Source: an uncultured Candidatus Saccharibacteria bacterium (GTDB lineage Bacteria > Patescibacteriota > Minisyncoccia > UBA6257 > 2-01-FULL-56-20). From it: a stretch of DNA of 64,000 bases. A program made the position numbers and the translations under genes. The DNA lies in assembly GCA_964530925.1 (NCBI GenBank), contig CAZHBZ010000002.1:3621-67620 (forward strand), in the 5' to 3' direction. This document shows positions 1 to 64,000 of the stretch, one piece after another (positions within the stretch are counted from its first letter, which is position 1; every line of letters starts with the position of its first letter). Under the pieces are notes generated by a model. The model saw nothing but the letters and a program-made list of their open reading frames with translations. It was not told the DNA's origin and did not search any database.

Positions 1-980
1 TTATATATGCTCTCTTCCGCCTTCCTCCAATGTATGGCTTCCGGATTAATGTGTGGAACAAAAAGACGCCAATCGTTCAAGTCCTCCTTGGCTAGATACC
101 GTTGAATAACAAGCCAATGGGATTTCGCGGCGACCTCGCTAAATCTCTCCTCGGAAACATCTCCGCGCAACAGCGAAGTAAGGGCCCGAGGGAATTCCGT
201 TTCATACTGGGATATCTCTTTTATTATGGAAGAATAATAAGGAATCTCGTAAAGATAGTGCATGATGAGCATGAACATACGCAGAATTTCTCCGGAAATT
301 CCCAAAAGCGCGGGGATAATAAAAATAATTCCCAGCTCTTTCAGGTGGCTGATGTTGTGCTTTTTCTTGCGCACAAATTCCTGGGCAACCGCGTCCCATT
401 TTGAGCTCAAAGCAATAACCTGGATATCACGCTCTTCGAAATCTTTCGCGGTCAGTTTTTCGTACTGCTTGAAGAAAACCGCGTTCAACCATTCGCTCCC
501 CTCTAAGAATCGCAAAGCCGCGAATATTTCAAAAATGTTTTCTTTTTCCACCATTTCCGCGGCGGATTTATAACCCAAAAAATCTATTACTTTTTGCGGC
601 GGTTCGGCTATTACAAGCTCCTTGGCCTTATCCACCCTTAAAAACAATCCCGTGGGAGGGTCAACAACCTTCCTGGCGATCTGGCCGATATTGTGACAAT
701 CGTCGATGCTTTTACAGCTTGGGCTCCCCAGGGCGTTAAATATTTTGAAGTCGTCCGACTCAATCTTCGAGATGAGCGCGTCGTAGACCTCTTTGGCCGA
801 GGCGTCGCGCCGTACTCCGAGCGCGAGCATCCTGTCTTCAATTAATTTTTCATTTTCCGCGAGAATGTCCTCTAGTACGTTTTTCTTGCCGGTTATCTCC
901 TCGAGATGCGCTATCGTTTTCTCGATAGTGTGTTTGTCGACCCGAAGCATTCTTGCGACTTTTTCGATAGATTTATCCAT
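1..980 (-). CDS. hypothetical protein, partial (N-terminus MDKSIEKVARMLRVDKHTIEK... at 980; C-terminus runs off the window start)
   Basis: Uninterrupted minus-strand reading frame from the ATG at 978-980 to position 1; absent from the ORF track because it has no in-window stop; it starts 1 nt after the PfkB stop; no family motif recognised. Confidence 0.5.
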   Translation of the reverse strand, partial: MDKSIEKVARMLRVDKHTIEKTIAHLEEITGKKNVLEDILAENEKLIEDRMLALGVRRDASAKEVYDALISKIESDDFKIFNALGSPSCKSIDDCHNIGQIARKVVDPPTGLFLRVDKAKELVIAEPPQKVIDFLGYKSAAEMVEKENIFEIFAALRFLEGSEWLNAVFFKQYEKLTAKDFEERDIQVIALSSKWDAVAQEFVRKKKHNISHLKELGIIFIIPALLGISGEILRMFMLIMHYLYEIPYYSSIIKEISQYETEFPRALTSLLRGDVSEERFSEVAAKSHWLVIQRYLAKEDLNDWRLFVPHINPEAIHWRKAEESIY

Positions 981-981
981 T

Positions 982-2028
982 CTAAAGAGATGTTTTAGTG
1001 ATTTTAAGAGAACGCCACCTGGATTGACCTTCAAACTCCCCCCTCTTTAAAAGTCCATCCTGAGCTCCAAACGATTCCACCTTGGAAGTGGCATTCGCGG
1101 ACGCGAGCCTAATCGCGCGCTCAATAGTTTCCGCGGAGAAAGAGGCCACTCCATTTTTGGTTTCGGATTTAGCCTTCATAAGACCGGCGATAAACCCGCT
1201 TCCGAAAGCGTCTCCGGCCCCGGTCCTATCCGCCATCTTTTTTTCTTTATAGATTCCGGCGGAAAATATATTTTCTCCGTCAGAAACAAGAACTCCCCTC
1301 CTGCCATCGGTCATGACCGCTACTCCATCCACAAGTTCGTCTAATTTACGGAATATTTTTTTCTCGTCTTCGTATTTCACCCCGGTGAGATACGAGGCCT
1401 CCTCCCTGTTCATAATGACCACATCCAATCGACTAAGAATCGGCTTCAGTTGTTTCGCCCCGAGCTCGATATAATACCTCGAAGGATTCATCGCTATCCT
1501 GGCCCCTTGGCTTTTTAGGTGAGCGACGAGGAGCGAGATAACAGAAAAAGGAATCCTTCCCGGAACGATATAGGCCCAGCGCGCTTTTAATTTTTTAAAT
1601 GGAACTTCCTGCTTTGAAACCTCCTCCGAAGCTCCGCGATAATTTAAAATTGTTCTCTCCCCCCCCGCGGTTAAAAGCACCACCGAAAAAGCGGTTCCTT
1701 TGTCGGCGGAAAAAAGAGGAACCGCGGTTATTTTTTCCTTTTTAAACTCCGAAAGTATCGCCTCGCCCGCGTCATCTTCGCCAATCTTCACAAGCGCTCC
1801 GGTCTTATATCCCTGTCTCGCAAAAGTGACCGCGGCATTGGCCGCGCCTCCCCCACAAGCGACAACAGGTTCCCCAACTTCTATTTTCCCGCCCAAAGCG
1901 AAACATTCCGCTTCGCCAGTCTTGAATCCGAGTTTTTCCAAATGCTCCGGGTCCCGCAAAACCTTAAAAGCGTCGCTTTTAACGAAAACGTCCCGGGTCG
2001 CCGTGCCAATGGTTAAGATATCGAACAT
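982..2028 (-). CDS. PfkB-family carbohydrate kinase (ribokinase-like)
   Basis: N-terminus MFDILTIGTATRDVF..., anion-hole GG, C-terminal GAGDAF motif typical of the ribokinase/PfkB fold. Confidence 0.85.
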   Translation of the reverse strand: MFDILTIGTATRDVFVKSDAFKVLRDPEHLEKLGFKTGEAECFALGGKIEVGEPVVACGGGAANAAVTFARQGYKTGALVKIGEDDAGEAILSEFKKEKITAVPLFSADKGTAFSVVLLTAGGERTILNYRGASEEVSKQEVPFKKLKARWAYIVPGRIPFSVISLLVAHLKSQGARIAMNPSRYYIELGAKQLKPILSRLDVVIMNREEASYLTGVKYEDEKKIFRKLDELVDGVAVMTDGRRGVLVSDGENIFSAGIYKEKKMADRTGAGDAFGSGFIAGLMKAKSETKNGVASFSAETIERAIRLASANATSKVESFGAQDGLLKRGEFEGQSRWRSLKITKTSL

Positions 2029-2103
2029 TGGATTAAGTATACAAAAAAACCGCCCAATGGAGAACCTGGGGGCGATCTTTCTTCTTTTTTGCGCCTTATA
2101 GCC

Positions 2104-3093
2104 CTACTTCCTTCTCAAAACCTTTTTTACTGCCGCCTTAATATGCTTCGCGGTCATCCCATACTTTTCCAAAAGTTCGGAAGATGAGCCGGATTCCGCA
2201 AAGACATTTTGCAATCCAACAAATTCCATAGGAACCGGATTATGTTTTGCCAAAAGCTCCGCGATTGCTCCTCCGAGTCCTCCGGATATCTGGTGCTCCT
2301 CGACGGCAACGATTGCCCCGTATTTTTTCGCTAATTCCAAAATTTTCTTTTCATCCAGAGGCTTAACGGTGTGGGAATTCAGAACCACAGTTCCAATTTT
2401 TTCTTTTTCGAGCTCCTTCGCGGCGAGAATCGCCTCGTAAAGCAAAGCTCCGCAACCAATTATTGCCACTTGCGGACGCTTGGATTGCCAAAGGACAATG
2501 GCTTTACCGGGAACGAACGGAGTTTCTTCCGTGGTAAAAACCGGAGTCTTCTCCCGCTGGAACCTCAAATATACCGGACCCCAAATCTTTGCCGCGACCA
2601 AAGTCGCCTTGCGGGCCTCAATGGAATCGCAAGGGACGATAACTTTCATGTTGGCCATCACCCTCATGGTCGCGATATCTTCCACCGCTTGGTGGGTCGC
2701 TCCGTCCGGACCCACGGAAATACCCGCGTGATGTCCGGCAATTTTTACATTGGAATCGTTATAAGAAATAGTGGTGCGAATCTGTTCCCAATTTCTGCCC
2801 GGAGAAAAAGTGGCGTAAGAAGAGATGAAAGGAATCTTGCCGGAAGTTCCAAGCCCCGCGGCGATGGTCGCCAGGTTCTGCTCCGCCACGCCAACCTGGA
2901 AAAACCTCTCCGGAAATTTTTTGGCAAAAGCTTCGGCCCGGGTAGATTCCGTAAGGTCGGCCGAAAGCGCGACCACGTTCTTGTTTTCCTCTCCGGCCAA
3001 AACCAACCCGTCGCCATAGCCGTCTCTAGTCGGCTTTTGGAGAACGTCTTTATCGAATATCTTCCCGCTTAATTTTGCCTCCGGATTTAACAT
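2104..3093 (-). CDS. transketolase, C-terminal (pyrimidine-binding) subunit
   Basis: 329 aa with conserved transketolase Pyr/C-terminal domain blocks (FQVGVAEQNL..., GPDGATHQAVEDIA...); lies next to the N-terminal subunit gene. Confidence 0.9.
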   Translation of the reverse strand: MLNPEAKLSGKIFDKDVLQKPTRDGYGDGLVLAGEENKNVVALSADLTESTRAEAFAKKFPERFFQVGVAEQNLATIAAGLGTSGKIPFISSYATFSPGRNWEQIRTTISYNDSNVKIAGHHAGISVGPDGATHQAVEDIATMRVMANMKVIVPCDSIEARKATLVAAKIWGPVYLRFQREKTPVFTTEETPFVPGKAIVLWQSKRPQVAIIGCGALLYEAILAAKELEKEKIGTVVLNSHTVKPLDEKKILELAKKYGAIVAVEEHQISGGLGGAIAELLAKHNPVPMEFVGLQNVFAESGSSSELLEKYGMTAKHIKAAVKKVLRRK

Positions 3094-3097
3094 TTAA

Positions 3098-3589
3098 TTA
3101 TATTTTCTTAGCTTTATACCCTAGAATCAACCTTCGGATTATCAGAATAATTCCCGCTCCAAAGAGAACGAGGCCTATCCATTCTCCGCCAAAAATGTAA
3201 AACAGCATATAAGTCGGATATGGCAGTACGCCAAGGGACGGAGTAAAATATAACGCTGCTCCTAAAAAGAGCAGCAAAACCCCGATTACCAGAGAAGCAT
3301 TACCGGTCTTCACGGTAAGAGAATTGTCGACTGACTCACCAATCCCCTGTTCGGTTTCAAGTTTTTTGAATTTACGTTTCAAGAAAAATCCCGAAACCAC
3401 CAAAAGGACCGAAAGACCCATAAAACTGCCCAAAATCGTATAATAAGCAGCCGGACCACCCGTTTTTGCTCCGAAACCGAGATCCATGGCCCCGGTAAAA
3501 AGAGCGATCACCGGCGCTAGAACCAAGGATATTACAAGCAAACCAAAACCGAGCCACATTAGAAAATTCGCTATTTTTATGTTTTTCAT
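3098..3589 (-). CDS. hypothetical polytopic membrane protein
   Basis: 163 aa, four or five hydrophobic helices, no recognisable motif. Confidence 0.6.
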   Translation of the reverse strand: MKNIKIANFLMWLGFGLLVISLVLAPVIALFTGAMDLGFGAKTGGPAAYYTILGSFMGLSVLLVVSGFFLKRKFKKLETEQGIGESVDNSLTVKTGNASLVIGVLLLFLGAALYFTPSLGVLPYPTYMLFYIFGGEWIGLVLFGAGIILIIRRLILGYKAKKI

Positions 3590-3602
3590 TTTATTTATTA
3601 TT

Positions 3603-3645
3603 CTCTACCTGCTACTCACTACTTACTACCCACTACCTAACTGCG
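3603..3645 (+). repeat. CTAC-repeat element (CTCTACCTGCTACTCACTACTTACTACCCACTACCTAACT) between the tktN stop and the membrane-protein gene start
   Basis: G-free tract on plus (GTAG-rich in minus mRNA sense); same submotifs as the other family members. Confidence 0.5.
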
Positions 3646-3646
3646 C

Positions 3647-4507
3647 CTACTGGTGTTCGCTTTTAATTTTTCCGGCCAGCGTCCGAAGCTCTTTTAGCGC
3701 AATCTTCGCCTCCTCCGGCTTTGGCGGCTTGCCGTGCCAAGTGTAGTCGTTTTCCATAAAATCCACACCCCTCCCCGGAATCGTGTGCGCGATTATCATT
3801 GTGGGTTTTTCATAAATTGCTTTCGCCTCCGCGCAGGCGGAAATTATCTGATGAAAATCGTGTCCGTTAATTTCCAAAACATGCCAGTTAAAAGCCTCGT
3901 ATTTTTTCCGCAGGGGCTCCAGGGGCATAACCGATTCCGTCACGCCATCAATTTGAATGTTATTCCGATCCAAAATGGCCGTGACATTTGAAAGCCTATT
4001 TTTACCGGCGAACATAATGGCCTCCCAAGTATTCCCCTCCTGGTGCTCCCCATCAGACATCAAACAATAGGTGCGATACTTTGCCTTGTCTAATTTTGCC
4101 GCGAGCGCGAACCCAATAGCCTGGGAAAGGCCAGAGCCAAGCGGTCCCGAAGTTGTCTCTACTCCCGGCAACGATCCGCGATGCGGGTGTCCTTGAAGCC
4201 TTGTTCCTAGCTGTCTTAAGGTTTTAAGTTCCGCCGGCGGGAAATATCCGGCCCGGGCAAGCGTTGCGTAAAACACGGGACAAATATGGCCGTTTGAAAG
4301 CACCACCCGGTCCCGCCCATCCCAATTCGGTTTTTTAGGCTCATGATTCAAAATGTGAAAATAAAGGGCGGTAAAAACATCCGCCATTCCCAAAGGTCCA
4401 GCGGAATGCCCGGAGCCGGCAGTCACAAGCATCTTTATAATATCCTCGCGTATCTGCGTGGCTTTCTCTTCCAAAAATTTCAATTTATCGTCGTGAAGCG
4501 CTTCCAT
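3647..4507 (-). CDS. transketolase, N-terminal (TPP-binding) subunit
   Basis: 286 aa with GSGHSAGPLGMAD... and GHPH... TPP-binding motifs of the transketolase N-domain; split-gene arrangement with the C-subunit gene. Confidence 0.9.
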   Translation of the reverse strand: MEALHDDKLKFLEEKATQIREDIIKMLVTAGSGHSAGPLGMADVFTALYFHILNHEPKKPNWDGRDRVVLSNGHICPVFYATLARAGYFPPAELKTLRQLGTRLQGHPHRGSLPGVETTSGPLGSGLSQAIGFALAAKLDKAKYRTYCLMSDGEHQEGNTWEAIMFAGKNRLSNVTAILDRNNIQIDGVTESVMPLEPLRKKYEAFNWHVLEINGHDFHQIISACAEAKAIYEKPTMIIAHTIPGRGVDFMENDYTWHGKPPKPEEAKIALKELRTLAGKIKSEHQ

Positions 4508-4551
4508 GTAGATTGATTATAACATACCCTCGGTAGCTATTTTCACGCGGG

Positions 4552-5208
4552 TTACGCCGCTAACAATTCTTCGTAAGCGATTTTCGGATCTTTAGCCTCA
4601 AAAATAAATGACGCGGAAATAAGTATATTTGCGCCCGCCGCTTTCACGGCCCTCGCGGTTCCCAAATTGATTCCTCCGTCCACCTCAATATTTGCTTTTG
4701 GAAAACTTTCCCGCAGAAATCTTATTTTTTCTAAAACTATCGGCAAAAAAACCTGGTCCGGCAATCCTGGATAGACTGCGAGTATTTGATATTCGGAAAA
4801 TCTTTTAAAATATTCCCGCCCCATTTCAAGCCTCGTTTCCGGAGAAAAGGCGAGCATCATTTCCACGGCATGCTCTTTGCCAAACTTTTCTATCTCTTCC
4901 GCGGCCTCCGAGGAAAGTGTTTCGGCGTGAACGATAATTCGCTCCGCTCCCGCTTCTATCCAATCCATAATTTGCTTTTCCGGTTCTTCGACCATCAAAT
5001 GGACTTCCAGTTTTAATTTGGAGTTCAAAGCTTTCCATTCCTCGGGCGAACCCCAGGTCTTGTTAAACGTAAATCTGCCGTCGGCTATATCCAAATGGAT
5101 CCAGTCGGAAAACCCTTTGGCTACTCGCGCTCTTTCCCGGGCGCATGCCAAGTCTTTGAAGCGGCAGTTAAGAGAAGGTATGACCTCCATTTGTGATAAT
5201 TTTAGCAC
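4552..5208 (-). CDS. rpe: ribulose-phosphate 3-epimerase
   Basis: IHLDIADGRF..., VDGGIN..., (beta/alpha)8 Rpe signature; the track start at 5208 is GTG; an alternative ATG start at 5190 gives MEVIPSL... Confidence 0.85.
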   Translation of the reverse strand: MLKLSQMEVIPSLNCRFKDLACARERARVAKGFSDWIHLDIADGRFTFNKTWGSPEEWKALNSKLKLEVHLMVEEPEKQIMDWIEAGAERIIVHAETLSSEAAEEIEKFGKEHAVEMMLAFSPETRLEMGREYFKRFSEYQILAVYPGLPDQVFLPIVLEKIRFLRESFPKANIEVDGGINLGTARAVKAAGANILISASFIFEAKDPKIAYEELLAA

Positions 5209-5223
5209 ATTGCGGGACTAAAA

Positions 5224-5240
5224 CCCCCGCGAACGCGGGG
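5224..5240 (-). terminator. GC-rich hairpin (CCCCCGC-GAAC-GCGGGG) followed by GUUUUAG in minus sense; putative intrinsic terminator
   Basis: Perfect 6-7 bp GC stem with a 4-nt loop and a U-rich 3' flank on the minus strand; it overlaps the stop of CDS 5247-5579. Confidence 0.4.
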
Positions 5241-5246
5241 TGTGCT

Positions 5247-5579
5247 TCAGTCTGCCGGGATAACCCGATAATCGCCATTGCGATTTTTCAATATTTTTAT
5301 TTTTTCTCCCTCCCTGGCCCCGAGACGGCAGATATTTTTTGCTACGCACATCTTCCCGTCTTCAAAATATATGGCCAAAGCGCAAATCCTTTTCTGTCTT
5401 TTGAAAACCCAGAAATTCGTGGAGTAGCTAAAATGCATATGCATATATTTCTTTAGTTCCCCTTCGGCCACAAGCGAATAATCCGGTTTGCGACGCATAT
5501 ATCTTGCCAAGGAACTGGCTAGAAGTGAAAAGAGCACGAAGACCGGCAACCAAAGCCGATCCCAGGGAACGCTCCTCAT
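5247..5579 (-). CDS. hypothetical protein with N-terminal membrane anchor
   Basis: 110-aa ORF with one N-terminal transmembrane segment; no recognised domain. Confidence 0.5.
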   Translation of the reverse strand: MRSVPWDRLWLPVFVLFSLLASSLARYMRRKPDYSLVAEGELKKYMHMHFSYSTNFWVFKRQKRICALAIYFEDGKMCVAKNICRLGAREGEKIKILKNRNGDYRVIPAD

Positions 5580-5625
5580 TCTCCACCTCCGACGCGAGCT
5601 AATATAAATTATATACTACGCGCTC

Positions 5626-5647
5626 GAAAAAACGCCCGTCCGGGCGT
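5626..5647 (-). terminator. intrinsic terminator downstream of the glutaredoxin-like gene
   Basis: AAAAAACGCCCG-tc-CGGGCGTTTT: GC stem flanked by A- and T-runs (bidirectional); minus sense reads stem then UUUUUU. Confidence 0.6.
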
Positions 5648-5654
5648 TTTCCAA

Positions 5655-5906
5655 TTAAACCTCTTTGAATATCTCGCGCAAACGCTCCCGATGATAGCCC
5701 ACAAGCAATTCGTCTTCTATTTCTATGACCGGCACAACTTTCGCTCCGGATTTTTTTATCATCTCCTCCCTCGCCGCCATATCCCGGGAAACATCTTTTT
5801 CTTCATAGGCCACACCCCTAACGCCAAAGAAAGACTTCGCCATCCGGCAATAAACGCAGGTCGGAGTGGTGTAAAGAGTAATCTTCTTCATAGCTTTATT
5901 ATACAC
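5655..5906 (-). CDS. glutaredoxin/NrdH-like thiol-disulfide oxidoreductase
   Basis: 83 aa, N-terminal CVYC active-site motif in a thioredoxin-fold context (ITLYTTPTCVYCRMAK). Confidence 0.8.
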   Translation of the reverse strand: MYNKAMKKITLYTTPTCVYCRMAKSFFGVRGVAYEEKDVSRDMAAREEMIKKSGAKVVPVIEIEDELLVGYHRERLREIFKEV

Positions 5907-5914
5907 CTCTTGGC

Positions 5915-6151
5915 TCAGGATATTTCAATCGTTTTTTCCTTGGATTTTACGCCAGAGACAAGCCGCACCCGGCCCAACCCTACGCCGAAATGCCGGGCAA
6001 TAGCCTCCAAGACCGCGAAGTTCGCCTTGTTTTCTTTGGCTGGTTCACGCACCCAAACCGCGAAGGTATTGCTCCCCAAGTCTTCAATCTTTTCCTGCTT
6101 CGCTCCAGGTTTAACTTTTACAGTTATCCGCATTTTATTCGGGGCTAACAA
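5915..6151 (-). CDS. DUF167 (YggU-like) family protein
   Basis: 78 aa; VKVKPGAK...E......VWVREPAKENKAN pattern typical of DUF167. Confidence 0.65.
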   Translation of the reverse strand: MLAPNKMRITVKVKPGAKQEKIEDLGSNTFAVWVREPAKENKANFAVLEAIARHFGVGLGRVRLVSGVKSKEKTIEIS

Positions 6152-7382
6152 TAACGGTCACGAACCGCTCGGGTTTAAGATATTTCGCGCGCAGAGCTTC
6201 GGCATCCGCGAGCCTGGACTTCTCTAAATATCTTTTCATCTTCTTGTACACTCCGGGAACATCTTTAAGCGTTTTCCCGGTCATCAGCCGTTCCCAAACA
6301 AAACCCTCCCAAACCCCAAGATCGTTATCATCCTCAAGGCTCACGGCATCCAAAGCTCTCTCCCGCGCGTCCGCGAAAGCCTTCTTATCGGTAAGCGGAA
6401 TATTGATAAGCCTCTTCATGAGCGCTTCAACCTTCGAAACATTTCCTGGCTTCGTTTCCGCGTAAAAATAAATATAACTGCCGAGCCCGGCGGCGGATGA
6501 AACCGACCCGCCAACGGCGTAAGCCAAGCCACGCTTTTCCCGTATCTCCCGATAAAGCCTGGAATTGCCTCCGATCATTAAAAGCCTTCCAAGGAGCGAT
6601 GAAGCCGCGTCATCTTTGTCGGAAATATCAAAAGGAATTTTGGCCGCCATCATAACTATGGCTTTGTTCCTTTTTGGTTTTTTTATCTCCACCCTTTCTG
6701 TCATCGGCGGAAGATCCAACTCCTCATCCCATTTTTCGTGGCGCAATTCCCCCCTCTTCATCGGAAAATTTTTATTGACGATCTTAACCAATTCCGCGTG
6801 CGCCAATTTCCCGGCGGCGAAAACAAGCGTGTTCGCGGGGATGTGCCATTTTCCTTTAAGTTCCAAGAGATCCTTTCGGGAGATATTTTTCATCCCCTCT
6901 TCCGTCCCGACGCCCTCCCTCCGCATTGGGTTGACCCGCCAAAGGGATTCGCGAATGGCCCGATGAGCGAGGTAATAATCCTCGTCATAATTCCTGGCGC
7001 GTTCTAGGAGAACCGCGTTTTTTTCTTTCTGTAATTCTTTCGCCGGATAAGTTGAGTTCAAATATATGTCGCAGAGGAAATCCACAATTAGCGGAAGTTT
7101 CCTCGCGACACCGGTGCCGTAATAGTCCACGGAAAGCCTGGCGGTCGAAGCGTTGGATCCCAGAAAGTTTTTGGCTTTGAATTCGGCAATATCTCTCGCG
7201 CTCCTTTTCTTCGTCCCCTTAAAGGCCATATGTTCGAAAAAGTGGGATAGCCCGGACTTGTCCTCCGGGTCGTACGCGAATCCGGCCATGCAAGTCACGG
7301 TCACATAAACCTTCCTTTCCGTCGGAATGCCCGCCGAGATTATCCTGAGCCCATCTTTGCGAATTGTTTCTTTTAATTCCAT
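6135..7382 (-). CDS. M16-family zinc peptidase (insulinase-like)
   Basis: Inverted zinc-binding motif HFFEHMAFKGT (HxxEH) near the N-terminus; 415 aa with two M16 domains. Confidence 0.85.
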   Translation of the reverse strand: MELKETIRKDGLRIISAGIPTERKVYVTVTCMAGFAYDPEDKSGLSHFFEHMAFKGTKKRSARDIAEFKAKNFLGSNASTARLSVDYYGTGVARKLPLIVDFLCDIYLNSTYPAKELQKEKNAVLLERARNYDEDYYLAHRAIRESLWRVNPMRREGVGTEEGMKNISRKDLLELKGKWHIPANTLVFAAGKLAHAELVKIVNKNFPMKRGELRHEKWDEELDLPPMTERVEIKKPKRNKAIVMMAAKIPFDISDKDDAASSLLGRLLMIGGNSRLYREIREKRGLAYAVGGSVSSAAGLGSYIYFYAETKPGNVSKVEALMKRLINIPLTDKKAFADARERALDAVSLEDDNDLGVWEGFVWERLMTGKTLKDVPGVYKKMKRYLEKSRLADAEALRAKYLKPERFVTVIVSPE

Positions 7383-7451
7383 AGTTTAATTATAACCCAG
7401 ACCAGGACCGCCTGTCTTTTTATAAGAGGCCCAGAAGACTATAATTTTTTT

Positions 7452-8066
7452 ATGAAGAAGTTCCCGGCAAAATACAGAAAGGATTTCGCCGTCTTCGAGA
7501 AACTCATCACTCCCGCGAAAGTCCAGGATTTTATAAACAAGATCCCGATAAATTTTGAACCCCAAGGCGAGACCTGCCGCTCTCCCCTTTCGACCCTCAA
7601 AGCCAAGCGCGCCCATTGCCTCGAAGGGGCGTACCTCGCCGCAGCCGCGCTCTGGTTTCACGGACACGAACCCTTGCTCTTGGATCTCCGAACCGTCCCC
7701 CGAGACAGCGACCATGTTGTCGCCCTGTTTAAAGAATCCGGCCGCTGGGGCGCGATAAGCAAAACCAACCACGCGGTCTTGCGATATCGGGAACCGGTCT
7801 ACGCTTCCGTCCGGGAACTTGCCATGTCCTATTTCCACGAATATTTTTTGGATGATGGCAAAAAAACCATGCGGGATTATTCCGCTCCATTTAGCCTTTT
7901 GAAATATGGAGATAATTGGCTTGTCTCCAAAAAGAATCTTTGGGATATAGGCGCAGACCTGGACGACTCCAGGCATTTCGGGATACTCCCCAAAAACTTA
8001 CGCTTGCGCCCAGCGGACAAAGTAGAAATTGAAGCGGGGAAAATCACGGAGTGGAAAAGGAGATAG
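7452..8066 (+). CDS. hypothetical protein, possibly transglutaminase-like (Cys-His-Asp) fold
   Basis: 204-aa ORF; spacing of Cys (RAHCLEGAYLAAAAL), His (DHVVALF) and a downstream Asp resembles the transglutaminase-like core; a minus-strand ORF at 7386-7976 overlaps it and is judged spurious. Confidence 0.55.
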   Translation: MKKFPAKYRKDFAVFEKLITPAKVQDFINKIPINFEPQGETCRSPLSTLKAKRAHCLEGAYLAAAALWFHGHEPLLLDLRTVPRDSDHVVALFKESGRWGAISKTNHAVLRYREPVYASVRELAMSYFHEYFLDDGKKTMRDYSAPFSLLKYGDNWLVSKKNLWDIGADLDDSRHFGILPKNLRLRPADKVEIEAGKITEWKRR

Positions 8067-8087
8067 ATTTGTCGGGATGGACCCCGG

Positions 8088-8849
8088 CTACATCAAAATT
8101 GTTTTTATAATTTCCAGAATATCGTGCTTGTGATTGTCGGACAAAACACCAAATATCTTCAAAACTTCCAAAAAGACTTTAATGTTGCTTTCTGTGATTT
8201 CGAAATAGGCCACTTCTTTCGCGCTGGCAACTCGCCCAATTAAATTACTTTCCGCCTTAAGTTCCGAAATCGGAAAACACAGATACAGCATTGGCTGAAT
8301 TCCTACCGCATACTGCTTCTCGGTAATTTTTATTTCGGTAACAATCTCATACCCGTTAAATTTATGGATTAAAAGAGGATATTTAACCTGAGTATATTCA
8401 AAATCAAATCCGTTTATATTTTTCGCTATCGGATGACTGCGATCAATTTGCAATTCGGAATTATTGCCAATCAAATTATTACTTGGAATCGAATCAAGAT
8501 AATCAACAACGGCTTCTAAGTCCTCCCCAGAAATAATCCCCCATTTATAAAAGTGCCAAATATATTCAGATAGCTCATAAAGCGCCTTGGTTTTCCCGTT
8601 CGCACCCGTAAATTGCGTATCCGGCAATGACGATTCCGAAAGTTTTTCGGCTTCCGCCTTAACGACGTCATAACCAATCTGCCATTCGACATAATTGCTT
8701 AAAGCAAATCCATCCCTCCTAACCGCAACAGGCGTTCCATATTCATTTAAAATTGAACGGTTCTTAATGCGGATTTTCCCACTAACAGCAGTTAGCAAGA
8801 TTGGGACTTCAATTTTATGCTCTTGTTGTTTAATTAAAATTTTTGGCAT
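8088..8849 (-). CDS. hypothetical protein; candidate restriction endonuclease partner of the adjacent methyltransferase
   Basis: 253 aa, no recognised family; overlaps the MTase gene by 20 nt on the same strand; AT-rich like the MTase gene; possible degenerate nuclease-like patch IDRSHP...FDFEYTQVK. Confidence 0.45.
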   Translation of the reverse strand: MPKILIKQQEHKIEVPILLTAVSGKIRIKNRSILNEYGTPVAVRRDGFALSNYVEWQIGYDVVKAEAEKLSESSLPDTQFTGANGKTKALYELSEYIWHFYKWGIISGEDLEAVVDYLDSIPSNNLIGNNSELQIDRSHPIAKNINGFDFEYTQVKYPLLIHKFNGYEIVTEIKITEKQYAVGIQPMLYLCFPISELKAESNLIGRVASAKEVAYFEITESNIKVFLEVLKIFGVLSDNHKHDILEIIKTILM

Positions 8850-10002
8850 ATTTTTCGCCTAATTTGCTTCCAAGTAATTCCCTAAAATAGTTATCTATTT
8901 TCGGCTTGGCATCTGGAATTTCCCTAAAATTAAATTTATTTCTTAGGACTGGATTTGTGTGTACGCTTTGGGCGATAAAACATTCTTTAATTTCATTGAA
9001 CTTCTCATTATCGATGATCACATCGCAATTTCCAAGGAAATAGGGCACTTTATCCGCGTATTGTTTGAAGACGTCAATATAACAATAATATGGCAGTTTT
9101 TCCATTAGCACATAGACGGTATTGTAAGTGTCGGAGTCAATAAACGTTCGATTGCGTTTGAGCGCGTTTATATCCCTAAGTGTCCAAAACTTTGCTATTG
9201 GCTTATCGTTTTTATTTAAAAATTTTTTATTCGGATACTTTTGGACATAATTGACTACAGTATCAAAATCGCTTAAACGGAAAAGCCCATCATCTTTTAC
9301 TTTAAACTGATAATTTTGGATATAATCGTAGGTCATCCCTTTCTGATCTTTTTCGTAAAGGGCAATTAAAATCGGGAAGGCCATTCCACGAGACGTATCG
9401 GAAAACTCGTGACTACTTATGATTATTCCATCGATTAATTTATAGTTTTGGGAAAATTTTGAAAGTAAGGCAAAATTGGCTTTTTTAATTAAATAAGACA
9501 AGGGGTGTAAAACACAAACGTAGTCTGCCCCTAATTTATCATAAGAAAGCAAGAACGACATTCCCAGGTCCCTGGTTTTTATATCAGAATCAATCCCGTT
9601 TTGAACAGAAGTGTCTTTTATAGAATTACGAATTATGGATGTAGTGTCGTTGTATGGCGGGTTGCCTATGGCTATAAGTTTTTCTTCGCCCCTTATGGCT
9701 AAATTATCGCGACAAACATTCGAAAGAGAATTTTGGTGAATAAAATTCGCGCCGCTAATTGTTTTTTTTGCTTCAAAAATAGCCTTTTGATCGATATCCG
9801 CCCCCACAAATCTTTTCGCGACCCCTCCCCTTGCCAAAAATGATCCGTAGCCGCAAGACGAATCTAAAATTGTAAAGTCTTTAAGGTTCGTGATGTTTTT
9901 TCGCAAAATGGAATAGGCCAGATCAACAATGGTCTCTGGCGTGTAATAAGAGCCGAGATTGATAGTGTCGGCGTAATTTAGGTGTTTCTGATTCCTGTCC
10001 AT
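8830..10002 (-). CDS. gamma-class DNA methyltransferase (N6-adenine or N4-cytosine) with C-terminal target-recognition domain
   Basis: YYTPETIVDLAYSIL (as in Eco57I/TaqI-like gamma MTases), motif I ILDSSCGYGSFL, motif IV IGNPPY, followed by about 200 aa of TRD. Confidence 0.85.
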   Translation of the reverse strand: MDRNQKHLNYADTINLGSYYTPETIVDLAYSILRKNITNLKDFTILDSSCGYGSFLARGGVAKRFVGADIDQKAIFEAKKTISGANFIHQNSLSNVCRDNLAIRGEEKLIAIGNPPYNDTTSIIRNSIKDTSVQNGIDSDIKTRDLGMSFLLSYDKLGADYVCVLHPLSYLIKKANFALLSKFSQNYKLIDGIIISSHEFSDTSRGMAFPILIALYEKDQKGMTYDYIQNYQFKVKDDGLFRLSDFDTVVNYVQKYPNKKFLNKNDKPIAKFWTLRDINALKRNRTFIDSDTYNTVYVLMEKLPYYCYIDVFKQYADKVPYFLGNCDVIIDNEKFNEIKECFIAQSVHTNPVLRNKFNFREIPDAKPKIDNYFRELLGSKLGEKYAKNFN

Positions 10003-10041
10003 CTGGGTTCATTATACCAGTTTTCAGGTCTCAATAAGAAT

Positions 10042-10074
10042 AAAAAACGGCGCCCGCGAAGGGTGCCGTTTTTT
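10042..10074 (-). terminator. bidirectional intrinsic terminator between tRNA-Ser and the MTase gene
   Basis: AAAAAACGGCGCCCGCGAAGGGTGCCGTTTTTT: 9-bp GC-rich stem (one G-T) flanked by A6 and T6; directly 3' of the tRNA on the minus strand. Confidence 0.65.
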
Positions 10075-10079
10075 GCTAG

Positions 10080-10164
10080 CGGAGGGGGAGAGATTCGAAC
10101 TCTCGGTACCTTGCGGTACGCCACCTTTCCAAGATGGTGCACTAGACCACTATGCGACCCCTCC
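10080..10164 (-). tRNA. tRNA-Ser (anticodon GGA), type II with long variable arm, CCA not encoded
   Basis: Manually folded: acceptor GGAGGGG/CCCCTCC, D-arm GCA-TAGTGGTCTAG-TGC, anticodon stem CCATC/GGTGG with loop TTGGAAA (anticodon GGA), 17-nt variable arm, T-arm GAGAG-TTCGAAT-CTCTC, discriminator G. Confidence 0.85.
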
Positions 10165-10347
10165 AGGGTCTCGGCCACCAGTAAAATCTAAGCTAAATCC
10201 TAAAAATTTACAACCCGCGAAGCGAGCTTCTAAATTCTACTTTTCCCGATATCGGTTACGATATCGAGGATCCTCGATTTTGTAGCGCAAATAAATTCGC
10301 GGACAAAATCGGGGCTACTTCCTACATTCCGGACTCTGCGTTTTATT

Positions 10348-10364
10348 TTCTACTACTTACTATG
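10348..10364 (+). repeat. short CTAC-repeat element (TTCTACTACTTACTATG) abutting the TPM gene stop
   Basis: Same submotifs; low complexity. Confidence 0.3.
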
Positions 10365-10367
10365 TTT

Positions 10368-11297
10368 TCACCATCCCCCGCTTGCGCCTCCTCCGCCGGA
10401 ACGTCCGCCGCCGAAACCCCCGAACCCTCCGCCGCTGTGACTTCCTCCGCCAAACCCGCCAAAGCCTCCGCCGCCTCCAAGCCAGGGGCCTTTTCCGCCG
10501 CTGTCCTTCCACATCTTATAGCTTTTAGAAACGAGAAAATCGAAAAGCGCGCCAAAGCCTCCTAAGAAAATAATTATTAAAATCCGCCAGACCATCCCGC
10601 CTATCCAAAGCCAAAGCAAAAGACCCAAGAGTCCGCCCAGCACTCCCCCGAGCCACCAGGACTTTGTCCGCCCCAAAAAGATCGCGAATATTCGCAGGAT
10701 CAAAAACGGAATAAAAATAAATATCCAGCCACCGTTGGAGAATAAAAGCTTCATTATCCAAGAATCCTTTAGTTTCTCGCCGCTTTCGGAAAATCCCGCC
10801 TCGCTTTTTACGGCCAAAACAATATCGTCCACCGCCAAGTTCAATCCTTTATAGTATTCCCCCTCTTTAAAGGCCGGAACAATATCCTCGTTTATTATTT
10901 GCGCGCTTTGTATATCCGTTAGCGCTCCCTCAAGTCCATATCCGGTTTGAATGCGCGCCTTTCTGTCTTCCAAAGAGACCAGGACGAGCGCTCCGTTGTC
11001 TACTTTTTCTTTACCGATTTTCCAAGTATCGAATATTTTTTGCGCGGCATTTTCGATCGTGTCGCCATTCAAGGATTTTACGGTCACCACCGCTATTTCT
11101 ATTGTTGTCGTGGCATTAAAATCCCTGAGTTTCAATTCCAGGGCGGAAACTTCTTCCGCGCTCATCATTCCCGCGAAATCGCTCACGAACCCTGCGGGTT
11201 TTTCGGGGACAACAAAAGCCGCGAGCGAAGCTCGCGGCGAGATTGCGACCGCGAGCAAAAGGAAAGTGAATGCCTTAAGGGCGGTCTTCATCTTCAA
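10368..11297 (-). CDS. TPM-domain (TLP18.3/Psb32/MOLO-1) protein with signal peptide, C-terminal TM segment and Gly-rich tail
   Basis: Signal peptide, then the TPM domain (DFAGMMSAEEVSALELKL...ALVLVSLEDRKARIQTGYGLEGALTD), a TM segment and a GGFGG repeat tail; ends in a TGA stop. Confidence 0.8.
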   Translation of the reverse strand: MKMKTALKAFTFLLLAVAISPRASLAAFVVPEKPAGFVSDFAGMMSAEEVSALELKLRDFNATTTIEIAVVTVKSLNGDTIENAAQKIFDTWKIGKEKVDNGALVLVSLEDRKARIQTGYGLEGALTDIQSAQIINEDIVPAFKEGEYYKGLNLAVDDIVLAVKSEAGFSESGEKLKDSWIMKLLFSNGGWIFIFIPFLILRIFAIFLGRTKSWWLGGVLGGLLGLLLWLWIGGMVWRILIIIFLGGFGALFDFLVSKSYKMWKDSGGKGPWLGGGGGFGGFGGGSHSGGGFGGFGGGRSGGGGASGGW

Positions 11298-11303
11298 TTT
11301 AAA

Positions 11304-11858
11304 TTAGAAAGCGACTTTTGGGGCAGTCTCCGCTCCGGAAGCCGCCTTGAAAAGTTCCCTCGCGTCGAACCCGAAAATACCGGCGGCAATATTCGACGGG
11401 AATCTCTGAACTTTTACGTTCAAGACGCCAACCGCGTCGTTGTAGCGTTGTCTTTCGACCGCGATACGATTCTCGGTTCCCTCAAGCTGGGTCATAAGAT
11501 TTTGAACAGTGGCGCCGGAAGTAAGCTGCGGGTAATTTTCCATTATCACCAAAAGTCTGCCGAGCGCGCCCTCGACTTCGCTAGCCGCGGACGCCTTCTC
11601 ATTCACGCTCTGCGCTCCCGCGTATCTTGTCCTCGCTTCGGATATAGCGCCGAATACTTCTTTTTCCTGCGTCATTATCCCCTGGACGGACGCGACCAAA
11701 TTCGGGATAAGGTCAAATCTCCTTTGAAACTGCGACTCTACCTGGGACCACTGAACATCCACCGCGGTATTCAAAGAGACAAAGCTGTTATAGCTCATCC
11801 AAAGATATCCGCCGACCACTACAACTATCGCAAGCGCTATCCAAAGTGTTTTTTTCAT
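11304..11858 (-). CDS. LemA-family protein
   Basis: N-terminal TM segment plus the conserved LemA blocks (YNSFV.L...V...WSQVESQ.QRR.DLIPNLV, ...RQRYNDAV); forms the conserved LemA-TPM gene pair. Confidence 0.85.
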   Translation of the reverse strand: MKKTLWIALAIVVVVGGYLWMSYNSFVSLNTAVDVQWSQVESQFQRRFDLIPNLVASVQGIMTQEKEVFGAISEARTRYAGAQSVNEKASAASEVEGALGRLLVIMENYPQLTSGATVQNLMTQLEGTENRIAVERQRYNDAVGVLNVKVQRFPSNIAAGIFGFDARELFKAASGAETAPKVAF

Positions 11859-11907
11859 ATTTTTTTGTTGGTTTCTGATTTCTTTGATTATACCCTAAAC
11901 CCATATT

Positions 11908-11958
11908 TTTAAAAGAAAAGCCCCGACTTGGCCTGCTGACAGCAGGCAGGGTCGGGGC
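11908..11958 (-). terminator. intrinsic terminator downstream of thyX
   Basis: GCCCCGAC...(inner hairpin CCTGCTGACAGCAGG)...GTCGGGGC with a U-rich flank (UUUUCUUUU) in minus sense. Confidence 0.55.
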
Positions 11959-11970
11959 GAGTGCTAGACC

Positions 11971-12702
11971 TTACGATTGACAGTTTTGTACCACGGATGT
12001 CCGTCCACGATCTCCACTTCGTAATCGGCAAAGATATTCGGATATCTCTTCTTCGGCTTCAGGGGCTGTTCGCATCTCAAGGCAATGGCGCAGAGCGCGA
12101 AGGTTTGCGCTCCATCCGATAGAAGTTGCGAGTCCGAGCGGCGCGACACGCCGGAAAGCGGAGGTGAGCTTTTTCTTTTCGGCAAAACTCTTTTTCTCCG
12201 CGATATTCGCCGCCTCGGCCAGATTCTTCTGCACGTCTTCGAGAAGCCCGACCACATTGGTCATGATCGTCATAACCTCCGGCGTTTCTTGGATCACTGT
12301 CGGAACCCAGAAACCCAGCTCGGTCAGACGCACATAACGCAAACTTTCCTGAGATATCGCAGTCCCTGCCCGGTGGCGCACCAACTCATGAGTGAACACC
12401 CGGCTCACGCCAGCGAAAACGAAATTCACATTCGCGTGCTCGAGGACGGAACCGTGTTTCACATTCACGATGTTCTGAATGTAATCGACGTTTCCTTCGC
12501 GCACCTTGGTCACATTCGGATTGAGACCCGGAGCAAAACTCCGGTAGCAAATCCGGCCCATAACCTCAGTCAGCTCTTCCGCGTCGGAAGGGGCATCGCT
12601 TTTCCATTCCGGAGCACCGACGTATTCGAGATAGGCCTCTAGACCTTCGTGATTCAGGGTCGTTTCTCCCAAGAGAAAGACCTTCGGTTCTACGATTTTC
12701 AC
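11971..12702 (-). CDS. thyX: FAD-dependent thymidylate synthase ThyX
   Basis: ThyX motif ELVRHRAGTAISQESLRY (RHRxxxxxxxS); GTG start at 12700-12702 preceded by AAGGAGG Shine-Dalgarno. Confidence 0.85.
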   Translation of the reverse strand: MKIVEPKVFLLGETTLNHEGLEAYLEYVGAPEWKSDAPSDAEELTEVMGRICYRSFAPGLNPNVTKVREGNVDYIQNIVNVKHGSVLEHANVNFVFAGVSRVFTHELVRHRAGTAISQESLRYVRLTELGFWVPTVIQETPEVMTIMTNVVGLLEDVQKNLAEAANIAEKKSFAEKKKLTSAFRRVAPLGLATSIGWSANLRALRHCLEMRTAPEAEEEISEYLCRLRSGDRGRTSVVQNCQS

Positions 12703-12746
12703 TTAATCCTCCTTCTTTTCTTTCGTGGGGCTGCCTTCAACCTACT

Positions 12747-12782
12747 AAAAACCGCTCCGTTTGTCTACGGAACGGTTTTTGT
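12747..12782 (-). terminator. intrinsic terminator downstream of groEL (bidirectional A-run/T-run flanks)
   Basis: AAAAACCGCTCCGTttgtctaCGGAACGGTTTTT: interrupted GC stem with A5 and T5 flanks. Confidence 0.6.
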
Positions 12783-12793
12783 TATTCTGTTCC

Positions 12794-12816
12794 CGCTACC
12801 CACTACTCACTATCTC
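12794..12816 (+). repeat. short CTAC-repeat element (CGCTACCCACTACTCACTATCTC) abutting the groEL stop codon
   Basis: Same CTAC/CCAC/TCAC submotifs; lies between the groEL stop and its terminator. Confidence 0.4.
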
Positions 12817-14466
<1,650 letters not shown>

Positions 14467-14490
14467 TTTTTCCCAAGAGCGAAGCGATTG

Positions 14491-14544
14491 GCTGAAAAAA
14501 TGAGCACCCCGCCGGAATCGTCAGATGTAGGCGGGGCCGCCTAC
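14491..14544 (-). promoter_or_regulatory. attenuator-like element in the groES-groEL intergenic region: two mutually exclusive hairpins, the distal one terminator-like
   Basis: mRNA sense: GUAGGCGG-cc-CCGCCUAC (perfect 8-bp stem), then CCCCGCC...16 nt...GGCGGGG followed by UGCUCAUUUUUU; the CCCCGCC arm is shared, so the two hairpins exclude each other. Confidence 0.4.
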
Positions 14545-14616
14545 GCTTCACAAAATATTTTTATTCGACTTATTTTTTGAAATTAGTAATTGGAAATTAG
14601 GATTTGCAATTTTGGA

Positions 14617-14907
14617 CTACTCCAAAATTGCCAGAATATCCTCCTCCTCCCCGACCAGATATTTCTTCCCCTCCACCTCCACTTCGTCCGGCCCGTATTT
14701 TTTAAAAAGAACTTTATCCCCGACCTTCACGGACATCGGCATCCTTTCGCCTTTTTCGTTAAATTTGCCAGGGCCCACAGCGACAACAGTTCCCATAACC
14801 GGTTTTTCTTTCTCGGCGGTCTCCGGCAAAACAATACCCGACTTGGTGGTCTTTTCTTCAGAAAGAGCTTCTATAAACAAATGATTTGATAGCGGCTTTA
14901 ACGTCAT
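14617..14907 (-). CDS. groS: co-chaperonin GroES (10 kDa)
   Basis: 96 aa; MTLKPLSNHLFIEALSEEKTTKSGIVLP... canonical GroES. Confidence 0.95.
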   Translation of the reverse strand: MTLKPLSNHLFIEALSEEKTTKSGIVLPETAEKEKPVMGTVVAVGPGKFNEKGERMPMSVKVGDKVLFKKYGPDEVEVEGKKYLVGEEEDILAILE

Positions 14908-15020
14908 TGTTATAAGTTATTTGTTATTAGTTTTACTTACTAGCAATCCCGACCTTCGTCTGCTAATGATAGTAAGAATTTTTTTTAAAGGCAAGCGTGT
15001 TCTGCTCGCCCCCGGAAGAC

Positions 15021-15050
15021 ACAAAAATACCGCTTTCAGCGGTATTTTGC
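15021..15050 (-). terminator. intrinsic terminator downstream of trxB (perfect palindrome ATACCGC-tttca-GCGGTAT with A/T flanks)
   Basis: AAAAATACCGCTTTCAGCGGTATTTT; minus-sense stem followed by UUUUU. Confidence 0.7.
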
Positions 15051-15071
15051 ATTTTTCTTAGGCCTTTAAGC

Positions 15072-15992
15072 CTATCCCTTCACAAGTTTGTCGTAGATAT
15101 TAAGCGCAGCCTTAATCGCGTCTCCGGCGGAAGTGTTGTTCTGCTTATAAAGCGCGTCAGACACGTCTCCGGCCGCCCAAATACCGGGGTTCGAGGTCGC
15201 CTGGGTTTTGGGATCGGCTATCACCTCCCCTTTAGCATTGATATCCGCCAATCCTTTAACGATTTCCGAATTCGGCAACGCCCCCACCTCCACAAACACA
15301 CCGCTGACCTTCAATTCTTTTAATGTTCCTTCCTTGCGATCTTTATAGCGCAATCCGGTCACAAAATTATCGCCCAAAATTTCTTCGGTATCCGCTTGGG
15401 TTATTATTTCCACCTTCGCATTTGAGGAAACCTTTTCGAGCGTGACCGGATCCCCTTTCGGCCCCTCGGAGCGGACTACTAGATATATTTTTTTTGCGTA
15501 TGGGAAAAGATCCACCACCGCCTCAAGTCCGGCATTGCCTCCGCCTATTACCGCCACCTCCTTATCTTTAAAGAGCGGCGCGTCGCAGATCGAGCAAAAG
15601 ACTACTCCTTTGCCGTCGTATTTATCCTCGCCCGGCACGCCAAGGCGCTTTCGCCGGCTCCCCGAAGCAAGCAGAATATATTTCGTTTCAAAACTTTTTC
15701 CGCCGCTCGTCGCTACCTTAAACCCGCCCTCCGTTTGTTCAATTTTTTCCGCGCGCTCGCCTTCTTCAATTTCGATACTGCCGTCAAAAGAACGCAGATG
15801 GTTTTCCATCGACTTTGCGAGGTCGTAGCCGGAAATAGACGGACTTCCTATCCAATTTTGGATATCTGCGGAAACCACCGATTGTCCGCCGAAGCTTTCG
15901 ACGATTATTAACGTTTTAATTTTTTTTCTGGCTGCGTATATTCCCGCGGCAATTCCCGCAGGTCCACCACCAATGATAATGAGATCATACAT
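15072..15992 (-). CDS. trxB: thioredoxin-disulfide reductase
   Basis: MYDLIIIGGGPAGIAAGIYAAR (FAD binding), redox-active CSICD, second Rossmann GGGNAG; 306 aa. Confidence 0.93.
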   Translation of the reverse strand: MYDLIIIGGGPAGIAAGIYAARKKIKTLIIVESFGGQSVVSADIQNWIGSPSISGYDLAKSMENHLRSFDGSIEIEEGERAEKIEQTEGGFKVATSGGKSFETKYILLASGSRRKRLGVPGEDKYDGKGVVFCSICDAPLFKDKEVAVIGGGNAGLEAVVDLFPYAKKIYLVVRSEGPKGDPVTLEKVSSNAKVEIITQADTEEILGDNFVTGLRYKDRKEGTLKELKVSGVFVEVGALPNSEIVKGLADINAKGEVIADPKTQATSNPGIWAAGDVSDALYKQNNTSAGDAIKAALNIYDKLVKG

Positions 15993-16097
15993 GGTAATTA
16001 GTTAGTAGTTGGTCGTAGGTAGCAAGTGGTTAATATGGGAATGGAATCCACGGTTCTGGACGCATCACGACTAACGACAGACGATCTACGACTTACT
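15993..16097 (-). repeat. inverted pair of CTAC/CGAC/TAAC repeat elements (GT-rich arm 15993-16031, CA-rich arm 16062-16097) between the SPW gene stop and the trxB start
   Basis: GTCGTAGGTAG...GTTAGTAG on one arm and CACGACTAACGACAGACGATCTACGAC on the other; could form a long interrupted RNA stem; member of the window-wide repeat family. Confidence 0.6.
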
Positions 16098-16265
16098 TTC
16101 TTTATCCTCCTTCTCCCCAAACAGCTCCCAAGCAAAAGCCACAGCCAAGACCAATCCCGCGATAACCGAGCTCCACTTAGCGAGAGATATCCCGTCAAAG
16201 CCCAAAAGCCAAGGAGAAACGATGAGCCAAACCCCAAGACCAAAAGCTATCCAAGAAGAGTTCAT
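16086..16265 (-). CDS. SPW-repeat family small membrane protein
   Basis: 59 aa from the internal ATG (MNSSWIAFGLGVWLIVSPWLLGF...); two TM helices with the SPW motif. Confidence 0.6.
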   Translation of the reverse strand: MNSSWIAFGLGVWLIVSPWLLGFDGISLAKWSSVIAGLVLAVAFAWELFGEKEDKESKS

Positions 16266-16287
16266 TTTTATTTTTGGTTTTCGAATA

Positions 16288-16998
16288 CTAGTTCTCGGCA
16301 AGAAGCTTATCGATAGCGGCCTGAAAAACGCTGAAAGGCTGCGCGCCTAAAATCTTTTGCTGGCCGACGAAAATTGTCGGCGTGGAATTTACCCCCAAGG
16401 CCTGCGCGTCGGAAACCACTCTGGAAACCACGCTCGCGTATTTACCGGAATCAATACAGGAACCGAACTTTGCCGTATCCATACCAACATCGCCGGCGAG
16501 CTTCATAAACAAAGTTTTATTCAAATTGCCGTTTCCCTCTTTATTGTCGGCTATCTCCGCGACATAAAGAGCGTCGTGATAAGCCCAAAACTTTCCCTGG
16601 TCCTTCGCGCACTCTGCGGCTTCGGCCGCAGCGGTCGATTCCGACCCCAAAAAGGCAAAGTCCCTATAAACCATTTTCACTTTCCCGGACTTAACATATT
16701 GCTCGCGTATTTGAGCCCCCGCTTCCGTGTGGAACTTTCCGCAGAACGGGCACTGAAAGTCCGCGTATTCCACAACCGTAACCGGCGCGTTCGGATCACC
16801 TAAGACTACATCCCGTTCGCCGAGCTTCGTTACATCATTCGTCGGAGCGCCCCCTTGATCCTTTGGCAGCCCCTCTACCCCGGCAAACTGGTTTCCCGTC
16901 CCGCCGCTCTTCACTAAATAAATTATTGAACCCGAGATCATTACTGCCGCTATTAAAATACTTGCCGGCAAAAGCCAATCTTTTTTTATTTTATCCAT
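16288..16998 (-). CDS. DsbA-family thiol:disulfide oxidoreductase, membrane anchored
   Basis: TM anchor then a thioredoxin fold with CPFC active site (YADFQCPFCGKFH); start taken at ATG 16996-16998 (MDKIKKD). Confidence 0.85.
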   Translation of the reverse strand: MDKIKKDWLLPASILIAAVMISGSIIYLVKSGGTGNQFAGVEGLPKDQGGAPTNDVTKLGERDVVLGDPNAPVTVVEYADFQCPFCGKFHTEAGAQIREQYVKSGKVKMVYRDFAFLGSESTAAAEAAECAKDQGKFWAYHDALYVAEIADNKEGNGNLNKTLFMKLAGDVGMDTAKFGSCIDSGKYASVVSRVVSDAQALGVNSTPTIFVGQQKILGAQPFSVFQAAIDKLLAEN

Positions 16999-17021
16999 AC
17001 AAACAATTCTAAAGTAGGCAT

Positions 17022-17061
17022 AGCAAAAGTAAACCCCCGCGCCAAAGTCTCGGCGCGGGGG
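17022..17061 (-). terminator. intrinsic terminator (CCCCCGCGCC-aaagtctc-GGCGCGGGGG) downstream of CDS 17097-17684
   Basis: Perfect 10-bp GC stem; the minus-sense 3' flank is U-rich (UUUACUUUU). Confidence 0.5.
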
Positions 17062-17096
17062 CGGCAAAGCGCCGGTAAAGACAGGGTCAAGCCCGT

Positions 17097-17684
17097 CTAC
17101 CGGTTGTTTTGATTCGGGAGAAATTCCGAAGGATCGGCCGCGTTCCCGACAGTCACAAAGGTTTCGGCGTGCTTCTTTATCGAACGTCCGGTCGGCCAGA
17201 GGAGTCCGCTTCGCTTATGAACGAAAAGAACCCTGGATGTCCCTCCGGGCGGAACGATGAGAAACACGGTAACCCAATCTCCATAGTCAGCGCTAACGAT
17301 GCCTAGAGAGAATACCGGAGCGAACTCTTCCTCTCCGAACCTCCCCCTCTCCGCGAAAGCGACCTCCCTGCCTCTCCAGCTCCCGTCTTTTCCATTCTCA
17401 AGAACGGAAAACCTCTTGATAACCAAATAACGCCAAAGACTCATCGCTCCCTTTTTGAGCCAACCGATTGGCGCGGTTCCGAGAACCCAGCCAAGAAAAA
17501 CAAATGTCGCAAGAAAAGCGAAGCCGGACATGAGATACGGCAGAATCCCGCTCCCGGGAAAATTGGAGGCAAGCGCTTCCCAGCCCCGGTAGATGTTTTT
17601 CGCGACAGGATAGATGATCGCCAGAACCACCGCGCGCAGAAGTATTGAGGGGAACTTGCCCGAAGCTCCGGATTCCTTCACCAT
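17097..17684 (-). CDS. hypothetical membrane protein
   Basis: 195 aa, two or three TM helices plus a soluble domain; no recognised motif. Confidence 0.55.
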   Translation of the reverse strand: MVKESGASGKFPSILLRAVVLAIIYPVAKNIYRGWEALASNFPGSGILPYLMSGFAFLATFVFLGWVLGTAPIGWLKKGAMSLWRYLVIKRFSVLENGKDGSWRGREVAFAERGRFGEEEFAPVFSLGIVSADYGDWVTVFLIVPPGGTSRVLFVHKRSGLLWPTGRSIKKHAETFVTVGNAADPSEFLPNQNNR

Positions 17685-17822
17685 GTCATTCTCCCTTCAA
17701 AATTGAAGTCAAAAAAACCAGGTTCAGTATACATTCTTTTCGCGTTTCCACAACCACGGAATTAAAATTTGAAATGTCCCTGGCCTGGAAAAATAAGCGA
17801 ATTCCGCATAACATAAGGATTA

Positions 17823-19136
17823 ATGTCTAGCCTAAAGAAAACCGCCCTATTTCTTGGAGATACGGTTATTTTGTATGTCTCGCTCGCGGCGACGCTTTTT
17901 ATCCGCTACCGTGGCGAGAACCTCCCGACCTATTTCAACACCCACCTTCTCCCGTTTTCCTTAATCTTTATAGTGTGGCTTACAATCTTCTACGTCGCCG
18001 ACCTATATAAGCATTCGACATTCAGAACTCGCGGAGCGTTATTCAGCTCTCTTTTTAGCTCGGTTTTTATCTCTGGCATTTCCTCCGTTATTATTTTTTA
18101 TATTTTCGGCGGCTTTTTTGAATTGACGCCAAAAACCAATCTGGCGATTTTCTCCGCGGTATTCCTCGCCTTGGATTATCTTATGCGCAGCGCTTTCCTC
18201 GGACTATTCCGTTCCGGCGCGATAAACATCGTCGTCTTGGGAGATTCTCCGCTAATCAAGGAGGCTCTTGCCGGGCTCAAAGATAATCCGCAGGCTGGAT
18301 ATAAAGTAATTCATTGGTTCAATGATTTCAGCGAAGACTCTCTTCCTTCTTTGTCCGAAATAGTAAGATCCGGCCGGGCGGAGCTTGTTGTCATCCAACC
18401 CAAACTTGTTTCCGACCCAAAAACAATTGCCGCTCTATACGACTTGCTCCCGATGGGAATCAATCTTATGAACTTCTCTGATTTTTATGAAGCCATTTTC
18501 GAAAAAGTTCCACTCGAAGAAGTCGAGGAGGGATGGTTCGTAGAACACATAGCCCCCCGCCGCCCAATATATGATCGCGTCAAACGCCTCACTGACATTC
18601 TGTTTGCTTCGCTTGGCGGCCTTATCCTCCTCCCCTTCGCCCTCCTTATCGCGATAATCATAAAAACAACCTCGCGCGGACCCCTTATATACAAGCAAGC
18701 GCGGCTTGGCCGGGGCGGCAAGATATTCACGCTCTATAAATTCCGCAGTATGACCACTAACCAAGAGGGGCCGCTCTGGACGGAAAAAAATGATTCTCGC
18801 ATAACTAGATTCGGGCGAATAATTCGTTTTACCCATCTGGATGAAATTCCGCAATTTTGGAACATTCTCAAAGGAAATATTTCGATCGTGGGTCCCCGTC
18901 CGGAAGCCGTGGGTCTCGCGGAAAAATATTCGGAGTTCCCCTACTACGAGATACGCCATATTATTCCTCCGGGATTGACTGGTTGGGCGCAGACGCATTT
19001 CCGCCCCAGCGCCTCCATGTCGGAAGCCTGGGAAAAACTGCGCTACGACATCTACTATGTAAAAAACCGTTCCTTTGTCCTGGATTTTCTCATAATCCTA
19101 AAGACCCTCAAATACTTCTTCGCGAATCACGATTAA
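17823..19136 (+). CDS. polyprenyl-phosphate sugar-1-phosphate transferase (WbaP/CpsE-type initiating 'bacterial sugar transferase')
   Basis: N-terminal TM block plus the conserved C-terminal catalytic domain (KRLTDILFASLGGLILLPF..., YKFRSM, GPRPE..., PGLTGWAQ). Confidence 0.92.
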   Translation: MSSLKKTALFLGDTVILYVSLAATLFIRYRGENLPTYFNTHLLPFSLIFIVWLTIFYVADLYKHSTFRTRGALFSSLFSSVFISGISSVIIFYIFGGFFELTPKTNLAIFSAVFLALDYLMRSAFLGLFRSGAINIVVLGDSPLIKEALAGLKDNPQAGYKVIHWFNDFSEDSLPSLSEIVRSGRAELVVIQPKLVSDPKTIAALYDLLPMGINLMNFSDFYEAIFEKVPLEEVEEGWFVEHIAPRRPIYDRVKRLTDILFASLGGLILLPFALLIAIIIKTTSRGPLIYKQARLGRGGKIFTLYKFRSMTTNQEGPLWTEKNDSRITRFGRIIRFTHLDEIPQFWNILKGNISIVGPRPEAVGLAEKYSEFPYYEIRHIIPPGLTGWAQTHFRPSASMSEAWEKLRYDIYYVKNRSFVLDFLIILKTLKYFFANHD

Positions 19137-19144
19137 TCTTCCGA

Positions 19145-20629
19145 ATGCTTAAGCGCATAAAATCCTGGCTTTTTGAAAATCGCCACACAAGACAAACTGT
19201 TGTTAAAAACACCATTTGGCTTTCCATAGGCACGATTGCGAGCCGTGTCATTAAAGCCATAATAATAATTTACGCAGCCCGCGTTATGGGCACGGAAAGT
19301 TACGGTATCTTTTCTTACGCCTTGAGCCTCGCGGCAATGTTCTCTCTGTTCGCGGACATAGGCACGGGCGGAATCCTAACAAGAGAAGTTTCGCGCGATC
19401 CTGCCACGCTAGAAAAAAATCTCTCTTCTTCTTTTGTTATCAAAATCAGCCTGTTGTTGTTCAGCATGTTCTTGGTCGGCGGAGTAGCTCCGCTCTTTTC
19501 CGCGATAAAGGGCGCGGACTCCCTCATGCCTCTTGCGGCGCTTCTCATCGCCTTTGACGCTCTTCGGGAATTCGGCTTCAGTATCACGAGGGCATGGCAA
19601 AAAATGGAAATTGAGGCCGGAATAAATATGGTTACCGGCATCGGAATCACCATTTTCGGACTGATTGCTTTATGGATCAAACCTACCCCGTTCGTTCTTA
19701 TGGTGGGCTACGTTCTCGGTTCCGGCCTCGGGCTTTTAATTGCCGCGATTCTTTTAGGGAAATATCTCAAAAATTTCTGGAAAAATTTTGATTGGCAACA
19801 CACCAAAAATATGCTGGCGATAGCGTTGCCCTTCGCAATCGGCGGAGTACTTAACGCGCTAACGGTGAATACGGATGCCGTAATGATCGGCTGGCTCCGC
19901 GGGGCAAGCGATGTTGGTCTTTATGCAGCCGCACAAAGACCAATTCTGCTGATTTATATGGCCTCCTCCCTCTTGGCGACAAGCGTTTTCCCGATAATGA
20001 TGAAATCTATAGGAAAGGATGAGCAGCGCGTAAAATTGATATTCGAAAAAACAATGACTATTTCTTTTCTGGCTAGCATGCCGATATTTGTAGGTGGCGC
20101 GATTCTTGCACCCCAAATAATCTCTTTTATATTCGGCTCGCAATACACTAGCGCATCAGCGACGTTCGCAACACTACTATTCACAGTTGTTATGGTCTTC
20201 GCCGCCGCCAACCTCATTAACGGCATATTCGCCTACAACAAACAAAAGATGCTGGTCACTTATTTGATAATCGGAGGAGTCGGGAATGTCCTCCTCGATT
20301 ATCTCTTAATTCCTTCGTTTGGAATATTAGGCTCAGCTATCGCGACAATAATCTCCCAAGGGTCGGCTTATGGATACCTTTGGTACCAACTGAAAAAAAT
20401 TAATAATTTCCACACCCTCAAATATCTGACCAAGGGATTCGCGGCTGTCGGCATAATGGGCCTGTCCACATTCTTAATGGGAATGGTGCATATAAACGTT
20501 ATCGCCAATGTGGCAATTTCCGCAATCGTATACTTCGGGGCTTTAATTCTTCTTAAGGAAGAAATGGTGGAAGAAGTAAAATCTATTTTCCACCTCGGAA
20601 ATGCAGCTTCCTCTTCCGCGGGAGTCTAG
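19145..20629 (+). CDS. polysaccharide flippase (Wzx, MOP/MATE-like superfamily)
   Basis: 494 aa, about 12-14 TM helices, typical 'polysaccharide biosynthesis protein' architecture; the ATG at 19145 avoids overlap with the upstream gene. Confidence 0.8.
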   Translation: MLKRIKSWLFENRHTRQTVVKNTIWLSIGTIASRVIKAIIIIYAARVMGTESYGIFSYALSLAAMFSLFADIGTGGILTREVSRDPATLEKNLSSSFVIKISLLLFSMFLVGGVAPLFSAIKGADSLMPLAALLIAFDALREFGFSITRAWQKMEIEAGINMVTGIGITIFGLIALWIKPTPFVLMVGYVLGSGLGLLIAAILLGKYLKNFWKNFDWQHTKNMLAIALPFAIGGVLNALTVNTDAVMIGWLRGASDVGLYAAAQRPILLIYMASSLLATSVFPIMMKSIGKDEQRVKLIFEKTMTISFLASMPIFVGGAILAPQIISFIFGSQYTSASATFATLLFTVVMVFAAANLINGIFAYNKQKMLVTYLIIGGVGNVLLDYLLIPSFGILGSAIATIISQGSAYGYLWYQLKKINNFHTLKYLTKGFAAVGIMGLSTFLMGMVHINVIANVAISAIVYFGALILLKEEMVEEVKSIFHLGNAASSSAGV

Positions 20630-21852
20630 TTCCGTCTCCCAGAAATTATCTCCCTTATCCTCTGAACTGCAAACTCTAACGAAAGATTCTTCTCGGCGTA
20701 TTCGCGCCCATGCTGCCCCATTGTCGCCATTTCTTGTTCGCTTTTGGCGGCTAATTCACGAATATTTTTTTCTGCGGTTTCCATATCCCCAGCCACGGAA
20801 GCCAACCCGCAATTCGTTTTTGATACCAGCTCGAAAGCGTCGCTCTCCTTATTTAAAAATGCCAATATGGGCTTCCCCGCGGCCATATAGCCCAAAAATT
20901 TGCCCGGAACAAATGGGGTTTTGTTCTGGGAGCTCAAACAGACAATGCCCACATCGGCAATCGCCGCCAGATCCGGATAATCTTCCTTAGAAACAAAACC
21001 TTGAAGAGAAATATTCTTAAGTCCATATCTCTCCATGGCGGCCGCTACTTTTGGCTTTTCCATTCCATCGCCCACCAGCAAAAAGACGGTGTTCTCAATA
21101 TCTTTAACCTTATTTGCGACTTCAACCAAAAACTCCATTCCCTGCGCCGGACCCATAATACCGGCAAATAAAAATATTTTTTTACCTTCCAGGCCGTAAA
21201 TTTTTCGGAAATCTTTCTGAGCCGGCCTCCCGTACTCTCCCAGATCTATCCAGTTTTCCAAAGTGACTATCTTATTTTCCGGAACATGCTTCTTCTCTAT
21301 CAAAAACTTCCTGCCTCCAGCCGAATGAAAAGTTATAACGTCCGCGCTCTTATACGCAAATTTTTCAATCGCCTCAAAAAATTTTATAGCCAGGCCGTTC
21401 TTTAATATTCCCAAATCAATGGCATTTTGAGGGAAGATATCCTGAAGATTTAACAAAAACTTTGCCCCATACTTCCTTTTGATGAGCGCACCGGCAATCG
21501 GGAGAGTCACCGGGGGGCTATACACTATCACTCCATCCAAGTTTTTCCCCGCGTATTTTCTTGCCTTACGAAACACCAAAAATGGCAGAAGCAACTGGGA
21601 GACACCCCTAATTATGAAATTAACCTTCTTAAGCGGCGGAGTTTTTATTCTAATTACTTTTATGCCGCCCTCGTCCATAAATTCATCGAATTTCCCGGCG
21701 AGAGACTTGTCCGCCAAGTAATGCTTGGGATGCGTGGTGGCAACAATTACTTCGTCGCCCCGAGCCGCAAGCCCCTGCGAAAGCTCCTGAATCAAACTTG
21801 CCGCTGAGGACACCTCCGGCGGATAAACATCGGCGATTATGAGTATCTTCAT
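20626..21852 (-). CDS. GT4 glycosyltransferase (WbuB-like, putative L-FucNAc transferase)
   Basis: GT-B GT4 architecture (MKILIIADVYPPEVSSAA...E...G motifs); sits directly downstream of the fnlC-like gene, as in fnlABC-wbuB clusters. Confidence 0.8.
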   Translation of the reverse strand: MKILIIADVYPPEVSSAASLIQELSQGLAARGDEVIVATTHPKHYLADKSLAGKFDEFMDEGGIKVIRIKTPPLKKVNFIIRGVSQLLLPFLVFRKARKYAGKNLDGVIVYSPPVTLPIAGALIKRKYGAKFLLNLQDIFPQNAIDLGILKNGLAIKFFEAIEKFAYKSADVITFHSAGGRKFLIEKKHVPENKIVTLENWIDLGEYGRPAQKDFRKIYGLEGKKIFLFAGIMGPAQGMEFLVEVANKVKDIENTVFLLVGDGMEKPKVAAAMERYGLKNISLQGFVSKEDYPDLAAIADVGIVCLSSQNKTPFVPGKFLGYMAAGKPILAFLNKESDAFELVSKTNCGLASVAGDMETAEKNIRELAAKSEQEMATMGQHGREYAEKNLSLEFAVQRIREIISGRRN

Positions 21853-22985
21853 TATAGGGCGCGCTTTTTCTTGAGTATCCTCGTCAGACCAACTATATGC
21901 CTCAGCACCTTGCTTGAAACGTTCGTATCTCGATAATTGCGCGGAACGTTCATTTTTACACCTCGAGCTCGTTCTCCCACCGTCACATCTATGGCAAGCA
22001 AGATCGCGTCCCTGCTTCGTCCGGCGAGAATCGCCACTCCCTCATCAAACGCTTCCGGCCTCTCGGAACTGACCCTCATTTGTACCGCCGGAAAATCCAT
22101 CGCCGCGGATTCTTCGTGGATACTCCCGCTATCGGAGATAACGCAAAACGCTTCTCTCTGAAGTTTATTGAAATCAAAATATCCGAAAGGTTTGTGGAAG
22201 TTTATAAGTTCATTCGCCTTCATTCCATATTCTTCCAACCTCTTGGCGGTCCTCGGATGCGTGCTCATGATTATCGGCATTTTGTACTCCTCCGCTACCG
22301 CGTTCAAAGAATCAATGAGCTCCGTAAAAGACTCTTTGGAATCCACGTTTTCTTCCCGATGGATAGTCGCCACAAAATATTTTTTGGGCTCGAGTTTTAA
22401 CTCTTCCAGTATTTTGGATGCATCCACCCCATCCTTATATGCGGCAAAAACTTCCGTAAGTGGGGTGCCGGTGACAAATATGGTGCCCGGGGGTATTCCT
22501 TCTTGGATAAGATACTGCCTCGCGTTTTCGCTGTACGGCAAATTTATGTCGCTTATGTGGTCCACAATACGGCGATTTATTTCTTCCGGCAGATGTTCGT
22601 CGAAAGAACGGTTGCCGGCTTCCATATGAAAAATGGGGATACGAAGGCGCTTGGCTATTATCGCGGCGAGCGCGCTATTAGTATCACCCAAGATAAGCAC
22701 CGAATCCGGATTTTCCTTTTTTATAACCTCCTCGCTCTTTTCTATTATTTTCGCGATCTGGCCTCCAAGAGTTTCCGACTTAACCTCTAAAAAGTAGTCC
22801 GGCTTCCTGACCCTCAGGTCGTCGAAAAACACTTGGTTCATTTCGTAATCGTAGCTCTGCCCGGTATGCACCATTATGTGTTCAACATATTCATCCAACT
22901 TCGCAAAGACCCGCGATAAACGAATTATCTCCGGCCTCGTGCCGAAGATGGTCATAACTTTCAGCTTTTTAGAATTGGTCTTCAT
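21852..22985 (-). CDS. UDP-N-acetylglucosamine 2-epimerase (non-hydrolysing; FnlC/Cap5G/WecB-like)
   Basis: 377 aa; GTRPEIIRL..., HxEAG, ...DSGSI(H)EE blocks of the UDP-GlcNAc 2-epimerase family. Confidence 0.9.
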   Translation of the reverse strand: MKTNSKKLKVMTIFGTRPEIIRLSRVFAKLDEYVEHIMVHTGQSYDYEMNQVFFDDLRVRKPDYFLEVKSETLGGQIAKIIEKSEEVIKKENPDSVLILGDTNSALAAIIAKRLRIPIFHMEAGNRSFDEHLPEEINRRIVDHISDINLPYSENARQYLIQEGIPPGTIFVTGTPLTEVFAAYKDGVDASKILEELKLEPKKYFVATIHREENVDSKESFTELIDSLNAVAEEYKMPIIMSTHPRTAKRLEEYGMKANELINFHKPFGYFDFNKLQREAFCVISDSGSIHEESAAMDFPAVQMRVSSERPEAFDEGVAILAGRSRDAILLAIDVTVGERARGVKMNVPRNYRDTNVSSKVLRHIVGLTRILKKKRAL

Positions 22986-22993
22986 TTTTTATT

Positions 22994-23380
22994 TTATACT
23001 TCCTCCGGAAAAGTGTCTGGATTTTCGGGGTCAAATACCTCATTTACCCAAACAACCAGCCCCATCTCTCCTTCGCCGATATTTTTAATATTGTGCGTCC
23101 AATTGAGCGGCATATCAATGATGGTCGGATTTTCGCCAGAAACATCAAACTCCGCTTTTTCGCCGGTTTCTCTGTTCCGGAGCGATATCTTAGCCCTCCC
23201 TTTGACCACACAGAAACGCTCCACCTTGTGCTTCAAGTGATAGTGATTTCCTCGAGTTTTGCCGGGATGCGTTGTGGAATAGAAAACCTGGCCAATCCCC
23301 GGAAATTTAAAAAGCTCCGCCAAGCTCCCTCGCTCATCGGACTTCCAGTCCAACTTTTCCACCTTAATTTCCTGGGACAT
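22994..23380 (-). CDS. cupin-domain protein corresponding to the C-terminal domain of FnlB/Cap5F/WbjC-type reductase
   Basis: Double-stranded beta-helix motifs (GxHYH...N.G....V...E); ATG at 23378-23380 (MSQEIKV) overlaps the upstream SDR ORF stop by 17 nt. Confidence 0.7.
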   Translation of the reverse strand: MSQEIKVEKLDWKSDERGSLAELFKFPGIGQVFYSTTHPGKTRGNHYHLKHKVERFCVVKGRAKISLRNRETGEKAEFDVSGENPTIIDMPLNWTHNIKNIGEGEMGLVVWVNEVFDPENPDTFPEEV

Positions 23381-24110
23381 ATGACAAATATACCTTATAT
23401 AATATTTTTTCCAACTTAGTCTCGGGCTTGATGGAGCCTTCGGCAAATCCCTCCATAAGCTCCGCGAGCCGTCCCACAGAAATTTCGTCTTTAGAATCCA
23501 GCTTTTTAAAAAACAGTTTTTGCTTCCGTTTGGCCCGAACCTCTCGAGTCAGCTCTCTCACCACTTCTCCAACGTATAAAAGACGGATGGTTTTCTTTGG
23601 ATCGTTGATCGGCAACTTTTTCCCGCCTGCCGCTTCGCTAGCAAAAGTCGAAACCACCGAATTATAAAACGGTCTCCCTCCCTCCCCGAATAAATTCGTG
23701 AGCCGAAATATGGAAACCTTGATCCCGTGTTTCCTTGAGATTTCTTCCAAAAGATTTTCCGCCAAACGCTTGCTTCGCCCATAAACAGAATCGTTCTCCG
23801 CCTGCACTGAAGAAGTGAAAATTATTTTTGCCTTCGGATTATTCGCCCAAACCGCCTCAGCCAGATTAAAGGTGGTTATGATGCTTCCGGCTACTACTTC
23901 CGCGTCCGTTCCCCGGTTGACGGCGGCGGCATGGATTATGACATCCGAACTTTTTACGAATTTTTTGAGTGCCGCCTGGGATGGGTGGACCAAGTTATTG
24001 TCCGGCAGGTCAAAATAAATGACCTTAAAACCCTCTTTCTTGAGAGTGTCGGAAAGATGCCTGCCTAAAAACCCTTTTCCGCCGGTTATTCCGACGGTTT
24101 TTCGATTCAT
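23364..24110 (-). CDS. short-chain dehydrogenase/reductase domain protein corresponding to the N-terminal domain of FnlB/Cap5F/WbjC
   Basis: Rossmann motif ITGGKGFLGRHL, catalytic Y..K (YGRSK); 248 aa; start overlaps the fnlA-like stop (ATGA). Confidence 0.8.
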   Translation of the reverse strand: MNRKTVGITGGKGFLGRHLSDTLKKEGFKVIYFDLPDNNLVHPSQAALKKFVKSSDVIIHAAAVNRGTDAEVVAGSIITTFNLAEAVWANNPKAKIIFTSSVQAENDSVYGRSKRLAENLLEEISRKHGIKVSIFRLTNLFGEGGRPFYNSVVSTFASEAAGGKKLPINDPKKTIRLLYVGEVVRELTREVRAKRKQKLFFKKLDSKDEISVGRLAELMEGFAEGSIKPETKLEKILYKVYLSYVPGN

Positions 24111-25153
24111 TTTCCTTGTGCTTTTAGTTCCGCCTTGACCTCATCCAAAGACAATATCAATTGCTTTGTCTCCTCTAGTGTCAATCGTCTGGTGTTCGCG
24201 GAAGTAAATCCCTCGTCCGGAAGATCTATTTTTTTGACCCCTTTAAAATAATAATCGCGATAATCAATTCCGTTGCCTTCCGGAACGATCTTGTAATACT
24301 CACCCATGTCTTCTGCGCGAAAAACTTCCTCCGAAGAAAGAAGAACTTCGTGCATTTTTTCTCCGGGACGAATTCCTATCTCTTCGACTCCGGCTTTATG
24401 ATCGAAAATGGAAACCAGCGCCTCGGCCACGTCCGCCATCGTAGAAGCTGGAGCTTTTCTTACATACATTTCTCCTTGCTTCCCATGAGCAAGCGCGAAC
24501 AATACAAGATCCGTCGCTTCTGACATCGGCATCATAAATCTGGTCATTTGATTGTGAGTGACCGTAAGAGGTTTGCCGGCTTTAATTTTACTCACGAAAT
24601 ACGGCAGCACGGACCCGCGCGTGTACATAACGTTTCCGTATCGGGTTCCGCAAACCACGGTTTTAGAATTATTCTCGCTCCGCGAGGCCGCGATCATAAC
24701 TCTTTCCATCAAGGCCTTGGTCATGCCCATCACGTTTATCGGGTACACAGCCTTGTCGGTCGAGAGTATGACAACCCGTTCCACACCATGGTGAATTGCC
24801 GCCTGAATCACATTGTGCGCTCCAAGCGCATTGGTCCTAATTGCTTCTACGGGAAAGAACTCGCAATTCGGAACCTGTTTTAAGGCCGCCGCGTGAAAAA
24901 CCAAGTCTATCCCTTTCATGAGATAGGTCACGGTGTCATGGTCGCGCACATCGCCCAAAACAAACTTAAGCCGGGGATCGTTAAATTTGTTCCCCATGTC
25001 GAATTGCTTTTTCTCATCCCGGCTGAAAATAATTATTTGTTTTGGCTCTAGCTTCAAAAGGCGTTCGGCCATGGCATTGCCAAAAGAACCGGTCCCGCCG
25101 GTTATAAGGATCGTTTTGCCGTTTATATTTTTGGCTACATCTTCTTCGCTCAT
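24107..25153 (-). CDS. UDP-N-acetylglucosamine 4,6-dehydratase/5-epimerase (FnlA/Cap5E/CapE-like)
   Basis: ILITGGTGSFG, MGMTKALMERV (CapD/PseB/FnlA family lysine-containing motif); 348 aa. Confidence 0.88.
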   Translation of the reverse strand: MSEEDVAKNINGKTILITGGTGSFGNAMAERLLKLEPKQIIIFSRDEKKQFDMGNKFNDPRLKFVLGDVRDHDTVTYLMKGIDLVFHAAALKQVPNCEFFPVEAIRTNALGAHNVIQAAIHHGVERVVILSTDKAVYPINVMGMTKALMERVMIAASRSENNSKTVVCGTRYGNVMYTRGSVLPYFVSKIKAGKPLTVTHNQMTRFMMPMSEATDLVLFALAHGKQGEMYVRKAPASTMADVAEALVSIFDHKAGVEEIGIRPGEKMHEVLLSSEEVFRAEDMGEYYKIVPEGNGIDYRDYYFKGVKKIDLPDEGFTSANTRRLTLEETKQLILSLDEVKAELKAQGK

Positions 25154-25200
25154 TTAAGTGTGTTTATTATAAATCGATTCTCAAAAATTGGCAAATGCTG

Positions 25201-26022
25201 CTACTTTGTCTTCTTCGCCCTTAGAATATTCACGTCCACCATCCACCTATACCAAAATCCTTGTAAAAAATGGAATCTCGTTCCGACCCAACCGTCCAAA
25301 AACCCAAGTTGGAAAAAATATCTATAGATGAAATACAGTATGACCCGCAAAAACGGCGGAAATTTATAATACACTCCCATTTTAAGGCGATAGTTCCGGC
25401 TGAACTCTCCATCTTCGAAAGTTTTATTTTTATCGCTCAAATATGCCCGCGCTTCGCGAACGGCATATTTTCTGTGCTTCTCTTTCCACTCCTCCAATCC
25501 TTTCAAATTATTATCAACAAAATCATTATTGAGCTTCTCGGTTGTTCCGCGCGTCAAAACCAGATGCTCATCCATCTCGCGCTCCTCGCTCTTGCCCCAC
25601 CCCTTCCGAAAAATTCGGAGGAGCCAGGTCGGATAATACCCCCCATGCCTTATCCACCGACCCAAAAAATAATTACGTCTTTTTATATAAAATCCGCCCA
25701 TGTTCGCGTCTGCCTCTGGAAGTTTTTCTAAAATTTCGGCTTTTAATTCCGGCAAAAGCTCCTCATCCGCGTCCAACCGCAAGATCCAATCTCCACTAAA
25801 CTCCAAATTCCCCAACGCCCAATTTAATTGATCTGCCTGATTTTTAAATTCGTGAACCACGAATTTAGCGCCGAATCTTTCCGCGATCTCTTTGGTTCCG
25901 TCAGTAGAACCCGAATCCACGATTATTATCTCCGACACCAGGTCCCCGGCACTCTCAAGACACTTCGAAAGGTTCGCTTCTTCGTTGTAGGTCAGAATCA
26001 AAAGTGAAATATTCGGCTTCAT
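25201..26022 (-). CDS. GT2 glycosyltransferase
   Basis: N-terminal LILTYNEE...VDSGSTDGT...LDADE (DxD) GT-A signature. Confidence 0.85.
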   Translation of the reverse strand: MKPNISLLILTYNEEANLSKCLESAGDLVSEIIIVDSGSTDGTKEIAERFGAKFVVHEFKNQADQLNWALGNLEFSGDWILRLDADEELLPELKAEILEKLPEADANMGGFYIKRRNYFLGRWIRHGGYYPTWLLRIFRKGWGKSEEREMDEHLVLTRGTTEKLNNDFVDNNLKGLEEWKEKHRKYAVREARAYLSDKNKTFEDGEFSRNYRLKMGVYYKFPPFLRVILYFIYRYFFQLGFLDGWVGTRFHFLQGFWYRWMVDVNILRAKKTK

Positions 26023-26044
26023 ATAGTGAGCTTACCTCGTGAAC

Positions 26045-26075
26045 GATTTTTTTACAAAAAGCTCCGGCTTGCGGC
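26045..26075 (-). terminator. intrinsic terminator downstream of CDS 26088-26789
   Basis: GCTCCGGC-ttgc-GCCGGAGC: perfect 8-bp stem followed in minus sense by UUUUUGUAAAAAAA. Confidence 0.6.
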
Positions 26076-26087
26076 CGGAGCGTGATT

Positions 26088-26789
26088 TCAGTACTTGTCG
26101 TTCCTGTTGCGCAGGGTGTCAGTTAGCCAGTCTGCCAAAAGCTTCGTATTCGGAATGACGCAATGCCCGCCGATCTTTCCGGGCATAGCCTTCAAGACGG
26201 GCCTTACCACCTGCGGCATTCCAAGCTCTCTATACCCTCGGTTATAGTCGCTATTCGGTTCGGTATATACCTCTTCAAAATCTAGACCCAGCTCATCACA
26301 GATGCGTTTCGCTTCCTTGGCGAAGACGATATTCCAACCGTAATAGGTGGTATCAAGAATCTTCAAAAGTTCCGTGGTTTCCGGTTTCGGAAAAGTTTTT
26401 GTTTTGACACCTGCGGCTTCGAAATCCGCAGCCGCTTCAAGGGCCCTGGCTCCTCCGAAATATTTTTCGAAGGTCAGGATCCCCTTGGCGAGATGCGGGT
26501 GAACTCCGCGAATCGGGCTATGGACCGCGTTCTGTCCGATTTTCCGGGTCGTGCCGACGGGCACCGTGGAATGGACGACAACGATTTCAGGATGATACTG
26601 CCGGACATAGTTCTTCGCGGCCCGCACAAATCCCTTGCCCGGCGGGAAACAGATATGCAGAACTCCAAAGCTTCCCTTCGGACCTCCCTCCACATCGCGA
26701 ATTTCCACGGACCACCGCCCTCCCAAGACCTCCTTGAGGGCGACACCAACCTCCCCCGCGCCAACGATAAGATGCGTGCGATTTTTCAA
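26088..26789 (-). CDS. short (233 aa) homologue of nucleotide-sugar dehydrogenase (UDP-glucose/GDP-mannose dehydrogenase family) lacking most of the C-terminal domain
   Basis: LIVGAGEVG Rossmann, VVVHSTVPVGTT (UGDH NAD-domain hallmark), central-helix-like TTELLKILDTTYYGWNIVFAKEA..., catalytic-Cys-like GGHCVIPNTK; conspicuously GC-rich with antisense ORFs. Confidence 0.6.
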   Translation of the reverse strand: MKNRTHLIVGAGEVGVALKEVLGGRWSVEIRDVEGGPKGSFGVLHICFPPGKGFVRAAKNYVRQYHPEIVVVHSTVPVGTTRKIGQNAVHSPIRGVHPHLAKGILTFEKYFGGARALEAAADFEAAGVKTKTFPKPETTELLKILDTTYYGWNIVFAKEAKRICDELGLDFEEVYTEPNSDYNRGYRELGMPQVVRPVLKAMPGKIGGHCVIPNTKLLADWLTDTLRNRNDKY

Positions 26790-26860
26790 AGGAATGCCTC
26801 CTTCCTATTAGATTCTTTACTAACACCATATTCTCCGAAGAGATGCGCTAAGTCAAGAAA

Positions 26861-28054
26861 TCATTTACCGCCATCTTCAATTATCTTGCGATATTCTAAA
26901 ATGAATTTTTTTGCGATGCTTTCCTCGGAAAGATATTTCTCAGCCGCGATCCTGCCGTTTGCACCGAATTTGCCGCGTAATTGGTCATCCGCAAGTATTT
27001 TTTCGATCGCTCCCGCAAGCTCATTTTTATCCTTTTTTATAACCATACCCGCCCCGCCTTCGTCGACTATTCCCGAAACCCCAACTCCCGTCGTTGCGAT
27101 GACCGGAATTCCCATCGCCATCGCCTCCGCGGTGGCCATGCCGAAACTCTCCGACTCCGACGGTTGAACCAATAAATCGGTCGCCCTAAGAGCGATTTCT
27201 TTTTGGCGGCCGGAGAGCATGCCGGCAAAAACTATATTTTCTCCCAACCCATAATCGGAAATTAGTTTCTCCACCTCCTTTTTATATCCTTTTTCGTCAT
27301 CTCCGCCGATTATCAACAGCCTTACCGAAACTTTTTGGCGAATCAGATCCGCGAAAGCCGGGATTAGAGTGTCGAATCCTTTTATTTTGCTGATCCTCCC
27401 GAGACAAGAAACTATCTTCTCTTCTGCGCGAACGCCAAATCTTTTTCTGAATTCGTGAACCTCTTCTGCGGAAACAGAACCTAATTCCGGCAACTTTATG
27501 CCGTTTGGCAAAACCATCGAGTGTTTAAGCGGCAATCCCAAATCGATATAATCCCCCTCTTCCTCTTTGCTCGTAAAATCCATCCCCGCGGCACCAGCTA
27601 AATTTCTTTTTTCTATAAGAAAAATATATATCTTTTTTTTCAGGCGAGATGTGGAAAGCGGATTTTTCATTAAATTCCCGCGCGGAGAAATAATATAAGG
27701 AACTCCGTATTTTTTCGCGTAATATGCTCCAAATGCGGAGGCCGACAAAAAGGTGGAAGTAATGTGTACGATGTCAAAATTTTTTATTGTTTTTTTGATC
27801 GCCCGCCTCATTAAGGTGGAGTTATACCAGCCAACCGGAAAGTTGAGCGGAAAATAATATATTTTTACCCCATCCATATCCACCGGCTCCCCGAGCGGCA
27901 CGTTTAACCTGGACTTGCCATCTGCATTGGTCGTATAAACAGTTACTTCCGCCCCAGCTGCGACAAGCGCCTTATTCATATTATGAACGCTCTGAACCGG
28001 CCCGCCATATCTTGTCGCGGGAAGGTAGCTTGGCACTATGTGGAGAATTTTCAT
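26861..28054 (-). CDS. GT4 glycosyltransferase
   Basis: GT-B/GT4 motifs (MKILHIVPSYLPATRYGGP...; C-terminal E..E.FG); ATG start overlaps the upstream stop (ATGA). Confidence 0.85.
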   Translation of the reverse strand: MKILHIVPSYLPATRYGGPVQSVHNMNKALVAAGAEVTVYTTNADGKSRLNVPLGEPVDMDGVKIYYFPLNFPVGWYNSTLMRRAIKKTIKNFDIVHITSTFLSASAFGAYYAKKYGVPYIISPRGNLMKNPLSTSRLKKKIYIFLIEKRNLAGAAGMDFTSKEEEGDYIDLGLPLKHSMVLPNGIKLPELGSVSAEEVHEFRKRFGVRAEEKIVSCLGRISKIKGFDTLIPAFADLIRQKVSVRLLIIGGDDEKGYKKEVEKLISDYGLGENIVFAGMLSGRQKEIALRATDLLVQPSESESFGMATAEAMAMGIPVIATTGVGVSGIVDEGGAGMVIKKDKNELAGAIEKILADDQLRGKFGANGRIAAEKYLSEESIAKKFILEYRKIIEDGGK

Positions 28055-28938
28055 ACAAAATTTGGAATTCTTTTTGTTATTCCATATATCCTTCCGCATC
28101 TTGAACATTTGTAGGCATTATCGGTCAATATTAACTGGGCTCGACAGTCGGGGCATACCAAGATATCCGCGAGTTTAATCTTTCGATTTCGAATGTTTTG
28201 CGAAAAAACTTTTCTGGCAAGAAACAGGACTATCTTTTTTAGCTTGGTTTTAAAATCACCCCTCCCGGGAATCCACCCCTCAAGCGTGGCTGGCTCCCAA
28301 TCAAAAGCATATTCCGGGTTAAGTATTTTATATTTTATTCCACCCGAACTTCTGCTCCAGTAATATCGGACGTGAAAATCAAACGGATTCCCGGAAAACC
28401 AAGGTTGAGCTATTTTTCTGGCTTTATTTTTGAAAAGCTCAAAAAGTTCTTTGTCTTGAGTTGGCGCCATTTTTTTTCGAATTAGAAGGATCCCGTTTGT
28501 ATCGGTTATTTCTAACATGTGAAATGGGTAGTTAGTTAACCGCTCCATAAAAGCATCCGGCACCTCTATATACCCGGCCCTCCCGACTCTTTGAATCTCG
28601 GAAATAAACCTATCCGGACTTTTAGAGTGTTCAAGAACGTGTGAGGCTATTACAAAATCAAAACTGTCGTCACTAAATGGCAATTTTTCCGCCTCTGCCA
28701 AAACTATCGGTCTGTCGGTAATAAGTTTTTCGGAAAACCTCTCCACGGTGTCCAAGTGCGCATCGCATAATACATTCGCGCGACAGTATGGGTTCCCGCC
28801 ACTCCCCACCTCAAGAACCAAAGCTTCCTTTGATACGGGACAATAAAGCCGGCGCAACGACCAGGCTAAGGAATTTAAGCCCAGCCTCTTAAAAAACTTC
28901 ATTGCCGAACTTTCTTGTTCTGACCCCTTTGAAAACAT
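28051..28938 (-). CDS. class I SAM-dependent methyltransferase with C-terminal Trm112-like zinc ribbon
   Basis: LEVGSGGNPY (motif I), ...FDFVIASHVLEH..., C-terminal CPDC...CSRCGRIY; start taken at the ATG next to the upstream stop (alternative 28974). Confidence 0.8.
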   Translation of the reverse strand: MFSKGSEQESSAMKFFKRLGLNSLAWSLRRLYCPVSKEALVLEVGSGGNPYCRANVLCDAHLDTVERFSEKLITDRPIVLAEAEKLPFSDDSFDFVIASHVLEHSKSPDRFISEIQRVGRAGYIEVPDAFMERLTNYPFHMLEITDTNGILLIRKKMAPTQDKELFELFKNKARKIAQPWFSGNPFDFHVRYYWSRSSGGIKYKILNPEYAFDWEPATLEGWIPGRGDFKTKLKKIVLFLARKVFSQNIRNRKIKLADILVCPDCRAQLILTDNAYKCSRCGRIYGITKRIPNFV

Positions 28939-28939
28939 T

Positions 28940-29860
28940 TTATAAACCAGTTTTCTGAGTTGCTCTCTTCGCAAAAAGCATACCTATATTCATATACGCG
29001 TATTTCCCGTGGCGTTCCGGAACATGCAACGGAACTCCTTTCGTGTGGCTAACTTCAAAACCCGCTTTTTTTAGACGATTCTCGGCCTCTTCAAAGCCAT
29101 AGTGATACTCCATAACCACATATTCAAATTTTCGCAATAATTCATCAGATGTACTGTTCAATATGTCGTATTCCCACCCCTCGCAATCTATTTTCAACAA
29201 ACCGTCCTCAACGGAATTTGCGAGGACAACAGACTCCAGCGTGACAACCGGTGTTTTTGTGGCAAATTCTTTTTTCAGCTGATCGTGGGGGCCGAAGACA
29301 ACTTTGAACATCTCGTCTTCGGAAATATCCGGAAGCGGAACTCGGCCAACCCCGGCATGGATAACCTCTATGATCTCTTCCATATGATTCGCGGATACAT
29401 TCTCCGATGCTATATCCGCAAAAGTTTTTACCGGCTCCACGGCTACAACTTTCTTCGCCCCCAAAAGACTAAAATATACCGGCGTATCCCCCAACATTGC
29501 CCCAATATCCACAACGGTCCGGTTCGAAAAATTTACATCCTTAATAAAAGGTTTGTAGCTTTCCCAACCGAACACCTCTTCCAGCATCCAAACACCGGCA
29601 TCCGCGCAATTAAAGCTGATGTTTTTGCCCATATATACGATAGTCGCGTACTTCCCGCTTATCTTACCTTTTGGGAAATAACGGAAAAAACCGACATAAT
29701 TCATAAATTCCGCCCAGGTTGACCTACTTACCCTTATGGAAAATCCGCTTTCAAATCTTGCCTCCACCTCTTTATTCAAACCGTATACCCCCAAAAGCAC
29801 CGCCAAACTATTTTTTACGAACAACAGAACTTTTATAAAATCTTTAATTTTAGTTAACAT
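28940..29860 (-). CDS. FkbM-family methyltransferase
   Basis: VVDIGAMLGDT and LKIDCEGWEYDIL match the FkbM-family signature blocks. Confidence 0.8.
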   Translation of the reverse strand: MLTKIKDFIKVLLFVKNSLAVLLGVYGLNKEVEARFESGFSIRVSRSTWAEFMNYVGFFRYFPKGKISGKYATIVYMGKNISFNCADAGVWMLEEVFGWESYKPFIKDVNFSNRTVVDIGAMLGDTPVYFSLLGAKKVVAVEPVKTFADIASENVSANHMEEIIEVIHAGVGRVPLPDISEDEMFKVVFGPHDQLKKEFATKTPVVTLESVVLANSVEDGLLKIDCEGWEYDILNSTSDELLRKFEYVVMEYHYGFEEAENRLKKAGFEVSHTKGVPLHVPERHGKYAYMNIGMLFAKRATQKTGL

Positions 29861-29866
29861 TTTTTA

Positions 29867-30556
29867 TTATTTTTTGCACTCGGCGAATAACGAATGCCCG
29901 GGATAAACGTCCAGAGAATCAATATCCGGACACTCTCCCTTCCTATAATCTTGTTTTCTTACTTCTCTAAATCCTACCGTTTTAAGGTGAGCCTCAAGAG
30001 AGCCAAAGTTATACCCGTATTTGTGAGCATGAAAATCAAACCTATCTGAAGTATAGAAAAAACTGCGAAGCATTTCATCCACCTTGCCGGAAGCGTAAAG
30101 CTTCGCCGCAAAATCCAGATCTGGGACAAGCACCCGCATCAACCCCCCGGGCTTCAGCGCCCGATGACAATCTTTCAAAAAATTCAATCCATCCGCTTCG
30201 GTTAGATGTTCCAAAAAATGGCTTGTGAAAATGATATCCAAAGAATTATCTTCAAAAGGAACGCCATCTCTGAGATCGAAGAATAGCAAGCCACTATTTT
30301 TTATAATTTCGTTGTACTGCTCTAAGGTGTAAAACTCAGAAGAACCGGCAAGTTTATATAAAATATCATTGATGGATGAGAGCCTGCGCGAACCGAAAAG
30401 AGCGGTAAGGCTTCCATCCACATTTTGCCATCCCGGCAGACAGCGCAATCCGCAACCTAAATTCGCCCAGGCGTTATGAGTTGGAACTTTGTATCTCTTG
30501 CCCCGGTAAAAAATGTTAGCCGTCGCAAGAACCGCCCCTACTAAAAACTTTTTCAT
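29867..30556 (-). CDS. class I SAM-dependent methyltransferase (type 11-like)
   Basis: ...LDIIFTSHFLEHLT...LKPGGLMRV motif blocks; start taken at the ATG abutting the upstream GT2 stop (alternative 30604). Confidence 0.75.
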   Translation of the reverse strand: MKKFLVGAVLATANIFYRGKRYKVPTHNAWANLGCGLRCLPGWQNVDGSLTALFGSRRLSSINDILYKLAGSSEFYTLEQYNEIIKNSGLLFFDLRDGVPFEDNSLDIIFTSHFLEHLTEADGLNFLKDCHRALKPGGLMRVLVPDLDFAAKLYASGKVDEMLRSFFYTSDRFDFHAHKYGYNFGSLEAHLKTVGFREVRKQDYRKGECPDIDSLDVYPGHSLFAECKK

Positions 30557-31578
30557 TATAGATTTGGGGTTTTGCCGAGCATTTTTTTTATCATCATTAT
30601 GCAAAAGTCGCAGATATTTTTGCCAAAAACAAGAAGCGCTGCGGCATATATATAGTAATACGGAGTTGCATTGTATCCCAGTTTACTGAGTTCCTTCGCG
30701 TATTTCATAAAAACCCCGACTCCCTTATTCCGATGAATGGCCAAAATTGGATACGAATATTTAGAAAGATCTCTCATTACGTTGGGCAAAGAATGAAAAC
30801 CGTATTTCGCATCCATATATTTCGCTATTTTTGGATAGCCGCTCATAAAAGCTAAGGAGCGGGAGGTGTCTACTGGCCGCGAAACAATCTTTTTAGTTCC
30901 TTCTTCATACATTGTTTCTTTGGCGCGGGTTGCCAAGTCTTCCACTTGTCTGGTAATTGGTGTATCAAAATAGGCGGATTTATACTTCAAGACCAGCTCA
31001 GCAACCCAATATATCTGGATTAATCCAAATCGGTCAAAATCGTTTATAAGATGCGGCAGTATTAAATCTCTTCGTATTGCGAAGCCGGAAATGAAAACGC
31101 TCTTACGAAATATTTCCTCGTAGGTTTTTTCGCCCGGTGAGAATATCCTGTCGCCGACATAGTAGCGGAAGTCCTCCACGCTCCCGTCCGCATGGACTGT
31201 CTCATAGCGCCGGAGGACATAAACTATTTCCGGATTATTTTTTATGAAGTCGGTCAACTTATCCAAGCCGCCAGAAATAAATTCGTCGTCATCACCCATA
31301 AGGACAATCCACTTGCCGCTCGCTGCTTTTACGAGCTCAATCAGGTTTCCGTCGTAGCCCAAGTTATTTTCATTCTCCCTGTAAACAACCGAATATTTAG
31401 AATTCGATTTAAATTTTTCTACCATCGCCCTTATCTCCGCCTGTTTAGGGCTCGCGTCCTCGGAAATGACTATCTCGACTTCCTTGGGGTTTTCCGAGTT
31501 TATGGTTTTAAGCAACCTTACCAAGGTTTCTGGGCGGTTGTAGGAAGGAATACAGATTGATACAAATGGTTCCGCCAT
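30556..31578 (-). CDS. GT2 glycosyltransferase
   Basis: VSICIPSYNRPETL...SEDAS...DDDE GT-A signature. Confidence 0.85.
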   Translation of the reverse strand: MAEPFVSICIPSYNRPETLVRLLKTINSENPKEVEIVISEDASPKQAEIRAMVEKFKSNSKYSVVYRENENNLGYDGNLIELVKAASGKWIVLMGDDDEFISGGLDKLTDFIKNNPEIVYVLRRYETVHADGSVEDFRYYVGDRIFSPGEKTYEEIFRKSVFISGFAIRRDLILPHLINDFDRFGLIQIYWVAELVLKYKSAYFDTPITRQVEDLATRAKETMYEEGTKKIVSRPVDTSRSLAFMSGYPKIAKYMDAKYGFHSLPNVMRDLSKYSYPILAIHRNKGVGVFMKYAKELSKLGYNATPYYYIYAAALLVFGKNICDFCIMMIKKMLGKTPNL

Positions 31579-31687
31579 TTTGGTCAGTATATTTGTTTAT
31601 GCCTTTATTTTCAATTAAAATTTGATTGACTTTTAACTGGCCGGAGATTAATGTTCTGGAAGAATCTTGAGGCGAAAAAGGAGAAAG

Positions 31688-32302
31688 ATGAAAATCTACA
31701 TTACTACAACCGCGGAAATAGGTGCGCGATGCGCCGCCTGGGCAATGGAGAACCTCCCACCCGGAGTGTCTTTTGTCGAAAATATGGAAGATTCGGATAT
31801 CTTTTTTTCGATCTTCTACAACAAGCTGATCTCCGAGGAATTTATCGCCGGGCGGAAAAAGTGTCTTAACTTCCACGGCGGGATCCTTCCGGAATATCGA
31901 GGCTCCGGCACCATCAATTGGGCGATCATCAATGGAGAAAAAGAGACCGGGATTACCCTCCATGAGATAGACGCGCAAATTGACCATGGTCCCGTTATTG
32001 ACATCCAACGAATCCCGATAGAAGACACCGATACAGCGGGAACCCTCTATGTAAAATTGGAAGAACTGATCTTCCAAATGTTCAAAAGCTGGTTTGCGAG
32101 ACTCATTTCACTGGACTACATAGCCACCCCCCAAGACCATTCCCGGGCAAAACTTTATTTCCGGAAAGATCTCCAAGCCGCAAAAGACCTAACCCGCTTT
32201 GTTCGGGCGTTCGAATATCCCGGCAAAGAAAATGCATACTACTTAACCAACACAGGAGAGGTGGTTCCTCTAAAATACGAACCGAACAAGGCATCGACAT
32301 AA
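31688..32302 (+). CDS. formyltransferase domain protein (putative sugar N-formyltransferase)
   Basis: Formyl-transferase catalytic motif ...LNFHGGILPEYRGSG (N...H..LP..RG) plus a downstream Asp; AAGGAG Shine-Dalgarno 4 nt upstream; adjacent to the sugar aminotransferase gene. Confidence 0.8.
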   Translation: MKIYITTTAEIGARCAAWAMENLPPGVSFVENMEDSDIFFSIFYNKLISEEFIAGRKKCLNFHGGILPEYRGSGTINWAIINGEKETGITLHEIDAQIDHGPVIDIQRIPIEDTDTAGTLYVKLEELIFQMFKSWFARLISLDYIATPQDHSRAKLYFRKDLQAAKDLTRFVRAFEYPGKENAYYLTNTGEVVPLKYEPNKAST

Positions 32303-32339
32303 AAGCAAAAGGCCGTCCGCATTTCGCGAACGGCCTGTT

Positions 32340-33458
32340 TTATATGTTCCTGAGCACCCCTCTCAAACTGTCGCAAACGTAGTCGATCTCTTCAGAGCTA
32401 AGCTCGGGTCCACTGGGAAGATAGAAGCCGTTCTCGCCGACGAAGTTTGCAACCGGGCAATCCCCTTCCCTGGTCCAACCATCCTTGATGAAGATCTTCT
32501 GTTGATTCGCAGGAACGAACGCCACTCGCGTTTCGATTCCCTTCCCCGCAAGAGCTTCCGTAATTTCCGCGCGGTGGCCGACTGCCTTACCGCGAAGCAC
32601 CACGTGGAACATCCAGTAGACATTCCGCGCGTACCTTTTCTCCACCGGCAGTTGAAGCTCCGGGATTCCGGAGAGCCGAGACGTATAAGCCTTGGCCATC
32701 GCTCGCTTCATGCCGATAACTTTGTCCAGTCCGGCCATCTGCCCAAATCCGATTGCAGCATGCAGATTGGACATGCGGTAGTTAAAACCCACAGCTTCGT
32801 GCATGAACTTATTCGCTCGGCCGTAAGCCAAAGACCTAAGAGATGCGGCCTTCGCGGCGTAGTCCGGATTATTCGTCGTGAGCATTCCGCCTTCGCCGGT
32901 CGTAAGGATCTTATTTGCGTAAAAGCTGAAGCAGCCGATATCGCCAAGCGATCCAACCCTCTTGTCTTTATAGGTCGCGCCGTGCGCCTCAGCCGCATCC
33001 TCGATAACGAAAAGGTTGTTCTCCCTTGCGATGTCTGAGATCGGATCCATATCTACAGGATGTCCGTAAATATGAACTGGCATGATGGCCCGGGTCCGCT
33101 TCGTGAGTTTGCTCTCAAGAAGGGCCGGATTCATGTTCCAAGTATCCGACTCGATATCGATCGGCACCGGAGTGGCTCCGACATAGAGAATGGCGAAGAA
33201 AGTCGCCATATTCGTAAAGGTGGATACCAGGACCTCATCACCCTTTCCGATTCCCACCGTCGCGAGAGCCAGATGCAGAGCAACGGTCCCGTTGGTTACG
33301 GCGACCCCATGTTCGCAATCCGAAAAGTTTGCGAACCTCTTTTCGAACGCGGATACATAGGTTCCGGCCAATCCGGATATCTCATTTTGCCGCAGCGCAC
33401 TCAAGACCGCTGTTCTTTCCTCAATGCCGATTAGTGGCTTGGCTAGCGGAATTTTCAT
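32340..33458 (-). CDS. DegT/DnrJ/EryC1/StrS-family PLP-dependent sugar aminotransferase
   Basis: 372 aa from ATG at 33456-33458 (MKIPLAKPLIG...), AGGTG Shine-Dalgarno; conserved ...EDAAEAHG... and FSFYANKILTTGEGG (PLP-lysine region); the ORF-track N-terminal extension is judged spurious. Confidence 0.88.
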   Translation of the reverse strand: MKIPLAKPLIGIEERTAVLSALRQNEISGLAGTYVSAFEKRFANFSDCEHGVAVTNGTVALHLALATVGIGKGDEVLVSTFTNMATFFAILYVGATPVPIDIESDTWNMNPALLESKLTKRTRAIMPVHIYGHPVDMDPISDIARENNLFVIEDAAEAHGATYKDKRVGSLGDIGCFSFYANKILTTGEGGMLTTNNPDYAAKAASLRSLAYGRANKFMHEAVGFNYRMSNLHAAIGFGQMAGLDKVIGMKRAMAKAYTSRLSGIPELQLPVEKRYARNVYWMFHVVLRGKAVGHRAEITEALAGKGIETRVAFVPANQQKIFIKDGWTREGDCPVANFVGENGFYLPSGPELSSEEIDYVCDSLRGVLRNI

Positions 33459-33594
33459 CTCTTTCACCTCTTTTTTATTCGGAACTAGCCACAACATAGA
33501 ACAGAATACTAAATTTGGCAAGTTGTTGTTGACATGCCAACACAAATGCGAGAGCATGAAGCCAGCAAACTTACATTTCCAAAAAGGAGGGCTT

Positions 33595-34578
33595 ATGGAG
33601 GAGATCCGAAATAAGCGCGTCTGCGTCATCGGTGGAGCCGGCTTCCTTGGAAGCCATCTCGTTAACTTCCTGGTCGAAGAACGCGGTTGCCAGGTTCTTG
33701 TGCTCGACAATCTCATCACCGGACTCCGGAAGCACGTGCACCCAGAGGCCAAGCTCGTGTGGTTCGACATCCGCGACAACAGCGACGAACTGGCGGATGT
33801 CCTAAGGAAGTATGAAATCGAATACGTCCTGAACTACGCGGCCGAGCCGTACATTCCCGAGTGCTTCGAACGTCCCATGCATTTTTTTGAGATCAACGCG
33901 GTTGCGGTTCTGAAGGTCCTGAACGCTTGCCAAAAGGCTGGCGTCAAGAAGATCCTGCAGGTTTCTTCCGCGGAAATCTACGGCGACATGAAGGGCAAGA
34001 TCAAGGAAACCGACATGGTTGTCGCCCACTCCACCTACGGAGTGTCCAAGCTCGCCGCAGATGGTCTGGTTCAGGTCCGCTGGAGAGAAGGAAAGGTTCC
34101 GGCAATCGCCATGCGCCAGTTCAACTGTGTCGGCGAACGCGAAACCCACGCCTACGTGATCCCGGAGATCATCTCCCAAATCGACCGAAACGGCCCCGTG
34201 GTCCATCTTGGTAACAACAGCTTCCGCGACTTCCAGTATGCTGGTGATGCCGTTAGGATGGCGGTCGAGCTTCTCGAGAAGGGAGAATCCGGCGAGGTCT
34301 ACAACATGGGCTCCGAGACCGGCATCCAGATCTATGATCTGGCCCGCCTGATCGGCTCTCTCATGGGACATCCCAGTATTGAGATCGTCACCGATCCGCA
34401 GAGGGTCCGCCCCTGGGAAATCTGGCACCTCCAGTCCGACAACAGCAAACTCTACGCGGCGATTGAAACGCGTCCGCAGGTCTCGCTCGAAGAGGCCCTC
34501 CGACGCACGATCAACTGCTTCGTCGAGAACGGAAGACGCTGGGACTTCTTCACCGAAAAGAGCGGATGGGTCATCTGA
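33595..34578 (+). CDS. NAD-dependent nucleotide-sugar epimerase/dehydratase (extended SDR; candidate 4,6-dehydratase)
   Basis: VIGGAGFLGSHL, catalytic YGVSK, about 58% GC with a full-length antisense ORF artefact; AGGAGG Shine-Dalgarno; TGA stop. Confidence 0.85.
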   Translation: MEEIRNKRVCVIGGAGFLGSHLVNFLVEERGCQVLVLDNLITGLRKHVHPEAKLVWFDIRDNSDELADVLRKYEIEYVLNYAAEPYIPECFERPMHFFEINAVAVLKVLNACQKAGVKKILQVSSAEIYGDMKGKIKETDMVVAHSTYGVSKLAADGLVQVRWREGKVPAIAMRQFNCVGERETHAYVIPEIISQIDRNGPVVHLGNNSFRDFQYAGDAVRMAVELLEKGESGEVYNMGSETGIQIYDLARLIGSLMGHPSIEIVTDPQRVRPWEIWHLQSDNSKLYAAIETRPQVSLEEALRRTINCFVENGRRWDFFTEKSGWVI

Positions 34579-34587
34579 TCCCCCGCA

Positions 34588-34611
34588 CCCCGCCAATGGC
34601 GGGGCTTTTTT
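34588..34611 (+). terminator. intrinsic terminator after the epimerase/dehydratase gene
   Basis: CCCCGCC-aat-GGCGGGG perfect stem followed by CTTTTTT. Confidence 0.8.
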
Positions 34612-34625
34612 ATCCATTAAGATGG

Positions 34626-34654
34626 TTTAGAAAAAAACCTAAATCGAGTATAAT
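34626..34654 (+). promoter_or_regulatory. putative sigma70-type promoter (-35 TTTAGA, 17-bp spacer, -10 TATAAT) for the methyltransferase gene
   Basis: Perfect TATAAT at 34649-34654, 16 nt before the ATG; located immediately after a terminator. Confidence 0.4.
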
Positions 34655-34670
34655 CCCAGTATCCAACCCA

Positions 34671-35618
34671 ATGAACAAATCATGCGAATTATTGGTCGTT
34701 TGTCCGCATTGTAAAAAATCTCTAAAATGGACAAAAGAATTCGCGGAGTGCCTCGCTTGCAAGAAAAAGTACCCTATTGAAATTGGCGTAGTTCGCTTTT
34801 TGGAAAATATCGACGAATTTTACGAGGGCAACTATGTTCGCCAAATACACTATATACCCGGCAATAACCTTCTTAAAAATTGGGTTTTTTTCAATTTAGT
34901 CCAAAGCGGCATCCTTGGAGAAATAAAAAAATCCGTGAATCCAAATGCTAATGTTTTAGACATAGGTTGCGCCGGAGGCATTAGATGGCTGGGCAGCTAT
35001 GCCCAAACCATTGGCATAGATCTTTCCCTCTCTTCATTGATTAAGGCGACAGAATGTTACGACCTAGCGATTCAGGCAAAGATAGAGATCCTTCCGTTTA
35101 AAGATTCTTCGTTCGATTTAATTTATGGAAGCTATATATTTGAACACTTGTCAGACAAAAGTAAAAGTGAATTTTTAAATGAGGCCCGACGCGTCTTAAA
35201 GCCGGGTGGAAAATTAATTTTACAATTTGATACGCTTTCCGACAACTGGCTGACTCGTTTTGCGATGAAAGACATGGCTGCATTTGAAAAAAGTTTTATC
35301 GCAACCGACGGGCACATAGGCCTGGAACCCCTCCCCGCTGCGCTTGAAAGATTCCGCTCGCGCGGTTTTAAGGTGTTGCGAGCGCTAAAATTCGGAACCA
35401 CATTCCTTCAATATCAGGCGACTTATGGCTGGCTAAACACCGCCTACGGAAAAGATTATGCATGGATTCGCTGGGTATCCGGATTTGTGAACTGGGCTCT
35501 CGGCAAACCGTCCGGAATAATTTTGGAATTTGCGGTTACAGCATTCGATAAAACCATAAACCGATTTTCTTCCGCCAAAGCGGCGACAAGAGCGATAGTC
35601 GTAGCGGAAAAAGTTTAG
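34671..35618 (+). CDS. class I SAM-dependent methyltransferase with N-terminal Trm112-like zinc ribbon
   Basis: N-terminal CPHC...CLAC ribbon, then VLDIGCAGG (motif I), ...FDLIYGSYIFEHL...LKPGGKLIL. Confidence 0.8.
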   Translation: MNKSCELLVVCPHCKKSLKWTKEFAECLACKKKYPIEIGVVRFLENIDEFYEGNYVRQIHYIPGNNLLKNWVFFNLVQSGILGEIKKSVNPNANVLDIGCAGGIRWLGSYAQTIGIDLSLSSLIKATECYDLAIQAKIEILPFKDSSFDLIYGSYIFEHLSDKSKSEFLNEARRVLKPGGKLILQFDTLSDNWLTRFAMKDMAAFEKSFIATDGHIGLEPLPAALERFRSRGFKVLRALKFGTTFLQYQATYGWLNTAYGKDYAWIRWVSGFVNWALGKPSGIILEFAVTAFDKTINRFSSAKAATRAIVVAEKV

Positions 35619-35642
35619 GTTGCCAGATTCGCGCCCGCCCTA

Positions 35643-36647
35643 TTATTCTAAAAATTTGAATCTCCGATGGCTGAAAAATAATTTGTATCCTTTATACAAT
35701 ATCTTATTCACCCAAAGCGGAAGCAAAAAAAGAGGCATGGCAATCCAAAATTCCGGGAAGCTCCAATAAAGCTTAAACATTTTCCACCTCTTGCCTTTTG
35801 GCGTATCCCACCCGCCAATCCATGCAACCGCCATCCCGCGCCAAAGAGAAGCAAAATTTACCGATAAAATTCTTCGAACTGCGCTTCTGCTAAATTTCCC
35901 CTTAAATTCCATAAGTATGTTGTAAAAATCCACCCCGTATGAATTAAATGCTATGTTTTCTATTTTCTCGTTTTTGATAAAACTTTTTTTAAATTCTTCC
36001 GGCGTAGTCGGGTGACAGAGTATATATGGTCCGGATAAAAAATAGAGTCCTTTGTTCCCGGATATTACATGGAATATCAAAACCAGCGAGGCGAACGAGA
36101 ATCCCACAATATGTTTTTTTGCCAAAGGCATGGCGGCTATCCCGTCTGCGCAGCGAAAAATCAAAGAGGATAAAAGCCCAATCCCAGTCCCCAATACATC
36201 CAAAACTTCGTTCCCATCTTTAAAAAATCCGTCGGCCCTATTAATTGCCGGATTCCCAAATTTTTGAACACCAAAATTAACCCAAACGAATGAAATGTCG
36301 GGGTGTTTTTTTACCAATTCCAAAACGCGTGCGACTGCCCCCGGCAGCAACTCATCGTCATCAGAGAACCACCACAAATACTCTCCCGTGGAATGTTCCA
36401 CAAGGAAAAGATTGGCGGCATCCAAGCCTATTTTCTCACCATGGAAATAACTGAGCTTGCAAGGCGGGTTGAATTTTTTAATCAACCCATCCAAAACCTT
36501 CTTTGTTTCTTCGTTTGGACTATCGTCTCGAATTACCAACTCCGTCTCAGAAGTTAGCTGCGGCAAAAGGCCTGTAAGCATCCGGCGAAATTTATCCGGA
36601 CGGTTGTACGTGGGAACGGCAACGCTAAGAAGTGGTGCTTTATTCAT
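35643..36647 (-). CDS. GT2 glycosyltransferase
   Basis: LSVAVPTYNRP...RDDSP...DDDE GT-A signature. Confidence 0.85.
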   Translation of the reverse strand: MNKAPLLSVAVPTYNRPDKFRRMLTGLLPQLTSETELVIRDDSPNEETKKVLDGLIKKFNPPCKLSYFHGEKIGLDAANLFLVEHSTGEYLWWFSDDDELLPGAVARVLELVKKHPDISFVWVNFGVQKFGNPAINRADGFFKDGNEVLDVLGTGIGLLSSLIFRCADGIAAMPLAKKHIVGFSFASLVLIFHVISGNKGLYFLSGPYILCHPTTPEEFKKSFIKNEKIENIAFNSYGVDFYNILMEFKGKFSRSAVRRILSVNFASLWRGMAVAWIGGWDTPKGKRWKMFKLYWSFPEFWIAMPLFLLPLWVNKILYKGYKLFFSHRRFKFLE

Positions 36648-36670
36648 GTCGCAAAATTATAGTTTAAAAA

Positions 36671-37723
36671 TTAACTACTCGCCATAGTTTTCACAAGCAT
36701 CTTGGAAAGCTGCTCTTTCATCCCATAACCGCCTCTCAAACATCTTTCCAGCCCTGCCGCAGCTATATTCCGGCGTTCGGCTTCGTGTTCCAAATAATAT
36801 TTAGTCTTTTTGAGCATTTCTTCATTTGAATCGAAAAACTCCGCCTCCTTCCCCTCTTCAAAAAACTCCAATTGCCGGCCGGTCCTTTCCCCCAACATAA
36901 ATCCCCCACAAGCCGGTATCTCTACGGTCCGGCTCGTAACCATATCCCGATTCAATTTGCGCAGAAAACAAAGGTTTATTTTTGTAGCATTTATCGCTTT
37001 AGAATAATCTATGCCGAAAAGATGCCTGTTCTTAATAATCAGATTCGGATGCTTACCGAGCCACGAGCCCCAGTCATTTCCCCAAACGACAACCCTGATT
37101 CCGTTCTGTGCAAGATAGAGCATTCTTTGGGCGCGATCTTCTTCAAAAGAACCGGCGAACCCGACCTCCGCAAAATACATATCTTTTTCTTCTGGAGTTA
37201 GATCCATCGAGTGGTGGATGTCTTCATTATAGGCGTCCAAAAATAATTCGGTTCTTTTGGCGCCCAGTGTTTTCAACTCATCCAAGTTGTAGGTTTTGGT
37301 CGTAAAAACAATATCGTAATATTTTAACCCCCAAAGATAATAGAAAGAACGGTTGTGGCTCCTTCCCATATCATCCTCGGAAGAGGAAATCAGCTTGGTT
37401 TCCGGGAAATTGGTTTTGATGTGTTTCAGCGTTGCTGGCCTGATAAGATTCCCCTTCTCGATCCAGATTATGTCAAATTTTTCTTTTCCGAGTTCCGCTA
37501 ATATCTTTTTATTCACACCGACCCAATCCAATGGGAGTTTAAGCCTCCAAAAAACTCTGGAAATGAAACTTGGTGTGTTAATTCGAGCGCGCCACGGAAT
37601 AGGCATTTCAGATACCCCGGCAACTCTGTGCCCGAGTTTTTGGAAAGAAGAGTATCTCTGGTAGGTGCGGGTATAATCGTTTAAGTCTCCGACAAACAAT
37701 ATTTTAAGTGAAGGGGTTTCCAT
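36671..37723 (-). CDS. CgeB-like GT-B glycosyltransferase (DUF3880/Glyco_trans_1_2-type)
   Basis: 350 aa, C-terminal R..E.PACGGF(M) motif characteristic of CgeB-family transferases. Confidence 0.65.
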   Translation of the reverse strand: METPSLKILFVGDLNDYTRTYQRYSSFQKLGHRVAGVSEMPIPWRARINTPSFISRVFWRLKLPLDWVGVNKKILAELGKEKFDIIWIEKGNLIRPATLKHIKTNFPETKLISSSEDDMGRSHNRSFYYLWGLKYYDIVFTTKTYNLDELKTLGAKRTELFLDAYNEDIHHSMDLTPEEKDMYFAEVGFAGSFEEDRAQRMLYLAQNGIRVVVWGNDWGSWLGKHPNLIIKNRHLFGIDYSKAINATKINLCFLRKLNRDMVTSRTVEIPACGGFMLGERTGRQLEFFEEGKEAEFFDSNEEMLKKTKYYLEHEAERRNIAAAGLERCLRGGYGMKEQLSKMLVKTMASS

Positions 37724-37724
37724 T

Positions 37725-38612
37725 TTATTTCTTTACCGCAAACACATTTGCGCCTCCATTCGCGCCACCGGAACATTTTTTTATAAACTCTTCCGTATTT
37801 ATTATCGGGCAAACTTGTTTCGTCACCGCATCAATGTTGAATATCTCAAAATTATTATCGTCGAGTATCTGAAAAAATTCTGCGGGGTCGCAACCCGCCT
37901 TCTCAATGGCATAAGGCCAGAATTCGGAAACAATCGATAAATCTGCCGATTTTTTTAGAACTTCCTCCGCTCCTCTTAAAACAAGAACCTCCGCGCCCTG
38001 GACATCCATCTTCAGGAAATTTATACCGGAAGATTCTCCCCTAAGCGCATCGTCCAGCTTTATCGCCTCAATCTCCACAAAATCTCTGGAATCCCCGGAG
38101 TCATAAATCCTGTGATCCCCCCGATTGTCCTCATTTAGGTACAATTTTATTCTTCCGGACTTGTCCGATAGCGCTTTTTGTTCCAATACTGCGTTCTTGC
38201 AGCCGTTCAATTCCATATTAGATTTCAGGATTCTGAAGTTTTCCGGGTCCGGCTCAAAGGCAAACACTTTGCCGTTTTCTCCTGCTAATCTAGAAAAAAT
38301 GGTCGTGTAATAACCGATGTTCGCTCCCACATCCACCACAACATCTCCGGGTTTAATTTTGGTCCTAAGAAACCCGGTCTCAAATTCTTCATACAGACCG
38401 AAAATGGAAAGTCCCAAAGAATCTTTCTTATCCAGGTTTAGTTTAAAATTTTTCATGCCGGGAACGGAAATATCCGCCTGCGCTCCCGGATTCTTTAGCC
38501 GCCCAGAAATCCCTTCGTACATCCACACCACCGGTCTGAAACGGGAGAGTCCCAACCCCCTGCTTAAAAATTTAACCGTCGCGGCAAATATTTTGCTTAA
38601 AATTTTTTTCAT
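37725..38612 (-). CDS. FkbM-family methyltransferase
   Basis: VVDVGANIGYYT, AFEPDPENF, LKMDVQGAEVLVL FkbM blocks. Confidence 0.85.
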   Translation of the reverse strand: MKKILSKIFAATVKFLSRGLGLSRFRPVVWMYEGISGRLKNPGAQADISVPGMKNFKLNLDKKDSLGLSIFGLYEEFETGFLRTKIKPGDVVVDVGANIGYYTTIFSRLAGENGKVFAFEPDPENFRILKSNMELNGCKNAVLEQKALSDKSGRIKLYLNEDNRGDHRIYDSGDSRDFVEIEAIKLDDALRGESSGINFLKMDVQGAEVLVLRGAEEVLKKSADLSIVSEFWPYAIEKAGCDPAEFFQILDDNNFEIFNIDAVTKQVCPIINTEEFIKKCSGGANGGANVFAVKK

Positions 38613-38711
38613 AATTAGGTGAAGCCCAATAGATTAACAAAGGCTGAATTTTGCGCTCGTTCGATCTACCCAATACTAATCCTTAAGTCCTCATATTTCA
38701 ATTTTATCAAA

Positions 38712-39761
38712 CTAAATCAGGGCACTGATAAACAAATCTATTTTTCTCTCAACCGCCTCTAGTCCAAAATTTTCTACTGTTTCCCTTCGCAAATACTCTC
38801 GATCATAAAACCTCTGATCGGCGCGGCCGGCAAGCAGAGAAATTATGGCGCTGGATATTTCCTCTGTCTTCTCTGGATTAATCAAAATTCCGGTTCTTCC
38901 ACAAAGGACCGCATCGGTCGAACCATCCTTATTCCCCGCAACAACCGGAATTCCCGAAGCGGTAGCCTCGATGAACACGATGCCGAAACCTTCGCCGGTT
39001 GAGGGCATAGCAAATACGTCCGCCAAGTTATAGAAATCTGGCAATTCTTCATCCGATACTCGGCCGGCCATAATTACCGAATCAGTCAAATTTAATTTTT
39101 TGATGTACATCCTTATCCTTTCTTCATCACTTCCGCCCCCAACTAAAATATATTTGGCGCCGGGAACCTTTTCCAAAATACTTGGCAAAGACGCGATTAT
39201 TTTATCATAACCCTTATATCCTTCTTCCGAAGAAAGACGCGATACGGTGAGAATTATCTTGTTGCCGGCAAGATTGTACCGGCTAAGCAGTGAGGCCGGT
39301 TTGTTGCTTATTTTAAATCTATTCGCATCTACGACATTCGGAATAACTGTAAGTTTCTCGACCACGCCAGGCAATTCCCTACCGAGACGCTCTGCTGTAT
39401 ATTTTGAAACGGAAATTATTTTATCTGCACCTTTTAGTCCGGCAATTCTCGGCGCGGATTTCAAACCCCAAACGTCCACGCCATGAACCGTGACCGCATA
39501 TTTAACTTTAAATATCGTTTTCAATGCCAAACAAAGCGGAGAAAAATTAACGTGTCCGGCGATTATAAGTTTTGGACGAAAAACTATTTCGGCAAAAAAT
39601 GTCCTAGCAACGAAGGAAAGCTTCCCGAGCAGAGAAGATCTCCTAAGCTCCACTATGCGGCAATCATTTCCAAGATTCTTTAGGGCTTCGCAAAACGCTA
39701 GATTGTGAGCCCCTATGCCACCCTGAGCCGACAGTTTGAAAGCTATATAAATTATTCTCAT
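38712..39761 (-). CDS. GT4 glycosyltransferase
   Basis: GT-B GT4 motifs (…MPSTGEGFGIVFIEATASGIPVV…). Confidence 0.85.
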   Translation of the reverse strand: MRIIYIAFKLSAQGGIGAHNLAFCEALKNLGNDCRIVELRRSSLLGKLSFVARTFFAEIVFRPKLIIAGHVNFSPLCLALKTIFKVKYAVTVHGVDVWGLKSAPRIAGLKGADKIISVSKYTAERLGRELPGVVEKLTVIPNVVDANRFKISNKPASLLSRYNLAGNKIILTVSRLSSEEGYKGYDKIIASLPSILEKVPGAKYILVGGGSDEERIRMYIKKLNLTDSVIMAGRVSDEELPDFYNLADVFAMPSTGEGFGIVFIEATASGIPVVAGNKDGSTDAVLCGRTGILINPEKTEEISSAIISLLAGRADQRFYDREYLRRETVENFGLEAVERKIDLFISALI

Positions 39762-40456
39762 CTCAACTTCTTTTTTAATTCCCGACTGAATTTAATGGTT
39801 CTTTTTATAAATTTACATTTTGAAGCCAGCCCCGTGTTCCAGCTGGATTCCCCGTGAATACGTTTTGGAAAAAACACCGGGAACCTAACAAGTTTCAACT
39901 CGTTTACCCTGGCAAGGTACAAAGCATAGAGATCAAATGCAAAATCCTTGGGCGGACTCTGCCACTTATCAAAAAAATTGCGATGAAATATATTTGGTTG
40001 GGCATTGACCTCAAACAGCATTCTTCCCAAATATAGCGTTTCAAAAATACCCATGCCAAGGCTAAAAAATGAATCTGCCAAGGGCCTTCCCCTGCGGCTG
40101 CCTTTAACATATATATTCTCCGGATTACCCGCCTTTTCTATTATATCTAGCGCTCGGATAACATCCGCAGGGTCGGTTTGCATATCAGCATGAGTCCAAC
40201 CCAGATACTCTCCATTAGCCGAACGCAGTCCGGCCAAAACCGCGCTTCCGTAACCGGCTTCCGGCTCAAAAACAGATTTGGCAAATTTATATCGTGGCAA
40301 AAACTCTGCAAGAACCTGCTTTGTATTATCTTTGGAATTATTGTCCACCAAAACAACTTCCACATCTTCCCTTTTTATAGCGGAAGAAAAGCGGGAAAGA
40401 ATCAGCGGTATGTTTTCCGCTTCGTTATAACACGGGACAACTATTGATAATTTCAT
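39758..40456 (-). CDS. GT2 polyprenyl-phosphate sugar synthase (GtrB/ArnC/DPM1-like)
   Basis: LSIVVPCYNEAENI...VLVDNNSKDNT, 232 aa soluble GT-A immediately upstream of a large GT-C-like membrane protein. Confidence 0.8.
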   Translation of the reverse strand: MKLSIVVPCYNEAENIPLILSRFSSAIKREDVEVVLVDNNSKDNTKQVLAEFLPRYKFAKSVFEPEAGYGSAVLAGLRSANGEYLGWTHADMQTDPADVIRALDIIEKAGNPENIYVKGSRRGRPLADSFFSLGMGIFETLYLGRMLFEVNAQPNIFHRNFFDKWQSPPKDFAFDLYALYLARVNELKLVRFPVFFPKRIHGESSWNTGLASKCKFIKRTIKFSRELKKKLR

Positions 40457-42379
40457 TTAATTTCTTATTAATCCGACAACCGCAGAACCGTATTCCCTAT
40501 TTTCAAAAGTTTTCCATATCTTCCAGCTGGAATAGACCAGTTTGTTTATATAAACTTCTTTCCCGGGAACATCGGACACGAGAACCAGATTTATCCGTTT
40601 ATCCGAAACAATCTCCCCGGGTGAAAGCATCGGGAAGCCGTTTCTCAGTTCGTCTTCCCCGGCAGACAAATTTCTTGCCGCACGGACCTCTCTAACCGAA
40701 AATCCTGCGAGAATCTGGGGAAAAACTCCGTAAGTGGAGCCGGCAATGTAGGCTGAAGATGCGTAACCGTCATTTTTTGCTTCGGTTAAGGCTCTTCCAT
40801 AATCATATGGAAATTCCGAAAGAATACTATATTCCCCAGGTTTTTTAATTACCGCAGTAAATTCACCGGCAAGAGAATCTATCCGCAAGTTGTCCGCCGG
40901 GATGCGGTTAAACACATATATATTGTTTGTAATAAGAACTAAAAGCCCCAGAGACAAAGCATAGCGCGAAACAGATACTCTTTCGCTTGAAAAAACCAAC
41001 ACTGCGAAAATCCCCAGAATTGCGAACGGAGCGATATATTCCGCCTGATAGCGGCCTATTCCCCAAAGGTCGGGCAAAATAAGATAAAAAATCAAAATTC
41101 CACCAAGGAATAAGCTTATGATTTCCAAAAAACGCTTCGTCTTTATGGTATAGAAAACAAAAGCAAACGCCGCAAAAATTATCCATATAGGCTGAACCGA
41201 ATTCGTTATTGCTGTCCAGGCGATCCCGGACTTCAACGCGAACCACACGCGCCCGAGAGCGGAAAGCCCGGTCGGAAGAAATGATTCTCCCCCGGAAACA
41301 AAACTTGCGGAGGTTCCGCCGATGAAGCTTCCGAGAAGAAACGGCGCGGCCACAAGCGCAGGCGACATCGCCACAAACAGATCTTTCCTCGCGGTTTTAC
41401 TTTTCCAAAAATCGGATCCGAGACGGATGAATGCGGGCACAAAAGCCACAAAGGCTGTTTGCCTCACCAGCGTCAATATCGCAATTACGGAAAATAGGCG
41501 CAAATGATCCTGCGCGGAAAGATCGTCCTTGGAAAACAAATATAGAAGCGTAAAACTCCAAGCTAAAGTTGCCCAGACGGACTGCTCGACCAAAATCCCA
41601 ACGTGCCAAACGACCGGAATTGTTGCCGCCGCGATCCCAAAAAGAATGGAATTTAAAAAACCGATTTTTTTAACGGCGAATCTATACGCCATAAATCCCA
41701 GTCCCAACAGCGCAGCAAACTGCGCAAATCTAAAAGCGAAGTCGGAGGGCGAGAATATCGCCCCTGAAAGCCAAAGCGGGAATAGGCGGAACGGCGGATG
41801 CGGGCCACCGCTTCCACCCAAAAGAATTATCATCTCCCTGAAAAGGATAAAAACCAGCGCGTATCCGATAATCTTATAAACCAACTTTTTATTCCGTAAA
41901 AATCTATAAAATAAAATCCCGGCGGCCGCAGTGATCAAACTTACGACCCACAGCAGGGCGCTGAAACTTATATCTCCGAGCCAGGCAAACTTCCCGGAAA
42001 GGATATAGATCAAATTCATCCCGTGAGACTCCGCTTGCTGGGCGTGAGCCAAGCCGTCGTTCACGACCGAGTTTGTCAGGGCGGAAAAAGAAATCGGGAA
42101 TAAAGCGGCGAGTAATAATAAACCCGCAAACACATCCCTCACGCTCACGGCAAAGAAATCTTCAAAAATGTCCGTCTTCTTTTGCCAAAAGAATAGAAAC
42201 AACATAAATATACCGAATAGGATCGGAAACAAAATAAAATTCTTTAGCCAACCCCCCGAGGATAAAGCCCCGAAAAAACCGTAAACCCAAAACGCCGCAA
42301 AAGCGAGTATTGCTGCCCAGTTGATCCGGAAAGCGAATAAAACCTTCGATAAATTCATACTTTTCAGACGCCCAAACAT
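40457..42379 (-). CDS. polytopic membrane glycosyltransferase, GT-C-like (ArnT/PMT-type), 640 aa
   Basis: About 12-13 TM helices plus a C-terminal extracytoplasmic domain; partnered with the upstream polyprenyl-P-sugar synthase (classic GtrB plus GT-C pair). Confidence 0.6.
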   Translation of the reverse strand: MFGRLKSMNLSKVLFAFRINWAAILAFAAFWVYGFFGALSSGGWLKNFILFPILFGIFMLFLFFWQKKTDIFEDFFAVSVRDVFAGLLLLAALFPISFSALTNSVVNDGLAHAQQAESHGMNLIYILSGKFAWLGDISFSALLWVVSLITAAAGILFYRFLRNKKLVYKIIGYALVFILFREMIILLGGSGGPHPPFRLFPLWLSGAIFSPSDFAFRFAQFAALLGLGFMAYRFAVKKIGFLNSILFGIAAATIPVVWHVGILVEQSVWATLAWSFTLLYLFSKDDLSAQDHLRLFSVIAILTLVRQTAFVAFVPAFIRLGSDFWKSKTARKDLFVAMSPALVAAPFLLGSFIGGTSASFVSGGESFLPTGLSALGRVWFALKSGIAWTAITNSVQPIWIIFAAFAFVFYTIKTKRFLEIISLFLGGILIFYLILPDLWGIGRYQAEYIAPFAILGIFAVLVFSSERVSVSRYALSLGLLVLITNNIYVFNRIPADNLRIDSLAGEFTAVIKKPGEYSILSEFPYDYGRALTEAKNDGYASSAYIAGSTYGVFPQILAGFSVREVRAARNLSAGEDELRNGFPMLSPGEIVSDKRINLVLVSDVPGKEVYINKLVYSSWKIWKTFENREYGSAVVGLIRN

Positions 42380-43173
42380 TACCCCACTCTACGCAAAACT
42401 ATCTGTCTCTGCAAGGCGAAAATCCCAGGCAGGATCCGCGTTAAAATATTATCCAGAAATCTAAGGATCTTTAATATAAAAATCGGCAACGGAATATAAA
42501 CCGTCTTAGCCACCACTCCACCGGAATTAATGAAATTAAAGAACTCGCTGAAACTTTGTTTTTCTATTTTGAAATATGGTACTTCTTTTTCAAACTTTTT
42601 TGCATCGTCAAAAAGCAATCTTGGAATGGCGCAGTTCGCAGACCAGAGATCATTCGGATCGGTTGCAACTTTTTCTCTGCTAAATACATCCGCGCCGAAA
42701 TCATATCCCTCGTGCCTCATAAGTCTGAGAAGCGCGCGCATAAAGAATGATGCGTTTATCTCTTGGACCAGCAAAACTCCACCCGGCTTCAAAAGCCTCT
42801 TCGTTTCTTCGAAAAATTTTACCGGATAAGGAGTGTGATGAATCATGTTGCTGGAAATTACAAAATCAAACTCGCCGTCTTTAAATGGCGTGGCTAGCGC
42901 ATCCACATTTTCTACATCCAACCAGTCGTTCGGCGCGTAATCTGTGACTAGATAATCAGCTTTTATAAATTCCTTGCTAAGCCCCGACCCGGCTCCGACC
43001 TCCACCCCTTTTGCTCCGGCAGGGATAAACGCGTTCATCCAGTCAAATCTCCCCTCTAATAGAAACTTTAGGTTGTGGAATTTGGTTCCGAAGAAAAACT
43101 TGCGCGCGGCGAGAACATCGCCTTCCTGGCGCATGCGGTTCAGCTCGTGCGCCGGTTTGTAGGTCCTGCTCAT
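42379..43173 (-). CDS. class I SAM-dependent methyltransferase
   Basis: VEVGAGSGL (motif I), ...FDFVISSNMIHH...LKPGGVLLV. Confidence 0.8.
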   Translation of the reverse strand: MSRTYKPAHELNRMRQEGDVLAARKFFFGTKFHNLKFLLEGRFDWMNAFIPAGAKGVEVGAGSGLSKEFIKADYLVTDYAPNDWLDVENVDALATPFKDGEFDFVISSNMIHHTPYPVKFFEETKRLLKPGGVLLVQEINASFFMRALLRLMRHEGYDFGADVFSREKVATDPNDLWSANCAIPRLLFDDAKKFEKEVPYFKIEKQSFSEFFNFINSGGVVAKTVYIPLPIFILKILRFLDNILTRILPGIFALQRQIVLRRVG

Positions 43174-44000
43174 CTTGTTTTATATATGCTGTCGAAAAAT
43201 TTTACCCAGAGCTTGCTTTCGGCATCTTCCCGAGTCTTCAAATCTCCGTAAACATAAAGATATTCCAGCTCTTCATACCTATGGAGATCTGCCGGCTTTC
43301 CCCAGCCGACATAGAGATCTACATCAAAAATAACGCTCTTAAGTCCAAGCTTTTTGTAGAAAATAGGCAGAGAGTCCACATAAAATTCGTTGTTTATCCT
43401 GTAATTTTCACTTATCATCAGCTCACAAGCATCCTTAAACTGCTTGGCCTTCTTGAAATAGAAGGTCGCCACGACGGCATGATCATTGAACGGTGTATCG
43501 GAAACTGGAATCTTTACCGACATATCCGCGATCGTCTCCCCGTCTTCATCCAGCCTCACCCAGCCCCAAGCTTCCGGCTTGGAGAGCAACAATTCATTCT
43601 TGGTGAAGGTCCACAAGACCATATCTACATCGGATCTTTTTTTCAGGGCAGAAAATTTTTCCTCATCGTATAAAAAGCTATTGTCGCAGGCAGCGATCAA
43701 AACATCCTCTTCCGGGTCCAAATAAGACAGAGCGAGCATGCAACTTGTCGCTTGGCCGACCGGCTTCTCTTCCGGCACGATTATCGCCCCGGGAAGTTTT
43801 TTTAAGATTACTTTATCTATCCCGTAGTTATCGATGTGCTCTTTTCTAACCACAAATATCCACTTATCCGAAGGCGGCAGCGCATCGATTATGGTCAGGA
43901 TCATCGGGGCGCCGGAAGCGGGAATAACCGGCTTAGGCAAAATATAGCCTTCTGCGGCAAAGCGGGAACCGGAGCCGGACATTGGGATTACATTCGCCAT
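43170..44000 (-). CDS. sugar-phosphate nucleotidyltransferase (GT-A-like NTP-transferase fold), paralogue 1
   Basis: N-terminal nucleotide-binding motif VIPMSGSGSRF...PKP; 276 aa. Confidence 0.7.
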   Translation of the reverse strand: MANVIPMSGSGSRFAAEGYILPKPVIPASGAPMILTIIDALPPSDKWIFVVRKEHIDNYGIDKVILKKLPGAIIVPEEKPVGQATSCMLALSYLDPEEDVLIAACDNSFLYDEEKFSALKKRSDVDMVLWTFTKNELLLSKPEAWGWVRLDEDGETIADMSVKIPVSDTPFNDHAVVATFYFKKAKQFKDACELMISENYRINNEFYVDSLPIFYKKLGLKSVIFDVDLYVGWGKPADLHRYEELEYLYVYGDLKTREDAESKLWVKFFDSIYKTR

Positions 44001-44909
44001 TTATTTAAGTTTACGGCTTAATGGGTGATGCCCGCAAACAGAGAAATATCCTTTCCAATAATCATGGGATTTATCCCGAGATTCCAAATTTATCTTCACA
44101 TTTATCTCCCGTTCCGCGGGGATGTCCGTAATTCCTTTTTTCTCACCGATCTCTTCCGCAAAAAATCTCGACCATGCCTCATACTCTTCCAGGTCTTCAG
44201 GGGTTCCCCATTGGCAAAAATACTCCGCCGGATATACGAGAGACCTAAATCCATCTTTTATCATCGGATTAAAAACCAAACTGGTATACGATTCCCCATT
44301 CAAAGTCCAATTTTCTTTTAGCGAACGTTCGCAATATTCTTTAAGCAATTCTCCGGAAGAAAACCAAAAAAGGCCGGACTGCTGCCAGGTATCCATCTTG
44401 TTCGAAGTAAACGAAAATTTTTCGCGCACCTCTTCTGCAAAATTGTTCCCGCCAACCCTAACTCCGGCATAAAGATTCGGACCCAAAAGATGCGGATGAA
44501 AGCCTTTATAACAGATAGAAGCGCTGTCGGCGCCGCGAACCTTGGCTTCCGCCAAAAAATCCTTCTCGTCCCAATACATGGCAAAATCGCAGTAGCTTAC
44601 AAAGACAGGTTCGTCATCCAAAAATTTTTTTGCGGCTAGGATTGCATAGTTGGGACCGAATTTATGCGGCTCAATACTAATTATTTCCGAGTTAGGAGAA
44701 ATCTTTCTCAAAATTCCCCCCATTCCAATATCCGCATCTTTAAGATGCTCCGAATTACAAATAAAAATAAACTTGTCTTCCGGCAAGAACATCTTCGTCA
44801 CATGCTCTATAATGGGCAGTCCGTCCACGCGGATAAGGGGCTTCGGGCTTAAATACCCGGCGGCTTTGAATCGCGACCCAAGTCCGGACATTGGAATAAT
44901 TACTTTCAT
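44001..44909 (-). CDS. sugar-phosphate nucleotidyltransferase, paralogue 2
   Basis: VIIPMSGLGSRFKAAGYLSPKPLI; start at the internal ATG 44907-44909 (MKVIIP...), abutting the upstream gene. Confidence 0.7.
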   Translation of the reverse strand: MKVIIPMSGLGSRFKAAGYLSPKPLIRVDGLPIIEHVTKMFLPEDKFIFICNSEHLKDADIGMGGILRKISPNSEIISIEPHKFGPNYAILAAKKFLDDEPVFVSYCDFAMYWDEKDFLAEAKVRGADSASICYKGFHPHLLGPNLYAGVRVGGNNFAEEVREKFSFTSNKMDTWQQSGLFWFSSGELLKEYCERSLKENWTLNGESYTSLVFNPMIKDGFRSLVYPAEYFCQWGTPEDLEEYEAWSRFFAEEIGEKKGITDIPAEREINVKINLESRDKSHDYWKGYFSVCGHHPLSRKLK

Positions 44910-44922
44910 TTTATTTAAAACC

Positions 44923-45534
44923 CTACTCCCAAAAATGGGCATTCGAAAGCGAACACATGACCGCATCAAGGGACATGCCCAGATCCTCTATCTTGCGCCT
45001 ATAAGACTCAATGTCCTCCGGACGACCCCACCTATCCGGAGAAACCAAAGCCGTTTTAAAGGGGGTTAACCTCACCACCACCTCCCGATCGAGGGGGAGG
45101 ATGGTGTTTGTGTCTATCCACGCCCAATTAACCAACCCAGCCTGAGCAAGCGCGAATTCAATTGGTTCCGCCTCGCTGTAGCGTACCGCAATTTCTTTAA
45201 CACCGGAGCGCGATGCGCGATATAGGTATGGAAATTCCACATCCAGGAGAAAATAGTTTTCTTTTGGAATTTTATATTTTTCCGCCAGAACGATACAGCG
45301 CTCTTCTGTCCCAGCCTCTTTTATATTAAAAATGATAAATTTGTGTTTGAAATTCTGCAGATATAATTCCAAACCATCGCATTCTTCCCCCGGCCCCGCT
45401 GGGTCATGGCTTAAATATAAGCTATCCGTTGTGGGGTTATGTCGCACATCTATCTCTACGCCGTAGATTTCGGGTACTTTTTTTAGATCCTCCACGCGAT
45501 TGATCCTGTGGATTATTATGATTGGTTTTTTCAT
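44923..45534 (-). CDS. GDPD-like (glycerophosphodiester phosphodiesterase/PLC-like) small protein
   Basis: IIIHRINRVEDL...GVEIDVRHNPTTDSLYLSHD resembles the GDPD HR...E.D...HD catalytic pattern; 203 aa. Confidence 0.5.
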   Translation of the reverse strand: MKKPIIIIHRINRVEDLKKVPEIYGVEIDVRHNPTTDSLYLSHDPAGPGEECDGLELYLQNFKHKFIIFNIKEAGTEERCIVLAEKYKIPKENYFLLDVEFPYLYRASRSGVKEIAVRYSEAEPIEFALAQAGLVNWAWIDTNTILPLDREVVVRLTPFKTALVSPDRWGRPEDIESYRRKIEDLGMSLDAVMCSLSNAHFWE

Positions 45535-45536
45535 TT

Positions 45537-46436
45537 TCAGATCAACATTGTCTTCCTGTGCTTCTCCGTTTCCATATTCCTCAAGTATATTACTTTTGCT
45601 TCTGGCAACAGCTCTATTTGAAAGCCGAGATTATTCGCGGAGGAAAGCACATAACTCCAGGCTCCGAACAATTCCTTTTCGGCAGGAGAATAATCATTAA
45701 ACCCCCGCCCGTTCACGGAAAAAACTGCTTGGTCCGGAAAGATAATGTCTTTCCCAAAATTAAAATTGTGCGTTCCCGCACCCACAACGTCCGGGACGTA
45801 TCGGGAAAGCCCTAGCTGAACTTTTATTTCTAAATCCAATTTCTTATGCAAATCCGCAAGCCTCTCGGCAGAATCTGCGGAAACTATCACTCCATGGTTC
45901 TTTAGGAAAATTATTTCGGGAATGCCTCTCTCTCTAACTAATTCGGCAACCGCGATCGCCAGCTCGGCCCCGGGATGGAAATATCCTAAAAATGCGGAGC
46001 TGAATCCGAGTTTCGAGCAAATATTCGCCGATAATTCTTCTCCGCCCGCAGAACAGGTCAAAACATTCGCATAAACGGAATGGGTATGAAGAACGTACTT
46101 CCCAAGAAATGCATGGAACCCGGCCTCCATTGAGGGCCTAAAATCCCCTCCGGCGAGTCGGCAGGACAAAAGAAATTCTGCTTCTTTTTTCTCGCCGCTT
46201 TCGCGATCCGGCTCCGCTAGCTTGCCATATCTTTCGGCAAGCATCGGATAGTTAATCTCCACAAATCCTTTTTGGGGGCTTAATTCGGAAAATCTCATCC
46301 CGGACGCCTTAATGATCATCGTACCTGCGCCCGTTTTAACCGAAAGATTTCCCCCGCTTCCCTGAACCGCATCCGGCGCGGAAAAATCGGCGGCAATCAT
46401 GGAAAGCTCAGTAAGTTCTTTTTTCATATTCTTCAA
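45537..46436 (-). CDS. class II aldolase/adducin-family protein (L-ribulose-5-P 4-epimerase/L-fuculose-P aldolase-like)
   Basis: GSGGNLS phosphate-binding motif, metal-binding H.H (HTHS...H). Confidence 0.8.
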   Translation of the reverse strand: MKNMKKELTELSMIAADFSAPDAVQGSGGNLSVKTGAGTMIIKASGMRFSELSPQKGFVEINYPMLAERYGKLAEPDRESGEKKEAEFLLSCRLAGGDFRPSMEAGFHAFLGKYVLHTHSVYANVLTCSAGGEELSANICSKLGFSSAFLGYFHPGAELAIAVAELVRERGIPEIIFLKNHGVIVSADSAERLADLHKKLDLEIKVQLGLSRYVPDVVGAGTHNFNFGKDIIFPDQAVFSVNGRGFNDYSPAEKELFGAWSYVLSSANNLGFQIELLPEAKVIYLRNMETEKHRKTMLI

Positions 46437-48534
46437 TTCTCATTCCTTCAAAAATATAATAACAGATAAAGAGCTGCATAAGCCCATCATAGCCGGAGGC
46501 CCACTTCGGTTCCCCCACGACAACATCCCAAAGCTCCGGGGCCACGCTGAAAGCAATCGAATCTATCTCTCCGGGAGAAACCTGCCCCTCTACCCTGACT
46601 TCTTGAAATTCATCTGAGAAAGAATGGTTCACGCGCATCCCCCGGAGCTCTCCCAGTGCGGAAAGAAGCGGATCCATATTTACGTGATTCCCGCACCTTA
46701 TGGCCAAATTCATATTCCCAGTTCCATCCACCCTGCCGAGAGAAACAACAATATCCGAATATTGTTCCTGGGGCTTAATGAACCGTTCGGAGTCGGATCC
46801 TCTTTTTTTAATCTGTTCCAGCACACGCGCCCGATCATAGCCCCTCTCTCGCATGTCACGTTCAACTTTCCAGTCAACCCTTAAATCTTCATCTGGACGC
46901 AAAAATATTTTTAGATCCAAGATGTCCCTCATCTTCGTCAGATACAAAGAGTGAAGCCCTTCAAAAATAATTATTTTTTTGGATTCCAGCTTTTCCGGAA
47001 GGGTAAACCTTCCTCTATTATGGTCGTATCTTTTCCTTTCCACTCCATCGCCTCCGCCGAGCCTAATCGCTTGCTCCAGGTCAGCGTGAAGATTATTTGC
47101 CCGCGGATCGAGGTGGGTAAACTTATTCCACATTTTGTTCCCCCTCTCCCATTTATGCATATCGTCTCCTTCGGCGACCACGGTATTTTTCTCCCCAAAT
47201 ACATCCGATATCAACCTAGCAACCGTAGATTTGCCGCTACCTGAGTCCCCGGAAAGTCCGATAAGATAGGGTTTGTAACTTATTTTGTAACGCATATTGC
47301 TCTCGATTCCCTTTCGGTATATCCAAAAAACACTGAGCGCCAAAGCGGCCTGCAGCGCGCTAAATATAGAATTAATTATTATCGCCGGGTTATGGCCATA
47401 GGAGGAGATGGCCGAATAAAGATTAGGATACCCGGCTATAACTTTTGATATAGGATAAAACACCTCGAACATATCCGAGTTGGGAATAAACATAAAATAC
47501 AAAAAATAAAGAAAGTTCAGGGCAAAAAAGCTAAGCATTGGAGCATCGTCCTGTTTTATGTAGAAATATATAAGAAACGGAAGCACCCAATAATACCAGC
47601 CTTGCATGGGCGGGATAAAGAAAGTAAGTATGCCGAAACTGAAACCGAGAAACATCAGGAAAATGTCTCGATTATAAGTCTTATAGGTGAAACCTTTCGC
47701 CAGAAGAAGAAGGTACGCAAATGGAACCAGGTAGATGACGAAGTTCCCGCCAAAATTTATCTTGAAGTCGAATACCTTAAACTCTTGGGGAGTTTTGAGA
47801 ACTATCTCTACGAATCCCGGAGATAGAAGGTAGTTGGCATTCAGCGCCAAAAAGACAAAGATCGGGATTGCCGAAAAGAGCAATACCTTTCTGACTCCTA
47901 TTTTCTGGCTCACAAGATATGCGATAGCAAAGGGTAGAACTATTAACATCCCCGTCTTCGCAGAAACAGCGAGCCCGAGAAATATAAAAGCCGCAAATAA
48001 TTTTTCTTTAAAAATAAAGTATAGCGAGACAAAAAGAAGGGCAATGGGAATCGCATCCAGCTGGCCATGAATATAGCTTATATAAAAAAGTATCGGTGAA
48101 CACCAATAATAGCGCAGCACTTTCTCTTGTTTGCTCTTGAGCCACCTGACCAAAATCAGGAATATCGCCAAGTCCGCCAAAAGTATGGGGAGTCTGTAGA
48201 TCAGGAGGTGCAGATTTCCGGCCGCGAAATAGTCCGCGCTAACCAGAAAAGAAAAAATTGCCCTTGGAACGGCCAGCGCCCAAAGCATCACGCTCGGGTA
48301 GGGAAAAATATCCAGAATCCCGGCTTGAGAAAAAAATGCATACGGGTTCTCAAACCCGCTAACCACGAAATAATTTATAAATCTGGAGAATAAATCCGTT
48401 AGGTAGTGTGAAGCGAAAAGCGCCGAAGACAGCAACTTCAGACCCAAAACACACCAAAAGAGAGGCCGTCTCAATATTGGGACTTTAAAACTTCCCTGCC
48501 TGTCATAAAGACGGCTTTTCAGGTATTTGACCAT
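46408..48534 (-). CDS. fusion protein: N-terminal polytopic membrane domain (about 420 aa, GT-C/DUF2029-like) plus C-terminal phosphoribulokinase/uridine-kinase-family P-loop kinase domain
   Basis: C-terminus: LIGLSGDSGSGKST (P-loop), IIFEGLH, KIFLRPDEDLRVDWKVERDMRERGY...PQEQYSDIVV closely follows the PRK/Udk family blocks; N-terminus has 11 or more hydrophobic helices; overlaps the downstream gene by 29 nt. Confidence 0.7.
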   Translation of the reverse strand: MVKYLKSRLYDRQGSFKVPILRRPLFWCVLGLKLLSSALFASHYLTDLFSRFINYFVVSGFENPYAFFSQAGILDIFPYPSVMLWALAVPRAIFSFLVSADYFAAGNLHLLIYRLPILLADLAIFLILVRWLKSKQEKVLRYYWCSPILFYISYIHGQLDAIPIALLFVSLYFIFKEKLFAAFIFLGLAVSAKTGMLIVLPFAIAYLVSQKIGVRKVLLFSAIPIFVFLALNANYLLSPGFVEIVLKTPQEFKVFDFKINFGGNFVIYLVPFAYLLLLAKGFTYKTYNRDIFLMFLGFSFGILTFFIPPMQGWYYWVLPFLIYFYIKQDDAPMLSFFALNFLYFLYFMFIPNSDMFEVFYPISKVIAGYPNLYSAISSYGHNPAIIINSIFSALQAALALSVFWIYRKGIESNMRYKISYKPYLIGLSGDSGSGKSTVARLISDVFGEKNTVVAEGDDMHKWERGNKMWNKFTHLDPRANNLHADLEQAIRLGGGDGVERKRYDHNRGRFTLPEKLESKKIIIFEGLHSLYLTKMRDILDLKIFLRPDEDLRVDWKVERDMRERGYDRARVLEQIKKRGSDSERFIKPQEQYSDIVVSLGRVDGTGNMNLAIRCGNHVNMDPLLSALGELRGMRVNHSFSDEFQEVRVEGQVSPGEIDSIAFSVAPELWDVVVGEPKWASGYDGLMQLFICYYIFEGMRIEEYEKRTY

Positions 48535-48558
48535 GATGCGTTGAGCCAGCTAGATTGC

Positions 48559-49212
48559 CTATCCTAAAAGAACCGTTCTTATTCCCGCTGCCTTTGCTCC
48601 GGAAATATCCTTTTCCAAATCGTCTCCTATAAGAAGGCACTCCTTTGGCCTCAGTTTAAGCTTCTTAAGAGCCAGGGAGAATATCGCCTCGTGGGGCTTA
48701 TCCTTTCCAGCCTCTTCCGAAGATACAATAAAATCCAGGTATTTATCAACCGAAAGGGATTTAACTTTCTCCATCTGTATCCGCGCAGTAAGATCGGTTA
48801 TCAGACAAATCTTTATCCCTCTTTTTTTCGAATTGGATAAAAAGGTTTTTACGCCCTCTTTCAAATTCATTTTTTTGAAAAAATTATTCCAAAAAATTTC
48901 TTCAATCCGCAAAGTCAGGGCGATATCAGTTCTTCCCAGATGTTTTTCCAAAAGTACCTGAAAATAAAGAAGGCGCGAGTGAGAGGCTGCTGTTCCTCCC
49001 AGAGAAGATTTTACTTCCTTGCGAGCTTCGCCATACATACGCTCCAGATCTTTTTCGGAAAGATTAAGGCGGCGACTCAACACCTTGAAACAGGCGCTCA
49101 TGCCGTTTTTGTTTGCCGGTTCGTAATCATAAAGAGTGTTGTCCAGATCCAAAAGGATACCCCTCACGCCAGACAGAGCAATTTCTGGGATATAAAATTT
49201 ATTTTTTTTCAT
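48559..49212 (-). CDS. HAD-superfamily hydrolase (subfamily IA-like phosphatase)
   Basis: Motif I LLDLDNTLYD, motif III K, motif IV LLIGDDLEKDISGAKAAG. Confidence 0.85.
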   Translation of the reverse strand: MKKNKFYIPEIALSGVRGILLDLDNTLYDYEPANKNGMSACFKVLSRRLNLSEKDLERMYGEARKEVKSSLGGTAASHSRLLYFQVLLEKHLGRTDIALTLRIEEIFWNNFFKKMNLKEGVKTFLSNSKKRGIKICLITDLTARIQMEKVKSLSVDKYLDFIVSSEEAGKDKPHEAIFSLALKKLKLRPKECLLIGDDLEKDISGAKAAGIRTVLLG

Positions 49213-50935
49213 AATTTTTCAAAACCAATTCAGCCCAAAAGCGAGAGAGGTGGCCTGGCGCGCCTTTTAAATCCAAAGAAAGCCAATTCCCCAGCGGAAA
49301 TGCGAAACCCATTTTCGGTCTGTCCCACACCTCGCGCGGCAAGTCTCGACCCATGGCGGAGATAAGCAACTCCTTGGGTCGCGCAGTCAGCTTGAGCGAG
49401 ACAGGAAGCGAACTTATATATTCCACGAGTACGTGATCCAAAAATGGGACCCTCGCCTCTATAGAATGTCGCATCGACATGAAATCCGTGTCTTTCAAAA
49501 GCTGGTTGGCCATGTAAAAATTGACCTCCAGCCAGGAAAGGGCGTCGGCCGGATGCAAATTCTTGAGTTCGGTTGGCAGGAAATCTCCAAGTTTAGCAAT
49601 ATAGCTCCAAACCGAAGACTCGTTTATTTTTAAAGTTTCCGCTATCTCCGCCGGGGGGAAAAGTCCCCGAAGCGACAAATAGAAGTTTATGAGCCCCTTT
49701 CCCTCATATAGATAAATTAATTTCGCCCAACTCCTCCGAAGGGATAAGAGTTTGAGCGGCCACTTTAAAATTTTTGGTAATTTTTGAACGAATCGAAAAA
49801 GGCTCGCTCGCTTAAAATAGTGGTAGCCCATAAAAATCTCGTCGCTCCCCAACCCGGAAAGCACCGCCTTGAGTCCGGCCTCTTTGGCCGCTCGAGAGAC
49901 AAAATATGTATTTACGCCATCGATGGTTGGCTGATCCATGGCCGCAAATATATTTTCCTTTTCCGACTCGAAATCTTCCCTCCCGACCAAGTATTCTTTG
50001 TGCCGGCTTTTAATTCGCGCCGTCACACCTTCCCGATACTTTTTCTCCGAAAATTTATATTCTTTAAAATCAATAGAAAGCGTATCTAGAGCTTTTTCTC
50101 TCTGTTTCGCGGCTAAAATGGCCAAAACGGATGAATCTATTCCCCCGCTCAAGAAAACTCCGAGTGGCGCGTCGCTTATGAGATGTAACCTGACGGATTC
50201 ATTCAATAGTTCCTTGATTCTTGAAACAGCCGCTCCTTTTGCTGGCGAAATTTTTTTGAGAAAGGAAGTTAGGGGCTCATAATATTTGATTTCTTTGGCC
50301 CCGTTTTTTGAAAAACTTAGATAATGTCCGGCTCTCACAGAATAAACCTCCTTGAATGTAGTCTTGGGAAGTGGCACCGAGCCAAAAAGCAAAAAGCCAA
50401 TCTTTGCCTCCTCGTCTTCATGTAGTTCCACGAGGCCGCTCTCTTTTATGGCCACGACCGTCGAGGCAAAAACAAGACCTCCCTGGGTCGCTGCGTAATA
50501 AAGCGGTTTTATCCCGTACCGATCGCGCGCGAGAATCAACTCTTCTCCCCGAGAATCATAAAGCGCTATCGCGAACATTCCCCGCAACTTGGAAAATGAT
50601 TCCTTCCCCCACTCTTTGTAGCTTGCGAGAATTACCTCAGTGTCAGTTTTTGTTTTGAACGAATACCCTTTTGCGACAAGTTCCTTTTTAATTTCTTCGA
50701 AGTTATATATCTCTCCATTGAAAGTTATATGCAAATTACCCGAAGACATCGGTTGATGCCCGTCGGCCGAAAGATCGATTATAGAAAGGCGTCTTTGGCC
50801 GAACGTTGCCGGACCGAAAGAATCGAGCCCTTCATCATCCGGCCCTCGAAGCTTCTGACGAGCGTTCATCTTGCGGACCGCATCTTCGGACCCTCGCCCA
50901 TCCGAAAACGAAATTGCCCCCGCGATTCCGCACAT
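49199..50935 (-). CDS. asparagine synthase (glutamine-hydrolysing) family amidotransferase
   Basis: N-terminal MCGIAG (Ntn Cys), SGGIDSS PP-loop; 578 aa; embedded in the glycan operon (WbpS/AsnB-like context). Confidence 0.88.
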   Translation of the reverse strand: MCGIAGAISFSDGRGSEDAVRKMNARQKLRGPDDEGLDSFGPATFGQRRLSIIDLSADGHQPMSSGNLHITFNGEIYNFEEIKKELVAKGYSFKTKTDTEVILASYKEWGKESFSKLRGMFAIALYDSRGEELILARDRYGIKPLYYAATQGGLVFASTVVAIKESGLVELHEDEEAKIGFLLFGSVPLPKTTFKEVYSVRAGHYLSFSKNGAKEIKYYEPLTSFLKKISPAKGAAVSRIKELLNESVRLHLISDAPLGVFLSGGIDSSVLAILAAKQREKALDTLSIDFKEYKFSEKKYREGVTARIKSRHKEYLVGREDFESEKENIFAAMDQPTIDGVNTYFVSRAAKEAGLKAVLSGLGSDEIFMGYHYFKRASLFRFVQKLPKILKWPLKLLSLRRSWAKLIYLYEGKGLINFYLSLRGLFPPAEIAETLKINESSVWSYIAKLGDFLPTELKNLHPADALSWLEVNFYMANQLLKDTDFMSMRHSIEARVPFLDHVLVEYISSLPVSLKLTARPKELLISAMGRDLPREVWDRPKMGFAFPLGNWLSLDLKGAPGHLSRFWAELVLKNYEKK

Positions 50936-50936
50936 T

Positions 50937-51536
50937 TTATTTTCCTTTTTCCGGAGCCTTTAGCGTCGCCAAAAGATCGCTCACCCGGGAATCATCCGGC
51001 CAATATTTCAAAATAGTCCCTCCAACTTCTCTTGTATTCTCGTCATCTCCGACCGCGCTATAAAGCGTCAGAAGACCGTAAAGGACCGGCGGCAATTTCG
51101 GTCCGAGTTCACGCGCTCGTTTGTAATAGTCTATGGCGGCATCATAATCATCCTGCTTCATAAACCGAGTGAGAGACATTGTGTGAAGAGTTGCCATAGC
51201 AATATAATGCCGCGTGTCCGGATATATTTTCGGTTCGATATAATCTATAAGTTCCCGCGCCATCGATTCGGATATGTCTTGCTGCGAGTTGACCACGGAA
51301 AGGATATTGCTTGTAAGATATTTCGCCGACTCCTCTCCTCCGACCGGAGAATAGAAATCAAAAACTTTATCGAAATTCGCTTTGAAATCAGCGATGGTGC
51401 GCACGCTGTTGGCGCTTCGGGCCGAGTCTATATAGGTTTGCGATTTTAAGACCGGCAAGACCGAACCGAATACAAACAAAAAAACCACGGCGAGGATACA
51501 GAGCGAAATAACCGCCAATTTAAAACTATTGTTCAT
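50937..51536 (-). CDS. hypothetical membrane-anchored TPR-like protein
   Basis: N-terminal TM segment followed by helical repeats (…AIDYYKRARELGP…); no precise family. Confidence 0.5.
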   Translation of the reverse strand: MNNSFKLAVISLCILAVVFLFVFGSVLPVLKSQTYIDSARSANSVRTIADFKANFDKVFDFYSPVGGEESAKYLTSNILSVVNSQQDISESMARELIDYIEPKIYPDTRHYIAMATLHTMSLTRFMKQDDYDAAIDYYKRARELGPKLPPVLYGLLTLYSAVGDDENTREVGGTILKYWPDDSRVSDLLATLKAPEKGK

Positions 51537-52896
51537 TAGTCCTGTTTTCTTTTGCCCGCGACGAATTCAGAAGATAGTAGGCAAAACCAAAGAAGAGAAA
51601 AATATTCAAGTAAGTCGGCAATATGTCGAAAAGCACCATGCCCTGCACCAGGTAAGCTATGGGCAACGCGAAGACTATCGCCTTGGCGGCTGGCGAGAGC
51701 TTCGCTAGTCTTGAAGCGTTCTCGTGGCTCGAATGTTTCTCCCGCCCCTTTCTTAAAACCTCCACGAAGAAAACCAAAAAAATAGAGAAGTACGCGAGAG
51801 TTCCCAAAAGCCCTATCTCCGCCAAATAATCAAAGAATATATTATGAGCCCTATCGAACCACGCGCCGAACGCCGCCGGCGGCTTGAAATATTCGGTATT
51901 AAAATTGCGGTCAAAAACATGTAAGAAATTTTCCGGACCGGCTCCCAAAAGCGGCCTCTCTTTAAATCCGTCCCAAGCCATCTTCCAGATAGTGCGGCGG
52001 TCGCTGAAAGTTTGAGCGCTGAAAGAAATATCAAAAACCCTGGCGAACGGGAGCTTCTTTATGAGCGGATTATCTTTTAAGACGACCATCGCCGACACAA
52101 ACAAAACCACAAACGCCGCAAGCCCAATAAGCCACTTCCTCCACTCTTTTTTGGAGAACGCCAAAAATCCCAGGAAAAATACCGAACTCGCGATTAAAGC
52201 TAGGAAAGCTCCGCGGGTCGCCGCCAAAAATAGAAATACAATAAATATCAAAACGGAAGCGGCTATCGGCAGGCCCTTAACCGAACGAATCTGTCCGCGA
52301 TATTTAGTAAAAAGGAGATAAAGAGCGAAAAAGAGCATAAAAATCATGTAAGTCGCGAAATAGGCCGGGTTTCCGATAGAACCTTGGAATCGGAAATTCT
52401 CCGCGCTAAACGCCGGGCCGATCACGTTCTCCACTCCCCAGCCCGCCAAAAGACCGTAACCAATAGAAAGGAAGGCGGCGGAAAAAGAGCACCAGAATAT
52501 TCTTATCCAGTTCTTCTCTTCGTCAAAAAGCGCCGCTAAAAGCAGAAAAAATCCATAAAGATGGAGTATCTGTAAGCCACCCTCTCCCCGCTCAAAATTA
52601 GACCAAAAAGAATTGGCTGGATCGACGCCAAAAGCTCCAGAGAGAAGAAAAAAGAATGTAAACGCTGAAATCGCGATGCCGAGCGGAGACCTTATAACTT
52701 TGCGTAGCTTGTCTAGATAGACATCGCCGTCGCTCTCTTTTATGAGCCCGATAAGGAAAAAGATAAGCGCGAAGTCAACGGAACTCCGAAACCACGCGTA
52801 TTTCCCAACGATAAAAGGGAAAAGCGTGGATGTAGTAACCAAGGTTATCGCGAAAACCGCGGCGTAAAGAAAAAATTTTGATATTTTGAATGACAT
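51526..52896 (-). CDS. O-antigen ligase/polymerase family membrane protein (Wzy_C)
   Basis: 10-12 TM helices with a periplasmic loop (…QGSIGNPAY…ATRGAF…); 456 aa; closes the Wzx/Wzy-type locus. Confidence 0.75.
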   Translation of the reverse strand: MSFKISKFFLYAAVFAITLVTTSTLFPFIVGKYAWFRSSVDFALIFFLIGLIKESDGDVYLDKLRKVIRSPLGIAISAFTFFFLLSGAFGVDPANSFWSNFERGEGGLQILHLYGFFLLLAALFDEEKNWIRIFWCSFSAAFLSIGYGLLAGWGVENVIGPAFSAENFRFQGSIGNPAYFATYMIFMLFFALYLLFTKYRGQIRSVKGLPIAASVLIFIVFLFLAATRGAFLALIASSVFFLGFLAFSKKEWRKWLIGLAAFVVLFVSAMVVLKDNPLIKKLPFARVFDISFSAQTFSDRRTIWKMAWDGFKERPLLGAGPENFLHVFDRNFNTEYFKPPAAFGAWFDRAHNIFFDYLAEIGLLGTLAYFSIFLVFFVEVLRKGREKHSSHENASRLAKLSPAAKAIVFALPIAYLVQGMVLFDILPTYLNIFLFFGFAYYLLNSSRAKENRTNEQ

Positions 52897-52937
52897 AGGC
52901 GTGAGTAGTTTGTCGTAAGTCGTTGGTAGTTAGACTT
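52897..52937 (-). repeat. GT-rich (plus-sense) arm of an inverted repeat pair flanking the four-helix-bundle gene; its reverse complement forms the leader of the ligase gene
   Basis: GAGTAGTTTGTCGTAAGTCGTTGGTAGTTAGAC, about 75% match to the reverse complement of the arm at 53312-53344. Confidence 0.55.
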
Positions 52938-52945
52938 CTCCTGCT

Positions 52946-53311
52946 TTATTCTAGACTTTTAGCCAATTTGTTGAGCATCCTCATAACGTCATCAAGCAGC
53001 ACTAGAACTTTAGCATAATCTTCTTTGCGCCCAAAACCAAGATTCTTGGCAATCTCAAGCTGCGTTTCCAATTCCGCGCCAGAACCAAACGCTATTAACA
53101 CAAAATGCCTGAAATCTTTTTTTGTTCCTCACCTGCTTCCTTCGGCTATATTTGAAGGGATCGAGACAGCCGATCTTTTAATCTGGGATACAAGAGCGAA
53201 TCTTTCGTCGGACGGGAATACCTCGGTTAAGGAATACACCAAACCCGCAAGTTCGACGGATTTTTGCCAAACATGAAGTTCTCTATATGAACCAAGTTTC
53301 ATTGCCCCCAT
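52946..53311 (-). pseudogene. four-helix-bundle protein (23S rRNA intervening-sequence protein family) interrupted by an in-frame TGA at 53129-53131
   Basis: MGAMKLGSYRELHVWQKSVELAGLVYSLTEVFPSDERFALVSQIKRSAVSIPSNIAEGSR-TGA-GTKKDFRHFVLIAFGSGAELETQLEIAKNLGF...LNKLAKSLE; both halves match the family consensus in one frame. Confidence 0.75.
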
Positions 53312-53344
53312 AACTACCTACGACCCACGACTAACGACCAACTA
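53312..53344 (-). repeat. CA-rich (plus-sense) arm of the inverted repeat pair; overlaps the rny stop codon
   Basis: AACTACCTACGACCCACGACTAACGACCAACTACC containing the family core CACGACTAAC. Confidence 0.55.
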
Positions 53345-54862
53345 CCTGGCAAACTCCACCGCCCTCATTTCCCTGATAACATTCACCTTAATTTCGCCCG
53401 GATACTTAAGCTCGCTCTGTATCCTGTTTGCGATTTCCTTGGCCATCTCGAGCGCCCGGAAGTCGTCTATTTTTTCGGGAATTACGAACACGCGCAATTC
53501 GCGGCCCGCGGAAATAGCATAGGCATTTTTAACCCCTGGAAATTCGGAGGCGATCTTTTCCAAATCCGCCAGACGTTTAATGTAATTTTCCACCGTTCCC
53601 CTCCTCGCTCCGGGGCGCGCGGCGGACAACACGTCCACGGCAGTTATAACAAATGACTCCGGAGACGCGTACGGATAATCTTCGTGATGGCTCCTCATCC
53701 CGTTTATCACATCTTCGGAAATACCGTACTTCTTGAGTATCTTCATTCCAAGATCCACGTGCGTTCCTTCTACCTCGTGGTCTATGGCTTTTCCGATGTC
53801 GTGCAAGAGCGCGGCCTTCTTCGCCACCGCCACATTCAACCCCAACTCCGCCGCCATCATGCCGGCAAGATAAGTCATCTCGATCGAGTGGTTCAAAACA
53901 TTCTGACCAAAACTGGTGCGGAAATGTAAGCGCCCCAAGAGCGAAAGAATTTCTTTTGGCAGATCGTAAACACCGACCTCCATTGCCGCCGCCTCGCCAA
54001 TCTCGCCCACGCGCTTGTTGAGTTCTTCTTTGGCTTCCTCAACCTTTTCCTCTATCTTCGCGGGTTGGATCCGGCCGTCTTTAATGAGTTGTTCCAAGGC
54101 AAGCCTCGCGACTTCCCTGCGGAAAGGGTCGAAGGACGAAATGACTATGGTGTCCGGAGTTTCATCCATCACGAATTCCACGCCGGTCGCTCTTTCCAGA
54201 GCGCGGATGTTGCGGCCTTCGCGGCCGATTATTTTTCCTTTAATTTCCTCGTCAGCCAGATGGAAAACAGTGGTGGTAAGTTCGGAAACGTGCGAACGGG
54301 CGTAGCGCTGCATCGCGGTCGTGATTATCTCCACAGATTTTTTCTCGAGCTCATCCCGGAGATTCTGTTCGAGCTTCTGCATAGTTTTCGCAAGATCCTC
54401 CCGATTCTGTTCTTTTACCGCGGAATACAAAGCTTCCTTTGCCTGCTCGGGCGAAAGACCGCTCACTTTTTCTAGCTCCACCTGCGCCTTGGCGCGGACT
54501 TCGTCTACCTCTTTGTGGCGCGCTTCGAGAGCCTCTCGCTCAGCGCGAAGTTTAGCGGAATCCTGGTCCAACGCGGTTAATTTCTTTTCCAAAGACTCCT
54601 CGCGTTCATGGATGCGGGATTCGAGGGCCAATATTTCTTTTTTCCGATCGCGTTCCTCCTTTTGCGCTTCTTCCAAAATGTTCGAGGCTTTCTCTTTCGC
54701 GCCAAGCAAAATTTCCTTGGCCTCGCTCTCGGCTTTTTTATTCTTCTCTTCTATTTGCTGCTCGAGCGAACCTAACTGTTTAGTCGCCCAAACCTGTCGC
54801 ACAAAGTATCCTGCCGCCAGACCCAAAACAAGGCCCCCTAAGGGAATCAGTATTGAAGACAT
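53342..54862 (-). CDS. rny: ribonuclease Y
   Basis: N-terminal TM anchor, coiled-coil, KH domain (…IGREGRNIR…) and HD domain (…HDIGK…); 506 aa. Confidence 0.92.
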   Translation of the reverse strand: MSSILIPLGGLVLGLAAGYFVRQVWATKQLGSLEQQIEEKNKKAESEAKEILLGAKEKASNILEEAQKEERDRKKEILALESRIHEREESLEKKLTALDQDSAKLRAEREALEARHKEVDEVRAKAQVELEKVSGLSPEQAKEALYSAVKEQNREDLAKTMQKLEQNLRDELEKKSVEIITTAMQRYARSHVSELTTTVFHLADEEIKGKIIGREGRNIRALERATGVEFVMDETPDTIVISSFDPFRREVARLALEQLIKDGRIQPAKIEEKVEEAKEELNKRVGEIGEAAAMEVGVYDLPKEILSLLGRLHFRTSFGQNVLNHSIEMTYLAGMMAAELGLNVAVAKKAALLHDIGKAIDHEVEGTHVDLGMKILKKYGISEDVINGMRSHHEDYPYASPESFVITAVDVLSAARPGARRGTVENYIKRLADLEKIASEFPGVKNAYAISAGRELRVFVIPEKIDDFRALEMAKEIANRIQSELKYPGEIKVNVIREMRAVEFAR

Positions 54863-55048
54863 TATTAATTTTTCGTTGAAACTCCATCTCGATAAGACGA
54901 AGGTTGATGACTCTTTCGAACTTCATCATACCCCAATTTGGCCTAAATGGTCAATAAAATGGCATAATTGTATTAGTCAGATAATCGCCCGTCGTTCAGA
55001 AATTCTTCGCCCAATAAAACGGGACAAGAATTACTCCTTGTGTTTTTT

Positions 55049-55085
55049 CCTATAACCCAACACCTATAACCTATCACCTATTTCT
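55049..55085 (+). repeat. CA/CT-rich leader element (CCTATAACCCAACACCTATAACCTATCACCTATTTCT) directly upstream of the gpmI ATG
   Basis: G-free 37-nt tract abutting the start codon with no Shine-Dalgarno; a degenerate member of the CTAC-type repeat family. Confidence 0.45.
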
Positions 55086-56621
55086 ATGGCAAAAAATGTC
55101 GTTCTTATAATCCTGGACGGTTGGGGCATCGGCCGGAATGACGAGTCCAACCCCATCTACATGGTCAAACCCCAGAATCTGAAGTTTCTGGAGGACAACT
55201 ACCCCGTAACAAGCCTTCAAGCCTCGGGAATCTCCGTGGGGCTCCCCTGGGGCGAAGTGGGCAACAGCGAAGTAGGCCACCTAACCATCGGCGCGGGCAA
55301 AGTCATCTATCAATACTTCCCGCGGATCACTATGGCCATCCAGGACGGGACTTTTTTTGAAAATCCCGCCATCAAGGCTGCTTGCGACCACGCCAAAAAA
55401 AATAATTCGTATCTGAATTTCATGGGACTCTTGTCCAAGGGGAACGTTCATGCTTCCCTCGATCACCTGAAAGCGCTTTTGAAATTTGCCGAGAAAGAAG
55501 GGGTCGCGAACGTGCGCCTTCATCTCTTCTCCGACGGAAAAGACTCCCCGCCCAAAACGCTTGAAAAATTCTTGGCGGAGCTTCCCGCGGGAAAGATCGC
55601 GACCTTGACCGGACGATATTATGCGATGGACCGCGAAGGTAATTGGCGGCTCACCGAACAGGCCTATAACTGCATGACCGGAACCTCGGGAACGCTGGCC
55701 AAGGATAATTTCTCCAAGCTCATTACCGACAATTACGCCAAAGGCCTAAACGAAGAATATCTGCCCCCGCTTCGCCTTCAAGAAGATGGCGGAATAAAAG
55801 ACGGCGACGCGCTTTTCATTTTTAACTATCGCGAAGATTCCATCCGACAAATAGCGGAGTCGTTTATCGTTAAAGATTTTGACAAATTCCAGAGGAAAGA
55901 TTTTAAAGATCTTTTCGTAGCGACCATGACCCACTATATGGATAAATTCGATTGCCCGGTCGCCTTTCCTTCGGAAGTGGTAAAATCCCCTCTCGGCAAA
56001 GTAATAAGCGACGCGAAAATGACCCAGCTCCGTCTCGCGGAATCTTACAAATACGCCCACGTCACTTATTTTTTCAACGGATTTACCGAACCTCCTCTCG
56101 AAGGAGAATATCGCGTCCTCATTCCCTCTGAGCCCATCCCTCACCCCGATGAACATCCGCAGATGATGGCCTCGGCTATAACCGACCGGCTAATTCAAGC
56201 CATCGAAAACCGGGCGTTTAATTTTATTTTGGTGAATTATGCGAACGGCGACACCATCGCCCACACCGGAAACTACAATGCGGCCAAGGAGGCGGTTAAG
56301 ACCATAGACAAGGAACTTGGGCGCGTCATCCAATCCGTTCTCGCGAATGACGCCCTGCTTTTTATTAGCTCCGATCATGGCAACGTGGAAGAACTTTTGA
56401 ATCCGATGACCGGCCAATCCGAGACCCAGCATGATCCAAATCCGGTTCCCTTCCATATCGTCGGCAATGAATTTAAAGGGAGAAAGTTCATCAACTGGCA
56501 AAGTGTGGCTACGGAACCGCTCGGCATCATCTCCGATATAGCCCCGACAATACTCGAGATAATCGGCCTCAAGAAACCGGAAGATATGAGCGGGAGAAGT
56601 CTCCTTCGGGACCTTCTATAA
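55086..56621 (+). CDS. gpmI: 2,3-bisphosphoglycerate-independent phosphoglycerate mutase
   Basis: MAKNVVLIILDGWG (metal-binding N-terminus of iPGM), 511 aa. Confidence 0.93.
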   Translation: MAKNVVLIILDGWGIGRNDESNPIYMVKPQNLKFLEDNYPVTSLQASGISVGLPWGEVGNSEVGHLTIGAGKVIYQYFPRITMAIQDGTFFENPAIKAACDHAKKNNSYLNFMGLLSKGNVHASLDHLKALLKFAEKEGVANVRLHLFSDGKDSPPKTLEKFLAELPAGKIATLTGRYYAMDREGNWRLTEQAYNCMTGTSGTLAKDNFSKLITDNYAKGLNEEYLPPLRLQEDGGIKDGDALFIFNYREDSIRQIAESFIVKDFDKFQRKDFKDLFVATMTHYMDKFDCPVAFPSEVVKSPLGKVISDAKMTQLRLAESYKYAHVTYFFNGFTEPPLEGEYRVLIPSEPIPHPDEHPQMMASAITDRLIQAIENRAFNFILVNYANGDTIAHTGNYNAAKEAVKTIDKELGRVIQSVLANDALLFISSDHGNVEELLNPMTGQSETQHDPNPVPFHIVGNEFKGRKFINWQSVATEPLGIISDIAPTILEIIGLKKPEDMSGRSLLRDLL

Positions 56622-56640
56622 AAACAGACTTTTAGAATTT

Positions 56641-56673
56641 TTAATTAAAAAAACGCCGCTCACCGCGGCGTTT
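56641..56673 (-). terminator. intrinsic terminator (ACGCCGC-tcacc-GCGGCGT with A/T flanks) for the small minus-strand gene; convergent with the gpmI 3' end
   Basis: Minus sense reads AACGCCGCGGUGAGCGGCGUUUUUUUAAUUAAAAA. Confidence 0.65.
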
Positions 56674-56842
56674 CGTCATATTTCACAGAGAGAAGGAGTG
56701 CGAGGCCAACCAGCGCCGCTCCGGACGCGCAGATGAGCAGCATGGGCCGCCAGGCAAAATCGCTAAGTAGTCCTCCGAAAACAATCGCGAACCCCAGGAG
56801 CGCCATTCCCTGGAGAATCTTTTCCCTTTTCTTCGCGCGCAT
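56660..56842 (-). CDS. hypothetical small membrane protein
   Basis: 60 aa, two TM helices. Confidence 0.45.
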   Translation of the reverse strand: MRAKKREKILQGMALLGFAIVFGGLLSDFAWRPMLLICASGAALVGLALLLSVKYDETPR

Positions 56843-56924
56843 TTCAACCCTCCATCCGCTTTAAGCTGATTATAATTATAGCCTCAATATTCCGCGACGC
56901 AACCTAAATTGGTATAATCAAAAC

Positions 56925-57281
56925 ATGTTCAGACTGATTGCGCGCGCGATAATCGCGGTTGTCGTTAATGCTCTTGGCCTTTTGGCCGCTTCGCACTACA
57001 TAAACGGCTTTAACCTGAATAATGACTTCGGGGAACTTATAATCGTCGCGGCTGTTTTCACCGCGATTTATTTTATCCTGCGCCCGATAGTCAAAATGAT
57101 ATTGGGTCCGTTTTTGGTGCTTACTTTGGGCCTAGGGCTTATCGCGGTCAACGCCATAATGCTCTATGTTCTTGACTTAGCCTCCAAAAATCTTATGATA
57201 GATGGCGTCGGAGCGCTCCTTGAGGCAACACTGCTTCTAAGCGTCCTGAACTTTATTCTGCATTACGCGGAAAAAGAATAG
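56925..57281 (+). CDS. DUF360/phage-holin-4_2-family membrane protein
   Basis: 118 aa, four TM helices; N-terminus RAIIAVVVNALGLLAASHYINGF resembles the YvlD/DUF360 signature. Confidence 0.6.
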   Translation: MFRLIARAIIAVVVNALGLLAASHYINGFNLNNDFGELIIVAAVFTAIYFILRPIVKMILGPFLVLTLGLGLIAVNAIMLYVLDLASKNLMIDGVGALLEATLLLSVLNFILHYAEKE

Positions 57282-57393
57282 TGGACAGAAATTAACCTAA
57301 TTGCTCTAATTACCCTAATTGACCGGGGCGGGCTCGCCTCATCTTAGAATAATTAGTTGTAATTAAAATAATTAGAAATAATTTACTTAAGAT

Positions 57394-57606
57394 ATGATCT
57401 CAATAATATATATAATCGTAGCCGTTGCCTTAGTAACCCTAATCCTGCTTCAGCAGCGCTCCGGAGGAATGTCCGGTCTTTTTGGCGGCGACTCAAGCGG
57501 CTTTTATCAGACCAGGCGCGGGCTCGAAAAACTTTTTCTTTGGGGAACCGTCGTTCTTTCCGTTCTTTTTGTGGCGCTCTCCCTTTGGCAGTTAATCCAA
57601 AAATAA
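57394..57606 (+). CDS. secG: preprotein translocase subunit SecG
   Basis: 70 aa, two TM helices separated by a Gly-rich loop (LLQQRSGGMSGLFGGDSSGF). Confidence 0.8.
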   Translation: MISIIYIIVAVALVTLILLQQRSGGMSGLFGGDSSGFYQTRRGLEKLFLWGTVVLSVLFVALSLWQLIQK

Positions 57607-57609
57607 ATC

Positions 57610-57630
57610 TCCCGCGAACAGCGGGAATTT
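57610..57630 (+). terminator. weak terminator-like hairpin after secG (TCCCGC-gaaca-GCGGGA)
   Basis: 6-bp GC stem, weak T-tract (ATTT); the same CCCGCGAAC-GCGGG hairpin core as at 5224-5240. Confidence 0.3.
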
Positions 57631-57690
57631 AAAGATGGCTCGTTTCACGCTATACTTTAGTAGCACGATTTTGATTTGATATTTTGCGCG

Positions 57691-57724
57691 CGCTACCTAC
57701 TACCTACTACTAACTACCCACTGC
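57691..57724 (+). repeat. CTAC-repeat leader element (CGCTACCTACTACCTACTACTAACTACCCACTGC) upstream of the SBP gene
   Basis: Member of the CTAC/TAAC repeat family; ends 9 nt before the ATG. Confidence 0.5.
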
Positions 57725-57733
57725 ATTTCAAAG

Positions 57734-59383
57734 ATGGTTTGGCTAAAAAAAATATTCGCATCCTTTTCCAGAAAAGAACGTCTTAGTTTCGTTTTTGCTT
57801 CAACTCTGGCGGCGGCCGCGGGGGCGCTGCTTCTTTGGCTCATATTCATAAACGTAACCACAACCGCGCCCGCCCGAGGCGGCGACTATGCCGAAGGCTT
57901 CTTGGGCCAGCCGGCATACGCGAATCCCCTTCTTGCGGAGACCCCCGTAGATAAAGCCTTAGTACGGCTAGTATTCGCGAACCTTCCAGACCTATCTGAC
58001 AAAATCGAAAGCGACAAGACCGGGAAAAGCTATAAGGTCCGGCTCAAGGAAAATCTCTTCTGGTCTAACGGACAGAAGCTCACAAGCGACGACGTTATCT
58101 TCACCCTCCAAAAGCTCCAAGATCCGCAAACCGCGAGTCCATATTTTTCGAACTGGCAAGGCGTTGCCGCCGCCCGAGTGAGCGAACTGGAAGTTCAGTT
58201 CACCCTCGCCGCTCCTTACGCGTTCTTTTCGCAAAGCCTTCAAAACTTCTATGTCGTCCCCAAGCACCTTTTTGCCGACACGCCAGCGTCCAATTGGAAA
58301 TTATCCGATTACAACCTGAAGCCGGTCGGTTCCGGTCCTTTTTCTTTTTACTCCTACGAAAAACGGGATGATGGATTTATAAATGCTTATCATCTAAAAG
58401 CGAACGAAAAGTATGCCGGCGGGGCCCCTTATATAGAAAACTTTGATTTGCGTTTTTTCACCAAACCAGAAGATATTGTTAAGGCGTTTAACTCCGGACA
58501 AATTGACGCCATCTCCGATTTGGATCCGGAAACTCTAAAAAGCATTCGCCGCACCTACAATCTCGCGGAGTTTCTTTTGCCGAACTATTACGCGGTTTTC
58601 TGGAATCAAAGCCAAAACGAGGCACTGACAGACTCATCCGTGCGGCAAGCCCTCTCGCTTTCGATAAACAGAAGCGAAATTATCCGCGACGCCCTTTACG
58701 GTTATGGCCGCGAAAGTCTTGGTCCGATTCCAAAAGATATCCCGGGGCTCGATATATCTTATTCCGCTCCCCAAAACGATCCGGATGGAGCGAACAACCT
58801 CTTGGAGTCTGCCGGATGGAAAATGGGAGACGGAGGCCTCCGCGTGAAAGAAACCAAAACCGGATTCTTAGAATTGAAATTCCGATTGACCGTCCCAAAT
58901 ATCCCGTTTTTGGTTTCCACCGCAAAAACTCTAGCCTCGGAATGGTCCAAGGTTGGAGCGATAGCCGAACTCAAGATTATGCCCCCGGATGAAATAATCT
59001 CCGGTCAAATAAAAAACAGGGATTACGAAGCTGTTCTTTTCGGGAACCTCTTGGGCTCGAATGGCGATCTGTACGCATTCTGGCACTCTTCGGAAAAATA
59101 CTATCCCGGATTGAACCTGTCCCTCTATGGGAACAAGCAGACTGATAAGCTTTTGGAATCCATACGTCAAAACCCGGATAAAACAAGCCGAGAAGAGCAA
59201 TTTCAAGATCTCGCGGATAAGATTACCGATGCCCTTCCGGCAACCTTCCTTTACTCTCCATCTTATCTCTTTGTATCAAGCCGCGATTTGGGCGGCGTCG
59301 AAGGAGGGTTCCTGGGCGAGAACGCGGATCGCCTTCGAAAAGCTAGGGACTGGTTCGTGAAAGTCGCGCGGGTATTCAAATAA
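57734..59383 (+). CDS. ABC transporter substrate-binding protein, family 5 (oligopeptide/nickel type)
   Basis: 549 aa, N-terminal TM/signal anchor, SBP_bac_5 architecture. Confidence 0.8.
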   Translation: MVWLKKIFASFSRKERLSFVFASTLAAAAGALLLWLIFINVTTTAPARGGDYAEGFLGQPAYANPLLAETPVDKALVRLVFANLPDLSDKIESDKTGKSYKVRLKENLFWSNGQKLTSDDVIFTLQKLQDPQTASPYFSNWQGVAAARVSELEVQFTLAAPYAFFSQSLQNFYVVPKHLFADTPASNWKLSDYNLKPVGSGPFSFYSYEKRDDGFINAYHLKANEKYAGGAPYIENFDLRFFTKPEDIVKAFNSGQIDAISDLDPETLKSIRRTYNLAEFLLPNYYAVFWNQSQNEALTDSSVRQALSLSINRSEIIRDALYGYGRESLGPIPKDIPGLDISYSAPQNDPDGANNLLESAGWKMGDGGLRVKETKTGFLELKFRLTVPNIPFLVSTAKTLASEWSKVGAIAELKIMPPDEIISGQIKNRDYEAVLFGNLLGSNGDLYAFWHSSEKYYPGLNLSLYGNKQTDKLLESIRQNPDKTSREEQFQDLADKITDALPATFLYSPSYLFVSSRDLGGVEGGFLGENADRLRKARDWFVKVARVFK

Positions 59384-59553
59384 AGCGAGAGCGGCCGGAC
59401 AAGCTTGACCTCGTCCGGGATTAACGCTAGGATATATCCAACTTCGATTCCTCCTGTGTCCACACATCCAAAAAGAAGGATATCTTTCTCCAGCCGGTTT
59501 TTTGTTTATCTCAATAAATAATATCTACACCCAAGCAAGCGGCAAATTAAATT

Positions 59554-59573
59554 TGGCGGAAACTGGAAGACGC
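59554..59573 (+). repeat. partial, degenerate copy of the tRNA-Leu 5' region (D-arm) about 40 nt upstream of the tRNA gene
   Basis: TGGCGGAAACTGGAAGACGC versus tRNA TGGCGAAACTGGCAGACGC (about 20 of 22 identical). Confidence 0.45.
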
Positions 59574-59595
59574 AAAGACGATTGTTAATTTAAAA

Positions 59596-59679
59596 GCCCT
59601 CCTGGCGAAACTGGCAGACGCGCAGGCTTCAGGAGTCTGTGGGAGCAATCCCGTGGAGGTTCAAATCCTCTGGAGGGCA
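59596..59679 (+). tRNA. tRNA-Leu (anticodon CAG), type II with long variable arm, CCA not encoded
   Basis: Manually folded: acceptor GCCCTCC/GGAGGGC, D-arm GCG-AAACTGGCAGAC-GCG, anticodon stem CAGGC/GTCTG with loop TTCAGGA (anticodon CAG), variable arm, T-arm GAGG-TTCAAAT-CCTC, discriminator A. Confidence 0.85.
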
Positions 59680-59745
59680 CACTAAGTAAAATTAGTAAAA
59701 AAAAATATAAACAAGTCGAAAGTTGGTCATTTGTATTGAGGCTTA

Positions 59746-59785
59746 AAACTACTCACTACTCACGACTAACCACCAACTAATTCAA
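59746..59785 (+). repeat. CTAC-repeat leader element (AAACTACTCACTACTCACGACTAACCACCAACTAATTCAA) abutting the rnj ATG
   Basis: Contains the family core CACGACTAAC; near-identical in composition to the trxB leader (CTACCTACGACCAACTACTAACTAATTAC). Confidence 0.55.
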
Positions 59786-61609
59786 ATGATGCAAAACACA
59801 TCAAGAAGGGGCGCCCCAAGAGGGCACCGATCGAATGCCCCGGCGGCGCGCCATGCGTCCCCAGGACGCGCCGGCGCTCACCCGCAAAGACATACGCCTT
59901 CCGCTAAACCGGAAGCCGACCGCATTTATAAACATGAGCCGAAAAAGGAACTCAACCTCCGCTTCATTCCGCTTGGCGGATTGGAAGAAATAGGCCGCAA
60001 CTGCCAATATTTCGAATACGGCAACGAAATAGTTATCGTGGATGTCGGCATTCAATTCCCCGAAGAGGCTACCCCGGGCATCGACTACATAATTCCCAAT
60101 GTCGCCTCCTTGGAACACAGAAAGCACGACATCAAGGGGATAATCCTCACCCACGGCCACTATGACCACATCGCGGCCATCCACTATTTGGTGGAAAAAC
60201 TCGGCAATCCGCCGATCATAACCTCCGCCTTCACCAAGGCGATGGTCGAAAAACGGCACGAAGAGTTCACGAACGCCCCGCGCCTGAATTTCATAACCGT
60301 GAAAGACGGCAGTCGCGTTCCCCTTTCTCCGAATTTAACCGCCGAATTTTTTGCGGTCGGGCACACCATTCCCGAAGCCCTGGGTTTTATCCTTAACACC
60401 CCCTCCGGTAAAATGGTCAACTTCGGAGACTTCCGCCTGGACATAGACAAAGACGGCAAACCGACCAATCTGGAAGTTTTCCACCGCTTGGCCAAAGAAG
60501 GCATTCACAGCATTTTCATTGATTCCACAAACGCCGACTATCCGGGCTATTCCGCCTCGGAACGCGTAGTTGAATCGGAACTGGAGAAACTCCTTAAAAA
60601 CGCGCAGGGCCGCGTTATAATCGCGACCTTCGCCTCGCTCGTGGACAGACTCCTCGAGATCATCAAGATCGCGGCTAAACTTGGCCGCAAAGTAGCCATC
60701 AACGGCCGCTCCATGAAGACCAATTTGGAAATCGCCAAACAATTGGGCTACTTCAAAGAAATGAAGGATCAAATGATCCCGCTTGAAGAAGTGAACAAGC
60801 ACAAAGACGATAAGATATTGATTCTCACAACCGGCGCGCAGGGCGAACCGAACGCCGGACTCATGAGAATCGTAAGCGGCGAACACAAAGTCGTAAGGCT
60901 CAAACCCACCGACACGATAATCTTTTCTTCCTCGGTGGTTCCCGGAAACGAACGCTCCGTGCAATCGCTTCAGGACAATATCGCCCGCCAGGTCGACGAA
61001 TTATACAATTCCAAACTCTTGGATATTCATGCTTCCGGCCACGCGCACGGCGACGATATAGAACTAATTTTGAGCATCATCAAGCCGAAATTCGTGGTAC
61101 CGATACACGGCTATTACTTTAAGCGTAAAACTCTGATTAAGATCGCGAAGCGCGCGGGCATGAGCAAAGAAAGAGTCATCATGATGGATAATGGAGACAT
61201 CGCGGATATCTTGCCGGACAAATTCTCCGTCTCCGGCGAAAAAGTCCCGGCCTCCTATGTCATGGTCGACGGCTTGGGTGTCGGCGACGTGGAAGAAGTG
61301 GTGCTGCGCGACAGATTGAACCTAGCCAAAGAAGGCATGGTGGTCATCATCGTCACGCTTGATAGGAGAAACGGCCGAGTTCTAAAAAACCCCGACATTA
61401 TCTCCCGCGGATTCATCTATCTCAAAGATAACCAAGTCATCCTTGAAGATATCCGAAAAAAAGTCCGCGCCGTCATCTCTCGACTTCCCGCCCATCAGGA
61501 AGTGGAAACTGACTACTTGAAAACGCTCATCCGCGATCAGGTCGGCCAATTCTTGTACACCAAGACCAAACGCCGCCCCATGATCCTCCCCGTGACAATA
61601 GAGGTTTAA
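59786..61609 (+). CDS. rnj: ribonuclease J (beta-CASP metallo-beta-lactamase) with a 55-aa Arg/Pro/Ala-rich N-terminal extension
   Basis: HGHYDH motif, beta-CASP and C-terminal domain; N-terminus MMQNTSRRGAPRGHRSNAPAARHASPGRAGAHPQRHTP... precedes the conserved ...LRFIPLGGLEEIGRN start. Confidence 0.9.
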   Translation: MMQNTSRRGAPRGHRSNAPAARHASPGRAGAHPQRHTPSAKPEADRIYKHEPKKELNLRFIPLGGLEEIGRNCQYFEYGNEIVIVDVGIQFPEEATPGIDYIIPNVASLEHRKHDIKGIILTHGHYDHIAAIHYLVEKLGNPPIITSAFTKAMVEKRHEEFTNAPRLNFITVKDGSRVPLSPNLTAEFFAVGHTIPEALGFILNTPSGKMVNFGDFRLDIDKDGKPTNLEVFHRLAKEGIHSIFIDSTNADYPGYSASERVVESELEKLLKNAQGRVIIATFASLVDRLLEIIKIAAKLGRKVAINGRSMKTNLEIAKQLGYFKEMKDQMIPLEEVNKHKDDKILILTTGAQGEPNAGLMRIVSGEHKVVRLKPTDTIIFSSSVVPGNERSVQSLQDNIARQVDELYNSKLLDIHASGHAHGDDIELILSIIKPKFVVPIHGYYFKRKTLIKIAKRAGMSKERVIMMDNGDIADILPDKFSVSGEKVPASYVMVDGLGVGDVEEVVLRDRLNLAKEGMVVIIVTLDRRNGRVLKNPDIISRGFIYLKDNQVILEDIRKKVRAVISRLPAHQEVETDYLKTLIRDQVGQFLYTKTKRRPMILPVTIEV

Positions 61610-61611
61610 AA

Positions 61612-61706
61612 TTAGTGGTTAGAAAATAGTAGATGGTATATAGTAGAATTAAGAATAAGATTTCCGGATTGCTCCTATCTACCATTCACTATCTACTATC
61701 TACTCA
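61612..61706 (+). repeat. inverted pair of repeat elements (GT/AG-rich arm 61612-61650, CA-rich arm 61674-61706) between rnj and trpS
   Basis: TAGTGGTTAGAAAATAGTAGATGGTATATAGTAG ... CCTATCTACCATTCACTATCTACTATCTACTCA abutting the trpS ATG. Confidence 0.55.
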
Positions 61707-62690
61707 ATGAAACCCATTCTTATCTCCGGCATTCAACCCTCAGGCAAGCTCCACCTGGGCAATTACCTGGGCGCCTTAAAAAACTTTGTTTCCCTCCAGA
61801 ACTCCGGCAAATACCAGTGCTTCTTTTTTATCGCCGATCTTCACTCCCTGACCGAAGAATCCACGCCAAAGGAAAAGGCTAGACAAATAGCGGAGCTGGC
61901 TGCCGATTATCTGGCCGTGGGTTTGGATCCGAAAAAATCCACGATATTTTTGCAGTCTTCAGTTCCGGCGCACTCCGAACTTGCTTGGATTTTGAATACC
62001 ATCACGCCGTTCGGCGAATTACGAAGAATGACGCAATTCAAAGACAAAGGCGGCGAAGCGGAAGCAACTAATGTCGGTCTTTTCGATTACCCGGTTTTAA
62101 TGGCTGCGGATATTTTGCTCTACGACGCGCAGGTAGTTCCCGTAGGCGACGACCAGCTCCAGCACTTGGAGCTCGCAAGGACTCTGGCCCGCAAATTCAA
62201 TTCCAAGTTTGGAAAAACTTTTGTGGAACCGAAACCCCTCTTGACCGAAATCCCCCGAGTGATGAGCCTGGACGCACCGGACAAAAAAATGAGCAAGTCT
62301 CGACCTCAAGGCTGCATATTCCTGGACGATTCCCCCGCGGAGATAAAAGAAAAAGTTAAGCGCGCCCAGACAGATTCCGAATCGGTCATCCGCTACGACC
62401 CCGAGAGAAAGCCCGCTATCTCCAACCTTATGCGTCTTTACGGCGCGCTCTCGGGCGATTTGATGCCGGACCTCGAAAAGAAATTCCAAAGTATGAATTA
62501 TTCGGAATTGAAACTCGGACTCGCGAACACCATCGCCAACTATTTTGCCCCCTTCCGCGCCAAGAAAGCGGCTCTTAAAAAACAGCCGAAGATAATAGAA
62601 AAAATGTTGAAAGCCGGCAACGCCAAGGCGCAGAAAATTTCCGCGAAGAAAATTGAGGATGTAAAGAAAAAGATCGGCGTCGCAAGATAG
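61707..62690 (+). CDS. trpS: tryptophan--tRNA ligase
   Basis: Class I HIGH-like GIQPSGKLHLGNYLGA and KMSKS motifs; 327 aa. Confidence 0.93.
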   Translation: MKPILISGIQPSGKLHLGNYLGALKNFVSLQNSGKYQCFFFIADLHSLTEESTPKEKARQIAELAADYLAVGLDPKKSTIFLQSSVPAHSELAWILNTITPFGELRRMTQFKDKGGEAEATNVGLFDYPVLMAADILLYDAQVVPVGDDQLQHLELARTLARKFNSKFGKTFVEPKPLLTEIPRVMSLDAPDKKMSKSRPQGCIFLDDSPAEIKEKVKRAQTDSESVIRYDPERKPAISNLMRLYGALSGDLMPDLEKKFQSMNYSELKLGLANTIANYFAPFRAKKAALKKQPKIIEKMLKAGNAKAQKISAKKIEDVKKKIGVAR

Positions 62691-62706
62691 TAACATAGCG
62701 ACAAAT

Positions 62707-62733
62707 CAAAAAAACGGCGTAAGCCGTTTTTTT
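62707..62733. terminator. bidirectional intrinsic terminator between convergent trpS and ileS
   Basis: AAAAAAACGGC-gtaa-GCCGTTTTTTT: perfect stem flanked by A7 and T7. Confidence 0.8.
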
Positions 62734-62745
62734 GATTCGGGGAGA

Positions 62746-64000
62746 TTATGCTTTCCGAAGGCCAAGCCAGGCTTCCGCTCCATCAAACTTGGTCGCGATT
62801 TCCGCGTCGAATTTCTCGCTCTTCTTGTATTCGATTCTTTTTGCGCCAACTTCCATTTTTATTTTTGCTTCACTGCTTTGAACCGCAAGTTCCATATCGG
62901 CCGGCAACGCGAGCATCAAAAACACCTTATCTTTTGGCGAGAGCTTGGCGCTTTGCCTTAGTTCCTGCACTGCGCGCATCACTTCCCGAACCAATCCTTC
63001 TTCTTTCAACTCTGGGGTAATTTCTTTATCCAATTCCACTTCGCCTTCGATTCCTTTTTTGGGCGCGACTTCTTTTACATTCACCTCGTCGCGGATGATA
63101 TCCAAAATTTCTTTGTCTTTTATTATTTTCGCGGAAGATTCTTTTATCCAAAGCGTTTTAAGTGGCTGGCGGACTTTTATTCCCGCGGCGGCTCTGGCGG
63201 CGAGCCCCAGGCTCGAAACCTTACGCGCCTCTTTCATTTGCGCGAGAAGTGATTCGTTTTTGACTTCCGCGATCTTCGGCCAGTCGGCAAGATGCACCGA
63301 TTCTTTCTTTTTACCCGCGAAAGATAGAAGCTCCAAATACATCGCTTCGCTCATGAAGGGCATAAAAGGCGCGGAGAGTTTTTGGAGATTCAGAAGGGCG
63401 GAGTAAAGAGTATCTGAAGCGGCCGCGAAATCTTTTTTGTCTTCCGCTTTTTGGAAACGGCGCCTGGAGCGGCGGATATACCAGCGAGAGAGATCGTCGG
63501 TGAATTCTTCGAGCGCTAAGCCCGCGTCCCGCACATCATATTTTTCCAAAGATTCAGTAACAACTTTTGCCGCCTCCGAAAGCCGCGCGTTTATCCAGCG
63601 GTCCAAGATGTTTTTGGAAACGCCGGGCTTCGGCGAAGGCGACTTGCCGTAGGTGCGGAAAAACACCAGAGAGTTGAAGGCTAGCATGTGAAACTTCCTA
63701 TAGCTTTTAACTATCTCCGCTTCGTCAAAGTTCTTAGGTTCTCCCGCCGGGTTAACGGTATAAAAATACCAGCGGACCGCGTCCACTCCATATTTCTCGA
63801 TCATGTCCCAAGGGCTCACCACGTTCCCAATGTGCTTGCTCATCTTCTGTCCGTTCTTGTCATGAATAAGGCCCAGTGAGATCACGTTTTTAAACGGCTC
63901 TTTATATCCTAAAAGTGTCGCGAGCGCCAAAAGCGTATAGAACCAGCCGCGGGTTTGGTCCATGGCCTCGCAGATATAGTCCGCGGGGTAGCTGATCTTG
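62746..64000 (-). CDS. ileS: isoleucine--tRNA ligase, C-terminal portion (gene continues beyond the window end)
   Basis: ...PADYICEAMDQTRGWFYT... and KMSKHIGN (KMSKS) plus anticodon-binding/C-terminal domains; the frame stays open upstream of the track's first Met to position 64000. Confidence 0.85.
   Translation of the reverse strand, partial: KISYPADYICEAMDQTRGWFYTLLALATLLGYKEPFKNVISLGLIHDKNGQKMSKHIGNVVSPWDMIEKYGVDAVRWYFYTVNPAGEPKNFDEAEIVKSYRKFHMLAFNSLVFFRTYGKSPSPKPGVSKNILDRWINARLSEAAKVVTESLEKYDVRDAGLALEEFTDDLSRWYIRRSRRRFQKAEDKKDFAAASDTLYSALLNLQKLSAPFMPFMSEAMYLELLSFAGKKKESVHLADWPKIAEVKNESLLAQMKEARKVSSLGLAARAAAGIKVRQPLKTLWIKESSAKIIKDKEILDIIRDEVNVKEVAPKKGIEGEVELDKEITPELKEEGLVREVMRAVQELRQSAKLSPKDKVFLMLALPADMELAVQSSEAKIKMEVGAKRIEYKKSEKFDAEIATKFDGAEAWLGLRKA

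Follow-up and report, generated by a model that had tools for sequence, protein, structure and literature searches.

A conserved gene cassette around a predicted GT-C glycosyltransferase-phosphoribulokinase fusion in a glycan locus of an uncultured Saccharibacteria bacterium

Gene organisation of the locus

The window analysed here is a stretch of 64,000 nucleotides from an uncultured Candidatus Saccharibacteria bacterium. A preliminary description had assigned eight co-directional, overlapping genes to a sugar activation and decoration module. All eight open reading frames were found on the minus strand at the same coordinates, and neighbouring frames overlap or are spaced by 0-24 nt. They are listed below together with two genes that follow downstream and with the two domains of the fusion protein.

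49199-50935, minus strand: AsnB-type glutamine amidotransferase, accessory, outside the conserved core
48559-49212, minus strand: HAD-IA phosphatase, candidate pentulose-bisphosphate 5-phosphatase
46408-48534, minus strand: 708-aa GT-C::PRK fusion
47293-48534, minus strand: GT-C-fold membrane glycosyltransferase domain, fusion aa 1-414
46408-47292, minus strand: class II phosphoribulokinase (PRK) domain, fusion aa 415-708, predicted cytoplasmic
45537-46436, minus strand: class II aldolase/epimerase-fold enzyme, extended at the C-terminus by about 100 aa that are specific to the family
44923-45534, minus strand: GDPD/PI-PLC-fold TIM-barrel phosphodiesterase, 203 aa, by fold match; no Pfam family
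44001-44969, minus strand: nucleotidyltransferase NT_A, open reading frame; 44001-44909 (302 aa) from the ATG at 44909
43170-44000, minus strand: nucleotidyltransferase NT_B, 276 aa, paralogue of NT_A
42379-43173, minus strand: class I SAM methyltransferase, accessory
40457-42379, minus strand: polytopic membrane protein, 640 aa, probable second GT-C-type transferase
39758-40456, minus strand: short GT2, 232 aa, candidate polyprenyl-phosphate glycosyltransferase

The ATG at 44909 is the likely true start of NT_A, as it matches the gene call in a 96%-identical relative. The earlier family assignments were borne out by Pfam and NCBIfam, except that of the 203-aa protein, which was borne out by its fold. 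Since hydrophobic segments are absent from all soluble enzymes of the module, these are predicted to be cytoplasmic. The module lies in a glycan locus (18-53 kb) with a Wzx-type flippase, GT4 and GT2 enzymes, methyltransferases, sugar dehydratases and a Wzy_C protein. Genes for ribulose-phosphate 3-epimerase and transketolase are also present within the window.

Conservation of the cassette

The locus was compared with 83 related loci from Patescibacteria, Bacteroidota, Alphaproteobacteria, Melainabacteria and DPANN archaea, and with three plasmids. The fusion and its neighbourhood thus recur across phyla. The conserved core consists of the HAD phosphatase, the GT-C::PRK fusion, the class II aldolase-like enzyme, the GDPD-fold phosphodiesterase, the two paralogous nucleotidyltransferases (NTases) and the short GT2. 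Frequent companions are GtrA and a second large membrane protein. Homologues were found in 73 (aldolase), 71 (NT_A), 62 (HAD, mostly directly upstream of the fusion), 60 (GT2, 160-355 bits) and 59 (203-aa protein) of the 83 loci. Of the 44 loci whose flanks were complete, 29 had all six partners of the fusion. In nine loci (four with complete flanks) the fusion is accompanied by the aldolase alone, and in one further locus by the aldolase and a single NTase. The cassette also travels as one block on plasmids: in E. coli, next to a copy of IS26, in Azospirillum brasilense and in Hirschia baltica. The module proteins have hundreds to thousands of homologues, which together with the recurring neighbourhood places the module far beyond chance.

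Natural fusions join the parts in several combinations. GtrA precedes the fusion within the same reading frame in one locus (GtrA::GT-C::PRK, L063), proteins of 1058-1059 aa carry the aldolase at their C-terminus (GT-C::PRK::aldolase), NT_A and NT_B form one protein in Flavobacteriaceae and on the three plasmids, and NT_B is fused to GT2 in alphaproteobacterial loci, for example in the 521-aa protein of L030. These fusions argue for a single pathway. By these sequence comparisons, six of the eight genes make up, together with the two downstream genes, a widely conserved, uncharacterised cassette. A literature search found no described system of this kind, in agreement with the preliminary description.

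The boundaries of the unit had to be changed at both ends. The GT2 and the 640-aa membrane protein had been left out, whereas the AsnB and the methyltransferase are not conserved members and are regarded as lineage-specific extras. The AsnB is a clear family member (Asn_synthase, E 1.9e-70; TIGR01536, 428 bits versus a cut-off of 267). Its synteny is limited to the close relatives L008 and L084; elsewhere, homologues occur in 15 of the 83 loci at varying distance and with low scores. The methyltransferase (Methyltransf_11, 53 bits, E 5e-14) has a homologue in only 4 of the 83 loci and a close one (250 bits) in the Hirschia cassette. Conservation therefore gives no backing to the proposal that the sugar is later amidated by the AsnB. 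AsnB-type enzymes amidate carboxylates, so amidation would also be odd for a neutral pentulose.

The GT-C::PRK fusion protein

The C-terminal half of the 708-aa protein matched PRK in Pfam (PF00485, E 1e-41, aa 424-600), and the kinase motifs named earlier were found in the translation. It aligns over its full length to class II PRKs, and the fold matches that of an entire PRK (about 300 aa), with a C-terminal subdomain not found in Udk. Among the invariant residues are the catalytic Asp and those that hold the Ru5P phosphate in PRKs (Arg, Tyr-x-His). PRK models and structures score about twice as high as uridine kinase. A generic P-loop fold, which had been considered for this domain, does not agree with the full-length alignment and the PRK-specific residues.

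The best sequence and structure matches of aa 415-708 are the class II PRKs 9qko and 9qkn ('cyanobacteria-specific PRK') and 5b3f from Methanospirillum hungatei. All their active-site residues are kept in the fusion. In contrast to the fusion, these enzymes are soluble, stand alone and are tied to RuBisCO metabolism rather than to glycan loci; the Stanieria orthologue has chemotaxis and Mg-chelatase genes as neighbours, with no HAD, aldolase or NTase nearby.

Structural matches supported GT-C, one of the folds suggested earlier, for the membrane half. Its nearest GT-C structures are PIG-M, ALG3, ALG6, PimE and ArnT, which all use polyprenyl-phosphate sugars as donors; PIG-U, a non-catalytic GT-C fold, was also among the matches. 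In the first external loop, the usual site of the catalytic Asp, no invariant acidic residue was found. The membrane domain is covalently attached to the kinase in every family member. Judged by sequence and structural models, the protein is a GT-C membrane glycosyltransferase joined to a complete class II PRK with all Ru5P-binding and catalytic residues. The earlier view that a PRK/Udk-family kinase is linked to a polytopic membrane domain is upheld.

The partner enzymes

The HAD phosphatase (HAD_2, E 5e-27) had ribulose-1,5-bisphosphate 5-phosphatase as its best NCBIfam family (NF053830, 203 bits across the entire protein versus a cut-off of 330), followed by a family with 134 bits. NF053830 was matched by 15 of 15 HAD orthologues from six lineages. 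The top PDB sequence match was N-acylneuraminate-9-phosphatase. By analogy, the HAD is a candidate pentulose-bisphosphate 5-phosphatase. As both the HAD and the kinase (191 versus a curated NCBIfam cut-off of 236) score below their cut-offs, the identity of the substrate is suggested by analogy only.

The aldolase-fold enzyme (Aldolase_II, 63.7 bits, E 2.7e-17) has a FucA-like phosphate site (G28 G29 N30 S32, S45 G46, P101 S102), E104 and three metal ligands (H117, H119 and H181), and 93% or more of 68 orthologues share each of these residues. From these residues, it is predicted to be metal-dependent with a ketose-1-phosphate-type site. The variant loci L051, L057 and L070 have no aldolase, yet keep the HAD, both NTases and the GT2. 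This argues that the enzyme edits the sugar rather than cleaving it.

The 203-aa protein had no sequence match in Pfam or the PDB, and its 1470 homologues are all unnamed. Its AF2 model (pLDDT 97.1) was compared with the PDB by Foldseek, where the best 12 matches were all GDPDs (TMq 0.62-0.73, E about 1e-6), confirming the earlier label of a GDPD-like protein for the fold. The GDPD catalytic pattern H9 R10, E27 D29 and H43 is invariant in the family. In L070, a canonical Pfam GDPD (92 bits) replaces the protein, and PGAP names the plasmid orthologues PI-PLC/GDPD family protein.

Both NTases matched NTP_transf_3 at about 1e-6 (NT_A, 29.8 bits) and are paralogues, as proposed, with 30% identity (E 1e-33). 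NT_A has a conserved GxGxR-F...K23 loop and a C-terminal W234-G-T-P-x-D motif; the catalytic loop of NT_B is conserved too. The W-G-(T)-P-x-D motif, which is present at the C-terminus of both, is typical of sugar-1-phosphate NTases. Weak PDB matches of NT_A were 4evw, CTP:inositol-1-P cytidylyltransferase and HddC, the last also matched by NT_B.

The short GT2 (Glycos_transf_2, 79 bits) matched chondroitin synthase (54 bits), DPMS 5mlz (53 bits) and ArnC (45 bits) in the PDB, so that its match to polyprenyl-phosphate transferases is no better than that to chondroitin synthase. In many loci of other genomes it adjoins GtrA (PF04138)/DPMS-TM proteins; no GtrA homologue was found in the 64-kb window. 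The 640-aa membrane protein has strong hydrophobic segments and a weak PMT_2 match (24.8 bits versus a cut-off of 26.1), and is probably a second GT-C-type transferase. Hirschia and 9 of the 83 loci have homologues of it; in other cassettes, unrelated large membrane proteins of 530-690 aa stand in its place. The GT2 and GtrA point to a lipid-carrier step, which the preliminary description lacked and which would account for the presence of the GT-C domain.

A proposed pathway

We propose, with a probability of about 0.5, that the cassette serves to attach a Ru5P-derived sugar, delivered on a lipid carrier, to a glycan outside the cytoplasm. The identity of the sugar and the roles of the aldolase, the GDPD and the two NTases are inferred. 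The kinase domain, on the cytoplasmic side of the membrane, would convert Ru5P to ribulose-1,5-bisphosphate (RuBP). The HAD would strip the 5-phosphate, leaving ribulose-1-phosphate (Ru1P) that is then able to close to a furanose. The aldolase-fold enzyme may edit the stereochemistry without destroying the sugar, for example by a retro-aldol/aldol 4-epimerisation to the xylulose configuration. Between them, NT_A, the GDPD-fold enzyme and NT_B would make a nucleotide-activated donor from the ketose phosphate. The GT2, with GtrA where present, would load the sugar on polyprenyl phosphate and, after flipping, the GT-C domain and the 640-aa protein would transfer it to the glycan of the surrounding Wzx/Wzy locus.

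A simple route from an NTase to the GT2 is chemically unworkable because a ketose-1-phosphate is not an anomeric phosphate. One scheme in which all three enzymes have a place would start with an NDP-ester at O1 and proceed over a 1,2-cyclic phosphate to the anomeric 2-phosphate and a second nucleotidyl transfer. The role of the GDPD and the second NTase in this scheme is speculative; it is also at odds with the usual action of GDPD/PI-PLC enzymes, which open a cyclic phosphate back to the position it came from. Among the substrates suggested earlier, a pentulose is the best-supported class.

Alternative explanations

The cassette could instead make a phosphodiester-linked, teichoic-acid-like decoration, where one or both NTases make CDP-type alcohol-phosphate donors and a sugar or polyol phosphate is transferred, with no glycosyl residue. 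The donor might be a nucleotide-linked pentulose-1-phosphate, or glycerol phosphate freed by the GDPD enzyme. Ru1P is an alcohol phosphate and not anomeric, a GDPD-type phosphodiesterase is an obligatory partner that a canonical GDPD can replace, and a CTP-dependent cytidylyltransferase is among the NT_A matches. Phosphocholine decoration has a comparable logic of GDPD, kinase and LicC-type NTase, and CDP-xylulose is an intermediate in pneumococcal CDP-arabinitol synthesis. However, the conserved core has no CDP-alcohol phosphotransferase and no TagF-, LicD- or fukutin-type transferase. The fusion of NT_B to a GT-A-fold GT2 suggests an NDP-sugar glycosyl donor, both NTases carry the sugar-1-phosphate motif, and GtrA, GT2 and GT-C are the classic polyprenyl-phosphate-sugar trio. 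We consider such a decoration unlikely.

The two other explanations concern the kinase and its product. Its substrate might be a nucleoside (giving NTP for the NTases), another sugar phosphate or a lipid-linked intermediate, and the source sugar then not a pentulose. The PRK/uridine-kinase family is mixed, JGI and PGAP name the homologues 'uridine kinase', the score is below the PRK cut-off, and Jaffe et al. described the clade of 9qko and 9qkn, the closest solved relatives, as unassayed. The preference for PRK over uridine kinase, the C-terminal subdomain, the invariant Ru5P-binding and catalytic residues and the partner HAD closest to RuBP 5-phosphatase make a substrate other than Ru5P rather improbable. 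Ru5P could also be channelled through RuBP and Ru1P to DHAP and glycolaldehyde, a route that corresponds to the latter half of the haloarchaeal non-carboxylating pentose bisphosphate pathway, or RuBP to RuBisCO, with the glycan genes as mere neighbours. In haloarchaea, RuBP 5-phosphatase shares an operon with a class II aldolase that takes Ru1P as substrate (Sato et al. 2022, PMC9700705), CPR PRK homologues have been interpreted as an incomplete Calvin cycle or an augmentation of the AMP pathway with RuBP going to RuBisCO (10.1101/386292), and nine loci have the fusion and aldolase alone. Yet the GT-C domain is attached to the kinase in every member, the NTases are fused to each other and to GT2, plasmids carry the cassette as a whole into hosts whose pentose metabolism is complete, aldolase-less variants keep the remaining genes, and ATP would be wasted. 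No RuBisCO gene was seen in searches with the window's own proteins and in the annotations of a dozen loci. A catabolic or central-carbon shunt is thus very improbable.

Comparison with known systems

The proposed decoration pathway resembles NDP-heptose activation (GmhA, HddA/HldE, GmhB, HddC/HldE), where a sugar with a distal phosphate is phosphorylated again, a HAD enzyme removes the distal phosphate and an NTase activates the product. This parallel with non-orthologous enzymes had been pointed out before and is strengthened by the match of the HAD to RuBP 5-phosphatase. In contrast, the cassette kinase is a P-loop PRK and not a GHMP or PfkB enzyme, and its HAD belongs to subfamily IA and is RuBP-phosphatase-like, not GmhB. 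The cassette also lacks a GmhA isomerase, places the phosphate on the non-anomeric C1 of a ketose and adds steps for a GDPD, an aldolase-fold enzyme and a second NTase.

The haloarchaeal non-carboxylating pentose bisphosphate pathway shares the closest HAD family, a class II aldolase-fold enzyme in the operon and RuBP and Ru1P as implied intermediates. That pathway is catabolic and obtains RuBP from nucleosides via R15P isomerase (PMC9700705), whereas RuBP in the cassette would come from Ru5P via a membrane-anchored PRK and feed the NTases, GT2 and GT-C. The cassette also scores below the equivalog cut-off, and its aldolase is distant, with a C-terminal extension.

The Corynebacterineae make decaprenyl-phospho-arabinose from PRPP via polyprenyl-P-ribose-5-P, dephosphorylation and epimerisation for GT-C arabinosyltransferases. 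The cassette has NTases and a GT2 instead of PRPP synthetase, a UbiA-type phosphoribosyltransferase and DprE1/E2. A GT2 beside a GtrA-family protein and a GT-C-fold transferase is also found in the three-component polyprenyl-phosphate-sugar systems (GtrA/GtrB/GtrC, ArnC/ArnT, PpgS with a GtrA-like partner, DPM synthase with PIG-M/ALG3, PimE). Different from these, the window copy is without GtrA, and the cassette has a GT-C domain fused to a cytoplasmic sugar kinase and its own five-enzyme donor branch.

Genes of the locus

The preliminary description had reported eight co-directional genes, one of them a membrane-kinase fusion, within 42379-50935 of the window. The feature is real and was accurately described: eight minus-strand open reading frames were found there, overlapping or separated by gaps of at most 24 nt, and the kinase motifs that had been quoted were present in the translation. 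The gene boundaries had to be redrawn, since the conserved unit takes in a 232-aa GT2 gene that lies outside this interval. The genes are listed below, with the source of the family assignment in brackets.

49199-50935, minus strand, AsnB-type amidotransferase (Pfam, NCBIfam)
48559-49212, minus strand, HAD-IA phosphatase (Pfam, NCBIfam)
46408-48534, minus strand, 708-aa fusion protein (aa 424-600 match the PRK/uridine-kinase family, 1e-41)
45537-46436, minus strand, class II aldolase-fold protein, AldII (Pfam, NCBIfam)
44923-45534, minus strand, 203-aa protein (no family in Pfam or NCBIfam)
44001-44909, minus strand, NTP_transf_3 nucleotidyltransferase NT_A (Pfam, NCBIfam)
43170-44000, minus strand, NTP_transf_3 nucleotidyltransferase NT_B (Pfam, NCBIfam)
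42379-43173, minus strand, class I SAM methyltransferase (Pfam, NCBIfam)
39758-40456, 232-aa GT2

The surrounding glycan locus of about 35 kb encodes a Wzx-type flippase, GT4 and GT2 proteins, methyltransferases, sugar-nucleotide-modifying enzymes and a Wzy_C protein. The gene order is the same in a relative that is 96% identical. Directly upstream of the cassette lie the genes for a TPR protein (50937-51536) and a protein of the Wzy_C/O-antigen-ligase family (51526-52896), whose synteny with the cassette is limited to the closest relatives (loci L008, L013 and L084).

The C-terminal half of the fusion has the phosphoribulokinase fold

The kinase domain passed the Pfam gathering score for phosphoribulokinase (PRK, PF00485) with 143.4 bits against a cut-off of 22, over aa 424-600. 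With the curated NCBIfam phosphoribulokinase model (PRK07429) it missed the cut-off, scoring 191 bits against 236, and the match covered only the N-terminal 190 of the 326 profile positions. The NCBIfam uridine kinase (Udk) model reached 85 bits, compared with these 191 bits for PRK, and at the sequence level of the PDB the PRK structures scored 128-142 bits against 66 for Udk. Uridine kinases aligned over only about 190 columns of the domain.

An alignment of 50 sequences was then used for an AF2 model of the fusion, which had a pLDDT of 91.4 and a pTM of 0.83. The kinase half shows the PRK fold in full, with the C-terminal subdomain that is missing from uridine kinases. Studies of plant, algal and archaeal PRKs have assigned roles in binding the phosphate of ribulose-5-phosphate (Ru5P) and in transfer catalysis to Arg64, Tyr103, His105 and Arg159/Asp160/Arg164 (Chlamydomonas numbering). 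In the fusion, G429-S431-G434-K435, D457/H460/R464, Y503/H505 and R559/D560/R564 align to the Walker A, catalytic and Ru5P-binding residues of PRK, and all of these positions were invariant among the 50 homologues. Over its last 300 or so residues the fusion is an entire class II PRK. The PRK fold, the scores and the invariant Ru5P-binding residues rule out a generic fold of the AAA or adenylate-kinase type, the result that would have overturned the preliminary description. The closest solved structures are cyanobacterial PRKs (PDB 9qko and 9qkn), which are stand-alone proteins in an unrelated gene context that is not shared with the cassette.

The N-terminal half has a GT-C membrane fold

The membrane domain adopts the GT-C fold of the PIG-M, ALG3 and PimE type. 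By sequence it is not assigned to a GT-C family, as aa 1-420 of the window fusion gave no Pfam match. When five homologues were scanned, three barely passed a GT-C cut-off (GT87 with 26.1 bits against 25, ALG3 with 25.6 against 23.6 and Alg6_Alg8 with 25.9 against 25), and the other GT-C matches among the five were below cut-off. No invariant Asp or Glu was found in aa 40-106, the first extracytoplasmic loop, where the catalytic acid is usually located. Judging from the order of the helices and the distribution of charge, two invariant residues, D121 and D160, are predicted to lie near the outer membrane face.

The partner enzymes

The best curated family for the HAD phosphatase was the haloarchaeal ribulose-1,5-bisphosphate 5-phosphatase (NF053830), matched over the full length with 203 bits, which is below the equivalog cut-off of 330; the next family followed 69 bits lower at 134. 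All 15 HAD orthologues sampled from CPR, Bacteroidota, Alphaproteobacteria, Melainabacteria and archaea matched NF053830. The catalytic motifs D22-x-D24, S165, K172 and D197/D202 are present and invariant. In haloarchaea, this phosphatase converts ribulose-1,5-bisphosphate (RuBP) to ribulose-1-phosphate (Ru1P), and its gene shares an operon with that of a class II aldolase using Ru1P (PMC9700705). Here, too, the HAD and AldII genes are operon partners that flank the fusion gene in most loci. An MtnB/MtnC-like reading of the pair, as dehydratase and enolase-phosphatase, found no support, no enolase-phosphatase family being among the HAD matches.

AldII matched PF00596 with 63.7 bits against a cut-off of 22.2. 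Its FucA-type metal ligands H117, H119 and H181 together with E104, and its phosphate loops G28-G29-N30-S32, S45-G46 and P101-S102, are kept in at least 93% of 68 orthologues. The C-terminal extension is specific to the family. The reaction may be an aldol cleavage, an epimerisation or a dehydration.

The 203-aa protein had no sequence match in Pfam (PF03009 included), NCBIfam or the PDB, and belongs to a family of at least 1470 members, all unnamed. Its model (pLDDT 97) gave GDPD structures as the top 12 Foldseek matches, and the GDPD catalytic set His-Arg...Glu-x-Asp...His (H9, R10, E27, D29, H43) is invariant in the family. The protein thus combines the GDPD TIM-barrel fold with the GDPD catalytic residues. 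A supply of glycerol-3-phosphate by this enzyme was considered and found no support, as the core has no glycerophosphotransferase.

NT_A and NT_B are paralogues with 30% identity (E 1e-33), and both retain the GxGxR...K loop and the C-terminal W-G-(T)-P-x-D motif. Their sequence matches in the PDB were weak (4evw, inositol-1-P cytidylyltransferase, HddC). The GT2 scores do not assign the protein to any family of polyprenyl-phosphate transferases.

The conserved unit

We found more than 700 homologues of the fusion. When about 186,000 species genomes, one per species, were searched with two peptide patterns, 170 species had the fusion. The hosts include Patescibacteria, Bacteroidota, Alphaproteobacteria including Rickettsiales (Ca. 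Megaera), Melainabacteria, a spirochaete endosymbiont and DPANN archaea; the taxon counts rest on record titles, some of them implausible, and call for caution. Cultured Bacteroidota with the fusion are Zeaxanthinibacter enoshimensis and Geojedonia litorea. Several CPR-like MAG loci (L007, L010-L012, L024, L027, L035 and others) carry labels such as 'Rickettsia typhi', 'Chitinophaga pinensis' or 'uncultured Gammaproteobacteria'.

Homologues of the window proteins were then sought at 83 fusion loci.

Occurrence of partner genes at the 83 loci, many of which are truncated
Aldolase: 73/83
NT_A: 71/83
NT_B: 71/83
HAD phosphatase: 62/83
232-aa GT2: 60/83
GDPD-like protein: 59/83
AsnB: 15/83
640-aa membrane protein: 9/83
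Methyltransferase: 4/83

All six partners (aldolase, NT_A, NT_B, HAD, GT2 and GDPD-like protein) were present in 29 of the 44 loci with full flanks. The occurrence counts rule out AsnB and the methyltransferase as core steps, and the earlier interpretation of AsnB was wrong. In some lineages the transferred sugar may be methylated by the methyltransferase; though the gene is rare elsewhere, the cassette on Hirschia baltica pHbal01 (L088, 11511-12359) has a close homologue with 250 bits.

Natural fusions join further members of the unit. GT-C::PRK::aldolase proteins of 1058-1059 aa occur in CPR, NT_A::NT_B in Flavobacteriaceae and on plasmids, and NT_B::GT2 in alphaproteobacterial loci. A GtrA-family gene is found in about 28 loci, often adjoining the conserved GT2 gene or directly upstream of the fusion, and in a Woesearchaeote GtrA and the fusion share one open reading frame. 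Neither a single-sequence search nor an HMM built from 25 loci detected GtrA in the window.

Three loci with full flanks (L051, L057, L070) have lost the aldolase and the 203-aa protein, yet kept HAD, both nucleotidyltransferases and GT2. In L070, a Flavobacteriales/Bacteroidota variant and the one of the three that was scanned for it, a canonical Pfam GDPD (12001-12795, 92 bits) stands in place of the two missing genes, so a GDPD-type step is integral. Since HAD, the nucleotidyltransferases and GT2 persist without it, the aldolase is dispensable for feeding the nucleotidyltransferases. The joint loss suggests a functional match between the aldolase and the short GDPD form.

Nine Bacteroidota loci (L058, L059, L060, L064, L068, L072-L075), four of them with full flanks, contain only the fusion and the aldolase. 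Their neighbours are unrelated (aminopeptidase P, CreD, integrase, transposase), and no HAD, nucleotidyltransferase or GT2 gene was found within 10 kb. In one further locus a single nucleotidyltransferase joins the fusion and the aldolase.

The whole cassette was also found on three plasmids, where all seven core proteins are recognisably orthologous. In E. coli it is located at 6022-14984 of a 33-kb IncR plasmid from a human-stool isolate (NZ_CP145712.1, L086), with an IS26 copy downstream, and comprises genes for NT_A::NT_B, GtrA, GT2, the GDPD-like protein, GT-C::PRK, HAD, the aldolase and a 586-aa hypothetical protein. A bullfrog isolate carries an identical copy. Among 5426 complete E. 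coli genomes, two had the cassette, both on plasmids; a diverged chromosomal copy, sought in this set as a link to O95/O97, was not detectable at the DNA level. On plasmid p5 of Azospirillum brasilense MTCC4039 the cassette adjoins a polysaccharide cluster with ABC-transporter, GDP-fucose and GT1 genes. The third plasmid is pHbal01 of H. baltica ATCC 49814. Phages gave only short matches to the kinase domain and no fusion.

Proposed pathway and alternatives

The data show the domain and fold identities, the conserved catalytic residues and the genetic linkage; the pathway below is inferred. We rate the cassette as a lipid-carrier-dependent glycan decoration system with a dedicated donor pathway and unusual enzymology. 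The PRK domain would convert Ru5P to RuBP, from which HAD would remove the 5-phosphate to give Ru1P. The aldolase-fold enzyme would edit the sugar instead of cleaving it, because the downstream genes persist in loci without the aldolase. The nucleotidyltransferases and the GDPD enzyme would then produce a nucleotide-activated donor, and GT2, with GtrA, would load the sugar on polyprenyl phosphate; a donor of this kind is supported by the conserved short GT2 and by the GtrA neighbours at other loci. Transfer outside the membrane would fall to the GT-C domain, and probably also to the adjacent 640-aa membrane protein (40457-42379), which has a weak PMT_2 match. The earlier interpretation of the fusion and of the activation logic was right, and the lipid-carrier step is what it had missed.

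Ru5P supply is encoded nearby, since the window contains genes for a ribulose-phosphate 3-epimerase (4552-5208) and a transketolase within 2104-5208. The transketolase is split into an N-terminal part (3647-4507) and a pyrimidine-binding/C-terminal part (2104-3093), with a 163-aa open reading frame without a Pfam family between them (3098-3589). A PfkB-family kinase is encoded at 982-2028.

The weakest link of the pathway is a chemical one: a ketose-1-phosphate is not anomeric, and therefore an extra step is needed before GT2 can use it. As a speculation that uses every conserved enzyme, NT_A might form an NDP ester, from which the GDPD enzyme might make a 1,2-cyclic phosphate; its opening would yield the 2-phosphate, which NT_B might re-activate. 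When enzymes of the GDPD/PI-PLC type open a cyclic phosphate, the phosphate usually returns to the position it came from. In this scheme PRK and HAD would shift the phosphate from C5 to C1, and the NDP ester and the cyclic-phosphate step would carry it on to the anomeric C2; the sugar would then be nucleotidylated a second time, loaded on polyprenyl phosphate and transferred by GT-C. The cassette would then be the missing route to activated pentulofuranose donors (ribulo- or xylulofuranose), with RuBP as a committed intermediate of glycan biosynthesis; we give this reading a probability of about 0.2. To our knowledge, RuBP is otherwise known almost only as the substrate of RuBisCO.

Three less likely rival explanations were weighed. 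The kinase may act on a substrate other than Ru5P; its NCBIfam score lies below the PRK cut-off, and its Ru5P-binding residues are invariant. A catabolic or RuBisCO-feeding role would agree with the earlier reading of CPR PRK homologues, related to divergent, unassayed cyanobacterial PRKs, as enzymes of the Calvin cycle or the AMP pathway (10.1101/386292, where PRKs of Gottesmanbacteria and Peregrinibacteria are reported); the nine reduced Bacteroidota loci with only fusion and aldolase also fit it, and the fusion of the kinase to a GT-C domain in every member speaks against it. The sugar might also be attached through a phosphodiester, in a teichoic-acid-like decoration.

Relation to known systems

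The cassette shares the reaction logic of NDP-heptose activation, as had been proposed, and none of the families GmhA, GHMP/PfkB heptose kinase and GmhB was among its Pfam and NCBIfam matches. Nor do these matches show close homology to any known cluster of the NDP-heptose or CDP-polyol type. PRK, HAD and aldolase mirror the second half of the haloarchaeal pentose bisphosphate pathway, GT2, GtrA and GT-C mirror the Gtr, Arn and DPM-type systems, and the overall flow resembles decaprenyl-phospho-arabinose synthesis. Our literature searches found no published description of the fusion or the cassette.

Glycans with acid-labile xylulofuranose (Xulf) residues are known from E. coli O95 and O97, Yersinia enterocolitica (O:5,27 and O:10), Campylobacter jejuni RM1221 and Devosia (D. 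submarina KMM 9415); Eubacterium saburreum T15 is a further organism with Xulf glycans. A 2019 review noted that the E. coli O-antigen clusters are without nucleotide-precursor genes for Xulf, and in Y. enterocolitica O:10 the transfer of L-Xulf has been assigned only to glycosyltransferases, themselves untested. The cassette is a candidate source of pentulofuranose donors for bacterial glycans, and a concrete candidate for the biosynthesis of ketopentofuranose residues. If true, the route would explain the origin of the Xulf residues, and PRK and RuBP would gain a function apart from fixing carbon and salvaging nucleosides. Because an E. coli plasmid carries the cassette, as do cultured strains of Azospirillum, Hirschia and flavobacteria, the hypothesis can be tested directly.

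Public annotations name the homologues of about 700 aa 'uridine kinase', 'phosphoribulokinase' or 'hypothetical protein', so that KEGG- or Pfam-based reconstructions could count them as Calvin-cycle PRK. If the pathway holds, PRK matches in genomes of CPR, DPANN, Rickettsiales and Bacteroidota would be no automatic markers of the Calvin cycle. The cassette would also define a conserved surface-glycan decoration system that reaches host-dependent, ultra-small bacteria and archaea with almost unknown envelopes.

Elsewhere in the window, a low-GC island at 8001-10164 (GC 0.377 compared with about 0.47) contains an R.Pab1-type restriction endonuclease (8088-8849) and an N6 DNA methylase (8830-10002) and adjoins a tRNA-Ser (10079-10164). 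It is probably an acquired restriction-modification system.

Follow-up and report, generated by a model that had tools for sequence, protein, structure and literature searches.

The 64-kb window, that is, the whole stretch of 64,000 nucleotides from an uncultured Candidatus Saccharibacteria bacterium that was analyzed here, probably harbors a decaying cassette of the intervening-sequence (IVS) type that is prone to gain and loss: a discrete unit of about 445 nt, set within an operon, where it fills precisely the space that separates the rny stop codon from the ATG of a Wzy_C gene. Along the minus strand, the rny TAG is followed by an array of 5' heptamers, an open reading frame (ORF) for a four-helix-bundle (4HB) protein with an in-frame TGA, a complementary array, and the Wzy_C ATG (Table 1). 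The initial annotation had put this cassette between rny and an O-antigen ligase gene, and all of its elements are present at the positions given there, on the minus strand. The ends of the 445-nt segment are ambiguous by 1-2 nt.

Table 1. Coordinates of the cassette, its neighboring genes, and a related hairpin in the window.
Feature	Position	Strand	Remarks
rny (RNase Y, 506 aa)	53342..54862	-	ORF; Pfam RNase_Y_N/KH/HD on orthologs
rny stop codon TAG	53342-53344	-	first TAG unit of the 5' heptamer array, in the stem base (AGGTAG)
5' arm, five tandem heptamers, G/U-rich on the mRNA strand	53311..53345	-	pairing reaches 53347
4HB ORF (PF05635/TIGR02436, S23p/Avd-like)	52946..53311	-	stop codon TAA at 52946-52948
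In-frame TGA	53129..53131	-	replaces the second Arg of the conserved AEGSRRGTKKDF stretch
3' arm, complementary A/C-rich heptamer array	52897..52934	-	last base adjoins the Wzy_C ATG
445-nt segment (arm, ORF, arm)	52897..53341	-	missing from the empty-site relatives L164, L171, and L166
Wzy_C (O-antigen-ligase-type) gene	51526..52896	-	ATG at 52894-52896, directly after the 3' arm
ORF-less hairpin	15993..16101	-	GTCGT/GTAGT and ACGAC/ACTAC heptamers; loop of about 35 nt

The only ORF in the cassette encodes a protein of the family to which it had been assigned initially (TIGR02436), with both halves in one frame, and profile searches confirm this assignment. The ORF matches PF05635 with an E-value of 5e-36 and 123.5 bits against a cut-off of 33.8, covering positions 1-106 of the 106 in the model, and scores 118.2 bits against a cut-off of 24 with TIGR02436. 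The halves on either side of the TGA also match PF05635 separately (6.8e-19 and 2.9e-11). Alignment with homologs points to the ATG at 53302 as the likely start, and an in-frame ATG upstream of it, at 53311, sits inside the 5' arm. The window protein retains every invariant column of the family (R46, S50, N54, E57, G58, and S77-Q84), the conserved R...S...N..EG core (SIPSNIAEG), and the GSGAELETQ stretch, and the nearest solved structure by sequence match is that of XCC0516 (2GSC, E 1e-26). An Avd protein of a diversity-generating retroelement was considered and rejected, with model scores below the cut-offs (18.4 bits against 80 for DivGenRetAVD and 25.5 against 40 bits for bAvd, PF22296) and with rny and Wzy_C as the immediate neighbors. 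The top three matches among more than 6700 homologs (L001-L003) are all located between rny and Wzy_C and share the same arm layout. The dN/dS of the ORF is 0.035 before the TGA and 0.045 after it; a value of about 0.04 shows a protein that is normally under strong purifying selection, which would be expected equally of a gene that benefits the host and of a selfish gene.

A single TGA, at codon 61, splits the gene, as the initial annotation had seen, and leaves both halves in the same frame. All 23 aligned homologs have an uninterrupted ORF, whereas the window copy lacks the uninterrupted ORF of about 115-125 aa that is usual in the family. At least 90% of these 23 homologs have Arg at the TGA position, and the orthologous codons are AGA in L001, CGG in L002, and AGG in L003. 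Because dN/dS is about 0.04 on both sides, the TGA is either a very recent, ordinary Arg-to-TGA nonsense substitution or a sequence error, and owing to that nonsense substitution the cassette copy is, as sequenced, a fresh pseudogene. Single in-frame stops occur in eight of 165 family members, at scattered positions and, outside the window copy, mostly as TAA, which looks like ordinary pseudogenization. An error of sequencing or assembly, or a minority variant, would leave the 4HB gene intact; this possibility concerns the stop codon only, and we regard it as unlikely. One base change from AGA or CGA would suffice to produce it, the source is a metagenome-assembled contig, and the remaining ORF is perfectly conserved, with equal dN/dS on either side of the TGA; however, consensus assemblies rarely carry substitution errors, and seven other members among the 165 also have single in-frame stops, so real nonsense alleles are common in the 4HB family. 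No second assembly of the strain was found, exact look-ups of the window rny and of P0121 returned no record, and scans of genomes and metagenomes gave no 4HB sequence more than 64% identical.

It is far less probable still that the TGA is decoded, whether by programmed readthrough, as selenocysteine, or under a reassigned code (table 4 or 25), so that a full-length protein is made. Such decoding would agree with the in-frame halves and with the lack of relaxed constraint after the TGA, but orthologs L001-L003 have ordinary Arg codons, the conserved residue is Arg rather than Gly, Trp, Cys, or Sec, and the in-frame stops of other family members are scattered and mostly TAA. Moreover, the window tRNAs are tRNA-Ser(GGA) and tRNA-Leu(CAG) only. 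Since TGA terminates 10 of the 59 genes in crude gene calls across the window, the standard code 11 applies, in agreement with the original view of TGA as a genuine stop here and of code 25 as unlikely. The programmed readthrough that the initial annotation had also offered is not borne out: the TGA is absent from all three orthologs, and TGA works as a stop in the window. The labeling in that annotation also had to be revised, the 549-aa ORF at 57734 being an SBP_bac_5 protein and the chaperonin being the ORF at 12817-14466.

The arms that bracket the gene had been described as imperfect inverted repeats of about 35 nt. Their pairing holds up, and the arms pair in silico with 82-85% complementarity (53312-53347 with 52897-52934), but they are not generic repeats; they are in fact two arrays of five tandem heptamers. 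The 5' arm consists of GTAGTTG GTCGTTA GTCGTGG GTCGTAG GTAGTTA, with the general form GTAGTNN/GTCGTNN, and the 3' arm of (TCT)AACTACC AACGACT TACGACA AACTACT CACGCCT. For the arm duplex, 32-35 pairs are predicted, with an energy of -41.4 to -42.7 kcal/mol and a z of -4.2 relative to shuffled sequences; among 1500 equally spaced pairs of window segments, two fold as well. The arms also pair in the minimum-free-energy fold of the 471-nt segment, a fold that is unexceptional as a whole (z -1.55). In orthologs L001-L003, the corresponding stems have 27-46 pairs and energies of -31 to -63 kcal/mol (z -2.9 to -8.5), with the outermost pair no more than 6 nt from the rny stop and 0-10 nt from the Wzy_C ATG. 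GTCGT units are found in the 5' arm only where the 3' arm has ACGAC units, the respective numbers being 3/2 in the window, 5/4 in L001, and 0/0 in both L002 and L003. Across the family, 5' and 3' arrays of the same sequence type occur together in 31 of 49 cassettes, compared with 7.2 expected, and the mean arm duplex reaches -40.1 kcal/mol for arms of the same locus versus -29.7 across loci. These comparisons show arms that keep their predicted complementarity while their sequence changes. The sense and antisense versions of the arm duplex hardly differ in stability (the sense version is better at 44 loci, the antisense at 35); thus, the G-U pairs are no proof that selection acts on the sense RNA. 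A G-quadruplex reading of the window arrays was discarded, as the arms do not contain four runs of GGG.

Close relatives present several alleles of this one junction. In three of them, whose rny is 82-98% identical, the site is empty and the rny stop and the Wzy_C ATG are 1-9 nt apart: L164, with an rny 98% identical in amino acids, and L171, with one 87.7% identical in nucleotides, both read TAA-T-ATG, and L166 (82% aa identical) reads TAA-9 nt-ATG. The site is occupied in L001, L002, and L003. The cassette is thus sporadically present among close relatives, as IVSs are, and the inserted segment ends exactly at the inverted-repeat arms, as is expected of a transposon or MITE. In the closest relative, L003, the flanks are 91-97% identical at the nucleotide level and the cassette only 65%, with sharp breakpoints, whereas L001 has more distant flanks and a closer 4HB protein (86% aa identical), and the 4HB gene found downstream of rny in L165 belongs to another subfamily. 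Taken together, these alleles show a cassette that is gained, lost, or replaced as one unit. The cassette does not encode a transposase, no target-site duplication is visible when TA(G)...T-ATG is compared with TAA-T-ATG, the window holds no second 4HB copy, and no near-identical cassettes were found at different sites among 162. The pairs at least 80% identical among these 162 are L097/L098 (100%) and L118/L120 (96%), both compared by cassette sequence, L061/L082 (86%, with the same downstream gene), and the two tandem copies of L126. Given the lack of a transposase, of a target-site duplication, and of a near-identical cassette at a second site, "mobile" may mean only homologous recombination and deletion. 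The decaying mobile IVS-like cassette proposed at the outset therefore stands as far as the arm-ORF-arm unit, the empty sites, the divergent L003 allele, and the Arg-to-TGA change are concerned, and its mobility narrows to gain, loss, and replacement.

One may argue that the 4HB gene and the stem are instead a resident, vertically inherited feature of the host, an intercistronic processing or regulatory stem that tunes the expression of rny and Wzy_C, with several losses by deletion and with shuffling confined to ordinary homologous recombination within the population. This would suit the location of the closest homologs in the whole database, all at the same junction, but presence at that junction is patchy, the window and L003 being occupied, L164 and L171 empty, and L165 holding another subfamily. 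Recombination breakpoints reach into the flanking genes, as a resident locus would allow, yet the cassette tree is at odds with the flank tree, and the arms, at their outer ends, mark the exact boundaries of insertion or deletion. Likewise, the strong purifying selection, the lack of a transposase, target-site duplication, or second identical copy, and the 92% conservation between relatives of an ORF-less hairpin of the same repeat family speak for residence, whereas the same architecture recurs at about 160 unrelated junctions and in the rRNA genes of other bacteria, and fresh nonsense mutations are seen in eight of 165 copies. We therefore give a resident origin little credence and continue with the gain- and loss-prone cassette as the preferred reading.

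The wider family was assessed at about 160 homologous loci, mostly from the candidate phyla radiation (CPR), in which the 4HB genes lie between other genes and are co-directional with them. Specifically, the cassette and its neighbor point the same way in 126 of 139 and in 138 of 146 cases, with median gaps of 38 and 43 nt. None of the approximately 160 cassettes is located in an rRNA gene, and about 90% run in the same direction as both neighbors, so the mRNA context that had seemed unusual in the initial annotation is not unusual. Of 81 cassettes, 60 have a TAG array of at least three units upstream and 46 have a CTA array downstream, compared with less than 1% of control windows. The sequence type of the arrays is locus-specific, TAG-type on the 5' side and CTA-type on the 3' side. 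Across the loci compared, these counts show that a gene between co-directional neighbors with TAG- and CTA-type arrays is the norm in the CPR branch of the family.

In addition, ORF-less hairpins of the same sequence type as the cassette arrays occur nearby. The one at 16 kb in the window lies between a small SPW-family gene and a gene for a pyridine-nucleotide-disulphide oxidoreductase, and its A/C arm adjoins the oxidoreductase ATG (15992). It folds at -25.5 kcal/mol (z -2.1) and belongs to the same repeat family, without being part of the cassette itself. Its 92% conservation in relatives L172-L175 hints at a host function for such hairpins. A mini-ORF in its loop (ATG...TAA, 11 codons) was considered as a relic of a 4HB gene and rejected; the relatives have ATA in place of the ATG.

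How the cassette might be tolerated in an operon can be sketched by analogy. The genes rny and Wzy_C and the cassette between them would be transcribed together. The arms would pair over about 32-35 bp, and the base of the resulting stem would bring the rny stop codon together with the Wzy_C start codon. RNase III would then cut the stem, as it does in the 23S IVSs of Coxiella and Leptospira; the messages on either side would be parted, the 4HB message freed, and the insertion rendered harmless. These arms may also serve as the terminal inverted repeats of the exchanged unit. The intercistronic element processed by RNase III that the initial annotation had also offered is plausible by this analogy. 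In 52500-53700, a scan for promoter-like sites found none, and the number of terminator-like sites did not exceed chance expectation. No Shine-Dalgarno sequence is visible before the Wzy_C ATG in occupied or empty alleles, and no Rfam match was obtained in 52000-54000 at permissive thresholds. The six-frame translation of the 64-kb window contains no signature motif of an rnc gene.

The implications reach beyond this junction. We know of no explanation, since 1993, for rRNA IVSs and their S23p ORF, which was reportedly suggested in that year to be part of a mobile element. Avd of diversity-generating retroelements also descends from the PF05635 family. Seen together, the empty, replaced, and nonsense alleles and the recurrence of the same stem architecture at about 160 unrelated operon junctions make the rRNA cases look like one special form of a more general cassette that sits between genes. 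A general cassette of this kind would explain the puzzling heptamer arrays of Xanthomonas, and the "23S_rRNA_IVP" genes reported in cas operons may represent insertions and not functional partners. As regards annotation, "23S rRNA-intervening sequence protein" is a misleading name, and single in-frame stops are common in such genes. The idea can be tested by mapping RNase III cleavage in the stem, by assaying the binding of the pentamer to the arrays, and by surveying insertion polymorphism in populations. More speculatively, and with odds that we put somewhat against it, PF05635 4HB genes with inverted heptamer arrays could constitute a widespread, unrecognized class of selfish cassettes that occupy stop/start junctions in operons and occasionally rRNA helices, are made harmless by excision of the stem at the RNA level, leave or spawn ORF-less hairpins, and spread or persist through an Avd-like pentamer acting on the arrays. 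If so, the window would display three stages of their life: a freshly inactivated cassette, an ORF-less hairpin, and solo arrays. An integron cassette of the attC type was rejected, as the repeats flank the ORF on both sides and the locus lies outside any cassette array.

Among known systems, the closest counterpart is the 23S rRNA IVS, of which those of Leptospira, with an S23p ORF, were reportedly described by Ralph and McClelland in 1993. Such IVSs and the window cassette share a PF05635 protein, an ORF in the loop of a long terminal stem, a sporadic distribution, and a decay-prone ORF within a stem that is kept. In Coxiella burnetii, the S23p ATG is directly preceded by tandem heptamers whose copy number varies and which form a stem, RNase III cuts at the first repeat inside this stem, and the S23p ORF is degenerating (Warrier et al. 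2016, PMC4990558). The window likewise has five heptamers directly upstream of the ATG (53345-53311), although the unit is GTAGT/GTCGT rather than the GACAGAT of Coxiella. The window element differs in being located between two protein-coding genes, rny and Wzy_C, and not in helix 25 or 45 of a 23S rRNA gene. Cleavage by RNase III is proven for rRNA IVSs and would apply to the cassette by extension, where the pieces would lack an rRNA tertiary structure to hold them together after the cut.

In Xanthomonas campestris, the 4HB protein XCC0516 (2GSC) forms a homopentamer in which each subunit is a four-helix bundle. Upstream of its gene, 6 nt past bccP, lies a heptamer array of four units, and no downstream partner array is listed for XCC0516. 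Xanthomonas genomes contain 70-75 convergent pairs of GGGAATC heptamer arrays (Rehm et al. 2015, PMC4692102). These arrays differ from those of the window in having another, G-rich unit that is read as quadruplex-forming, and the paper does not link them to a 4HB gene (PMC4692102). Avd (bAvd, PF22296) resembles the cassette protein in being a homologous four-helix-bundle pentamer, one that binds nucleic acid and reverse transcriptase in its retroelements; however, the window protein scores below the Avd cut-offs, and the neighbors of Avd are a reverse transcriptase with template and variable repeats.

REP/RAYT elements (REPtrons) and MITE-like elements also bear comparison. In these, too, a gene is flanked by inverted short repeats that occur elsewhere in the genome as ORF-less hairpins, with a repeat sequence type specific to the genome or locus. 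Unlike in REPtrons, the 4HB protein lacks any known catalytic motif and is no Y1 transposase, the repeats of the window are tandem heptamer arrays rather than single palindromes, and no target-site duplication was found. Finally, homing endonuclease genes pass through a life cycle of invasion, fixation, degeneration, and loss. The cassette has no endonuclease, and ordinary recombination could give the same pattern, but the likeness to homing elements is nonetheless apparent in a single site that, among close relatives, is found empty, occupied by an intact copy, occupied by a nonsense copy, or replaced, and in short flanking tracts converted along with the cassette.

The initial annotation described a four-helix-bundle (4HB) gene split by an in-frame TGA and enclosed by inverted repeats, and every element of that description is borne out. 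The joined protein matches PF05635 over the entire model (E 5e-36), with each half also matching separately, and scores 118 bits against TIGR02436 (cut-off 24); its closest solved structure is XCC0516 (2GSC, E 1e-26). Alignment with homologues makes the ATG at 53302 the more likely start than that at 53311. The arms, detected as inverted repeats, are predicted to form a duplex of 32-35 pairs (-41.4 to -42.7 kcal/mol, z -4.2); among 1500 segment pairs drawn from the window at equal spacing, just 2 are as stable. The arms are likewise paired when the whole segment is folded to minimum free energy, a fold that is itself unexceptional (z -1.55), and Rfam has no match at the locus.

Features of the 4HB cassette and of related repeat arrays in the window
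Feature	Position	Strand	Details
rny	53342-54862	-	stop TAG at 53342-53344
5' arm	53345-53311	-	five tandem heptamers GTAGTTG GTCGTTA GTCGTGG GTCGTAG GTAGTTA; first G precedes rny TAG
4HB ORF	ATG 53311, or 53302, to TAA 52946-52948	-	sole interruption is in-frame TGA 53129-53131
3' arm	ends 52897	-	complementary A/C-rich array AACTACC AACGACT TACGACA AACTACT CACGCCT
Wzy_C (O-antigen-ligase-type) gene	51526-52896	-	ATG starts at the base right after the 3' arm
ORF-less hairpin	15993-16101	-	GTCGT/GTAGT and ACGAC/ACTAC heptamers; loop ~35 nt, -25.5 kcal/mol, z -2.1
Solo GTAGT/ACTAC-type arrays	3598-3652, 57693-57722, 59741-59777		intergenic spacers, without pairing partner

The cassette is a discrete arm-ORF-arm unit at a stop/start junction that is exchanged and lost among relatives. 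The best three 4HB matches in the whole protein collection (L001-L003) all lie between rny and the Wzy_C gene with the same arm layout, their stems comprising 27-46 pairs with the outermost pair at most 6 nt from the rny stop and 0-10 nt from the Wzy_C ATG. A search with the rny protein also recovered relatives in which the site is empty: L164 (rny 98% identical in amino acids) and L171 (rny 87.7% identical in nucleotides, its product in the same 90%-identity cluster as the database protein P0121, which is 100% identical to that of the window) both read TAA-T-ATG, and L166 (rny 82% identical in amino acids) reads TAA-9 nt-ATG. Aligned to these empty sites, the window has a surplus of 445 nt, which is exactly arm, ORF and arm. 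The relative closest by its flanks, L003 (rny 91% and the 5' part of Wzy_C 97% identical in nucleotides), carries a 4HB allele that is just 65% identical. Over a few tens of bases on each side, identity drops from 98-100% to 43-75%, and roughly 30 nt at the 5' end of Wzy_C was carried along with the cassette; in L001 the flanks are more distant and the 4HB gene is closer. The cassette tree and the flank tree are in conflict. In L165 (rny 95% identical in amino acids), rny is followed by a 4HB gene of another subfamily. The junction is therefore a hot spot whose alleles include empty, occupied, replaced and nonsense forms. Neither a transposase nor a target-site duplication nor another identical copy of the cassette was found, and replacement could be explained well enough by ordinary homologous recombination via the flanking sequences. 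Among the three readings first proposed, a decaying mobile element resembling the intervening sequences (IVS) of rRNA genes is the best supported, the unit being discrete and exchanged and its ORF freshly inactivated.

Two relatives carry other inserts after rny. The L165 gene (L165:3300-3915) encodes 124 aa of the GANYREA type and is flanked by TTAGAAA/CTAAT-type repeats whose order appears reversed, CTA-type beside the ATG and TAG-type past the stop; the contig stops short of the following gene. In L167, whose rny is 85% identical, the rny|Wzy_C junction is occupied by an unrelated ORF of 175 aa (3935-4480) for which no Pfam match is on record, so the junction accepts other inserts too.

The TGA is an ordinary, very recent pseudogenisation, or a sequence error. 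It replaces the second Arg of AEGSRRGTKKDF, conserved in at least 90% of 23 aligned homologues, and the three same-site orthologues have AGA, CGG and AGG there; those listed of more than 6700 4HB homologues are all uninterrupted, at about 120 aa. Relative to L001, the nearest 4HB relative (86% identical in amino acids), dN/dS is 0.035 before and 0.045 after the TGA, with dS saturated; since both values are similarly low, the second half has not had time to decay. Counting 4HB genes alone, a single in-frame stop occurs in 8 of 165 members including the window (6 TAA, 2 TGA), at scattered positions. The other seven (L021, L066, L071, L075, L100, L109 and L147; six TAA, one TGA) are interrupted at different codons in ORFs that are otherwise well conserved. 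Programmed readthrough, which had also been proposed, finds no support, given the Arg codons of the orthologues and the fact that 10 of the window's 59 crude gene calls end in TGA, so that the standard code applies. Recoding of TGA as a sense codon was rejected on the same grounds. The only tRNA genes in the window are tRNA-Ser and tRNA-Leu, and a search for a second assembly of the strain in which to compare the TGA found none.

The arms stay complementary and co-vary: in the 5' arm, units with a central C (GTCGT) are confined to cassettes whose 3' arm contains ACGAC (3/2 in the window, 5/4 in L001, none in L002 and L003). The pattern extends to 160 further loci (L004-L163) from genome and metagenome collections, with homologues 45-64% identical and hosts mostly in phyla of the candidate phyla radiation (CPR) and a few in Bacteroidota. 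Nearly all have, on the coding strand, a TAG-containing heptamer array upstream and a complementary CTA-containing array downstream, the four variable heptamer positions differing between loci. Of 81 cassettes, 60 have a chain of at least three units upstream and 46 have one downstream; in control windows the frequency is below 1%. Arms pair better within a locus (mean -40.1 kcal/mol) than across loci (-29.7), and in 31 of 49 cassettes the two arrays are of one sequence type (7.2 expected). Proteins of same-type cassettes are slightly more alike (60.5% vs 56.2%; 0 of 1000 permutations as high), a difference confounded by host phylogeny. The following gene runs in the cassette's direction in 126 of 139 cases and the preceding gene does so in 138 of 146; with median gaps of 38 and 43 nt, respectively, the intergenic spacers are taken up by the arms. 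An mRNA context, initially considered exceptional for this family, is instead the rule, as none of the cassettes surveyed (about 160 loci) lies in an rRNA gene. As a single locus this is a modest finding; the interesting part is the regularity exposed across the family, which needs experiments.

The period of seven places TAG in all three reading frames on entry from either side, with the TAG core partly replaced by TCG/CGA in the window and L001. Two 4HB copies were found at one locus only, L126 (433-786 and 3001-3351), where they are 80% identical in nucleotides and 2.2 kb apart on one contig.

Arrays also occur without the gene. The flanks of the 160 loci contain 37 further arrays, 23 of which match the sequence type of the local cassette (4.7 expected), and many are convergent pairs about 70 nt apart, i.e. 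ORF-less hairpins. The window hairpin is flanked by a small gene of the SPW family and by an oxidoreductase gene, whose ATG its A/C arm reaches; in relatives with an 88% identical oxidoreductase it is 92% identical overall, with almost invariant arms. Two of the solo arrays are directly upstream of starts that lack a Shine-Dalgarno sequence, those of an SBP_bac_5 gene (57734) and an RNase J gene (59786), and L164 and L171, both close relatives, lack the former array. By eye, short repeats of a second kind (AACCTAATT GCTCTAATT ACCCTAATT, then TTAGAATAATTAGTTGTAATTAAAATAATTAGAAATAA) are seen at 57296-57385, upstream of a small SecG-like gene, and may represent another array type.

As for how the element works, the cassette is probably co-transcribed with rny and Wzy_C, because all run in one direction and a scan of 52500-53700 showed no promoter or terminator signal. 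The stem would then form, bringing the stop codon of rny close to the start codon of Wzy_C, and RNase III would cleave it as in rRNA elements, rendering the insertion harmless and releasing the 4HB message. An RNase III-processed element, also among the first proposals, is a reasonable inference. No Shine-Dalgarno sequence is visible before Wzy_C in occupied or empty alleles (window 52894-52900; L164:4519-4525; L166:4019-4033), and in the empty alleles the Wzy_C ATG lies 1-9 nt past the rny stop (TAATATG), a spacing suggestive of translational coupling, which an inserted cassette would disrupt.

A close known parallel in layout is the 23S rRNA IVS of Coxiella burnetii, in which tandem GACAGAT heptamers of variable copy number precede the S23p ATG and form the terminal stem. 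RNase III cleaves there at the first repeat within the stem, and the RNA element persists as its ORF decays (PMC4990558). In CPR bacteria, 23S_rRNA_IVP ORFs have been reported inside insertions of 16S and 23S rRNA genes (PMC11270868). Diversity-generating retroelements encode a homologue of the family, Avd (PMC10053308); unlike Avd, the window protein falls below the Avd model cut-offs and its neighbour genes are unrelated. A full-text literature search, with most subscription journals outside its coverage, returned neither a link between non-rRNA 4HB genes and inverted heptamer arrays nor a presence/absence polymorphism for such genes. In Xanthomonas, GGGAATC heptamer arrays of unknown function form 70-75 convergent pairs (PMC4692102), and a four-unit array of this type, located 6 nt past bccP in X. 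campestris, overlaps the start annotated for XCC0516 (PMC4692102 supplement). The crystallised 4HB family member, XCC0516, is preceded by a heptamer array, a link to the 4HB gene that PMC4692102 did not make. Finally, 23S_rRNA_IVP genes have been reported between cas genes, e.g. cmr3 and cmr2 (PMC3936711), which is consistent with insertion at operon junctions.
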